A stretch of 64,000 nt of DNA from Perna viridis. Its lineage: Eukaryota. Both the position numbers and the translations under genes were made by a program. The DNA lies in NCBI GenBank assembly GCA_037379345.1, contig CM074517.1, positions 4,092,001 to 4,156,000 on the forward strand. Direction: 5' to 3'. This document shows positions 1 through 64,000 of the stretch, one piece after another (positions within the stretch are counted from its first letter, which is position 1; each line of letters opens with the position of its first letter). The notes below the pieces were generated by a model. It saw only the letters and a program-made list of their open reading frames with translations, was not told the origin of the DNA and did no database searches.

Positions 1-3000
1 TATTGGGGGTCGGCGATATTCGGCCTGCCGAAATGACAGACAGACGGACGGACGAGGTGTCCGCTTGTTAAATTGGGGTATGTTGCACAAACAGTCGTTT
101 ACAACTGAATTGAATTCTATCGAGGCAAGCAGGTGTGACAACAGATAATGTTATTGTGTGTATTTTAAAAAATATATATACATCAAAATTATTTTTTTCA
201 TTTGATTCTTAAAATTATTTCCATTTATTTAAAAAATATATATTAAAGTAAACATTTTGTTGTTATAATAAATTTTCATTCATATTTTGTGAATTCAGTA
301 TGCCTTCATTTGATTTAAACATAAATATACTGTAACAGATCTTATTGAATACATGTAATCAATTTATCGGGTAATTGTAGAAAAAAAACTTGACAGCGAC
401 AAGATATGCTGAACTACCTCCGAATTCTGTTTACAGTCAACTTGCAATCTAAACTGACTGAAATACATGCACATTGTATATATCCATAAAAGTTATATTT
501 TACCCAATTCCAAAAGAAAATTTCCGTAGAATTAAAAGCTCCAGTAAACACCAATTAACCATGTCCGTATTCTATAATGTCATTTACTTGTTTTTGATAC
601 AGTTTTTTTTTATAAAGTCATCAAATAAAAGATGGCAAACTGCCAAATATGTTTGCAGATAATGGAAGTTGCTAGCTGACACTGTGCAAAGATAAAAGAA
701 GTCGCACGTGCTACCACACCAATCGAGTCACTTTCGCGATAAATGCAAGATGTTTATTAAACTCTCAATTTCCGAATTAATTCTATTAATTGCGTTTAAT
801 TACATCGGCTTTGTTTATTCTAAACACTTACATGTTTCACGCACTATGAAATATATTCTAAAGTGTTAGAAGAGCGTTCCCTTGGCGAGCATGCAGAACA
901 AAAAATCATGGTACATGGAAACCACTAAAAGAATAAAAGTATCACACACTTATTAGTAAGAATGTCTTGTGTCAAATATTGATCTACTTTTCTCTAAGAA
1001 TTGTTATAATATATACTGTATACCGAATAAACCAGTCATATGTGAAAGACCTCATTTATTTAAAGCATGGCAAAATCAGGGGGATGGTCATTTTACATTA
1101 AAGGGGGGGGGTGTCCTATCCAGATTTGTTTCACTCGGTACGTTGACATGTCAAGTCTATAAAAACATATGGTATTAAGAGCTTGTTTTATTTTAAAAGA
1201 CGATTCTTACCAAATGCCCATCATTTTGCTTTAAATAGATTAAATTCTCAATTATAAAGGGGATAAACACACTTAAATAAACATTAACAGTACCTACATG
1301 TGTATACATGTAATAACAAAATTATGTAACATATGTGACATGGTTATAATGATCTAAGTTTGAAGATTTATTTCAATGAAGAAAAAAATAAATGCATCCC
1401 CCACATCATTATTAACCTAGACCCCGCTTATTGGGTATTAAATATTGAAACCTATACAATATTTCAAATTTATATATACTACGTGAAAACTGAACGAATT
1501 TGTCTGTAAACATGTACTGTATTTACGGACATGTAGATGTAATCGGATTGTGCACTGTTTATATCGTCCATAAAATCATAACGAGGGCCATTCTCTATTC
1601 TTTTTTGTGTTCATATATCAAGTGTTTTATAAATATTTTTTTAAAATATTTTTTTTTCTGATCTTGGGTTTTGTATACCCCGCCAGGCGAAGTAGCGAGA
1701 TATTATGCGAATCAGATAACTGCTTTGAAAGTATGCATAGTATTTTAAGTGCCATGCAATACAGGGTAAGTTCGATATGCAATCAATTCAGTTCCATTTT
1801 TGAAGAGTTGGTGCATATTCCCGAAGACACCGATAAATCTTCATGCAATTGATATATAGGTACATGTATGTATGCAAATGATTAGCGGTTGAAGTAGCAT
1901 CAAGTATTTGTACTGGAATAAGCAGGAACGGTTGGTATCGGGCCAATATTTTTTGTTTGAACCGCACGCCGTGTGTATGCTCTTTTCGCTGTACAATCGA
2001 GGTTTGAGTGCTAAGCCACACCTCGATGTATATAGGTATACAATACATTATCATTCAAACGTGTACACGCAAATAATAGTAATATTTGCAAGTCAAAAAA
2101 AATAATCACCCTTAAATATCACACTGACAAGATTGTAACATGTTTAGCTATTTAAGTTAAAATTCGCATTTTGAACAGACTGATTACATTGCAAATCGAT
2201 TTTTGAGACTCACAATCTTACAAAATATTGGTGACTCTGAAATGCTATAATAGTATCTAAAATGTATCCCCAGGTAAACAATATATATGACCACCAAAGA
2301 CTGCTTTTTTACTCCTTTAAATATAATTATTTTTGTTTCGACAAGGATTTATATTTAATTCCTTGGTTTCGGAATAATCTATTCTACGCTACATTTAAAA
2401 AAAACTTGATTCACTACCAATAGAACGGTTGCAATCTGCAAGCACGAATCCAAGGACGACTGTACCGGGTGTACGCCCCTCCACCCAAAATTAAAAGTTT
2501 TTTTTGTTTGTATATCATATCTTTATTTTTTATAAATATTACCTCCAGATATTGGGTTTATTGTGATCTTGGGTTTAGGAGTAAGATCACGTGATGTTCT
2601 GTTTTTATGGTGTGACGTAATAGGCTGGAATGAAAACCAAGTTAACACAATATAACTTTATTAAAATAGATGTTTCTTGTATGGCGGCCGTTGTCCAAGT
2701 GGCCCGAATAATATAATCAAAACAATATGATAATGCATTAGAATAGGTTAATAGCTAACATTTATGCATAAATTAAACAATGGGGAATTTAACTCATATT
2801 TTGATAAAGTGGGGGAATTTAGCTCATATAATGTTATTAGACAGTGCCAAACAAATATTGTGAATTATGAAAACATGGGGCTTCTTTTACTTAAATGTAA
2901 CTACATGGTTGCCATAGAAACCAAAATGTAAACAATAATGATTGACATATCTAGATAAAGATTAAATTGAAACTGTCACTAAATTGACATAATAACTACT

Positions 3001-6000
3001 AAAAACATATATACAACGCGCTGTGATCTAAAGAAAAAGTTAGTAAATGAAATGCAAAGCGTGCAGCATAATTGAAATTCAAGTTACGCTTAATAAACTA
3101 TGTTGGTATTGAGCTGCTAAAAAGTATTACATAAGTACAGCTCATTTGTTTAATTTTACCTTTAAATGCCTATTTACGGCTGAATTCATAGCTATAAATG
3201 AAATGTAACTTTGCCGCTGTTTACAAAATAAAGTTTCAAGTGGAGATAACTCCTACAATATATCTTAAAACCAAAGCTTGAACTTGTTGCCAATAAATGC
3301 GCATGAACCATAGTAAGTATTGCAAAGTAAGTAATTGAGACAATGATTCAGTAGATTATTATAGAACTACATACACATAAGTACATGTTAAAATGTACAC
3401 ACACATATATGAACGCAAATAACAACTGATTGTCATGTGCTAATAAAGATATTCTATTCAGATAAAGTGTGCTAATTACTGCAAGTTAAAACACTTAAAA
3501 ATAAGTATCAAAATGTAATTTATACTAAGACATAAATATCTCGTATTAACTATTAAACATTCAAATTGTAATATACAAATTTACTACTTACCTGGAATGA
3601 AAACCAAGTTAACACAATATAACTTTATTAAAATAGATGTTTCTTGTATGGCGGCCGTTGTCCAAGTGGCCGAATTTACCAAACATAAAGTTATGTTTTC
3701 CCTCCAGGTGAGGCCCATTGAAGGAAAATAGCTATATACACAAAGAGCAAATATATTAAAACCCCTTATTGAACCTCTATGAAAAAATATGTGAAAAGCC
3801 ATTTCATGTCACCTAATCCACCTATGTTAAGTGCTAGGACGCAGTCCTTAATCCGGATATGCTATAATCTTATCCCTGATTTTGTATAGCCTTAATTATA
3901 CAGTTAATTATCAAGTCTTGGTATCTTACGTAAGATATTTACATACTTAAAACATGTTGGCACTACAGCATTATGTTTCTTTTTAAATATATGTTTATTA
4001 AAATACTTGTGAAACAATATTAAGTTTAGGTGACTGGCTTGGACATTACAATGTACAAACATGAAAAATATCAAATGAAACAATAAAGAAAATTTAGGTG
4101 ACTGGCTTGGACATTACAATGTACAAACATGAAAAATATCAAATGAAACAATAAAGAAAAATATATGCATATTATGTACAAGAAGGGATGATGGCTTGTT
4201 TTCCCTATCACAAATACTCCCCTCATTAAGGTTTCTTTGTCCTCAAAGAACAAAGCTAATTGTCAAATAAATAGTAAAATGACTGATCAAAACAACATTC
4301 ACATCCGATACCATCAGATGGCAAGTCACACGAAGAGGCAGAAGACCATGCCCAACGCATACAATGTTTATATATTGAGAACTTTAGCCAAAGAGGTACG
4401 TCTGTAAAAGATCTCCCTAGCTATGTGGTTGGTTTGTAAATTTTTTTTTTTTTATTTGACTACTTGGAAAAAGTTGTTATGCACTATCAATATATAACAA
4501 GTAAATGGTGACTTGAACATGTGTTTTAAGCATCTTGCTTTGATGGGATTTATTGAAATTAGATCAGGTACATGTAAGGTGTGTTTAGTGTGTGTATTTA
4601 TAATGTTGAGGCCTGACAATTGAATGTGTAATCTGGTGAAGATGGTGCCGGAGATTCTCATGTTAGAAATATTGTGTGGATTTGATATTTCCCAGTCTTG
4701 TGGACATAAAGGTAGATCTATAAGTGGAACAGTTATACAGTGTATACCATTACTGATCTCTAACAAAACTTTGGTACAATGTTTGGTGCAAAATTGTTTG
4801 TAAAAATAGTGAATAACACCAAAAAATGCAATAATGGTGAAAGCTGACATTGTGATGGAAGACCATTGATAGATGTGTGGTGTGAATGAAATTTGAATGC
4901 TTTCTGTGGTTGTCAGTGGTGAAAACTTGTAATGAAATGTTGGTGGTGTTTGAGGAGTAACAAAAGCATGTGTTGATGGTACTTTTTGCAGTAAGACTAA
5001 TGCAGCTGTTAGTGCTCTAACCTTGTTAAACAGAATGACACAGCTAACACTTACTAAAAGTGATAAGCCTAGAGCAGCAATTGAAAAAATGCCATCTAGA
5101 CTTGGCCATGAGTCATTAACATCTATGTCACCTTCCAGCAGAGGCTCTGACAAAGATGTAAATACTTTTCTATCTTGCTTTACTGCTGTGGCAATTCTTT
5201 TTAAACTTAAATGCAATTTACTGTCTTGTGCCAGCATGGATGAAAATGAGTGGTTGTATAACTGAATGTTTGGAAGTGAGATGTCTACTGGCTGTGTAAA
5301 AGTTGTATCTCCTAAAATGGAGTTGTAAGTGTCTGATGAAAAGAAGTGTTGTATTAACGCAAGGTTTACAGGGTGTACAATAGTTATTTTATCTGTGTGA
5401 TTCTGACATTTTCCAATTTTAGCAGGAATAAACAATAAATCAGTTTTGACAGAGCATAAACATGGAACCTGTACAAGGCAAAATGCACATCCCTTGTTTA
5501 TTTGGTGTCCTGAGGGACAATCGAATGAAATAGTTTTTGTTTGATAAACTAACAACATGTCAGAGGTTAATTCTTGTACCTCAGGTTGTATTGTATTTGT
5601 AATGAATCTGAAGTCGCATTCTGAATGTACTTTTTGTTTGTCATTGTACAGTAATGCAATTGAACAAGTGGGTGCAACCGAAGATAAAAGTGGAAATGAA
5701 TTTTTGCAAAGTAATGTTTCTGATCCTTCACATGATTTAACATAGTTGTTTGTGAGCTCTGCAAATTGTCTGTTGTCTGATGAAATTATCAAGTATTCTG
5801 GAAGATTTAAAAGCTGTGTGGCATGATTGCTTGAAGTGTTTATAGGTACAGGGTATGTATGTATTTTGTATAATGTAAGCGGTGTTAAAAAGGTTGATAT
5901 AGGAAATTTGATACTGATGAATAAAAAGTTGTGATGTCGTGCATATAGGATGTTCGCATGTGCATAGTAAAAAGATGGATCTGTGCTTGCTAGAAAAAAT

Positions 6001-9000
6001 CCCTTGTACTTAGAATTCAAAATATTTTGAATATGTTGTAAGGTCATCTTTAGAATATGTGGCTTTAACAAAAATGGTGACAATTTTCCCTTAATTAATT
6101 CGTGTATTGCCAACTTGAGTTCTTCTAAATATTTGTTAATTTCTGTTGTTTCATTCATTTGCTTAATCAGAAAGTTTGACAGTTTCATGTTAATTCGTTC
6201 GAAATGGGCAACGAATTTAGCTGTTTCTTTTGTAATATTCTTAATACCTTCATAGTTGTTTTCAATACCTTTGATTACATTGTCAAACCTATCATTTGTT
6301 TTTTCCATGAATGAGGACAATAATTCATCATGATGTATAAGGTCTTTTGCAAAAGCATTGTTCTTATGGATCAAAATGTTTATGTGTTTAGCCAATCGGT
6401 TGACATCATCTACGGTTGCTGTGCCGAATAGAGATTTTGAAATGGATCCTATAAAATCAAACAATCCACGGCGAGTTCTAGATTCAGTGTCAGATTTAAT
6501 TGTCACATCTGTATGCTTTAACATGTTATGCACCATGTCCACTGTTTGGTTTAAATTTGTCGATACTTGTGTCCTTATCGCTGATAACTGTGACACTACT
6601 TGATTTAAGATGAAACAATTGCTATGTATAATATCACACTGTTTAAATACTTCATGTCCTTGTTTTCTTGGTAAGGGTATTTTAAAAGTATGAGTCCAAT
6701 ATTCACAGCTGGGTAGTAGTTTAGCTTGTTTGGTAAAGAACACTCCATAGTTAATACGTTGTAAGCTCTCTCTGTCTGTTGACATACCCTCGACCATACT
6801 TATTATCATGAGAAGGCAGGCAAATCTTAGTACTCCTATTGAAAACAAAGATGAAGAAATTTTAAGACGGCAGTGTTTATCGTTTAAGGGAGGATCCATT
6901 CCCTAATAGCACTATGTAACATGAGAACGAGCTCATAATTTTGACAAACACTACACTAGAAATCATAGAAGAGAAAAATGTAAGAAGAGTACATAGGAAG
7001 TGCCTTACAATCTCACATCTAACTTGTAGATCAAATCAGGCATAGATGAGCAATCAAAAATGAAGTGAAGTTGTTTGCAATTGTTAAATGCAAAATGCTT
7101 TAATGTAAAATGAAAACACTTGAAAGTGAAATGCAAAACACTGTAGTGTGAATTATGAAAACATGGGGCTTCTTTTACTTAAATGTAACTACATGGTTGC
7201 CATAGAAACCAAAATGTAAACAATAATGATTGACATATCTAGATAAAGATTAAATTGAAACTGTCACTAAATTGACATAATAACTACTAAAAACATATAT
7301 ACAACGCGCTGTGATCTAAAGAAAAAGTTAGTAAATGAAATGCAAAGCGTGCAGCATAATTGAAATTCAAGTTACGCTTAATAAACTATGTTGGTATTGA
7401 GCTGCTAAAAAGTATTACATAAGTACAGCTCATTTGTTTAATTTTACCTTTAAATGCCTATTTACGGCTGAATTCATAGCTATAAATGAAATGTAACTTT
7501 GCCGCTGTTTACAAAATAAAGTTTCAAGTGGAGATAACTCCTACAATATATCTTAAAACCAAAGCTTGAACTTGTTGCCAATAAATGCGCATGAACCATA
7601 GTAAGTATTGCAAAGTAAGTAATTGAGACAATGATTCAGTAGATTATTATAGAACTACATACACATAAGTACATGTTAAAATGTACACACACATATATGA
7701 ACGCAAATAACAACTGATTGTCATGTGCTAATAAAGATATTCTATTCAGATAAAGTGCGCTAATTACTGCAAGTTAAAACACTTAAAAATAAGTATCAAA
7801 ATGTAATTTATACTAAGACATAAATATCTCGTATTAACTATTAAACATTCAAATTGTAATATACAAATTTACTACTTACCTGGAATGAAAACCAAGTTAA
7901 CACAATATAACTTTATTAAAATAGATGTTTCTTGTATGGCGGCCGTTGTCCAAGTGGCCGAATTTACCAAACATAAAGTTATGTTTTCCCTCCAGGTGAG
8001 GCCCATTGAAGGAAAATAGCTATATACACAAAGAGCAAATATATTAAAACCCCTTATTGAACCTCTATGAAAAAATATGTGAAAAGCCATTTCATGTCAC
8101 CTAATCCACCTATGTTAAGTGCTAGGACGCAGTCCTTAATCCGGATATGCTATAATCTTATCCCTGATTTTGTATAGCCTTAATTATACAGTTAATTATC
8201 AAGTCTTGGTATCTTACGTAAGATATTTACATACTTAAAACATGTTGGCACTACAGCATTATGTTTCTTTTTAAATATATGTTTATTAAAATACTTGTGA
8301 AACAATATTAAGTTTAGGTGACTGGCTTGGACATTACAATGTACAAACATGAAAAATATCAAATGAAACAATAAAGAAAAATATATGCATATTATGTACA
8401 AGAAGGGATGATGGCTTGTTTTCCCTATCACATTATACAAACTAGAAGTACCAAAATAATATAATTTGAAAAACGTTAACGCGAAATGAAACTATGATCC
8501 ATTAAGGCCTTAATGACCTTTGTTCCCCATTTTTTAATCTCATGTATATATTATCAAAAGTATGAATAATAGTATGAAGTACAAAAAAAGAAAAAAAAAT
8601 AGCATACATGTAAAACAAACAAAAAGGCGTTTTCGGCAATTGGGGAAGGGGTACACAAGCTTTTTTCCTGCAATCCAGACAGTTAATGTCACAATATTTA
8701 AATGGATAGAACTCCTCTAATAATTTGTACCACAGTATTAAACTCATCAAAAAGTAATTTATTGACCCTATTATCCTTGTATCCCACCCCGTTTTTTATT
8801 TGTTTTCATTTCATCATAATTTCATGTTTATTTTATCATTCATTTTATGTTCATCGCTTGGATTTCTTAAAGTTTATATTTAATTGCACATCTTTAAATG
8901 ACAAAAGATTATCTGAAAGCGAATTGTTCGAAATCAACTTAATAACGTGAAATTTTATAAGATGTTACTAAGACAGGATTTATAAAGGGTTAATCTTATC

Positions 9001-9779
9001 CGTGCACCGACAGTTTATACCAGCATCAATTAAATCTAAGCGTGTAGTTTACACACTTTAAGTAAAAGTGGCTAACTATCAAAATCACTACATATTCCGT
9101 CCATCTGTAAAATAGAAAAAAAATAACATACATGTATATGTTATTATATTATATACTTTACAGGGATTTAAAAAAAATGATAAAATCCACGAGATACATA
9201 TATGAGTTGTTCCTTTGCTGAATGAGAAACTTTTACTGCTATAAAAAAAAAGTTTTGTTGCGCAACGGAAAATACCAACAAAAATATGCATTGTTTTTGT
9301 AAAGTTGTAGTTCCCCAAACTTGTGGCGTGTTTGTGCATATCACACATACAAAGCCTAATTTGAATTGCCTTTTAATGTTTTTTTCCAAAATCGTTGACA
9401 TTTGGGTAGAACAGCACAGCGGCTCATCCCTATCACATCGGAAGTTACTCCCCAAAGAAAACCTCGAGGTTGAAGACTCCGATTTTTCAACAAGCCATAC
9501 GTGATTAAGAACAGGGTGTTTAGTTCATTTATGTAATTAATAGGTAGTGCCCTGGAGGGTCAATCAATCGGCACGTAGTGTGTGCTCGCTGTGTGTATGT
9601 ATTTGAACGTTTACAGCTAACCTGTCGGGTCTGTCAATAAACATAATATATAGGTATACATAGTGAAGAATGCTGTTCGAGTCGTGCGTAACAATGCTTT
9701 TCCTCTACAGCTTGCCGAAGAAGTTTGCTGTGAAACTAACATAGCTGTACACAGCACATGTGGTTGCACTGCAGGATAA
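1..9779 (+). CDS. Putative 3' end of an unidentified spliced gene (exons ~1-77, 1687-1730, 9711-9779) ending in a Cys-rich tail
   Basis: Phase-compatible GT/AG exons join to ...IGGRRYSACRNDRQTDGRGVRLLNWG/EVARYYANQITALK/LAEEVCCETNIAVHSTCGCTAG*. Acceptors are clean (ccgccag at 1686, tcctctacag at 9710). An alternative donor exists at 1765. No family recognised. Confidence 0.4.
2611..2709 (-). repeat. Third copy of the LTR poly(A)-signal segment plus an alternative TCACA terminus
   Basis: 2625-2709 matches 3592-3675 and 7880-7963 with a 1-nt insertion. On the minus strand it continues CCTATTACGTCACA instead of GTAAGT. Confidence 0.85.
2859..4212 (-). repeat. 3' LTR (1354 bp, includes 68-bp tandem duplication 4025-4092/4093-4160)
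   Basis: By eye it matches 7147-8432 except one substitution (3470 T vs 7758 C) and the 68-bp duplication. Confidence 0.9.
4213..4226 (-). promoter_or_regulatory. Polypurine tract (plus-strand primer site)
   Basis: Minus strand reads ATGAGGGGAGTATT immediately before TGTGATAGGG of the 3' LTR, the canonical PPT position. Confidence 0.65.
4452..6899 (-). CDS. env: Envelope fusion glycoprotein, baculovirus F / errantivirus Env-like (class I), 815 aa, intronless
   Basis: N-terminal hydrophobic signal (aa ~15-38). Furin site RTRR (141-144) followed by fusion peptide GLFDFIGSISKSLFGTA. Heptad-like helical region, Cys-rich ectodomain with several N-x-S/T sequons, TM at aa ~603-624 and a second TM at ~679-700. 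Confidence 0.85.
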   Translation of the reverse strand: MDPPLNDKHCRLKISSSLFSIGVLRFACLLMIISMVEGMSTDRESLQRINYGVFFTKQAKLLPSCEYWTHTFKIPLPRKQGHEVFKQCDIIHSNCFILNQVVSQLSAIRTQVSTNLNQTVDMVHNMLKHTDVTIKSDTESRTRRGLFDFIGSISKSLFGTATVDDVNRLAKHINILIHKNNAFAKDLIHHDELLSSFMEKTNDRFDNVIKGIENNYEGIKNITKETAKFVAHFERINMKLSNFLIKQMNETTEINKYLEELKLAIHELIKGKLSPFLLKPHILKMTLQHIQNILNSKYKGFFLASTDPSFYYAHANILYARHHNFLFISIKFPISTFLTPLTLYKIHTYPVPINTSSNHATQLLNLPEYLIISSDNRQFAELTNNYVKSCEGSETLLCKNSFPLLSSVAPTCSIALLYNDKQKVHSECDFRFITNTIQPEVQELTSDMLLVYQTKTISFDCPSGHQINKGCAFCLVQVPCLCSVKTDLLFIPAKIGKCQNHTDKITIVHPVNLALIQHFFSSDTYNSILGDTTFTQPVDISLPNIQLYNHSFSSMLAQDSKLHLSLKRIATAVKQDRKVFTSLSEPLLEGDIDVNDSWPSLDGIFSIAALGLSLLVSVSCVILFNKVRALTAALVLLQKVPSTHAFVTPQTPPTFHYKFSPLTTTESIQISFTPHIYQWSSITMSAFTIIAFFGVIHYFYKQFCTKHCTKVLLEISNGIHCITVPLIDLPLCPQDWEISNPHNISNMRISGTIFTRLHIQLSGLNIINTHTKHTLHVPDLISINPIKARCLKHMFKSPFTCYILIVHNNFFQVVK
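7147..8432 (-). repeat. 5' LTR (1286 bp)
   Basis: Direct repeat of 2859-4212. The minus strand has a TATATA-like box (~8021-8026), AATAAA (7912-7917) and a CAG|GTAAGT donor (7880/7879). Confidence 0.9.
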
Positions 9780-11185
9780 GAAACTGATGGACGCTGTAAA
9801 CTGCTACCACAGTGGAGACGATCATGGGCTTCTGTTAAATCGAATTAAGTGGTTTTTTTGTTTCTTGTTTTGGTTGTTTTTTTCTTCTTTTTTATTTTAT
9901 ATTCATAAAACTTGAAATAACATGTAATTGATTAATAACTCCTATAATGTTTGCTCCTCAGCTAGTGAGTTTTTGTGGAAAGCAATGGATACTAACAAAA
10001 CACTTTAGACCAACAAATTTCCGTAAACACGACAATTCTTATGTATACCATCATACATGTTGTGTCACTCATCTAATTTCCCCTTTTATTCTTAAAATGA
10101 AATTTGTCGTTGTGAAAAGCTAGGATTTAAGAATTATTAAATAGTATTCGCTTGAGAATATATGCATGTACAATGTACCTATTGACCATAGAGTAGTGAC
10201 CTCAAGTAGTAAAGCTATACAATGTATTATAGACAGTCCTTGACACAGTCCTATAAGATGAAGAGGTATTGCGGTTACTGAAGTACGTGTTAACAAAATT
10301 ATTTTTTAAGTAAAACTGAAATATTTGTTTGAGAATATACTTTGTAAAGTTAATTTCAGACGTTAAATTGTAATTATAAGGTCATCCAGATTTCCTTTTT
10401 ACAGTTTGGTAGAACATTACAATTTTCTTTAGTATCGCAGAATCATAGATTTGTAACTATAGGTCTATGGCACTACCCGTGGAGACATGTAATGCAGTAG
10501 GTAGCTGTCGAATACTAGTAAATAAAATCATTAGAAACAACGTGTGCATGCAAAAATCTATAGAATGTATAAGAGTCATAAAATTTTTCCAGTCTTGTAT
10601 GATATCGATTTTTTTCTTCGAAAGATCACCCATCAGTTAGGAATCTATGGACCCGACCGCCGTTGACACACATTTAATGTGCACAATGTATTCGTAATAG
10701 ATAAATAAGCTAAAATGCCCACGTACAGTACTAGTGTACAGCCGAATCTGTTCGACTCTGCTTAAAAATATGACATACAGGAAATCGGAATTTCATATGG
10801 TTGTCTTACTGTAAAAAAAACAAAAACAAAAAAAACCAAAAAAAACCAAAAAAACAATACACATCCAAAAATACAGCATCAACCTTTCTATCTACTGGCC
10901 CGAGACAATTAAGCAATGACACCAGTATTTTAAAATCTAGCAAGTGATATTATAATTATATAAGAGGATGGAATTCCACATTCGTCTATTCTCTGCTCTC
11001 ATGCGTATAGTTTCCAAGTTACAACATTTATTCCTTGAGAAATACCCGTTAACTACGCGGCTCCTATAAAATTGTTTTAATTTCCAACGGCATAAAGTCT
11101 GTACTTTTCTGTAGTGGTGGTATCTATATTTCAAAAATTCCTGTTGTACATTGAATCCAACACCTTTTCACGTTTTAATTTTACA

Positions 11186-11617
11186 GATTACCGCGTCTTT
11201 AAAGCATTTACTCCGGGCACTAGCATTCTCTCTTTACCAAGGGCGCCACCTACACTCGTGAAAAGTTTAGGTTTCAAAAGAAATTAATGACACATTTTAG
11301 ACAAAATTAGTGAAAATTTAACTGGAACATCACCGAATTTAACCGAAAACAACCTCGAATTTAAATTGGATCAACCTCAAATTTAAATACGCTGTGTATC
11401 CTAATTTTATCGTACACATCGAATTTTATCGGGAATATCCGAATTTTAAATTGATAGCCTAATTTAATTATTTTATACTAATTTTAAGGGCACAAGTCCG
11501 ACTTTAACTCGGAACATCGAATTTAATAGGTAAATCCGAAATGTTAGGCATTTCTCTTTTAAATTCGGTAAAACGTGAGGAAATTCGGCATTTTTAATGA
11601 TCAATGGCGCGGTAATC
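11186..11617. mobile_element. MITE-like element
   Basis: 10-bp inverted termini GATTACCGCG/CGCGGTAATC and internal short ccgaattt(t)aa repeats. No clear TSD. Confidence 0.4.
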
Positions 11618-11659
11618 AAAAGAATGCATTCCACGGACAAAGACCAGACATGGAAAAAC

Positions 11660-12360
11660 ACATATACACAACAAAGAACATAAAGTAACTTAAATCATAC
11701 ATTCAAAGTAACAAAAGCAAATGAGCAACACGGACTCCACTAAAAACTGGGAGCATGGACCAGGTGCATCGGTAGGGTAAGCGTCCTCTGCTTTTCTAGA
11801 AACACCCGCCGCGTTGCTCATAAAAAAGTCAAGTCCGGGGTACACAAACGAAGAAAGGAGAAGTATAACCCGTTGAATAAATCAGTTTTCATGGTGCAGA
11901 TGGATACACCATAACGATCCACGAGTTCATGATGACGACCATAAAACTTCCGTAGTGATGACTTCAATCTTGTAGCAACATAACCCTGTTCCAGAAGCCT
12001 ATTTGTCAGAGTTCTAGCGCGATACAAAAAAGTCTGCGTAGTTTCGGCAAGCTCTGGCATAAAGTATGAGTTGTGATATGAACACTCCATATGCAGGTGC
12101 TGAAGGGATGTTGTCACATATGAAAGGAAAGTTGACAATTCTGAATGAAAAGTCATCACGTTTGTCGTAAAGTTTGGTCAATAGTTTTCCTTTACCATCG
12201 ATTTCTACAATGTATGTGTAGGTCAAGATATGATGCTGATCTGACAGTGTCTGCGGTATCCTTTATCTCAAGTTCTTTGGGGTAGATGCGATGTATCAAA
12301 CCCCGAAATTAGGATTGTTTAAAGATAATTCGTCATCTATATAGCGGAAACTGAGATTAC
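11660..12360 (-). mobile_element. Penelope-like retroelement, 3' RT fragment (frameshifted)
   Basis: Translates to YIDD...IYPKELEIKDT...KLYDKRDDFSFRIVNFPF..NIPSAPAYGVFISQL..YARAC..RLKSSLRKFYGRHHELVDRY, typical of the PLE RT C-terminus. Same family as 30150-30880. Confidence 0.75.
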
Positions 12361-12589
12361 TAGCCAAACGATATCATCCATATACCGTTTCATTCCCCTC
12401 TCCTAAATTTACCCTAATATCGAACGAAGCCTAAAACAACAAAGACTGTCGCAGTTGCTGTGTTTAAAGAGTAAGTAAAGTTCTTCAATAATTCAGATGT
12501 ATATTATAAGACCTGCCAGTACAACTTAAACCTAATTAATGAAGATCATTTCTTACTTTGTCAAATAAGAAGAGCTTTAAGTAAACCAT

Positions 12590-12621
12590 TAGTCCTATAA
12601 CATAAGTCTTCGTAGTTGCGC

Positions 12622-12657
<36 letters not shown>

Positions 12658-12750
12658 CAAAGTTTTTGGATGTTTATATGTTCATGTTGCACATATAAAC
12701 ATGAAAATAAAAAACGTCGCGCAACTATGAAGACTTATGTTATAGGATTA
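12590..12750. mobile_element. Short MITE with ~30-bp TIRs around a poly(T) tract
   Basis: TCCTATAACATAAGTCTTCGTAGTTGCGCG and its near-perfect reverse complement at ~12718-12747. Confidence 0.6.
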
Positions 12751-13670
12751 GGTCGTACGGAAACATTTTGACTGTTGAGGTCGTGTTAAAGCCAAATATG
12801 TGGTTTTATCCAATTATGGTACCCTGCAATTATTTTTAGGATTTATGCAGAAATCAGTGATATTGTTTGGTTTAGTTTACTCTACCTCTAAGTTTCGACT
12901 TGTTTACCATAAAGAAGCATTCCCAATTTGGTTTGAAATATGTAAAAACTTTCCATAGCATAAGCGTTAAAATCTTAATGGGAAATTGTTTGTTTCTGTT
13001 ATTATGAAAGCATTTTAGAAATCCAGATTATAAACAACACATTGTCTGTAATGCATTTTAATGCATTGTAATGTAATGGTTTTCATATTGTCAATATTAG
13101 AACTGCTATTCTTTAATATACATTTAGTAAGGTAATTATATAAAATCTTCGTATTTTTAAGTGCTACATTATTGTCTTTTACCATTTCTTTCCCCATGCC
13201 AAGAAATACCCGATGAAAATAATGTTGCACAATTCAAAATTGTTCCCAATTTAAAAAAAATAAACATATTTTCCAAACCAAAAACTTAAAGGGTGGAAAT
13301 AGCTTTGAAAAAAACTAACAAAATTAATGGAAATTGTATGCTATGCATGAAAATGCATTAAAGGTACAAGGGAGAGGAGAGTAAAAGATCCCTCCTCCTC
13401 CTCACCAACCATTCTATTCATACATGTATCTTAATCAATGGACTTTCAAGTATTGAAGCATTATTACTCTGTTAATAGGTTATTGTCTTCCATTTGTGGT
13501 GCATAATTCTAAGTCACAGAACATTGTTTACCTAGCTTTTTTGGTCAGAAATAAGAATTCCGAATAGTCTTGATAATGAAAGTAAGGGATCGTCTCAAAA
13601 TAAAAAAAACAGCAATGCTACATGCGACTAACCATAAAAGAAACTTTTAACATATGACGAGATATTGAAG

Positions 13671-15092
13671 CAGTGTTCTCCCAAGGCCCTTAAAGCGCTG
13701 CGCTTTACAGCACTATTGAGTTTGAGGGTTGTGCCACTGACTTCAGTACTGTGCTATCTTACTACATGCACTGTGCTATAAGGTTAAATATGAGGATTAA
13801 AAAAACAGGAAACGTGTGTGCCCTTAGGTCATTTAGGGGGTCCTACAAGGTAATTAGCTCTTGAGACTGATAGCAGTAAACACACTATGGTCTGTTGATC
13901 ACCGCATGACTGCACAGGTGTCTGAAACCAATAATGTTTATAACATTGCAGACAAAGATTCTTTATGAGGCATCCCACCTGGCCACAAATAAATTTTAAG
14001 GAAGACATCAATCAGATACTAATGTCCTACACTGAATCAATCAAAACTGACTATGGTCAAAGGTAACTCAGCCCTGGCCAAAAGCATGTGGCTATTTATA
14101 AATGCAAAGTCAAAGTTGAATGTTGAAGAATCACAAGATGTTTTCAATATTAAGGAGCTGATTTACCTTATAAAAGAATGTAATAAATTTATTCCATCAG
14201 ATACTTCCTAAATACTTTGACCGTCTTTTGTTTACATTGCCATGTTGTTGTGTATCAAGAGCATGTTTTGTCGGGAAAATTAGTTAAGAAATAAATTGTA
14301 AAATCCCCCAAGTCTAAAAATAGTACCACAGGTGTGATGAAAAAAAAATATGGACTTACATTTTTTGTAAATCATGATATGGGGTTTCTGTCATAAGTAA
14401 ACTTCAAATAAAGAACAAAACAAAACAAACTTTAAATAACAAGAATAAGATTTATGTTTTTTTCCTGGTAACTAGGATAGCTCCACACTACTGACTTCCT
14501 GAAAATTTTTGGCAGCATGAATTGCAAGACCAGAATAGTCCATCACATCTGATTAGATAATTCTAAATCTATAAATATATTGAAAGTTACAAAGACTAGA
14601 AAAATAGTTTAATAGAAAATGCTCTTAATCAAATGAATATCACATTCAAAATAGCCATTGAGCCCCAAATTAAATGAAAAATGGTAATTTCCAGTGGGTC
14701 TGCTGTCAGCAAAAATTTGCAAGCAAAACATCAATGAATAAACCCTGGGTGTGTGGGTGTGTATGAATTAGAGGAATTGGTTATGAAGAATTACTTATCA
14801 TAATTCATGGAATATCTTTTTAATATTAGTGTTCAATATAAAAAAGGAAAAATAAAAAATGGTATTAGATTTATAATAACTGCCATTGAAGAAAAAAGGT
14901 AAAATATTTACCTATGAATTATTCAAATAAACATGAACAGCAATGTACATGTACAAATGTACATTTTGAATGCACAGTTCAATTTTTAAATAGTACATTA
15001 AATACGAAATGGGGAGTTTCAACATGGGAACTATTAATGTCGCACCTCGCACACTGAATACAGCGCTATCCAAAATCCTGGGGAGAACACTC
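13671..15092. mobile_element. Non-autonomous hAT-like DNA transposon (~1.4 kb)
   Basis: Termini CAGTGTTCTCCCAAGG / CCTGGGGAGAACACTC, with TGAAG repeated on both flanks (partial TSD). No transposase ORF. Confidence 0.5.
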
Positions 15093-16600
15093 TGAAGAAA
15101 GGATTTTAATGTGTAAAGACAGATAATATTTACTGTTTGACAACCCTTCTTTTGATTTCAATTCTTACAATTGTATGCTAACAAGTTTTCCTGTAACATC
15201 ATGTTGATAAACATTCTGAAATACTCCCTCTACAACAACTTGAAATTATACAAAATATACAAAACCAATATACAATACACAGGTGTGAACACTTATTAAT
15301 TAAATGAATGATTGATTGATTGATTGTTGGGGTTTAACACCCGAGCAGCAATATTTCAGCTATATTCAGGCGATATTAATTAAATGAAAATGGCAAATTA
15401 ATTTAAATTGATTCAAGGCAGTGGAACATTGGCAAATTTTTTATTAGGAATGATGATAAATATTAAATTTATACACCTACAAGGTAAATCATGATCATGG
15501 CACATGCATCTATAAAGAGAGTGTAAAACTAATTTGCAGATGGAATTCTAAGAGTACTCTTTTATTGCTTTCCTTTCCTCCTGAATCTTGTTTCTGCTGT
15601 ACAGAATGCTGTAGTGAATGACTATAGTTTAGATGACCAAATCATTGATATTTCTGATATTTGGCCAATTTGTGGTAACCCAAAAAAACATGCAAGTAGC
15701 ACATAATCTCTGCATAAATTTAAAATCTATTCATGACCACTGAATTTAGTAGCTTAAAAGTCATAAAAAAAGAATTGATTTTTTTCCTGTTTACCCCTTG
15801 TTAATCTCTTGCAATTGCTCAGTAGGAGATCTTCCCCAATAGGATTTAAAACTACATGTATAGTAATGTTTTTTTTTAACTAGAAAATTTGAAGTACAGA
15901 TTTATGTCCTTGCAAGATTCTTCTATGGTGACCGTTGAAGGTGTGGTGTGAGTGAATCTATGACAGATGGAAGTCATGTGTCATATTGGAAACAGACACT
16001 TGATATCAATCAATCAGTTCATGAGGACTACTGTAGAACCTTTGAAAATTTTACTTTAATCTATGGGCAACATATCTTTGTCACAATAGTTTTTGCCTAA
16101 GTAACTGTGCTCTATTTAGAAAAATTGTGTAATTTGGGCACATTATGTAGAATATCATGCAAAACTTTCATGGGACTTGGTTATCTATCTCTCAAGTTGG
16201 TGCTTGAGTTCAGTGAAAATCAGTTAAGCATTAAGTTAACTGACTTTTTAGTAGAATTTGAGCATCAATGTACATTTGAATACTCTGGGTTTCTTCAATA
16301 AGTCCATTAGGAGTGTAATGTTAATAAATCTTTACTAAAGATTCAATTACAGTTCAAGACCAGTGAAAGGTCAAAGCTCTTTAAAAGACATATACAATGT
16401 AGTTCTGTGATGTTTTTTTCTTCAGTTATCATTTGAATATTACATGTCATGTACTTGTATTCTTCAAGAAGTTCATGTTTGAAACTACACATATATATAA
16501 ATGTACATGTAATAATCAAATATGTATTATTTATGACTGCATATTAGCTTTTTTCTAGTTAACAATTATTTTTGAAAGGAATTAGGAGGTGGTTGGTAAA

Positions 16601-19600
16601 ATGAAATCTAAAAAGAGGAGAACAACTGCTGAATCAGACAAGGCAGCAGAAATGGCTGATAGTACCAAGACCAACACTGTGGGTTCATGTCCAAACTCAA
16701 CTAACAATGGAAACAAGACTCATACAAGAGACACAAGTAGCAAGGACATTGATCATAATGATTATTTAAACATACTTTCATTGGAAATTCTATGCAACAT
16801 TCTGAACTGCCTTCATCTAAGGGATTTCCTTAAGCTTGATCATCTTAGTAGAAAGTTGCATGATGCAGTCAGCATGCATTTGCGAACCTTGAAGACTCTT
16901 GACTTCAGTAACAGGGATGTCATCAGTTGGATATGTGGTTTGTCTGATCAGTCCTTTATCCATCTGTGTAAGCGTTGCAATGATGCCCAGTATATATATG
17001 GATTCCATCCTACCATTACATCTAAAAGGAGGCATCGAGGGAAAAAAGGACTCAGTATTCCAGGTATAATAGATGCATTAACTATCCTTACTAAGCTAAA
17101 AGGTATAGAAGTGTCTGACACATTGATTCTTGAAACTATATTCAGTTATTTTCCAAATATTGAAGTAATGGGTACATTCCGTAACCGTAATGGTTGTTTT
17201 CCTGTAATTGAAGTAAACTCACTTCTGATCCCTGAGAATCCTCTCATCACATCAATGCATCTGTTTGGTATTGTTGTTCCTAGACTACCACCAATGGTAC
17301 TGCTAAAGGATCTTCAGCTTCATCATGTTCATTTCACCAATACCCACCCATTTACAGACTTTGCTGTGCCTAGTTTGAAGTGTTTTGTAATGGCTAACTG
17401 TGCAGGGCCTGCTGACTTTCTTAGATATGTCCCACTGATAGCAGGATTAGCTGCTGCTAGGAGCCTTAAACGACTGGAACTAATCCGAGTCCCATTTTTA
17501 GGTAAGGCTGGAGTAGTTAATAAGAAAAGAATGATCACTATTTTTTGTTCATTAATTACAACAGTATTAAGTAAATATTAAAATTTAAGGCCTGTATACC
17601 AACAATAGCAGTAGATGAATTACTTATAGATATCTATAATCTTTTAGGATCAAATAGAGACTTTGCAATCAGGTCATAAATTATGTCAACATCTTATCAA
17701 ATATTTTGGAGAAGACCCTTTAAATTTGTTTTAATTTGTTCTATTTGTGAAGCAAATAAGTAGATATTATGATAACACATGTATATGTAAACTTGTAACT
17801 ACAACATTTGTACCTATTTCATATAAAGACAAAATATTCATCACCCATATATTCCATGCACTAATTTACATCATTTATCTATGTTACAGGAGGGTTATTA
17901 CATCATGTTATTGGAGAGAGTCTGAGGGTCCAAAGATTCAAGAACCTCAAAACTTTAAAGTTTGGAGCCTGTAAACATGTGATTGTAATGGATGCTGGCT
18001 TCCTTGCCATAGCTTCAGCTGAAAAGTAGGCATTCAAAGTTTGAAGCACTTGTTGTTACAAATGAAAGGTTTTATACCTACAATGATAAAACAATAACAC
18101 ATTTTCATTGTATAAGAATATGAATTAAGTACATTGTAGCATTCTTTGTAAGAATCAGGCACTGGATGGCACATCATTATCAATTTGGTCTTTTTTGCCG
18201 CAACATATTTAATACATCTAAAAGCGACCAAAAAGTCATTTAAATTTATTTTGAAGCATCTGTGCATAGATATTATTTTGCTGCCTTTATCGTGTATATA
18301 GGAGAAAGTGCGGGAAAATTTTCCTTTAATCAAGTTAATTTGACCCATCTTAAAGTATCTTAAAAGGCAAACTTTACAAATACTTTGGTTATTTTTGGAT
18401 GTCGTCGTTGGGTTTTCTACAAAAGCTGACAAACTTTACCCTACTAGTGTACCAATTCTATGATACAAAGTTCAGGGTCAACTACATTACCGAGTAATGT
18501 TTCATTATCAATAATTTGTTACTTACTTGCAAAGTACATGAATAAGCTCATATTAATTTATTATACTTATTGGTTGTGTTTTAATTGTAGTTTAGAAGAG
18601 ATGTATATACAACCCTCTCTATCAAAAGACAGTCTCTTTGTTGCTCTAAAGATGTCTTTTGCTAGGTTTCCTGTCTTCAACAGATTGTGTTTAGGATATA
18701 CTGAGCCTTTCCAAGAATCTGGTATGGAATTCATGGTGTATGAAAATTTAATATTTGAAAACTTCAGTTCTTATTGTTTGGCACTTCTGATAAGGAATCC
18801 TTTATGCATGATTGTGTCATGACAAGGAAAATATTTTATGAAAATTTACGTATAGAACTGTTATTAAAAGGCAAAAAATAAGAAAGAAAAAACAGAAGTG
18901 GAAACCTTAATGTGGTAGTAATAATTGTTTTTTTGTTTTTTTTTTGTTTTCTTTTATTTTGCTTTGTTTGTTTTTCTAGGAAAGGAATTTTAGTTTACAA
19001 CAATTTGGGTTCTGCATTTGGTCGGCCACTACTTAACCATGAATGTTTTACATGATAAACTAATTTTATTGCAGGAAATTGGACTAACCAGGACCTCGCC
19101 ATCATGGGTTTAGCTTATATAGTGGAGACACCAGCACCTATCACAGACAATGGAATGAAATCTGTCGGTGAATGCTTCATGACATTAAAATTTCTGGAGA
19201 TATACAACTGTCCACATCTCTGCAGTCCAACTAGATGGCTAACACCAGGTAAGTACAAGGTTTTTGGGTAGCACTGGCTTGCACCAGGTGTGTACAAGGC
19301 TTTTAGGACAGTACTAACTGCCACCATGTAAATACAAGGCTACTGGGTGATGCCAGATTATATACAAGGGTTTTACGGCAGTACACTGACACCAGGTCCT
19401 ACCTCCACAAAACTTAAGTTTAGAATATATATAAATTCCATGTTAACCTCGTACATACAAGGCTTTATGGTAATACTGAATAACACTAACTACATACAAG
19501 GCTTCAGGGTAAAACTGAATAACACCAGGTACATACAAGGCTTCAGAGTAAAACTGAATAACACAAGGTACGTACAAGGCTTCAGGGTAATACTGAATAA

Positions 19601-22600
19601 CACCCGGTACGTACAAGGCTTCAGGGTAATACTGAATAACACCTGGTACATACAAGGCTTCAGGGTAAAACTGAATTACACCCGATACATACAAGGCTTC
19701 AGGGTAATACTGAATAACACCAGATGAACACAAGGCTTCAGGGTAATACTGAATAACACGAGGTACATACAAGGCTTTAGGGTAATACTGAATAACACCA
19801 GATGAATACAAGGCTTCAGGGTAGTTCTGAATAACACCGGATGAATACAAGGCTTCAGTGTAGTACTAAATAACACCAGATGAATACAAGGCTTCAGGGT
19901 AATACTGAATAACACCAGGTACATACAAGGCTTTATGGTAATACTGAATAACACCAGATGAATACAAGGCTTCAGGGTAGTACTAAATAATACCAGATGA
20001 ATACAAGACTTCAGGGTATTACTGAATAACACCAGGTACATACAAGGCTTCAGGGTTTTACTGAATAACACCAGATGAATACAAGGCTTAAGGGTAATTC
20101 TGAATAACACCAGGTACATACAAGGCTTCAGGGTAATACTGAATAACACCAGATGAATACAAGGCTTAAGGGTAATTCTGAATAACACCAGGTACATACA
20201 AGGTTGCAGGGTAGTACTGAATAACACCAGGTACATACATGGCTTTGGGGTAGTTCTAAATAACACCAGGTACATACAAGGCTTCAGGGTAGTTCGGAAA
20301 AATACCAGGTAAAAAAAGGCTTCAGGGTAGCTGTGAATAACACCAGGTAAATACAAGGATTTTGGGAAGCAGTGGCTGACATCATATAATGACAAGGATT
20401 TAGGGTATACTGTGTTGATAAGAGGTGTGTACAGGGCTTTAATGACAGATCTGACTTACACAAGGTTAGTACAAGGCTTTAGGGTAGCACTAGCTGACAA
20501 CAGGTAAGCACAAGGTTTTGAGATAATTCTTGACTGATTATATGGCTGGGAGATACATCTTTGTTAATAATGTTATATTTACAAGGAATGATTTAAATAG
20601 AAACAGAAGGAAGCTTTTGGATCAATGAAAGTGTTTGCTCTGTATTGTATACCATTAAGGTACATTTACTGAGACAAGAATTTCAGTTCTTTCATTTTTT
20701 TGTGTGTCCAAAGTTTAAACACATCTTTGTTAGATTTTTTACATGACTTATGAGAAAAAAACTAGTCTACAACACATATCATTACAGCTGCCAATGCATG
20801 GGATTCTCTACGAGAGCTGGTACTGAGGAAATGTCATGCCCTAAAACTGGATGATTTTTGTGATTTGATACCATCCCTACCATCTTTAGAGGCTGTACAT
20901 CTAGATCAGATGTTCAGAGAACCACCAAAAGGATGTTCTCGGTACTTGATAGGGGGTGTTTGGCATCGTAAAAGAAGGATTTTATTTTAAGAACTGCAAT
21001 TATAGGGATAAAATCAGTACTGGAATGTATTAGATTTTTCTTTGAAATAATCATTTACTGGAATGTTTTATATACTGGTATCCTCGTGCTGATATTTAGA
21101 ATCTACTACCAGTTAGAGTGCCAGACAGAAAAAAGTTAAAACCAGGATTTTACTACTAAAATTCCTTTTTTAAATGCATATTTATTACCAATACATTGTA
21201 TTGCCAAATTTTGCCTCTTTTGTTTGCTTCTTCAAATAATTTCCTGTATCCTATAGAATTTATATATTTATTAGCCTTTATTTTCATACAAGTTTTGTTT
21301 GAATTTCCTAGAAAAGAAAAGTTTTTCAGTGTTGTGTACTTCTTTGTACACTGTACAGAAACAATTATACAGTACACAAAACCAGTTAATTTACATCCAC
21401 AACTGTAATTTTCTCATACTTTTTTTTATTGCTAATTGATAGAATCAATTTGAAATGAAATGGATAAGTATTTAAAAGTGCACGTTTATTAATAATTTTA
21501 TTTTTACAGAGTTGGTATTAGTACTGGGTCAGGATTTGGGTTATCTTCATCTCTGATACCTGGTGATACACTGGGTGGTGGTATTGGCCAGAATAACCAA
21601 CCTGCTAACCAAAGTCATGATAGTGATTCCTCATCTAGTGACAGTGATGGTGAGGAACAACAGCATCCACCACAACAACCAATTGATCCTACTATATCAA
21701 ATCAAGGGAGACAACTGCCTCAAAGTGACCCTCTAACAAATCAGCTAAAGTCTAGAAACTCAGACCAACCATGTCAAAATTCTTCTGCAAATCCAGACAA
21801 TGTACAAAGTAATGATTCAGTCAGTCAAGTTACCTCACAGAGATGTGACACTACTGGCCAAGACACTTCACAAAGGACTGGTTCAGTCAGTAAAATTACA
21901 TCACAAAGATGTGACACAATTGGCCAAGGCACTTCACAAAGGACTGATTCAGCCAGTCAAGTTACCTCATGGAGGTGTGACACTATTGACCAAGGCACTT
22001 CACAAAGTATTGATTCAGTCAGTCAAGTTACCTCACAGAGATGTGACACAATTGACCAAGGCACTGTACAAAGGAATGATTCAGTGCAGCAAGTAACTAC
22101 ACAAAGTACTGACTCTGTCTGTCACAGCCATTCAATAGATACTGACCAAGTCAATCAAACAACTGAAGAGAAAATCCATGTGTCAGATACAATGGTTACA
22201 GAAAATATCAGTGCATGTGGCAATCAAGCTGGCCAAGCTGGTTCTCCTGTACAATTGCCTGATTTAATTAACTGTGAACCTTGTTTTAATGATTCTGCAA
22301 AGTCAGTGGATGTTAGGATTGAAGATAACTCAATTAAAAACTGTGATGACAGTGAGCAGTGGATTGATCCTATTTCAGAAAATGACTATTCGTTGTCAAA
22401 CACTCCTCATTCCATCTTGGAAAGTAGGAATGAAGTAGAATGCTCAGGTTCTGCATTGGAGAATAGTTCGAATGAAAGGTCCTCATCTAATTCTGTTGTT
22501 AATTCTGAAAGGGGTAAAAACCTACTAATATTTCCCTCTATATCTTCCGATAAAGACTACAGCAACACCCCATCAAGTGGTGAATGTAGTTGTATTAAAC

Positions 22601-25600
22601 AAAGAAGATTTACTGATGATTCTAGTGGTTGTTCATCAGGTTCCTCTTATTCTTATACCAATCAACATAATTGTACATGCAATAGAACACATAGTGTTGA
22701 TCCGTCTAGTACCTGTGGTAGACAAAATTCTGCATGTTGTGAAATTTTGCTTACAACTTCTGACAAATCTAAGTGTAAAAATTGTGATTCTCTTCATCTA
22801 AATGAGCCAGAAGACATTAATGATCAAATTAGTGATTTCGGAAATAATAGTTCAAAAAGTTCTTTGAACATGTCAAATTCAAAGAAAACAAAAGAATCAA
22901 GTATGCTTCAAGAGAACTGCAGATTGAAATCTTCTTTAAAAAATAAGAATAGTGAAGCATTACCTGAAAATTTTGTAGCAGAAAGTAAAACTATAAGATT
23001 TGATGAAGAGAATCAGTGTGATCATTTGAATGCACAAGTAAATTTGGAGCCAGTTATAGGGGAGGGTGCTAGAGATTGTGGTTCAGTTACCACTGCTTCT
23101 GACTCTGTGGTAGCTGAAACCTCAGCAGCACCTGATAGCAGAAGGGAATGGGTAGGGAAAAGTTTGTATGGGAAGAAAAAAGGGTTAGTTAGGAAAAATT
23201 CTAATTCCAAAGGAGGAAATGAAATGGATGGCCACACATATGATGAGAAGAAGGATTTAAGTTTTAATTATAGTAATGTAGATAAAGTAGATAGAAAAAA
23301 AGAGGCTGAAATGATAAATGGGAAATCTGTGAGTGAATCACCTGGGACTTATGATCAAGACGATTCGTCAGACAAAATTGTTGATTTCTCTGTTGACCAT
23401 TGTGCTAAAGAAAGTTCAACAAAGGAGAATGTAATAACAATAACCAAAATGGATGAAGAAACAGGCAAAGAAATAATATTATTCAGTGGAAAAATACCAC
23501 TTAGTAACATGCCATCTAACCAAGAGTCAGATGTTGAATCAGACTGTTGTCGTATCACAAGGTCTAGGGCTCAGAAAATGGCTGCAGGAAACAAAAGAAG
23601 ACAAAATAGGTCACCTGTTGTCAAGAAGAGGAAACTTAGAAAAACAAAGAAGACATTGGATTTAGTTGTAATGGCAGATAAATGGTGTCAAGTTGATGCT
23701 TCTGGTTTACGACACCACAAAGGGGACCAGGAGAAATGTAAATGTAAGAATGAAACCCTTATCCACTCTGTTAGATTTTCATCTGATGTACAATATCAAG
23801 TTTTATCCTATGATTTTAATATAACATAGTCCTTTGGAAATGCTGAACTTGGTGGTTTCCAAGGTTTTTAGTCTAAAATCAATTATTCCTGAAAAGTTTT
23901 GTGCACATCTCTAAGGTCAGCATCACCTGATGGTTTTTGTCTAACATACATGTACATTACTCAGTCTATGGGCGAATCTGAATTTTTTAGGCATGAATCA
24001 AAAGTTTATTTCAAATGATATTTTTTCATTGTTGGGATGTTTATTTGTGTGTCGCCCTAAATAATTTAACAGCATATCCTTTCCTAAATTGTTTGAAGTT
24101 TAGCAATTTATTTTTTATGGTATTGACTTTTATAGCTTCCATGGATTTTAATTACTTTTACAAGTATCATTATGATTTTGTTATAGTTACAGTAAATAAA
24201 CAAGAGAAGATTAAGAAATTTTGAATTATGATTAAACATGTTTACTAACATGTTAAATCAGTTTTAAAAAAAAATTATCAAATGTTTTAGAATTATTTTG
24301 CAATACATAAGTTGGTAAATTGATTTATTTTCAGGTGGTACCAGTGGTTATTTAAAGGTGATGACACAGAATAAAAAGCGTCCTGTAATGTTGTCAAAAG
24401 GTACCAGTACAAGTGACCCAGTCATGGAGGAGGACTATACACAGGTCTGTAAATCACATATGAATTTCTGACGTATCTAAAGAACTATTTAGCTTGTCAG
24501 CTTTAGGGAATTGCTTTAGTTGTTGTAATAATGTAATAAATGTACATTAATTGAAGATAAGAGAAAATGTACATTACACAACAACCATAGTAGTACAATT
24601 CATATGCTACAATAACTGGTCTTCATCCTGAGTTTTACATTGAGTTGGAATCAATTAATTTTTATTCTTTCCTTCAACTCTATATTGCATAGTTATTTTA
24701 ATCAAATACTGTTTATATTGAAACAGGTATTAAAACTGAAATCCAGATCTCTACAGTGTATAACCCTCAACATGGTAGGAGTAACAGATATTCAAATAGG
24801 TCAATGTCCACAACTTTCTAAACTTACAGGTATGATCATTATTTTAATATAACTTAAATTTTTAAGAAAATATTATGTTTAATACTGTATGCTTTAAAAA
24901 TTTTTTCATTTATTCTTTTGTATTCTGCTCCCATATCAGTTTCCTGTGCAGATGATGTAATCACTATTTCAAAGCTTTACACCTCCATCATACTCATTGC
25001 TGAACTCCAATCCTTCATGCATATTAGTACAGTTAACTAGTAACTGTGCAGATTTGTAATGAGTAGTGTTGGTGTCTTGTGAATACGGTACACCAGTAAC
25101 TTTGCAGATTTGAAATGAGTGGTGTTCGTGCCCTGTTAAATAGGGGACACCAGTAACTTTGCAGATTTGTAATGAGTAGTATTTGTGCCCTGTGAATATG
25201 GTACACTAGTAACTTTGCAGATTTGTAATGAGTAGTATTTGAGCCCTGTGAATACAGTTCACTAGTAAATTTGCAGATTTGTAATGTGTACTGTTCCTGC
25301 CCAGTGAATACGGTACACCAGTAACTTTGCAGATTTGTAATGAGTAGTGTTTGAGCCCTGTGAATACAGTTCACTAGTAACTTTGCAGATTTGTAATGAG
25401 TAATGTTCGTGCCTCATGAATACGGTTCACTAGTAACTTTGCAGATTTGTAATGAGTAGTGTTCATGCCTTGTGAATACAGTTCACTAGTAACTTTAGAG
25501 ATTTGTAGTGAGTAGTGTTCATGCCTTGTGAATACGGTTCACTATTAACTTTGCAGATTTGTAGTGAGTAGTGTTCCTGCCTTGTGAATTTGTTCACATC

Positions 25601-28600
25601 CTGTTTAGCAGAGCTTACAAGCTAGCAGAGTGATATGTAGTCAGTCAGAAAGCAGTTATAGGTCTGTGGAGGAGATTGCTCCCATATAGGCTTAAAAGAT
25701 TTATTAAAATAAGATAAAAAAAAGGAGGGTTCTGTATATGTTGTGTATTAATAACTACCAAGCTGAAGATGGTAAATAGTCTTGTTGTTTAATAATGTTT
25801 ATGTTGTTTAATTAAACAATGTGTGATATTGCTTATTATCAGAGTATTTATATAATGAATATTCCCTTATATCCTCATTATACAAAAGGATAAGTGTTTG
25901 ACTACTGGAATAACTGCTGTAAATGTCTGACCTTGTAACAAATGATGGTACAATTAATATAAATAAAAACGATTCCATTCTAATTGTTTCTAGCCCATAG
26001 CTGCAGAGTCCTGAAGAATTTTCAAGTTGATAATGATGCTGCTTCATTAACAAAGGTCCAACTAACCCAATGTCAGAAGCTGAATACTAGTACTCTGATA
26101 GAAGGAATTAAAAAGTTGGAAAGCAAGAAAAGTAGAGTTATTATACTCCGTCCAATGCTAAAGGTATCTGTAATAAGAATGAATAATTTATTATCTTATT
26201 CTCAATTCCATTTACAGAGAAGAGATAAATTGCATTGCTTTAGAACTTTTACAAACAATTTATAAAGTTATTTTAATTAAGATATTCGAGGCCAATGGCA
26301 ATTTATTTCTTTGTTTGAAAGTTTCTGAAAATTCAGGTGATAAAAGGTTGTAGGTCTAATTTTATAAGATAGGCACAAGATTTTTTTTTTACAGGAATAT
26401 CAATACCATTCAGATCACATGACATAGTTAACAAAATAACAAAAATGACATAACAAAATTTATAGTTAAGCTTTCTGTTATTTGGAAAATGTAGCAAATC
26501 AAACAAAATAGAAGTATACAGACTCCTTTCCCTCACTTGCTACAGTAATTAACAGTATACTGACTCCTTTCCCTCGCTTGCTACAGTAATTAACAGCATG
26601 ATTTGGGTAATAGTTTATATCACTTGGTGATTACATTTGTATCTGTTTTAGCTTGACACTACAGAAATAGAAAGAAGTCTATTTTCCAGTACTGATGTTG
26701 ATTATGGTATATGTATTGTATATGACTATAGTACAGATCCTTCATATACCATGTATAATAGGGTTCGAGTACAATCATGGGTAGAACTTTTATCAGGCAT
26801 GAACTCGTAAGTAAACTCCACACATGTAATTTTTTTTGTTCAGGAAACAAATCAGAACTTGATAAGTATTGTTCCTATTGAAAAGGGGAAAAATGGTCAC
26901 AACCAAATTTATGACAGGATAAAAATGTTACTTATATCCCCCTTGATGAAGATGTAATGGTATCCCACTTGGTATTGGTCATACTCCTCACTTAATAAGC
27001 TGGTCATATATGTGACTGGGTTTCTTTTATTGTTTTTTCTTTATTCACGTATCACAAAAACCCATGTTTTGTCCACACTTCTTCTGAAATCCTCTTAAAC
27101 GTTTTATTTATTTCCTCTGAGCTATCACATCAATGTCATTTTACATTTTCGAATATGTTTTATGGACATGTTAGTTTTTAATTTTATAGTCTTTTTTGAC
27201 AAGATTTATTATGGTATGCTGGTGTCTGTCTGTCACAATAAGTAAAAAATGCTTATATAAACCTTTGTGAAACTTTGATGAATTGTTCATTTTTATTGAT
27301 GTGAGCTTCCTTTAGATTTTGATAAATTTCCAATTTTTCGTTTTTTTAAATTATGTGACTTTATTCATACAAAAAAGTATGAAATAACATTATCTATGAT
27401 GAAATCTGAATTTCTTTCTTTCTAGAGAGCTTTTAAACTGCTATGGCTTTAAGAAGCACACAGCAGCACACAGGACAGATAAGTACCCTTGGGGAAGATC
27501 AATATATACCTTAAAAGGTAAATATGTTGTGTCTAAACTTCTTGTTTTCCTATACATGTAAATAATGTAATTAAGAACAAAATTAGAAAGCAATACAACT
27601 TGAATAAAATAAAGTAATAATTTGTCTATTTTAGACTTCAATTAGTGTTAGGAATAAGAATGATAGGAAATACTGAATGTACAAACTAGAGAAAATCTGT
27701 GATGAAACAATACCAGAGACACCAAGGAACAAAATACTAAAGGCAAATAAAAACTGTATACAGAACAAAAGGCATAAACCCAGTCTCATTTTACTGGACA
27801 CAAACTTCATATTGTCATCTTACCCATAAATTAGAAATGTCTTTCTTTTAAAATTCTGAATGACCCTTTACAGAACTTCAGGAATGTCATTAGACAGTCA
27901 ATTCACCAAATTAGAACAATGTGACAGCAGTTTTGATTTTATGTTGATTTTAGTTAAATAGGTTAATTTATCATTGGGTAGTATTGAGATGCACTTCCCT
28001 GTCCTTTACTATGCTCTATAGGGTACAACAATAACTCATCGAGATGGGAGCTAATTACAGATATCCCATGGTTACGACCTTTATATGAGTCATCTGACCT
28101 TGACTCTGAAGAAAAGATTAAAAGTTTTGATGATAAAAAGGGTAAATATGGATAATCAAAAAGGACCAAACAATTGGATTTTATAAAAAAATTTGTGTAT
28201 CTAAGGAATTGGCTTACATGTGACATAAGCTAAATTATTAACAACTCATGTGAGTGTGTGTTCTAGAGTTGCACTCATAGTAGTTAGATATCGGTACTCA
28301 TTAAATTTACTTTTGTGGTTTGTCAAAATTTTGACAGTTCATAGAATTTTATTTTATGGATTTGTTTTGAGAATATAAGATTTTTTTTTTTATGGAACTT
28401 AAGCATTTTTTCTGGTGTTCAACTTTGTAGTATGTCTGGAAAACCACAAAAACCAAGTAAACTTATAATTCCTCCATGATATAATGTCTTGTACGCACAC
28501 TTTTTTAGATTAAATAACATTTCTTATATACATGTATGCTGGGTGCCAAGCTTTCAAGACACAATTGTGTGAGATTTAGCATAGGTTTGAAAGAGCATAA

Positions 28601-29168
28601 AACAATAGATCAAATGCCACATAGTCAGCAAAAAATGTTTCATGTGGAATGCATGAGAATTGGCACAATTTACGTGAAAAAAATAATATTGATTACAGCA
28701 ATAGTGATTCTGCCATTCATCAAATATTTTGAAATAGGCTTTGGAATACATGTATTATAAGCTGGAAATTTCGTGACAGCTTTGTTTTTCCTATTTGTGC
28801 AATAAGACAAAATAACATAAGGCTGTTATGAATATTTGCTGAAAAATTAACATTTGCATACATATTTGTGTAAAAAACAGATTAATTGGAAAAAATGTGA
28901 AAAAGAAGTGACAGAAAAATTTCAGTGTTTGCACTTTGCAAAATGCTTTGCATTTTTTATGTTTATTAAAAAAACTTATTTTGTTGCAGAGGGTCTATAT
29001 TGTCCAGGAGCTAAAGGCCATGAGAGTTTCAGTGACTGTATATGGGAATGTCTTCCGAATATTGTGGATGAGACATCAGTAGAAACACCTTTATTTCAAC
29101 ACTCCTTGTTTATTTATGTAAATTTTTGTGATATCAATGGATCTGCTAACTTTGACCCTTATGCTTAA
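16601..29168 (+). CDS. FBXO38: F-box only protein 38 (MoKA), ~1552 aa; exons 16601-17501, 17890-18025, 18591-18721, 19075-19248, 20788-20941, 21510-23743, 24335-24444, 24727-24829, 25994-26163, 26652-26806, 27426-27517, 28022-28141, 28990-29168
   Basis: F-box DYLNILSLEILCNIL...LSRKL plus FBXO38 motifs FRNRNGCFP, NCAGP..LRYVPL..GLAAAR.L..LE..RVPFLGG, IQPSLSKD, YNCPHL, LDQMFREPPKGC.RVG, STSDPV, KYPWGR.IYTL and CDING. All introns are GT-AG and the exon sum (4659 nt) is in frame. The exon 6 donor could instead be 23737. Confidence 0.93.
19240..20520. repeat. 39-bp minisatellite (~30 copies) in FBXO38 intron 4
   Basis: Unit ATAACACCAGGTACATACAAGGCTTCAGGGTAATACTGA. It gives the 13-aa periodic spurious ORFs on both strands. 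Confidence 0.95.
21811..22120 (+). repeat. 66-bp (22-aa) coding tandem repeat, ~4.5 copies, in FBXO38 exon 6
   Basis: Unit GATTCAGTCAGTCAAGTTACCTCACAGAGATGTGACAC...CAAAGGACT, encoding DSVSQVTSQRCDTxxQxTSQRT. Confidence 0.85.
25037..25590. repeat. 56-bp minisatellite (~10 copies), FBXO38 intron 8
   Basis: ACTAGTAACTTTGCAGATTTGTAATGAGTAGTG...GTGAATACGGTTC recurs at 56-bp spacing (25205, 25261, 25317). Confidence 0.93.
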
Positions 29169-29257
29169 TTTGATTCTGATAAACAGTGAAATCTGAACAA
29201 AGCCCCATTTGGACTTCTAAAATTAGTTTTTTTTTTACCAAGATTCTAACTACATTT

Positions 29258-29736
29258 GAACAGACAGGTTTAGTGACTGTTCAGGGTTAGTTTAGAAGGT
29301 TTACTGACTGTTCAGAGTTGTGTTTAGATAGGCTTACTGACTGTCCAGTGTTCTGTTTAGACAGGTTTACTGACTGTTCAATGTTCTGTTCAGATAGATT
29401 TACTGACTGTTCAGTGTTCAGTTTAGACAGGTTTACTGACTATTCAGTGTCCAGTTTAGACAGTTTTACTGACTGTTCTGGGTTCTGTTTAGACAGGTTT
29501 ACTGACTGTTCAGGGTTCAGTTTAGACAGGTTTACTGACTGTTCTGGGTTTTGTTTAGACAGGTTTACTGACTGCTCTGGATTCAGTTTAGACAGGTTTA
29601 CAGGCTGTTCGAGGTTCAGTTTAGACAGGTTTACAGGCTGTTCAGGGTTCTGTTTAGACAGGATTATTGACTGTTCTGGGTTCAGTTTAGACATGATTAC
29701 AGGCTGTTCAGGGTTCAGTTTAGACAGATTTCACTG
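29258..29736. repeat. 33-bp minisatellite (~14 copies) just downstream of the FBXO38 stop
   Basis: Unit CAGTTTAGACAGGTTTACTGACTGTTCAGGGTT, giving 11-aa periodic spurious ORFs. Confidence 0.93.
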
Positions 29737-30149
29737 GATATGTATTTGTATGGAACTTGTTAATTAAACCTAGCCTAGTATAAATTTATTGTAAAGAAAA
29801 AAAAAACAATATATTTAAAGAACAGCTCTGTGGGATAAATATGTAAAAAAATGAAGTTAGCACAATACCAACTGTGGTCTTATTCTTGAGATATAAATGA
29901 TTGTCATACACATATTAAATTAAAATTAAATTAAAACAATAGATTTTCTATGCTCAATCCCTACAATTTACACCTTTAGCCAAAAAGGAGTCAGTACCAT
30001 TATGTAATATTTTGTTCAGGTATCAATCATAGGATGAGGATGTAATTTACATTGGACAGTATAGGGGTTTATGTACATGTATGTTGGTACCTGGTAGAGA
30101 GTATTCATTCTTTGTAAAAAATGATTCCAAATTATCTTCTAAATATACT

Positions 30150-30880
30150 GAAGATGCTGTCTGAAAGCTGGAATTTTTTATCCACAACATATTTGTCCAT
30201 TGTGGTGGACATGTTTTTCAACAGATGACTTGCATTCCAGTGGGAACAAATTATTCCTTCACTCCTATGAGGCTGAAAAGGAAAACTCATGACCAAACTA
30301 TACAACAAACCCTATGACTTCTCATTTGCTACTGTCAATTTTCCTTTCATCTGTCACAAGATCCCTTCAACACCTGCATATGGAGTTTTTATATCACAAC
30401 TCATATGTTGTGCCCGAGCTTGCTGAAACTATGCAGATTTTATGGAATGTGCTAGGTTTCTTTAAATTGAGCTTCTTGGACACAGATATGTTGCTACAAG
30501 ATTAAAGTAATTGCTACAGAAGTTTATGGTCATCATCATGAACTTGTGGATCGTTATGGTGTATCCATAAGCACCACAAGAACTGATTTGTTCACTGTGT
30601 TTCAAAGTTTACTTTTTCTCTTTCGACAACCCCTAATGTGACATTTTGTGAGCAACTTGATGGGTGTTTCAAGAAAAGCAGGTGACACTTACCCTACCAG
30701 TGCACCTGATCCATGCTCCCAGTTTTTAGTGAAGTCTGTGTTGTTCATTTCCTTTTGTAAATGTACATGTTAATTTGGTTATTTCATGTTCTTTGTTGTA
30801 TGTGTCAATTTCCCTGTCAAGTCTTTATCCTTGGAATATATTCTTTATTTTTGTCCCTTAAGTCTTGGTTCCCTTGATAC
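30150..30880 (+). mobile_element. Degenerate Penelope-like retroelement fragment
   Basis: Shares the RT C-terminal coding remnants and 3' end (ACCCTACC.GTGCACCTG.TCCATGCTCCCAGTTTTTAGTG) with 11660-12360. Confidence 0.65.
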
Positions 30881-32519
30881 TCTATAATTATACCCCCACA
30901 AATGAAATTTGAGGAGTATATACATGTAGGTTTCACCCTGTCTGTCCAAACTATTTTCTAAGCAGCTTGCACCATTGTTTTGAAACTTTGCGTAATGTTA
31001 TATATCCACATGGAGATGTGTATATTGTCAGGAATTTATTTTTGGATAAAAATTATAGAAATGACAGCTGTTAGAACTTTTTCAGCAAAACTTGATCTGG
31101 TGCTTTGTTTGCAACTTCTCAACAACTTGCAGGATTGTTATGAAACTTAATAGGGTGCAAAATTACCATATTGAGATGTGCATATTGTTTGGAATTCATA
31201 CTTGAACAAAAAATGTAGAAATGCTGAACGTTGGAACTTTCGCATTTTTCGGCAAAATTTGGTCTGATGTGTTGTCCATAACTCCTCCTTAACGACTTGC
31301 AGGATTGTTATAAAATTCACTGGAATTTTAGATTACCATATAGAGATATAGAGATATACATATTGTCAGAAATTAGTCATGTACTGATATATAATAATTA
31401 TAAATAATACTGAAGCTGTTTGTAGATGGGTGTTTTAGAAATGGCAGCAAATTGTGTGTCGAAAGTGCGTAATCTATCCACTAGAAAAATTGTGTCCAGA
31501 ATATGAATCGTATGTGCAAATTGCTCCCCAAATGTACATGGATCAATATGTTGCGGGGATATTAGTCACATTAGTGGGCAATGTCTACCGGTAGTTCTAA
31601 TTAGTAGTCCATCATTATCATGATTCTGTAAGTTTGAGTGAGTTATTTGTTTTTGAATCACTTGTTTTAAGTGGAAATTTCACTGACTTCTTGGATTATT
31701 AATATTTGCATAAATAAAGGCAGATCCAAGGACCCCCTTTTATGTCCAATAAGACTGGAAGTCAATGAAGTGTATCCCCAACCCTTTAAGCCAGTTAATG
31801 GGACCCTCGTATTCGCAGTTTCTGACTCCGCTACGGTTAAGTACAATGATACTTTCTGCACATATTTATGAGATAAAATTAATAATAATACAGTTATTTC
31901 ATTTCTCTATTACTTTTTAGCTCACTTGGACAAACGTTGTCATTGTCGTTGTCTGTCACTGTGATTTTTTTCTTTTAAAAGTCTTCCTTTAGTAACATAC
32001 GACTTGATAAACTGAAATACATTTATCTGCTTTATAAACTGGTGCAAACAGACCATGGGACAAACAAATATTTTAATGCAAATTTTGGAAATTTATTTCC
32101 ATTTTGTTTTTCTGTCCAGTACATGGTAGTGAATCTATAGTATCGTTTTGATTGAGTAATATCGATATTTCTGAATACCAGTTGGTTTTAATTTCAGTTA
32201 AGAGTATTAGGAAAAATCTAATCATGGTAAAATGACCCCCTAAGTATGTGTGTGTCCTTGCTTCAACTTTCCAGATTTCATTAATATACGATTTACATCT
32301 ATAGCAGTTTCAAGATGAATGTGAAAAAAAAACGGTATCGTCTAAATTTTGTAACCCGTACCAACATTTCCCCGTACCCAAATACTATTTTGACAATATC
32401 TTCATTATTACTTGCTATTTCCTGCTGGAAGTCGGTACACATTTGCAAAATGACATGATGGTAAGGCTAGGAATAACGATTTGTAAAATGTTATCGAAAA
32501 AAAAATATTTTATTCGAAT

Positions 32520-32963
32520 TTCTGTATTCAAAAGGTCTAAAATGTGTAACCTGAAATTCCCGTACCCAAAAATCAAAGTCCCGTATTTTTGTTATCTTTG
32601 CTAATTCAATGCGTATTTGACATAAGAACATTATAACATTATCAAAACTTTCATTGATGATAAATTAAAATCGCATCAGACTCTGTTTATGAGACTTACT
32701 TTTTCATTATAGATAAAATCGTATCCATGCTTTGCTGGTACGGGGATTGGCGCTACGGTACGGTGCGGAAATCAAACTTAATCACTTCTTTTATAAAACA
32801 ATATAAAATCTTTCAAAAGTTTATCCAAAGTCCTAAGGCGAAGTTATAACCTCTTAACGATTGTAGAAAAACGTAAAAATCAGACAGAATAGTTAGAAAT
32901 AGTCAATAAAGAGTTGGATACGGTAACTTCCGGTTACACATTTTAGACCTTTTGACTTCAGAA
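32520..32963. repeat. ~48-bp imperfect inverted repeat pair (foldback/MITE-like)
   Basis: TCAAAAGGTCTAAAATGTGTAACC at ~32528 and its reverse complement at ~32932-32955. Confidence 0.6.
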
Positions 32964-32965
32964 AA

Positions 32966-33258
32966 CCGATTAAACAAGAAATATCAGAAATATATACATC
33001 ATTTTCTTGATGAGAAATGAATTGAAACAGACTTTTTCTCATCTCATGCAATTTTCAGTTCTTATCATACTATAAGAATGAATATTTTAGCAAAAAAAGT
33101 CATTAGACTTCAATTCAATGACTCAGTGGAAACTGCAATAAAGTTCCTCGATCAAACCAATGTTGGAGAGTTTAAATTAAAATTAGTTACTATACCAAAA
33201 AATCTAACAAATTCCGATGGAGATATCAACTGCCCTCAACAGATTGAATTTATTCGTA
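32966..33258. repeat. Left copy of ~293-bp direct duplication flanking the LINE
   Basis: Matches 38002-38293 with about 12 differences counted by eye. Confidence 0.9.
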
Positions 33259-36200
33259 GATATTTACTTTTTATTTCCTCTTATGCAGAGATGTTCACAT
33301 GAATAATGAACGAGAAATACGATTATTATTACATGAATTACATAAAAATGTACTTATTATCAGAAAAAAAAATAATGGGAGTGAATCGCTGAAAGTTACA
33401 CAGCAGGTGGTCAACAATGTCCTTTATGGAAAGTTTTGCACATTCTTAATGTATAGTATACGCAAATTTTACTGAAAAAGTCGAGTTCATCACTTTCTAG
33501 TTCGAAATCAGTATTGCAGGATAAGATAGTAAAAGTAAAGTTAATAGGTGCTAGCCTGTCTAGGTATACGCTAAACTGAATTGGATTAATGTTAATAATG
33601 TCTTTCCAAAGATCATCACGTTCGTCTTTCAATGTAGTACATGAGACTAAGATATGTTCTACGATATTTGAAAAGAACATCCCACATCGATCACACAGCA
33701 ATATGTTATCGTCTTGTTTAACAATGGAACATAAGTCAATAACATATTTAGCTGCTTCTCGTAGTTCTGGGTAAAGTTTTGCTATAGTCCAGGCACGGTG
33801 TGGTTTAATTTCCCTGTGTATACGTCTGAATAGGTTAAAATAACTTGCATTTATCAATGTAACGCTCGATGCTGAACCAATCCAACAGACTTGTACACTT
33901 GTCTGAACGTGTTGTGTTCGTTTCAGGAGTCCTTGTATCGTTTTACATGCGAATTTATGTGACCGCCGTTCAAGCATCTCAGTTTCAGATTGATTGAAGC
34001 TACTCCAAAGTTCACAACCATACAAGGCTTTTGTGTAACACAACTCTTGTACTATCTTTGAACAAGTCAGTGGGTTTACACAACTGTTCATGCCACTGTA
34101 CATGTTATCGATCAAAGTCCACGTGTTCCCGTGTATGCCATGTCTATAAATTTTCAGTAACAAGGCGGAGTGCCACACTGTGTCAAATGCTTTAATGCTA
34201 TCTAGGATGACGATAAAAACTTTACTATGACGTTCGATGTAGTGATAAACAACCTATTGTAAGTTGAAAGAAGCAAACATACTTAAAAGTTGTTTCTGGT
34301 AAGCCATTTGTGAAGGGTGTGGAAAGTTTTCAGAGAATAAAGGCGTGATACTAAGGCTTTTTCATAAACTTTTGAGATATAGCATATTAGTGATATTCCA
34401 CGGTACGAATTAGGATCGCTTTTCTTTTTATTTCCGCCTTTAAGAAGTGGAATAACTGCACTAGTCTTCCATCACAAGGGAATATAGCATGATTCAAGTA
34501 TTATATTGAATAAGTTACACAGGTGTTTTACAAGACTCTTTCCGCCGCATTTGATGTGGTCGTAGGATATATTATCCAAAGCGGTAGATAGGTTGCTTGG
34601 CAGGTTGTTACAAATATCAGATATATCATTGAAGGTAAATTGCTCAGTTTTGAAATCATTAATATGGCAGTTCAGACGAATTTCACGAACCAGTTCATCA
34701 ATAGAATTAATGTTTTCTCGATTTGTTAACGTGTCGTCAAATTTGAATAGTGATTCAGAATGTTCAGCCCACGCATTACATATGTTATTATCGTTAGTGT
34801 GAGATACACCATTCACGTTTAGTTCACGATAAATAGTTTTATGTTGTCTTCTACTTTTTAAAACGGACCACATGTACGTTTGATCAGTTTCAACAGAATC
34901 TTCAATCATTTTGCAGCACTTTTGCAAATGTTCAATATACGCTTTTCCAGTTGGTGTCGGAAATCCCTCCTAGCGTTCTTATAGTTCACAAAATGTGCAT
35001 CAATTACGACTATAAACTTTGTCATTAAAAATCCATGCAGTTCGTTTTTCTCTCATCGTTTTGTGGTAAATATCAACAGTTTTAGACCAATATGGTTTAA
35101 GATGCTTTATGAATCGTTTGCGATGCAGTGTGTCGTTATTGACGGACTTGATTGCGTCAACTATAGTTTTATAGTACACTTCTATATCATCCGGGGAAGC
35201 AGCGGTTGGAGCGTGAACACACCATAAATTTTGAGACAATGCAAACGAATAGTCAATTAGAACGTCAGAGGTTTTAGCTTTTAACCAAGCAACTGTCTCA
35301 CAAGCAAATTCATTAATAGTGGCACTATTTGAGAATGGATTTGAGTCTGTCATATTGTCATAAGCACATGCTATTGGTTTATGACCCGAAACATTGTACA
35401 TATGATGATCGTCCGTTACAAAAACTTTACTAACATCTCGCAAATTGTCTCTATGAGTAATTACTAGTATGTGATCAATTACAGATTTTGGACCGTTAGA
35501 GTATGATTGTGTGGGTAGGCCCTCTAGCAAATTCTTGAACGTGAAGGGACACGCTTTTGTTTTGAAGCAATAACTCTTCTAATAGGCTGCTCCGTTTGTC
35601 TGAAATGATGAAATGATGAGATACGGGGCCCAAACACTTTACAATTGAAATCGCCAAGCATGAAAACTGTCCCGTGATTAGAGAATGCACTGTAAATATC
35701 GAAAAGGTATTCGAGTTCGCGGATAAATAGATCATATGGTTGTGTGACAGCAGGTAGGTACACAGACAAAAAGAAAATGCTTGTTCATTTGGAATTTTCA
35801 GTTCTATACCACATATTCTGCTACTGCCTATGTCTATTTCGTATGTATAAGGACATAAATGTTTTGAAACTAGAAAACTCACTCCACTACGGGCATTGCA
35901 TCTATAATTCTCGGGGAAGAATTCATCAGCGCCTTTCCCATAAGCTTTATAACGACGACTGTCAATAGTATCAAGAAAATGAAATTGTGATTTATGTAAC
36001 CAGTGTTCGGACAATGCGATAATATCAGTGTTGTTCTGTAAAAAGTTTAATAGATAGTGAACAGCTGACATAATGCCTCTGCATTAAGTTTCATTGTCTA
36101 GTTACTGTGTATCTGTGTAGTTATTTATGTCCTAATTTTTCATTTCGAAAAACTTCCCAAGGAAGCCAATTTTTCATGAGGATACCTTCAGGCCAGAAAG

Positions 36201-38001
36201 AGGGTTTATGTAATTTATATTCGTCACATTCGTCAATATTAACTTGAGGGGAGGTAGTTCTCCTATTCGACCTGACGGAGATGTGTTACTCGTACACCTT
36301 TATCAAAAAGAAACGATCGCATCGCAGCTTCAGACGAAGTTGATACCACCAACATAGAAACGACTTATTTTACGCTTTTCTTTTCGCACAAAACCGCAAA
36401 ATTTAGAAGATCTTGTAGGACAACATGCTGATGTCGGAAAATGCACTGGGATACCTTTATCACTAAGACATGTATCATTTAAAGGTTCAGACATATTTTC
36501 CCTCGAGTATTCACAAATATCAACACGCTGAGCATTAGTGGGTATGTCCCTTATTCTTGTATCGGAAGACAGTTTTTCTAAACGAGTTAGAGAGTTTTCA
36601 GACCTAGGAGTTTCCAATGGATCATTGCCGTGCAATGTTTGCGGGATGTCAGTGATTCTGTCATTTACAGATAAAATGCAGTGCGTAGATCGTCCTTGTG
36701 ATTCTGGGATATCAGAACGCCTAGAATTGTCAGGTGATATAAAGTGTGTACTTCTTTTGTTTGTTGGCGGAAAGTCGGAACATTTGACATTGTCTGATGA
36801 AGAGCTGGACATAGATTTGGTAGTAAGATCGATTCCTTCAAGCTCAGATTGATTAGGTTTGGTCTTTAGAATTTCAGCTTATGACCTAGTTGTTTTATCA
36901 ACATTTTTCAACTCTTTTTCTGCGTTGCCTAAGCGCTTTCTGAGGTCAGTTATTGATAAGGAAAGTGAAGCGCAACTGGTGTTTATGGTGGCAGTTTTCG
37001 TCAAACTCCTTGAGTTTGTCGTTGATAAAATTTGTTTTGTAGCCTTTCTTGGTTTTTAGAGTTTATATCAGCAAATCGCTTGTTTTCTTTCACTAGATTT
37101 TCGACAGTTTTATTGAGAAATTCTATGTCTTGTGTATATTCTCCTTTAAGGGAATTTTGTTCTCGTTTGATCCTTACTAGATTTTCGACAGTTTTATTGA
37201 GAAATTTAGTTCTCGTTCGATCCTTACTATGGAGTCCTTTGTAAGGATGTTTGAGGTATCAATGGAAATGTCAGTTTGAGACAAGCTACTGTCATTTTCT
37301 TGAGAGTTTTCTTTTCGTGATGAGGTGTAGAAGCGCACATTGACTACGTTTTTCAAGTCGTGGCTATAGTCACCCGATATCGCGAGAAAGAGTGTGTAAC
37401 AGTCATTAGCAAATTTTAATTCGACAGGCTCACCATTGGGTTTCCGTGCACCTATTCGCTTCTTCAAAATAGCGTTTTTATACGGAAAGGTTTCTCGACG
37501 TTTTGCAATATCGAAGAGCTCATATCTGACAAATTCTATATCACAGTTACACTTGGCGTATCTTTCTTAGAGAAGTTTTACAAAATTATCTTTGGGTAGT
37601 GCTTTGAGATTGGTGTTGTTAAAATCTAAAATGCATGCAATGTCAGATATGTTATTCATGGGTAGAATTTCTGGATGAGAATATGACAAGGGTAATGTGT
37701 TGAATTCATCATATTGACTGTTTAAAAAACTCTGATGAAGAAGTAAATCACTTGGTTGAAGTTCCGTTATGTCTCACATTATTGTTCATGTAAAGTGTTC
37801 ACTATGGTAGTGAAACAAAGAAACTTCATATTTTGACGAATTTGTTCACAAATTGTTTTGGACTATAGTGTAGTGTAACATGCATTGAATGATCTCACCA
37901 ATTCCCAGTTCAATACATCCACCATATATCAACGAAAACGCCAACACTTTCTTCTCAGTATTAACAACGACCATCTCAGGGGCAGATAACCAAAATAACC
38001 G
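33259..38001 (-). mobile_element. Degenerate LINE (CR1/L2-like): 5'UTR, ORF1 and APE endonuclease-RT ORF2, with frameshifts and an internal RT deletion
   Basis: APE motifs DIIALSEHWL, SVYLP, GDFN and IDHI. RT N-terminal motifs (SYRGISL, AFDTVWH) and C-terminal LCDRC..VEHILVSC. ORF1 remnants (RFYVGGI). AATAAA near 33270. Confidence 0.85.
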
Positions 38002-38293
38002 CCGATTAAACAAGAAATATCAGAAAAATATACATCATTTTCTTGATGGGAAATGAATTGAAACAGACTTTTTCTCATCTCATGCAATTTTCAGCTCTTA
38101 TCATACCATAAAAATGAATATTTTAGCAAAAAAGTCATTGGACTTCAATTCAATGACTCAGTGGAAACTGCTCTAAAGTTCCTCGATCAAACCAATGTTG
38201 GAGAGTTTAAATTAAAATTAGTTACTATACCCAAAAATCTAACAAATTCCGATGGAGATATCAACTGCCCTAAACAGATTGAAATTATTCGTA
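38002..38293. repeat. Right copy of ~293-bp direct duplication flanking the LINE
   Basis: Matches 32966-33258. Confidence 0.9.
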
Positions 38294-38380
38294 AATCTTA
38301 ACTCCGAATTTATTCGTAAATCTCAACTCCGAATTGTCAATATTTTTTATCCCGAGATATTGATCATTAATATTTTTATG

Positions 38381-38760
38381 TATGGCAAGCCAAAGTGGAC
38401 AAAAATCAATATTTTGTAATATTAGAAAATGAATTTTTAATACCACAAAATCATTTTTTTAACATTATAAAAGATTTTTTAATATTAGAAATTCATTTTG
38501 TAATATTACTAGTTTCTGATTTATTAATATTATAAAACATCACACATTTTGTAATATTACAAATTGAATTAAAAAATCCTTTTTTTTTCAATATTAGAAA
38601 TTCAATGGAATTTTAACATTAAAAATGACTTTAATATTGAAAAAGTGTTTTGTGATATAAGAAATCTAATTTGTAATATTAGAAAATGAATTTGTAATAT
38701 TAAAAAATCATTTTTTTAATATTAGTAAATACTCATTTTTGTCCACTTTGGCTTGCCATA
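38381..38760. mobile_element. MITE with 26-bp TIRs and 6-bp TSD (IS3EU-like termini)
   Basis: TATGGCAAGCCAAAGTGGACAAAAAT ... ATTTTTGTCCACTTTGGCTTGCCATA, with TTTATG on both flanks and AT-rich internal repeats. Confidence 0.8.
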
Positions 38761-39895
38761 TTTATGTCACTTTACTTTTTTTAAGATTAATTTGAAGAAG
38801 TGTCATCGTTCTGTTACCGTAGATTTTTATTGCCCTTTCCAAGCTTACTTAAATGTATGTTTACACTAGTTGAGGACCTTCAGGTGACCCCTGAAAGTAT
38901 TTATTACTTAGTATTTTATAGCTTGAGGTTATCTGCTGGTACATTTGTTGTGTTTCATAATATCCGTTCATTTTTCTACCATTTCTAAAAAATGTATTAA
39001 TGACCATGTTGTAGCTGGATCAGTATAATCAACATTATTATATATGTGAAAACTATAATAACCTACAAGCTTTCTGCATGTTCAGGAAAAACGTTGTTGG
39101 CTGCTGTCGTTTTTGGTGTGTCTATTTAAACCATGTAGATATGTTTTATTCTTTTAATCCATTTCCCTTTTCTATTTTATCGTTTAGTAACGTGGACGTT
39201 ATTTTTTTATGATAGAGTAGTCTACCCGACCGATGTATCTGGTCCTCTAGGTTTGTTTTTAGTATTCCTGCTCCTTTTTTTTTTTTGTAAAGACGAGCAT
39301 GCGATTGATTAACTCGGTTTCTTTGCCATATATAACAAAACTATCGAAGTAATCAATAGCCATGTTAAAATATAGTTCAGTGCTAATAGAAAAGAAAGTG
39401 GAAATGGGGAATAATTCAAAGAGGCAACAACTCTACCAAACAAAAAAAAGAGCTATTTTGAAAGACATGCATCTGATTGGCCTTCAATGAACGGTAAGAA
39501 ATGCCACACACCCTTTGGTAGGTCCCCTGAAACGAAAACAAGTGAAAAGAGGATCACACTATACCCTAAACATACACACACACATATATATAAGATTAAC
39601 AAAGACTGGAGTTTCCTGAATTGAAACAAGCGCAAAAAATTGTGGCGTGGTTGAGCTAGTTCGGTGAAGCCACAAACACCTCCCCATCACCTAGTAAATA
39701 CGGGCCACAAAATACACGATGAAACGTGATAAAACTCAGTTCAATAGTGGATAAAGAGTTCCGCTTATATATAATGTAAATATAGGGAACACAAACTATT
39801 ACCAGTATTTTAAAAAGATTTTTACAGGCACATAACACTTTTCTGAGCAATTGTAGGATGTCAAAATTAATCCAGTTCTTGTTTGTTTTTTTTTT

Positions 39896-40522
39896 TCACA
39901 TAGAATTCTTACGAGTGACGGGTGATTGGTATTTAAACATCTCCGATCGTCTTCTTGTCATCATTCCTGAGTATTCTGATGGAGTGGCTTCAAAGCTATT
40001 TGTCTTCTCGTTTAAACGATTTCGTTTGTTATTTTTGTCGCGAACTATAAGAAATATTGTCATCAAAGCTGCGAGAGCTATAGTCATAGCTTGGAAACAG
40101 TAACATGGTTCTTCGTCAAAATTTGGTAGTGAAGGCAATCCAATTTGGAAAGTACAAGCTATCTTGGTCTGAAGCGGGAACCACATGTGAAATAAAAAGG
40201 CTATAGGTGCAGTCATGGTAACTAGAACTTTCGCTATAAACTTTGCCATCTTAAACCTCACGAATCTGAACCATTCGATCTTGGCTATAACATAATTGTG
40301 AAACATCAAGTACAATATAGCAGTTACCATGAGTCGAGTATTCTGTTTTCCAAGGTACATCCACAGTGAACTGTTGTTAGTGCACATCATGTAAATGCAT
40401 GACCATATAAAAACGCACATCTGCCACATACTTCCTACTCTCCGTACCGCATCTCGAACTTCTGACCCAATCGTTGTAAGAGCAGTCTGTAAGATACTAA
40501 ACTTGTAAAGCGTTCCAATCAT
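39896..40522 (-). CDS. Intronless orphan protein, 208 aa, 3-4 predicted TM segments and a basic Ser/Arg-rich tail
   Basis: 627-bp open frame with A-rich ATG context (ACAATG), non-repetitive, in sequence where chance ORFs are mostly under ~130 aa. CRE-like TGACGT motifs lie ~70-105 bp upstream. Confidence 0.5.
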   Translation of the reverse strand: MIGTLYKFSILQTALTTIGSEVRDAVRRVGSMWQMCVFIWSCIYMMCTNNSSLWMYLGKQNTRLMVTAILYLMFHNYVIAKIEWFRFVRFKMAKFIAKVLVTMTAPIAFLFHMWFPLQTKIACTFQIGLPSLPNFDEEPCYCFQAMTIALAALMTIFLIVRDKNNKRNRLNEKTNSFEATPSEYSGMMTRRRSEMFKYQSPVTRKNSM

Positions 40523-41404
40523 TGTAAAACAAAACCTATCTGAAGAATGACCACCTTATTCGTTGAGCAGTTTGCATATCTTGTAATTTTCTATGACGTA
40601 GAATATGGCGCTATGATTTGTAACGTCAAAATGCGTAAACAAGAAATAAAACGTTTGAACGTCGTACATACCGTCCTACTTGTATTAGCTTGATAATTTT
40701 GATTTTTCTAGATACTAAAAATATCAGAAGGCCTCTTGTTCATTTGGTGCGAACGCGTTCATAACTGGGTGAATAATGGCGAGCATCCCCAATAGATAAA
40801 TATTTTATAAAACAGTGAAACTAATTCATTCGTAGCGTCTGAATGGTAAAGTCTATAAAAGGAAAAGAATGTTGTTTTATAATGATCCATTTCAAAAACA
40901 TGGCCATCGTTACTAAAAATAGAACATGGGGGTCAGAGAGCAGTTTTTTCGCATACATCTAAAACAACGTAAGGTTTAGCCAAATTCTGGCATGGGTTTA
41001 AAGTGTTCGGCATCATGAGATCTATCTGTAGCCCGTTGTTCGTGAAAATCTGTTGACCTATGTTGTTGTTGCCCTTGGTGGACGTATTTTTTTGTTATAT
41101 TTGATAATATATATTACTTTTAAAAATCTACTCCTCAGAAACAACAAGACAGAGTTCCATGAAAGTTTATATGACTGATCCTCATATTAGGGTATTCTGC
41201 ACAAAATGACCATTTTAATTTTTGATCCGTGGGAAAACATGGCTGCCGTTACTACAGAACATAGCCTGGGGTCAGACAACAGTTTTTCGCAAGTACCTTC
41301 TAAACCGCAATGATTAGCCCAATGCTGAGATGGAGTAAATGTATTCAGCATGGTGAAATCTACCTGTGGTCACATGTGAAAATGTTGGAATAAAATTTTT
41401 GTCG

Positions 41405-41443
<39 letters not shown>

Positions 41444-42451
41444 AGCAGCAACTACACTTTACTAAGAGTTCTCCGACATTGACAGCCCAACACCCTTCCC
41501 GTACTGGTCAACGCGCGCTTTTTGTTTTTGTTTTTTTGTTTTTTTGTTGTTGATATATTTTTTAATGTTATCTTCTTCTGTTAAACTACTTGATAGAATT
41601 CACTGAAAGTTGATATTATTGTATTTAAAAAAAAATAACCGGGAACACGTGACATGACAACTTTAAAAAAAAAAAATACAATGTGACTAATTAAGCCAGT
41701 TGAGCGATTCAGTTCTTTTGTACCCCTCGTTTAAATAATTTTATTCACGTTAGTTTGAAATCTTACGAAAAAAAAACCAACACTTTAAGAAGCTCTAATA
41801 AACGGGTTAATTAATCTTACCAATATATTAAGGCTAAAAACCACTAATTCCACTTCCCATAGGCTTCTATGCTAATTTCACAATATTCAATGGCTTCTCT
41901 GGACCTTAACTTTAACCTGCAGATGACTATATATCAGCATGATTCTACATATGTCAGCTCACAATCCTCAGAATGGCATGTGGGGTTAGCAGACTTGCAG
42001 TGCAGTACTGGTCACCGGAAGTGAAGGGTCTATAAATAGCATGGGAAATCCCAGTGTTTTCACAAGATAGGGGTATATTTAAAAATCATTATGGAGATTA
42101 GGCTTCACATCACAAGAAGCAAAATGCACCTATAAAATGTACAGAAATGTTTTTCCTTTCAGAAACTGTTTAAATTTTTAAAATAAGATGAGAACTTTTT
42201 TCACGGCACTATGAGGAACAGGGGTAATTTCTGCGTAGGACTATTTTTGCGTACGTTCCGAATGCTCATCGGTTGAATTGGTGGTCTGTAACCTATATTC
42301 CTGAAACTCGGTATGTTATCACCGACTTTGTTTTAATTTTTTGCATTAAATATGAAGTTCCGGTTTATTTTTTCATGTTGTCAAAACACGACTTCGGGCT
42401 TTCACTTGAAAATTGTAATGTAAAATGCCTTCCAAATGAAAACTCTGCCAA

Positions 42452-45400
42452 ATGGGAGCTGAAGCAAGTATTTTAGAGGAGTGTTCACTGGAAGACGCCG
42501 TCGTCAATGGGTCAGATACCAAATGTGAAATAAGACATGGGCTGACATTTGAAAACGATTCCCTGATTACTGTGTTTAGTGACAAATCCAGGAAGAAGGA
42601 CACGTCCCGTGCATTTGAAAGAAATATAAAGGTTACTTGAAACTGCCAGCATGTTTTATGACAACAATATATAAATGTGAACACTCCAACATTACACTCA
42701 CATTTTGACATTATGCTTCTATAAAAATCTGGATTTGGACATGGCGTCTTACCTGCATTGCAGTAGGTTGTGACCTTTAAAAAAGCCAATTAATTGACTT
42801 GGATAAAGGATTAACTCCTTAGTTGATTTTTTTTTATATCTTACCTTTCACTTAGAAGCTGCCGAACTGTAACTCTAAAGTCTTATGCCTTATGGTCCTT
42901 TAAATCAGGTTACAATAAGGTAACCCTCCATCCACATGTGTTTGGGGATGTGTATTGAGGGCAGAAGGTAACATTATTCAAACAATGGCAGCCTACCTGA
43001 ATTTTCTAAAAAAAAAATGCTGAACCAGATATGTTCTTGCATAAAACAATTTTTTGCATGTTGTTGGACTGTTTAGTTGGATGAAATCCATGTAGTAACA
43101 GTGAATAATTACAGAATTTTCAAGAATCAGGGTGAATAATTTGGTAGTTCAATAATTGAACAGTAAATTCTCCATTTCAATGAAACATTTCTTCAGCTTG
43201 AGACATGTTGGTACTGACCACTACAATTTATCAATAATGGTTCAATCTTGATTTGTCAGTAACTGATTTTGAACATGATATTGATATCATCTTATTGGTC
43301 AACTTAAAGGGAAAGACCACCTTTGCATTGAGTTAGGCTCTTATGATAAATCAAACCCACGTAAACAAAAGTAAATAACCTTTAATGCAAAGTACGCTTT
43401 TATAAAATGCTGAAGGCTGTGCAAAGTTTGAAAGTATGAGTAACAATATTATTTAATTTTTATTGGGAGTTAGTGCTTTCATGGTCAAATTGGTCATGTT
43501 CATAACTAAAAGGAATAAACAGGCTGGTTTTTCAACACTTCAAGTACAATTTGACAACTACAATGTACTTAAAAAATCTAAGGGAAGCGCATTAAACTGA
43601 ACACAAGAATAAGATTAAATGTTGAAGTCATTGCAAATCATTATGGAAAAAGGCACACTTTGTATTGTTCGGTTAGTCTAAAATGTAGTATCTGAATAAT
43701 CAATAACAAAGTTCATAAATTTCATTGCATCAACATCCTATTTGATTAGATCTTCTGATTAATTGATTAACTGAAACATCACTTATTCTTACTAATGTCT
43801 ATTCTAGTTCCTGAAAAGTCTTCGACATCCTTATATTTTGCATTACATAAGAGATGGAAAAAGTGAAGATAGATTTCTGGTTACAGAGAGAGCAATGCCA
43901 TTGTCTTTATATATTGGTGATTTATCTTCAATGGAAGTTGCCTCTGGAATTTGTAACATTATTTCTGCACTATCCTTCCTACATGATAAGGTAACTTTAT
44001 TATTTACTTCACAAACTGAAACTACAATGTACATGTACAATGTATGTTTTACCTACCAACATTTTAATGGCAATAGTACATTTTGGACATCATGGCATGT
44101 GAATTGAAAGCAGAATTTTAAATTTGTGATAGAAGGGTTGATCTTAAATATATGTATTTGCAAATTGTGAAAAAAACCTCATTGAATCTACACAAAATCT
44201 GAAAATGCATGCTTTGAGTCATACGATATTGAAATCATATATTGTTTGTTTTGGTAATACATTGAATGTGTAATATTTTCTAACTGATTTTGGTATTAAA
44301 TGGTTATTTCACTGATTGTTTCTATCTCTGTGGTTCAACTGCTTTATAGTGTGCTATATTTCTGACAAATGTATTATGTATGTAAACAGGAGACATATTA
44401 ATTATTCCTATTTTCAGGCCAACATCTGCCATAACAATATTTGTGTTGACAGTATTTATGTGACAGAGAATGGAAGCTGGAAGCTTGGTGGATTTGATTG
44501 TGCATGTCCTTTTACTGAAACCTCACCAGACTTTTTAAAACAGATCTTCAAGTTGAGAAATGAAGAAAGTGTTGCTCCAGAGGAATATGTAAGAACTTTT
44601 CTGTAAACCATACAATACTTGATCTTTTACATTGCTTACTTCAACTTTTACCTATTTTTGTGCTGTCTGAAAATGAGAAAATAAATTGTTTCAATGTATT
44701 AACTGAACAATTACATATTTGGTATTTTGGTACATTCAATTCTTTTGAATGGCATTTTGTACCGCAAGCACAGACATTTGCCCAAACTTACCAATCAAAT
44801 CAACAATACAAGATCCTTGCAATGTGTTCGCTCTGAATGACAGAATGTTAATCAGACATTTGGTCAGACAACTTAAAAAATGTACTGGACTCCTTTGAAA
44901 TTTGCCTGTAAAACTCATATTCTTTTGTCCAGCACATTCCCAGAAGACTGTACAATGAAACTTCTTATAGATGTTGATTGGATTTTCTTTTTTTTTTCGT
45001 GAATTGTTTTGTGTTAATGAATTTTTGTGCCTATTTTCAATTGATATGACATGTTTAGGATGAAGGATTAAACCTTACAGTGGAACATGGCCATGTTAGA
45101 GATGTCTACAGTTTTGGAGTTTTGGTTGATTCTTTACTAGAACATTTAGAAGATTTAGGTATACTTATATGTATATTTTTACTTTTGCAGCTGTTGAAAA
45201 GTTCAAAAGGTCTGAATCAAACAAGGAAGTTTACACAATGTACAATGCGGGCTATTTTCAGTGTTTACATTTCATGAATTTAAAGATCTGATTTTGTGAG
45301 GTTAATATTTGCAGTAGTTTCTGTGGTTTATATTTATATTATATAACCACATGTGTTTCTGCAATTTTTCATGACCATAAAATGAGCAAAAAAAGCCCTA

Positions 45401-48400
45401 GTTAAAATCCTCCATTCTTCAGTAGTTGTAAATGACTTTGGCAACTATTTATGTAAAATCAGACCATAATTTTGTTTCATTATGATCTTGTTTTTGTTTA
45501 TATATCTATGTTTCAGGTGAGATATTCTTTTTTTTTTACAGATGACATTATAAAAACATTTTGTTTAAGGTGAGACATTCTCTTTTTACAGATGACATTA
45601 TAAAGACATTTGAGCTAAGAATTCAGGATGAATGTTTGAACAGTGATCCAAAGAAAAGACCAAAGCTACACTCATTTTTAGAAGATAAAATATTCAGGTA
45701 TTAATTCTGGTAGATGGATATGTTTTAAGTATGGTTTTGCTTAAAAACCAGGCAGGGGCAATTCATCATATCTTAAGATACTGTATAAATACATTTGTTA
45801 GAATTTTAATAACAACTCTTCCTATGTTCATGTCCTTGGATCTGCTACTTGGATCATGAAATATTTTTTGACTGATTATAGTGTAAAAATTCTAGCAGGC
45901 AGTTTTCCTATATTTTTCTATAGTAGAACATAACAAAAATCTAAATGTTTAATACCTCCAGTGGGCAACTTTCATTTGCACTTTTAATTTTGAAAACAGT
46001 TTCTATGAGGCCTACTGAAGAATTTCCACAAAAAATATTTTGGATCTGACACATGAGTGGGTAGCATCAATTAAGCCCTGATACACATTTTTAGCTCACC
46101 TGGACAATGGCCATGTGAGCTATTGGCATCTGTCATTGTCATCGTCGTTAACAATTTCTCCTCTGAAACTACTGAATGGATTTGGATGAAATTTAAGATG
46201 CTTGTTCCTTAGAGTATCCTGCTTAAAATGACTTTTTGGATTTTTGTTCGGTTAAAAAACATGGTCTTTATTACTAAAAATAGAGCATAGGGGTTAGACA
46301 GCAGATTTTTGCATTTATCTCCAAAACAGTTAGGTTCATCCAAACTGACTTTCGGGTAAAAGTATTCAGCATGATAAGATCTATCTGTGGTCAAATTTTG
46401 ACGAAAATCTGTTGACCCATGTTGGAGTTATTGTCCTTTTTGGATGTTTTTTGAAGTTTTTGATGTTTTTAATTTCAAAAATCTTCTCCTCAGAAACTAT
46501 GTATTCAATGAAAGTTAGTATTTTTGTTTTTTAGGGTATCCTGCACAAAATGAATGTTTTGATTTTCGGTTGGTTAAAAAACATGGCCACTGTTACTAAA
46601 AATAGAACATAGGGGTCAGATAAGATAAGAAAACTTTATTTTGATTCGGCATGTCATAAATACAAACACAAGCTCTAATGAGCTTTTGGCTGAATATAAA
46701 GGCAGCAGATTTTTGCAATAAATCTCCGTATTTCATTGAAGCCAATAGACTTGTTCAGTATATCATAGTATAGACAAAGTATATACTGTGAAATACTATT
46801 GTTTGTGGATTTCAATTTTTGTGGTTTTCATGGGTATTGTAAACCATAAAATCTGGTTTCCAACGAAAACAAAATTTTCCATTCGTTGGTTTGAAATAGT
46901 TGTCAAATCCACGAATTCATAACTTTTCCCTCAACCACAAAGTACTTTCACAGTAATTTGATATTGAAGTCAATAGCCTTGTTTAGCACAAAGTAAATAA
47001 TTTGATATGGCTAAGACTAATTTAATACATTGGTTACTTCAGCTATCGTTCTGTTACCATGGATTTTATTACATTGTTATGGCCTTTCTGAGCTTACTTA
47101 AAGGTGTGTTTATACTTCTTGAAGTCCTTTTGGTGATCTCTGAAAGTATTTACTATTAAGATTATATGCTGGTGTATTTGTTGCATTTCACTGTCTCCAT
47201 TTTCTTTTTCTGCTATTTTAACATTTTTGCTTTTAATTTCAGTAATGACTTGTTATCTCTGTCAACCTTCTTGTACCATATAACACTGAAGAGTTCAGAA
47301 GAGAGAGAGGAATTCTACAAGTATGAAATTATAATAAGGATATACAGAAATTTCATGATTTGTTTTAATTATTCTTTAGGGTTATCTAGTGTTCATTTGT
47401 TATTGTTTGAAAGTACTGGTAAACATTATAATATTATTATTCACTTTATAGAAATTTAATAAGGACTTATTGCCATTAAAAATTAAAAACAGATTGTGTT
47501 TTTTTTTATACTGTGGATAATGTAGAAGTGTTGGTCAACATTTAAGTGAAATTTTGGGGTAATGCTTTTTGTTGTAAATTTTGGGGTAATACTTTTTGTT
47601 GTAAATTTTGGGGTAATGGTTTTTGTTGTAAATTTTGGGGTAATGCTTTTTGTTGTAAATTTCGCCTTAGAGATTATGATGTTGACTTGCTCCTGCTATA
47701 TTTGGTAGATTTCGAAGATAGAGGTACATGTGATCAATAAATACTTTCATTTATTCTTAAAATTAAAAGAGAGGGACTTGTAACCAATCTAATTATAATG
47801 GTATCATAGGATACATATATTTTGTTTTCAGGACTCTCCTGCCTCGATTACAATCATTACCAATAGATACAGTTGGAAAACATCTAGTCAAACCTTTACT
47901 CTGTAGATTTGTTTTGTTAGATAAGACTGCTAGAGAGTTCGTTGCCCCTCGTATACTCATTCCAAAGAGAGGTAATCTATCAAAAATCAATCAAATTCAT
48001 ACCCATATAAAAGTATGTCATTATTTTCTCAAACCAGGAAACTGAAGAGCGTGTTTGATTAGATCTTCTGATTAATTGATTAACTGAAACATCACATCAT
48101 GCCAATCTTATCATTTACATGCAATTTATTATGTGAAAATGTGCTCACATAACCTTATAAGGAATTAAAAGCTTTTACTGTCATTGATTTCATGTTAAAT
48201 TAAGAAATGAACATGTGATGGCATTGGATTACTCAGAGAACTTAATGGCTATTGAAGTTATTGCAGGGAGAAAGGAAAAACATTTTTATCATAGATTAGA
48301 TTGAATTTTTATTATAGTTGAGAGATGTGTTTTTTTTTTGCATGAAATATGTCAATTATATAATTTATTGTTTTTTTTTTTCAGAGGACAAGTCATGTTT

Positions 48401-51400
48401 AGAGTCAGTGGAGTTAACTCCATTATTTCCAGTCTCCCAGTACAAAACTTATGTAATTCCAGAACTCTACAGAGCCTTCTGTTGTCATGAAATCAACATA
48501 AGGACGTTACTGTTGAAGTATTTTTCATCATATGCTAATCTATTTGACAGGGAAAAACTGGAAGATGTGGTATTTCCTCAAGTAAGTTGTACTTTTGTAT
48601 TTTTTAATCCTGTATGTTTGATAAAAGGTGCTGTACACTTTCAATATTTTGTAATCAGTTTTCCAACACTGAAATATATTGTTATCAGATTTTTGTCTGG
48701 ATAGACAGATTTTAGCAACACATATGTATCTTTGGTGCTCATGTACAATTAGCCCATTGCTTAGATAGATTAATACAATTTAAATCTTGAAAGCTTTAAG
48801 GATTTTTATTTACAGATTTTGCTTGGTATACGAGATGTAAATGAAGAGTTAGCTGCCCTTAGTTTACACTGCCTTGCTGAGCTTATACCAATATTAGGAA
48901 GAGACGTAGTAATTGGTGGTAAAAGTAAATCATATTTTACTGAAGGACTTCCAAAGGTATGAAGATTCTTGAAATGTTATTAATGTTCAACTTCTAAAAA
49001 AGATTTTTACTATAGGAATGAGAAGTGTCATCTTATGAATCCACACTAATTAATCATACATGTACATACATGTAATTTGATAATTGAATTATCGGTAATT
49101 TGAGCAAAACTCCTTTGATGTGTACTTGCTGATAATGCTTGGGTCAGCAAACTGACGTGATACAAGAAATTATCAGGTCAGTTTGCAATAAGCATGTGCC
49201 AATTACCTGCATAGAGCTTTTTTGAGAGTGCAATGAAATGACATTCCTTTTTGGAGAGGGCAATGAAATTACGTTTTACTATGACGTTGCAACAACTGTG
49301 AAATTTGTTCTTGCAACTGTTACTGTAAAAAATATTTTGTAAACAAATACAAAAGAAAATGCAGTACATGTACAACAATATCAATTTTTTTTATTCATCC
49401 TGTAATGGTATTATAAAGCAACATAGTATACTTTCCTTAAACCACAATGGAGATTTGCTGCATTCTAACATGTACATTTAAATCATCTGCTCTCGCATTG
49501 AAGAAAACTAATGTGGAAAAACCATGATGCTCTTACAAGTTACGTACTGGTAGCTGATGTTAATCTTGTCTTGTAAACTAGTACTATAAAGTACTATTTT
49601 AAAATAAAACATAGCACATGGATGGTAACCAGATAACTGACAATGTTTATCGTCCTTTGGACTTCAAGGAAATTTTACTACACAGGAGTGGCTTTATTTT
49701 TAAGAGGACTGGCAAAATCATCTCACCATTGTAGAATTTATATAATCCTGTTAATAATGCACATCAGATGTTAACAAATTAATCTTGTGGCATGCCAACC
49801 TGCCCCAGTTACAACACTTCATCAACTGACACATGTGCTAAATTTTGATTGGGCAGTATCACAAATCATGACGATCAGTGGTCATCCGATAAAATAGTCA
49901 CCTGAATTAATGCATTTAGGTAATATCTTTAACATATCTCAGATGACTAGCATTACTTATCTCAGATGACTAGCATTACTTTCTTTTATAAATAGTAAAT
50001 TACCAATAAGAGGAATAAATGACATTTTGACTTCATCATGGTTAATATCAGGGCTCACCCTAGTGGGCTCATCAGATATAAACCATCATAAAGTCACCAT
50101 CAAAAACAAAATGCTATTTATTCCTATAATATCTCATCAAAGGTAAATGTGAAAGATATACCTTTTTGCTTTTTTTCAGAGTTCAGGTGTTCAGGGTGGA
50201 GACATCGCCAGAAATGTAAATGGTGTAATTGGGAAAATCAAACTTAAAGATCTTGTTCCAAATAGGTAGTTATATCACCTTATACAACCACTCATGCATA
50301 TAATTAAAAATTTTATTCCCAAATTCTACTGTATGAATCCATTTAGCTAGAGAATATTATCTACTGATTACAGTTTACCCTTCATTATTAGTTAATGGGG
50401 TTAAAAAGGGGAGCTTTTGAGCTGTAACTTCAATTTACTTAAGTATCAGCTTGACCTGTATTTTTTTTTATCATTTTAACATTCCAAAGTCGATTTCAAA
50501 TACTGATAGAGGTTTCAGAGTCCAGAAAATTTGATTTACACAAGTTTTAGCTATCAATAAGATAATTACAAAGAATACTTTTGGTGAAGAAAACAATAAC
50601 AATATGTCAACTGGCTTTGTCAGAGACAACAAAAATCAGGAATTAAAATAAAGTATTCTGTTTCAGTACATTGAAATCTGAAAAGAAAACCCCTCCAATG
50701 GAGAGAAAAAGTAGAGAACAAAGAATTAAAGAGCAAAAAGAAAGAAGAGAACAGCAGCGTATTGAGAGACAAAACAGAAAGAATACTTTAAGTAAAGGTA
50801 TAACATCTTAGGCCAATCCAAATTTATTACGTTAATTTTATTTAATTTAAAACTATTGTAACAATTAATTTTGGAAAACTGCAAAGTTTTATTGGAAAGG
50901 AAGTAGATGGCTGATTAATTCAGAAAGCACTTACATGGTACCATTTACCCAGAGGAAGATACATATCAAATTTAACATGATGCTGCTGCAAGAATCCCAA
51001 GAAATAATGCTTTTTCTACAGATATTTATTTTTAATTTTTAAAGTACCAATTTTTTAAAAATGATGAGAAAGTGGATTTGTGGATAGTTTTTTATCACAT
51101 GTGTCAGTTGTTGTTTTAGCTTGATAATTTGGAATAACTTTCACATTTTTCAGTGAAGTCAGAACAAAGTCAGGCTGAACCTATAACTAAAGGAATCACC
51201 CAAAGGGATGAACAACCTGGTTCTATGGTAATGGATGGTAGAGATGTAGCCAGTCAGCCTAGTTCAACCGATGTACTTCATCAGCCTGAGGTGTTCTGTC
51301 ATGATGAAGATGATTGGTCAGACTGGGAAGATGAAAATAGAAACATGAATGATGATTGGTCTAATTCATCACATGACCATATAGTTGTATCTAATCAGCA

Positions 51401-53014
51401 CATAGACACATTACCAGAAATACAACATTCTTTTTATACTGAAGATAAAGGACCAGATTTGTGGTCTTTAGATTCTGGCGTACAGTCTAACAATGGTATT
51501 ATATCAGATGATTCTGCTTCTGTAATGGCTGTAGCTGACAGTAACTCTCAACAAAAGAAAGTAGGAATGAGTTTGAAAGGAAAAGTGAAATCCATTAAAC
51601 CTAAGCAAAACAAACCACTTGGTTCTGAATTTGATATACATAGTGTGGAAATAAAAGTTAAAGAACAAAAGGAGGTTGACTTCTTTGCTGATATGATCCC
51701 TGATATCAAACCAACAAGTGATATGCTTACCTCTGTTGATTCACAGAAAACTCAGACAGTAAAAGAGAATTCATCATTGTTTGCTTATAATACAGCAGAT
51801 TTTGAAACAAAGGTAGCAAAGTGTTATATCATATATTTAGATTAAAATGCACCCTTTTTGTTTATGCATTTTAATTGGCTGTTTCAACCCTATACCTTTT
51901 ACCCTACATCGCATACCTTATATCACACCTCTAGTCCTATATCACATACCCTATATCACACATCTAGACCTGTATTGCATACCCTTTATCACATTCTTAC
52001 GCAGAACACACTTGAAGTATAGTTAAAGTATATGATATAACAAACATGACAAGTCAGAATCTGTATCACATGTGGTACCAACCCTAACCTATATCACCTC
52101 ACAGGCTGGTTGCCCTAGGGGTCATATGCTGTGAAAGTACTATTGTTCATGGGGTATCATTTTTCATGTTTTTTTTGGGAACGCCAAACAACGAAATTTT
52201 GTTCTCAACAAAAAGGAGAATTCCTGTAATGTTTATACTGAAAACAAAACCACAAATTCAAGAATCCACAAACTTGTGATTCTTCCCTGATATAGAAAAA
52301 TTGGTATCCTCGAAGTACTTTCACAGTTGGAGTCTGGTGTTGATACAGCATGTAATACAGATTTTGAGATGTAAAATTCAGTACATATTTTTTCCATGTA
52401 TGTATTTACATCTTGTGAATACATGGATAATCATTATAAAAGTGATATTTTCAAAGTTCACAATAATTCAGTATTTAAAGAAAATAATGATTAGTAACTA
52501 ATTTTTCTAGTATCAAAGTATTAAAATTAATACATTTAAATTTAAATTAGTTCACTTACATGTACAAAATTGTTGATTCATTAAAGTCATCTACTGTATA
52601 TCTTAATTTATAATTTTAATTTTTTTTTTAATTTGAATTCTGCTCAGGGATTTAAAAAAATTGCATGTATATTGCATAACATGTACTTCTATTCTATATT
52701 GACAGTTTTGGGTGTGTGTGGGTACCCTGCTCATTAAATAGATTTTATAAACCACCTTCCTTTTCTGAAATTTTTCCTTAAATAGATGCTTGTATGATGT
52801 GCCGTAAAACATGCCTTTAACATGCTAGAGTGCATGATTTCTCCTGGATTATCCTATTCTTTTCAAAAGCTGCAGGGAACACAACTGTACATACAACTTC
52901 AGGAGTAAACAGTGATTTATATATAAGATGTATTATAATTGGTATTTTTTTTTTTAGGGAACCGATACTTCAGGATGGGGGGATGATGGAGGATGGGATG
53001 TGGAAGGATTCTAA
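42452..53014 (+). CDS. SCYL3: SCY1-like pseudokinase 3 (PACE-1), ~742 aa; exons 42452-42631, 43808-43990, 44418-44588, 45059-45158, 45592-45697, 47243-47320, 47832-47971, 48385-48581, 48816-48956, 50180-50265, 50667-50797, 51154-51812, 52958-53014
   Basis: MGxxxS myristoylation start, pseudokinase motifs LKSLRHPYIL, LSFLHDK..CHNNIC..SIYVT..GSWKLGG and RDVYSFG. HEAT-like region (PQILLGIRD), then LGSEFDI, DFFADMIPDI and an acidic Trp tail. Exon sum 2229 nt is in frame. Confidence 0.9.
46090..46720 (+). mobile_element. Non-autonomous Helitron/Helentron-like interspersed repeat (TTAGCTCACCTG family)
   Basis: Starts TTTTAGCTCACCTGG...GTCATCGTCGTT with ~170-bp internal subrepeats (AAAAACATGGC...ACTAAAAATAGAACATAGGGGTCAGA). 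Also seen at 40880-41720 and 56128-60352. Superfamily assignment is inference. Confidence 0.55.
47549..47661. repeat. 27-bp tandem repeat x4
   Basis: AAATTTTGGGGTAATGCTTTTTGTTGT. Confidence 0.85.
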
Positions 53015-56000
53015 TGTCTTATGATACTATTTGGTGCTTTGTGGAGACTTTTATCATGTTCATATTTTGGGAGTTAGTGCATTATGGTGGATAATTTCTT
53101 TATACTGTGATATGTGTTCAATATTGAAACTTATGCATTTCTGCGATAGTTTTCCCCTATTTGTCTGTTACATTTTATTTCACTGTTTTATGACATGGAA
53201 AAAAACCATGTGATGAATATAGCTTCAAACATTGTTATAAAGGGATTTTTTAAATTTCTACAAATGATGTAATTTAATTCTGTAGTTGACTTACAGAGAT
53301 TGAAAGAAGTTTAATTTCCCTAGGATCACAGTAATGGAAATTACTGACATTGATTATTGTCATTTGTGAGGTTATTAAGTACCAGTCCATATAAAATTCA
53401 GACACTGTCTATGGCACAGGTGATTCATGGTGTAGAAAAACCCACTGAACAATGTTTTTCAATCTACATATGCTATATTTTGGAGTTAAAATAATCCTTT
53501 CTGTATTCAGGCCACGGTGGCACAAAAGTTAAAAGAATACTGAAGTCTGAGAATATTCTTAAATGCTTGTGACATCATTAATTTTAAAGACTTTGATTGG
53601 TGTTACCTTGGAAGTTAAGAATATTCTCAGACTTAAGTATTTCTTATGGTACTAGGGCCAGGCCTAGGTGTCATACAAGTTGAGAATTTCCTCAAGTCCT
53701 GTTTTTTTCCTTAAATCTTCAATTTCAAGTGATCTGATTGGTCAAAATTTGATTTGAGGAAAATCTCAGTTTGAGATATTTTATGAAACTGGACACTGAT
53801 CTTTACTTTTGAGAAAACCCTACATTCATCTCCCACTAAAATCAAGCTAATTAAAGGAAATCAAGAACAATAACTCTTGCAATGTCCAATTTCATACACA
53901 ATCTATATAATTACAATAACCAAATGACAAACTAAGACTGGTTATGTGGTCTGTAACTGTTTCTGAAATAGAAATAGTAGTGAAAATTTTGGTTTTTTTT
54001 TTTGACATGCATGAGTCACCTCCTGTATGAATACAATGAAGAGTGCCAATTAAACACTTTCACATGACAAGATTCCAGGTACCAGTAGAATAAGAGAATA
54101 CTGTTTTTAGTGTTTTTTGTACAAAACCAGTAGACATTCCTTTTTATTATGTTATTTTAGGTGGAAATAAATAATTTAAACTCATCTGACTGTTCATTTC
54201 ATTATACAGATTGGTCAGCAAATGGCTCTCAAGGGTCTGGATCATAGGTATATGCCAAATATTGTTGTCAGAGTTTATGGTACATGTATATGTAGTAAAA
54301 CCCTATTCAGTCCGTTCCACTAGACCAAAATTAAAAATTTCTCATTGGTTGTGAAAATCAGATTTTTTGGCCATATACCAAAATTAAATCATATTAAAAT
54401 ATTCTCAATAAAAAAACAGATTCTAAAATGTTATTGCCAAATTTAATTGTATATGGGCTTCAATTATGTGCATATGTTGTTGAAAGTTTTATCATTTTGT
54501 CTGTACATAGTGGTTGTTTGGAAAAAGGTAATAGGGCATTTTTCTGATGGGCTGTATAGATAGGGCCTTATTATAACATTATTTTCTAGAATCAATACTT
54601 TGTTCTAGTCAGAATATCTAACTTATCAGATTCAGGGTAAAGCTAGATACACTTTTTTGTGTTGTTTTTGGCTATAATGAAGTAAGGAGCAAATTCATTA
54701 TTTTAGTCTTTTTCTTTAAAACCTGTTTTAATAGATGAGTTTTTAGAATTGTTTCTTAATATTGTACAAAACAAGTCTTTTCCTGGAGGAATATATCAAA
54801 TATTTTAAAGTAATCCATTAATAGTTTGGTGTGGAATTTTGATGTGTGTTTGCTATAAACCTTTAGAATGATTTTAATTGAAAAATAACTCAAAATCAAT
54901 CAAGTGTTACCTTTGTTATGCACACATTTTTGTCAATGTATCGATGTTATCCCTCAAAATTTTGGCCACTGCATAGCTGAGGTAATGTAAGAATAGCTTA
55001 CATCAACTGTGTGATGTGATTATATCTAGTATTTGATATTTATAATGAAAGTGGAATGTTTTCAGAAATTTCATCATGTGATGACTTTTTCTGATCAAAA
55101 TAAAAAGGCACATTGAAACATCAGGTGCTGTGTATCAGGGTTAAATTTGGAGTTTTTTTTCTAATTTTCTTTAACCAGACTGTGGTCTAATATCTTGTTT
55201 CCAAGAAGAAATGTCTGCAATCTTAAATTCTGAATACTATATTCACATTGTCCTATTGAAGTTTTGCCCTACTTTATGAAATGTATTATGCCTCTTGTTA
55301 ATGTTTTTTTTTCATACAATAATTGTCCTTGTTTTTGTAAACATGTTGAAAGTAAATTACAATCATGGTTTGATAGAATCAAATATGAATAATAATAATT
55401 AAAAGAGAAAATATGTTATTTGCTGTTGTTTTCATTTAGCTGTCCACAGTCAGGAGATGTTGGTGTCTTTGTGTCATATTACTTTTTAGTTTAATTTTGT
55501 TAAATTGTCATTGTTTTGTTACCATGGATATATTACTCTTGTTGTTAGAATCATTCAGAGCATGCCAAAGGTGTGTTTACCTGAAGATTTTGGATTTAAG
55601 TTTTATGCTGGTACATTTATTGCATTTCATCATATCTGTTTTTAAGAAACCACCTTTTTATTGGTGCAGCATGAAGTTTCTTAGTCTCATATATGTGCTT
55701 ACATTGAAGGTGTTTTATATGACAGCAAAATATGTGGTTGTATCTTTAATGACATTCGATTTGTCATTAAAGATACTTTTTTTTAAATGTATGAAAGTTG
55801 ACCCAATATTTTCTTCCAAACTAAAGGCTCTAAAGAGCCTGAATACCCTCACTTGGAGAACTGAAATCATTTCATTTTATCTTTTAGCATAATAAGTTCA
55901 TCATTTAAAGAGGCCCCTATACTTATATCACTCCTGCTACCTGCTGATTCATTTGAGCAACACATTTGTAAAAAGCATTGAGGTCAACATCCCTATAAAG

Positions 56001-58788
56001 TTTCAAAATGTTGGTACATGAGGTTTCAGAGGAGTTAATCTTTGAAAATGAAAGCATTGATAGCAAAAAGAAACATCAAAAAGGAAAATAATTAAAAAAG
56101 GGTCGACAGATTTTCACAAAAACGAAAGGCTCCCAGGAGCCTGAATTGCTCACCTGGTTCAATTTTGCCTTTCAAATGCAATCAATTTAACAAGTTGTCC
56201 AATAATTTTGACTCAAGACGGACTTATCATAAGATCTTTTCAACAATTGAAAGTTTCTTTTAAGCTATCATAGTTTTCAAGATATGGATTGAAAACTGTT
56301 AAAAAAAGTAATTTTTCCCCTTTCAAGGGCAATAACTCTTACAAGTTAATCTGGCAACGTTTATCCCTGAAGACTTTTGTAGTCCAAATAATATGGATCA
56401 TTTCAGCTATTGAAAGAATTTAGCTAAACCTAACAGTTTTGGAGATATATGCAAAAAACTACTGCCATGTTTTTTGACGGATCAAAATCCCCACATCAGT
56501 TCTATGCAGAATACACCAAGGAACATTTGTACCAAGTTAGGTTTCCAATTGATCAAATAATATCAGAGGAGAAGATTTTTGAAAGAAATAACATTAAAAA
56601 TAGCAAAAATTGTTGAAAAGGGGCAATATCTCCAACATGACTTTAAAAACCATAATTTGACCAGAGATAGATTTCATAATGCGGAACACTTTTATGTGTG
56701 TCAGAATTTAGCTAAACTTAAAGCTAAAAATCTGCTGTCTGACCCTTATGTTCTATTTTTAGTAATGGCGGCCATGGTTTTCAATGAATCAAAAATCCCC
56801 CCATCAGTTCTATGCAGGATACACCAAGGAAAATTCAGACCAAGTTTGGTTTCAATTGGTCATGTAGTGTCAGAGAAGAAGATTTTTGAAAGAAATAACA
56901 TTAAAAATAGCAAAAATCATTGAAAAAGGGCAGTAACTCCAACATGGCTTAACAGATTAAAATCAAAATTTGACCAGAGATAGATCTCATTATGCTGAAC
57001 ACTTTTAACCAGAAAGAATATAGCTAAACCTAACAGTTTAGGAGATATATGTGAAAAACTACTGTTCTATGAATCAAAAATCCCCACATCAGTTCTATGG
57101 AGGATACCCCAAGGAACATTCAAACCAAGTTTGGTTCTAATTAGTCGAGTAGTTTCAGAGGAGAAGAGTTTTGTATAATTGTTAATGACGACGACGGACA
57201 CCAAGTGATGGCAATAGCTCACCTGGCCTTTGGCAAGGTGAGCTAAAAATCATGCTGAATAAAGTCAGAATTTGTCTTAATGGTTTTTGAAAAAAATAGC
57301 CAAAAAAAATGCTGTTTGACCCCTACTGTCTAATTTCAGTAATGGCAGTCATGTTTGTCAACAAATCAAAAGCATCAGTTCTGTGCATAATATCCCAAAA
57401 GTATGTTTAAAAAGTTTGGTAAGAATCTGTTTTATAGTTTCATAAAAAATAAATTTTATTAATAACAACAAATAAAGCAAAAAAAAAAATGAAAAAAAAG
57501 GACAGTATCAAACATGGGATAAACAGAATTTCACAGAATTTTACCAAAGATAGACCTAATCATGCTAAACACTTCTACACCAGTCAGAATTTTGTTAAAC
57601 CTAATGGTCTTAGAAATGCTTAAAACTGCTGCCTGACCCTTATGTTTAATTTTTGTAACGGCAGCCATGATTTTTCACAGAAAAAAAAATCCAAACAGTA
57701 ATTTTGTGCAAGATACCCTCAGGAATAATTATACTACTTATGTAGCTTCAATTGTATTCTGTCCATAAATTTCTTAAAAAAAGATTTTTGAAAATTGTTA
57801 AAAGACAATGACAGGCACTAAGTACATGGCCCATGACCAGGTGAGCTAAAAATATGTTGCAAATATAAACAACAAATAGAAATATTTCAAATATTTCAAA
57901 AGCATTTTGACACAAAATAACTAACAATTATTTAACATAGAAAAAATATGTGTGTATTAAAAATAATACCTTGTGCACTGTGAATTTGTAAGTTATCTGA
58001 ATTACACGGTGACAGGTTTATCCTTATTCAACATATCAATTTCAACTATCAATAGCTGTTTTTCATATTTATGGAATCCAAGCCATTTTAGCATGTTTTT
58101 TAAAGGGAGTTACCCACTAACACCCAACAACCTGGTTGCCGGTCTCATTGAGGAAAGGGAAAACAGTAATCATTTTTTTGGAAACTGAAACTATTTTCAT
58201 TACGGTAAATACCTGAATGGTTTGAAATAAATAGTAAAGTGAATATTTGAATTTGTAGTCTACAGCTGTCCATTGCTCCAATTTGATAGTAAGTCAGTCT
58301 GTTGAATAACAAATTAGTAGAAAGTTTATCCCTTACCTTAAACAAGAGGCTCCCGGGAGCCTGAGTCGCTCACCTTGTTAAATTTTGCCTTTCAAGGGCA
58401 ATAAATTAAACAAGAAGTTGTCCAACAATTTTGACTCAAGAAAACTTTGATAGGACTTGTCATAAGGATCATTTCAGTAAATGAAAGTCTAAATCTATCA
58501 GTTTTCAAGACATTGGCTGAAAACTGTAAACAAAAAACCTGTCATTTTCCCCTGTCAAGGGCAATAACTCTAATAAGAAAGCGTCTGACAAATTTTATAC
58601 CTGAAGACTTTTGTAGTCATAAAAATAAGGATCATTTTAGCTATTGAAAGAATTTGGTTAAACCTAACGGTTTTGGAGATATATGCAAAAAAATACTGTC
58701 TGACCACTATGTTCTATTTTTAGTAACAGTGGCCATGTTTTTCGATGGATCAAAAAACCCCACTTCAATTCTATGCAGGATGCCCCAA

Positions 58789-59434
58789 GCCAGCACTCCA
58801 CAGTTTAGTTTAGTTTCGCACTTTTGGCTAGGGATGAAAAATGACATAAATGGAAACCGGTGGTTACTATAGTGATTAAAAATGAAGAATCTATTGTTGA
58901 TAAAACATTTTCTGAAAAAAGGAGACTTTTAAAAGTATTTTGCAATGTTTTATATATTTTCAATGTTGAAGGGGCTTTTTTTCAATGACAATTTGACTTC
59001 ATTGTGAAAGTGAAAGTAAGTCAATTTTTTACCATGCTTAATTTAATAAGTGGATTACAAAGTGAAATAGCTCAAAATCTAACAGGCGATGCCCATATGA
59101 GGAAGGGGTTTTTGAAGGGAAAAGTTTGAACAGTTTCAGGGATTGAAATAAAAATTTCAGATATTTTGCGGGAAATTTGATATTTTTAAACCTGATTTTA
59201 TGAACTTTTTTTGCAAATTTTCGCATATTTTTGCATGGTTTCTATGGTAACCCTATATGCTGTGGGTAATTTTTTTCCAGAAAATTTTTACTGCATCCTG
59301 AAGGCCTTGGCTTGAGCTATTTCTAGATATATAGATTTACAGATGCTTGGCAAGTTTTTAAAGTGATAAATGTTACAAAGCATCAGATTACAAAATCAAA
59401 ATTAGGCAGTTCTACAATACTGTGGAGTGCTGGC
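58789..59434. mobile_element. MITE, 16-bp perfect TIR, 3-bp TSD CAA, nested
   Basis: GCCAGCACTCCACAGT...ACTGTGGAGTGCTGGC. Removing it restores the host repeat CCCCAAGGAACA. Confidence 0.85.
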
Positions 59435-59549
59435 CAAGGAACACTTATACTGAGTTTTGTTTCAATCTTGTCAGAGGAGAAGATTTTTGAAAGAAATTAT
59501 AAAAATAGCAAAAAACTTTGAAAAAGGGCAATAACTCCAACATGGCTTA

Positions 59550-59995
59550 GGTCTCACTAACCACTTTTAACGTTTCCATTACTTTACATGTTAAAAAAGT
59601 AATTTTCAAAGTCTCACAGTGAATTCCCAGGACAAATGATATCTTAAGCATACCGTTGCGAAGCTTTGAAAGTAAGGCTTCCAAAATCATTATGCTAATG
59701 GTACGATGATTGTAGAAATTTTTCACAAAATTTACTTGAATAAATAATACTGAAAATCCACATTTTTACCTGCTCTGCTAACTGACAGCATGGAGGCAAA
59801 TTACTCACACATATAAACAATATTCATACACTTTTGTAGTTAATTACATATATGATTTTAAAGTACACATTCTCAGCTTTATTTTGACTACTTTTAATCA
59901 TAATACACACAAATAATGCACTTACAATGCTTATGTCTAGGTTCAGTGTGTTTTTGGTACTACATACATTTGACCTGGAAGTGGTCGGTGAGATC
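59550..59995. mobile_element. PIF/Harbinger-like MITE, TTA TSD, nested
   Basis: GGTCTCACTAACCACTT...AAGTGGTCGGTGAGATC with TTA on both sides. Removing it restores the host CATGGCTTAA.AGATTAAAAT. Confidence 0.75.
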
Positions 59996-60950
59996 TTAAT
60001 AGATTAAAATGAAAAGTTGACCACAGATAGATCTCATCATACTGAACACTTTTATATCATGTCAGAATTTGGCTAAACCTGACCGTTTTGGAGATATATG
60101 TGAAAAACTGCTGTCTGACCCCTATGTTTTATTTTTAGTAAAGGCAGCCATGTTTTTCGACGAATCAAAAATCCCCACACCAGATCTATGCAGGATTCCC
60201 CAAGGAACATTCATACCAAGTTTGGTTCCAATTGGTTCAGCAGTTTCAGAGGAGAAGAGTTTTGAAAACCACGGCAACGGACGACGATAACGACAACGAC
60301 ATACGCCAAGTGATGGCAATCGCTGACATGGCCTTCGGCCAGGTGAGCTAAAAACGAAGTAAAAGTCAGGAATATGAAAAAGGACTGGTGAGATTACAAT
60401 ATCTTGTATCAATACTTGAAACAATAGGATCCTTATAGGACCCTTTCATAGTAGCAGAAAAAAAATGTTGAAATGGTTAAAACCACATATGCTGTTTTTT
60501 TATTCTTGATTTCAAAAATATGATGTTATATTGAAAAATAGGATCAGGGCTGAACTGAAACAGACAGCAAAATATAATACAAGTCTATGTAAATTAAAAA
60601 AAAGAAAAATATGGCTGTATTTCAAATTCCCCCAGTTGTATGAAACAACACATGCTTTAATGTTTAAAGATGTCTGTAAATTGAAGTAATTATACAAGAA
60701 AAGCCAGAAAACAAAAATGAAGTCAATCAACACATTTCTTCTGTGTACTATGTTCAATGACAATGTCATCTAAGGATAACGTTATCAAATAAACATTTAC
60801 ATCATATAAAAGTTCACAACAGCAGAATCTTCAGCATCTCACAGAATGTACAGTGTTGATACGTAAGTTCACATCATGTTGATAATCATAGAAATATTTC
60901 TAACATGGAGAGGTAACAGAATATTGCTTCCCTAACTGTACAAGTCTCCT

Positions 60951-62792
60951 TCATTCAGCTGGAGTGTATGGTAACAAGCTTCCAAACAGGAAATGTTGTA
61001 TAACTGGCCATTTGGCTAAAACCTGGAGAGGATAAGGTCAAGAATATATAAATTCCTTTTTACTGTTTGTAAAATATATTCTACTATACCTCATAATGAA
61101 TTACATAAAATACTAAGTTTTATTTCTAAAGCATAATCTAAGTTAATTAATACACTTAATGGGGTCTGTTTATTTTTATAGACCTTAATTTCAATTTCAC
61201 CCCTGGAAAGTACTGATACATTTTTTCTAGGTAATCATCTTTCTTTTAATTTGAATACCTTAATTGGTATACATTACAGCTTATTAAGTTATATATATTG
61301 GAAATTTAAAACTGCACGAGGATTTAAATTTTGTGATCTACTCTTAATAATCGTTGATAATTGATGAGACAATTTATCTTTATACAGTACCTCAGCTTTG
61401 TACATCTTCACCAGTCCTGAGTTAACTTTCTCCCAGTTAGGTACACCACTTATGTTCCACAACTGGTTAGAATGTTCTGCAAAAGGACCAGTCTTTACCT
61501 GATATCAACAAACAATATAAATTATAAGTCTGTCCTTGATTTTACAAGAGAAATTACAGTAATATATAGCAATACATGTACTTTAAAAAATTGGGCATTA
61601 TTGGAACAAAATGATACCTTCCATGTGATGGTGAAAAGTATGGGATGGCAAAATGTTCAAAATAGACTTATGTTTTGCCTTGTAGTGGATGTAAAGAGGA
61701 CTATATTGGACAAACTAGCAATGCTTTGCAAACTAAAATGACATTCCATCACCAACAAATCAGAGATCCAAAAATAAGAAAATACTCTATTAGTACCCAT
61801 TCTGATACATGTGCTAAATTCAAACAACCAAACTTCTGTCTCCACTTTATCAATTTTCTGATAGCGCTGTGAAATCAGAATGGACTAACAAAGAAATGAT
61901 AAGTAAATTTTAAACCCCCCTTTTAGGCTTTAACAGCGGATAATTTTATTAACTGTACTTCCAAAAACATTTGTATATGTGTTACTTTTTAAGTCATTTA
62001 GTTGTTGATATCCCACCTGAGGTTATCTTGATATTACGATTATCTCCCTTGTCTGTAACTGTACATTATTGCTATGTCTTATTGCTGTTGACTATTCTTT
62101 TTGTGCATCAATAAATATCACAGAATTGTGGGTTGAATGTAATGGTATATAAAGTTTTACAATGGATTTTTGTTTTTTGTTTCTATTATTTAAATACTTG
62201 CATGGAGTAACTTTTTATGTATTTATATATCAAAAGGAAACTTAAATGAAAAGAAATGAATTCATGTTCCTGTTCTATATATTGCTTATGTTACCTGGTT
62301 TATATATCCAATACAGCCTAAGAACATATAGTCTTTAGAAAATCCCTCTACTATTTCTGGTCTCACAAAGGACTTGGGCAATATTCTTTTGTGACCTGAA
62401 TTTCAACACAAAAATAATATTTGAATAGTAAAATTTGTAATGTTGCAGAAGGTTGTACATGAATATAAACTAATCTTCTATTAAATATGAGTTTAGAAAT
62501 ATATCAATATCACAAATACATTTTTGCCAATGTTTACATAGTTTAAGATATTGCCATTACATAATACAACTACAATTTTTTTTTACATATAAAAATACTA
62601 AAACAAACCATTTTTGTACAATTAACAAAACAGATACCGTCTAAATTTAAATATTCAAAACAGTTACCAATGAGTTGCGAGCTCCCCCATATAAAAGAAA
62701 TAAACTGGAAATCATCTAGACTCCAAACTCCCTGGCTTCCAGCAGGCTCCATTCTGTAAGTGACCTGTAACTTCCGTACTAACTTGAGGTAT
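60951..62792 (-). CDS. PTPA: Serine/threonine-protein phosphatase 2A activator, last four coding exons (62668-62792, 62295-62395, 61391-61498, 60951-61022); 5' part lies beyond the window
   Basis: [39 protein letters not shown] / ...KDYMFLGCI / [32 protein letters not shown] / [19 protein letters not shown]. All introns are GT-AG and phase-consistent. Confidence 0.95.
61600..61930 (+). mobile_element. GIY-YIG endonuclease remnant of a Penelope-like element in a PTPA intron
   Basis: Translation ..[32 protein letters not shown] matches the PLE GIY-YIG pattern (CxxC..YIGQT..H). Confidence 0.6.
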
Positions 62793-63555
62793 CTGAAGCA
62801 ATAATAAATCAGGTAGTTCTAATCATGTGTATTCAATGAATGTGATTATTGTAGTTATTCAATCAAACAAAGAATTCAATTCTCAATGAGACATTACAAT
62901 GTTCTACATATATGCAATCATTTGTTACTAACGGTTATTCTTTCTCATCAGAAGTAGTTAATCTTTTTTGTCATAATTCTTTTCTTATATAAATTTGAAT
63001 AAAATATAACATTTTCAAAAAAAAAATACTGAAGCATAAGCAGTGGGATGATCAAAATATATCAAAAATCCAAACTCATAGCCTCAAAATGAAACTAAGA
63101 GGATCTACATACACAATGTAGTGAACTTAATAAAATAGATAAATTATGAAAATTGTTAAAGATTGACATATTTATGAATTTTTTTAAATAGATATTTTGA
63201 TTTAAAGTTTGGAAAAGGAAGAAGTTTAAAAAAAGCATATAAATAAACTACATAAAGAGCTTAAATAATGGATATTAATCATTTAGTTCATGGCAAATGT
63301 CAATAGTAAACTTATAAAGTATTAGTAAATATTCATATCGCAGCCAAAAGTGTTACACATTAAGAACATATGTAGCAAAACATTTGATTAAAATATGAAC
63401 AAGACATTACATAATTACCACATTGCAGATCAATATTTACATATTGGAATCACAAGATATTTATATATTTATCATATGTTTATTATTGTGTGCTTCATAT
63501 ACAGGTATGAATTTACCTATATGAGTAATATATGACAATCATATACATCAAGCTA

Positions 63556-63969
63556 CAGTCCTTGAACCGATCAGCGCAATGATTTGACGGATCGATGACC
63601 GTTAACTGATTGATCTCTGATGGATCAATGACTGTTGACTGATTGATCTCTGTCGAATCTATGACCGATGACCGGTGACCAATCTGATTGCAGTTTTGTT
63701 GTGTAATATGACGTGAGGTCAGTTTAGAATAAAAGAAATGTAAAATAAAAGTAGAAATTGATGTTTAAATCTATTACATTATGTAAATATGTGTAAAATT
63801 GACACAAAAAAAAAACAAACAAAAACCGTAAAATACACTGACCACGCTGTAGTCACGTGATGTGATCACCGATTTAATGATTGATTTGATGGATAGATGA
63901 CTGACCAGGAACTGATCGGTAATCGATGACCGTTTGCAATTTTTGTTGCATGGATTGGTTCAGGTACTG
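63556..63969. mobile_element. Tc1/mariner-like MITE with TA TSD
   Basis: TA|CAGTCCTTGAACCGATC... and ...GATTGGTTCAGGTACTG|TA, with internal GATCGATGACCG repeats. Confidence 0.6.
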
Positions 63970-64000
63970 TATATATGTTGTCATGAGAGGATATTTCAAG

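Follow-up and report, generated by a model that had tools for sequence, protein, structure and literature searches.

A very recent env-only retroelement of Perna viridis is followed, beyond its 3' LTR, by a third, donor-less copy of the LTR segment that carries AATAAA, and the resulting 248-nt tail is best read, tentatively, as having come from a sister type of LTR, of which it would be the U3-R-short-U5 end, joined to the element at this locus. The window analysed is a stretch of 64,000 nt (assembly GCA_037379345.1, contig CM074517.1, positions 4,092,001-4,156,000 of the forward strand); coordinates are positions in this window, and the element lies on its minus strand.

An env-only element with young LTRs

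The element is bounded by a pair of LTRs in direct orientation that carry short TG...CA inverted repeats, a 5' copy of 1286 nt running from TGTGA to TCACA (8432-7147) and a near-identical 3' copy of 1354 nt (4212-2859). They differ by one substitution in 1234 nt, and the 3' LTR contains a 68-nt tandem duplication (4160-4093/4092-4025). A putative TATA-like box (8026-8020) is located 109 nt upstream of the AATAAA in the 5' LTR. The leader (7146-6900) includes a pyrimidine-rich acceptor, its AG ending at 6956, and is followed by an intact F-type envelope ORF of 815 aa (6899-4452; Pfam Baculo_F, E 3.4e-18). A polypurine tract (PPT) and short spacer (4227-4213) precede the 3' LTR in the same layout as in two related elements, L001 and L002. 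The envelope is 65% identical to a Mytilus californianus protein, and its relatives number 77 among 4386 candidates, the named ones being molluscan except for one bacterial-MAG entry.

No gag or gypsy-type pol remnant was found by tblastn with the gag/pol of L001 and L002 and seven fused proteins, which matched env alone in the element. A tRNA primer-binding site (PBS) of the form CA-N(0-3)-TGG is absent at 7147, 2859 and 2611; a TGG located 9 nt after 2859 differs, by eye, at four positions from the nearest tRNA 12-mer in the PMC13524379 table. An internal CA-CC-TGG (7998 and 3710) was rejected as a primer site, as its two mismatches, by eye, to one of about 190 tRNA 12-mers are expected by chance and the motif lies in both repeats. 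Complementarity that might allow self-priming does not exceed 9 nt, no tRNA genes were found, and an Rfam search over 2000-10500 returned a single weak match under the gathering score. The element is best explained as a non-autonomous env-only derivative of bivalve F-env Ty3/gypsy (errantivirus) elements, a placement that rests on its envelope and on the pol of its relatives.

Both L001 and L002 encode a pol with a chromodomain, as reported for the cnidarian/mollusc/annelid errantivirus clade (PMC13524379). The element shares with the bivalve errantiviruses described there the F-type env, TG...CA LTRs in the same size range, the PPT and the acceptor before env; unlike them, it has no gag, pol or PBS and possesses a third R copy and a second terminus. 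Splicing and non-autonomous copies find no mention in the available part of that source.

A third copy of the poly(A) segment

An 80-nt segment is 100% identical at 2625-2704, 3592-3671 and 7880-7959, with AATAAA at 2662, 3629 and 7917 (to 7912), and an exact repeat of this length is far beyond chance. The shared identity, which is taken as the putative R region, reaches 84-85 nt: it covers 7963-7880 in the 5' LTR, lies within 3675-3586 together with the donor in the 3' LTR, and occupies 2709-2625 in the third copy, where the 80 exact nucleotides are joined by 5 nt with one extra G. The observation made in the sequence-only reading of this DNA was borne out. Both LTR copies run on into a GTAAGT donor (GT at 7879 and 3591), which matches the U1-complementary consensus at 10 of 11 positions, and the perfect donor 9-mer occurs once in 108 kb of flanking strands. 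The third copy breaks off at the boundary with the donor and gives way to 14 nt (2624-2611) that end in TCACA at 2611, a candidate short U5; the chance of a TCACA ending no more than 14 nt from a given point is about 1.6%.

Between the 3' LTR and the third copy lies a 149-nt spacer, X (2858-2710), so that the order of repeats is LTR...LTR-X-R. X has no second copy in the 64-kb window. X opens with a 5-nt spacer and TGT, as do the PPT-LTR junctions of the element, L001 and L002, and it holds an imperfect 27-nt tandem pair (2832-2806/2802-2776); U3 regions often carry tandem repeats. No homology between X and the U3 of the element was detectable, as 963/1000 and 604/2000 shuffles scored equally well.

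The T+G content after the third copy is 0.30 vs 0.60 for the donor-linked copies, the U/G-rich downstream tract is missing, and the AATAAA is positioned 52 nt from the outer end. The span 3591-2625 does form a 967-nt GT...AG unit, as had been proposed, but only as a consequence of the repeat, its terminal AG being the last two bases of the repeated segment. A stronger, textbook branch point and acceptor are predicted inside it at 3045-3028, with an equivalent in the 5' LTR at 7333-7316.

A conserved donor beside the poly(A) signal

The splice donor is situated inside the LTR, 38 nt downstream from the poly(A) signal, at both ends of the element. Together with a U-rich downstream tract (7888-7857 in the 5' LTR), this module is retained in the 3' LTR of the pol-env relative L001 at 26 of 32 positions. 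None of 107,936 host positions matched as well (the window was picked after the match was seen), a wider query was equalled by 11/1000 shuffles, and of the 136 AATAAA sites in host sequence only one is followed by a donor of this kind. Because the module is conserved in the L001 LTR, the donor adjoining the poly(A) signal looks functional, and its conservation in a distant relative appears to be new here. Other comparisons with L001 (whole LTR, R only, tail) were weak or not significant (84/300, 36/1000, 75/1000 and 324/1000 shuffles), and nothing in L002 matched (293/500 and 282/500); only the donor module of L001 did.

Most likely, a short first exon is spliced from the LTR-internal donor to the acceptor ahead of env, and the same donor keeps the 5' poly(A) site silent. 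U1 silencing by a downstream donor has a precedent in HIV-1 (PMC3694450), whose donor, unlike that of the element, is located beyond the LTR at a distance of about 195 nt and has no counterpart at the 3' end; the element's donor is within the repeat and is present at both ends. The foamy virus LTR is similar in having a major donor in both LTRs that gives LTR-spliced subgenomic RNA and allows U1 to silence the 5' poly(A) site; it differs in that this donor lies upstream from the poly(A) signal, and in that foamy viruses rely on RNA structure and have no third copy, according to the available part of the same paper (PMC3694450). A structure hiding the element's donor was sought in five folds and rejected, none being significant (best z -1.21).

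The boundary of the element

Two TCACA termini compete for the 3' boundary, and the inner one is the better integrase-type end. The outer end had been likened to the other end of the element, and TGTGA is indeed shared; beyond these bases, however, it reaches only rank 46 of the 208 TGTGA sites in the window, and the inner end is joint 7th. In an unanchored comparison, 294/5000 random 30-mers scored as well as the outer end vs 109/5000 for the inner. The LTR identity breaks off exactly at TCACA in both LTRs, as for an integrase-made junction.

No exact target-site duplication of 4-6 nt directly adjoins either end. At the inner end ATAA faces ATAT, a 3/4 match that 10.8% of random sites reach. 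Past the outer end, after 2 nt, there is an exact ATAA (expected by chance in 1.0% of cases at this offset and in 3.9% over offsets 0-3), which mildly favours a single insertion bounded by the outer end. An older related LTR was suspected from 9437, where an 11-nt match to the LTR start follows a PPT-like 8-mer. It was dismissed: comparisons of its flank with the LTR, U3 and X were not significant (77, 6 and 45 of 100 shuffles, respectively), no env/pol remnant was found upstream, and a matching target-site duplication is missing.

The absence of a clean duplication at both ends could also point to an assembly artefact, either a haplotype mosaic or a misjoin at a young repeat. In the L002 LTR, a 91-nt duplication that had seemed a parallel case was discarded as a scaffold-gap artefact because it flanks a 100-N gap. 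The present window, however, has zero N, and an 80-nt copy that sits between unique sequences and differs by 1 nt is atypical of a collapse error; this explanation is very improbable.

Origin of the tail

The sequence-only reading had offered a related LTR sharing the R region as an alternative, and this is the reading adopted here, with less than firm confidence. The main part of the locus would be a recent env-only element whose ordinary identical LTRs end at the inner TCACA (2859 and 7147). The tail would stem from a sister or helper family with a second, compact type of LTR, and would represent the 3' part of such an LTR, with a different U3 remnant, the same R and a 14-nt U5 ending in TCACA. 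R may be kept identical between sister families because first-strand transfer exchanges U3 and U5 across it, and the two parts might have been joined by nested insertion or as chimeric cDNA. The distal AATAAA could then trap read-through RNA at this locus without being a designed, inherited terminator.

Several features favour the sister LTR. The inner end is the better inverted-repeat partner, and the shared stretch is R-sized and spans AATAAA, with TCACA nearby. The 52 nt from AATAAA to the outer end resemble the compact LTR of the autonomous L002, in which a variant signal is found 70 nt from TCACA and is followed by a TGG-type primer site. Bivalve errantivirus LTRs measure 244-1847 nt (23 rows with coordinates among 30 of the 36 rows of the PMC13524379 supplement), and lengths of 243 and 1286 nt are therefore in keeping with this range.

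The sister family itself was not observed in the window, as there is no second X, X is not preceded by a PPT, 2611 is not followed by a PBS, and the vicinity holds no gag/pol/env remnant. X without homology to the element's U3, the ill-fitting duplication at the inner end with ATAA past the outer one, and the PBS-less junction at 7147, which requires an additional rearrangement, also weigh against this reading. The exact stop of the third copy at the donor is more directly explained by an RNA template.

DIRS, Ngaro and PAT elements have an A...B-A-B repeat order and a tyrosine recombinase; they were excluded on the basis of the repeat order found here, the PPT and an env as the only long ORF. 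Cassandra is reportedly a three-LTR element. Troyka, with CG...CG termini, a 3-nt duplication and no env (PMC12440569), does not fit the TG...CA termini and env of this element. Closer are shared-LTR composites (PMC1950507) and the U3/U5 mosaics that arise at first-strand transfer (PMC6894440), in which recombination or template switching leaves more than two LTR-derived blocks per locus and exchanges U3 and U5 across R. The cases described in these sources have a complete third LTR as well as two internal domains, whereas the third block at this locus shares R alone and has no internal domain.

The exact stop at the exon boundary speaks for a one-off templated insertion. In the course of break repair, about 76-85 nt would have entered host DNA at a distance of 150 nt from the LTR, the template being LTR DNA or else the first exon, already spliced, of a read-through RNA. 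Host DNA would then make up X and the 14-nt tail, and the second TCACA would be a coincidence, consistent with the unremarkable inverted-repeat likeness of the outer end. An imperfect 9-nt microhomology at the left edge would explain the extra G, although comparable ones occur at 1710/3000 random ends and are not diagnostic. In addition, GCC stands as a direct repeat on either side of the copied stretch (G is followed by CC at 216/9247 sites), X ends in an acceptor-like, AG-free U-rich tract of 50 nt (1156/15,416 host windows), and the 3' LTR has another local duplication. Nevertheless, the 1.6% TCACA coincidence is required, a DNA template would also require a chance stop at the donor, and RNA-templated repair is documented only in other systems. 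This origin is regarded as doubtful.

The sequence-only reading had itself favoured suppression of the donor-linked signals, with the distal copy alone terminating transcription. This can be upheld only by assuming a two-R LTR throughout the family or helper-supplied priming, both of which would make the tail heritable, and neither is likely. In the first version, the true LTR would be the long 4212-2611 unit, its upstream R a donor-bearing, U1-silenced first exon for env and its distal copy the true R with the 14-nt U5, this copy having lost what lay between the inner TCACA and the env leader; such a deletion must begin exactly at the att-like TCACA. In the second, a PBS-less RNA would read past both donor-linked sites, end at the distal R and accept minus-strand strong-stop DNA from a helper RNA, the asymmetric end being regenerated in each cycle. 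This requires second-strand transfer without a PBS, for which no precedent was found in the literature searched.

A single heritable scheme would cover the missing PBS, the exact R identity and the short U5-like tail. It would also account for ATAA beyond the outer end, assuming an unprocessed 2-nt end, and it draws on the module conserved in L001 and on the HIV-1 precedent. The last 14 nt cannot derive from the element's own RNA, as they are beyond the expected cleavage point, and canonical reverse transcription would not transmit the asymmetric tail. The third copy is without the conserved U-rich tract, an ATTAAA is available downstream within the LTR at 3154, and 2611 has no clean duplication. 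The LTR of L002 is compact and ordinary and lacks a strong donor, and the L001 sequence ends 64 nt past its donor and cannot reveal a third copy. Moreover, one and the same molecule cannot be both spliced to the AG at 2625 and cleaved upstream of that AG, and a foamy virus donor in both LTRs need not block polyadenylation in the 3' LTR (PMC3694450).

Implications

In the open-access literature searched, neither a third R copy nor an env-only, primer-less bivalve element was found. If specific to this locus, the tail is a modest instance of LTR mosaicism, and the locus still adds an errantivirus derivative that is young, env-only and primer-less and has kept its fusion gene intact, along with splice signals for its expression. 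The conserved LTR-internal donor raises the question of how RNA ends are formed at the 3' LTR of such invertebrate elements. It is possible, but unlikely, that a bivalve env-bearing family keeps two R copies, one a donor-linked, U1-silenced first exon of env and the other a donor-less distal terminator. In its boldest form, if true, this would be a two-part retroelement system of gag-pol helper and env passenger, with strong-stop transfer via a perfectly shared R. An inherited tail would add one more way around the 5'/3' poly(A) problem to the ones covered in the available part of PMC3694450, and possibly a case of priming in trans as well.

The env-only element

On the minus strand, the 5' LTR (8432-7147, 1286 nt) and the 3' LTR (4212-2859, 1354 nt) both run from TGTGA to TCACA. 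A single substitution across 1234 nt, together with a tandem duplication of 68 nt, is all that separates them, so the element is very young. The duplication (4025-4160) is found in the 3' LTR only, and microhomology of about 10 nt marks its ends. A polypurine tract stands ahead of the 3' LTR, and an intact 815-aa ORF between the LTRs matches Pfam Baculo_F (env), its top relative being a Mytilus californianus protein (65%), which makes a mussel the probable host. No gag or pol remnant was found in the element or adjoining it, and no primer site of the form CA-N(0-3)-TGG after 7147, 2859 or 2611. With env alone retained, the element is a non-autonomous offshoot of the bivalve F-env gypsy elements that PMC13524379 surveys; their LTRs span 244-1847 nt, 10 of 23 exceeding 1 kb, for the 23 rows with coordinates among 30 of the 36 survey rows. 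A pyrimidine-rich acceptor lies 57 nt upstream of the env start, as it does in two pol-env relatives, L001 (JBEVXV010000491.1) and L002 (JBEVXT010000364.1); in insect relatives env is normally produced from spliced RNA (PMC12992720). At 4440-4456 (minus strand), the env stop codon sits in an AATAAA that leads into about 13 A residues; this may be a fossil tail or another poly(A) signal.

Elsewhere in the window, a 303-nt direct repeat (95%; 32966-33268 and 38002-38303) brackets broken ORFs whose weak match to reverse transcriptase looks to be of non-LTR type; these sequences are unrelated to the env element. A 331-aa open frame (16586-17581, plus strand) resembles F-box/leucine-rich-repeat proteins by eye and had no Pfam match at E 0.01. 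Tandem arrays have units of 39 nt (19338-20417), 66 nt (21729-22158, inside a 777-aa low-complexity open frame at 21496-23829), 56 nt (25083-25642) and 33 nt (29231-29797).

A third copy of the poly(A) segment

As the sequence-only reading had described, the segment is present in three copies. They are identical over 80 nt (2625-2704, 3592-3671 and 7880-7959), and the shared segment reaches 84-85 nt, with one added G in the third copy. It was also right that both LTR copies run into a splice donor, which agrees with the U1-complementary consensus at 10 of 11 bases (the perfect donor 9-mer occurs once in 108 kb of flanking strands), and that the third copy halts at the donor boundary. The third copy lies 149 nt beyond 2859, and the 14 nt after it close in TCACA at 2611. 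The T+G fraction after the segment is 0.30 for the third copy versus 0.60, and a U-rich tract is lacking there; a GT-rich tract lying downstream from the poly(A) signal is a conserved LTR feature (PMC3601003). A real and oddly well-formed feature, the third copy is seen at this one locus, and no description of such a structure was found in the limited literature covered. Misassembly is the least likely of four readings, and a very improbable one; the probabilities of all four are judgements rather than computed values.

A 967-nt GT...AG unit (3591-2625), whose removal had been proposed, is indeed present, but the last two bases of the repeat supply its AG, so that the unit is a consequence of the duplication. 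Inside the unit, at 3045-3028, there is a perfect branch point with an acceptor. Cleavage after the distal AATAAA would fall upstream of the final AG, so a single RNA cannot both terminate distally and lose the unit.

Inner and outer ends

In both LTRs, identity ceases exactly at the inner TCACA (7147 and 2859). Ranked by how closely they resemble the LTR start, the window's 208 TGTGA sites place the inner end joint 7th and the outer end 46th, so the resemblance of the outer end to the element's other end amounts to little more than the shared 5-mer. A TCACA within 14 nt of the third copy is expected at about 1.6% by chance. It is rather unlikely that the copy arose by templated insertion, which would account for the exact halt at the exon boundary and for the GCC repeat flanking the third copy (216/9247), but leaves the TCACA to chance, and the left microhomology is not diagnostic (1710/3000).

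The left flank of the element closes in ATAA. After the inner end comes ATAT, a degree of agreement that 10.8% of random sites reach; after the outer end come two bases and then ATAA (chance 1.0% at this offset and 3.9% when any of offsets 0-3 is allowed). The offset ATAA is a slight point for taking the outer end as the boundary of one insertion, provided that a 2-nt end stayed unprocessed; target-site duplications do not settle which end bounds the element. CRE-like and E-box-like motifs (2595-2620, minus strand) overlap and trail the 14-nt tail and would suit host regulatory DNA. At 9437-9455 (minus strand), 1 kb outside the 5' LTR, 11 nt agree with the LTR start, and the same 8-mer as the element's polypurine tract stands 8 nt upstream of them; no more homology and no retroelement remnant were found around it.

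Pol-encoding relatives

Of 53 candidate stretches from one scan across bacterial and archaeal genomes, two (L001 and L002) encode env relatives. Both carry env and a gypsy pol with a chromodomain, and L002 also has gag. Their animal errantivirus contigs sit in two bacterial MAGs in GTDB, one env being annotated as a Sedimenticola protein, and are evidently host contamination of metagenome bins. The L002 LTR is ordinary and compact, with a TCACA end, two bases and then a TGG primer site, and no strong donor was found in L002; a 91-nt duplication there was rejected as a scaffold-gap artefact.

In L001, whose env is 35% identical to that of the element, an AATAAA occurs about 940 nt past the polypurine tract and a donor-like site with a U-rich tract 51 nt further on (both within L001 7924-7998); the context of this site is identical to the element's LTR donor context at 26 of 32 positions. 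None of 107,936 host positions reached this level (maximum 23), the comparison window having been picked after the match was seen; a wider donor-module query against L001 gave 11/1000 shuffles. With the donor core set aside, 19 bases out of 24 agree, and none of 18 host donor-like sites exceeds 12; such a downstream donor accompanies only 1 of 136 host AATAAA sites. The remaining LTR, R alone and the tail show little or no match to L001. The module of poly(A) signal and donor is thus an old feature within the LTR of pol-encoding members. The U-rich tract missing from the third copy belongs to the part conserved with L001. The conserved bases ahead of the L001 donor also match the TCAKTY initiator consensus. 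The L001 sequence stops 64 nt past the donor, short of where a third copy could show.

Origin of the asymmetric end

In retroviral replication, U5 at the 5' end is the only route by which sequence past the cleavage site enters progeny. If an RNA ended at the distal R, the outcome would be ordinary LTRs closing at the inner TCACA, or else a longer LTR that is symmetrical; the observed asymmetry would not result. In foamy viruses, a donor in both LTRs alone does not block the 3' site (PMC3694450). Because RNA ending at the distal R would not give the asymmetry, and donors need not block the 3' site, we tentatively prefer the possibility that a second, compact LTR type contributed a U3 remnant, R and short U5 to the tail beyond 2859, and would have been joined to the env-only element at this locus. 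The tail geometry is compact as in L002, and its opening 149-nt stretch (2858-2710) begins with a 5-nt spacer and TGT; U3/U5 exchange across a shared R is an outcome of first-strand transfer described in PMC6894440. Against a second LTR type, no sister family was seen: the 149-nt stretch occurs nowhere else in the window and is unrelated to the element's U3. The junction without a primer site would also require a rearrangement of its own.

A heritable design, either a long LTR carrying R twice, the 5' copy of which is deleted here, or a primer-less RNA accepting a helper's strong-stop DNA, would in both forms suit the absent primer site and the offset ATAA, and is considered doubtful. If it were true in either form, the idea that transcription terminates at the distal copy would be correct.
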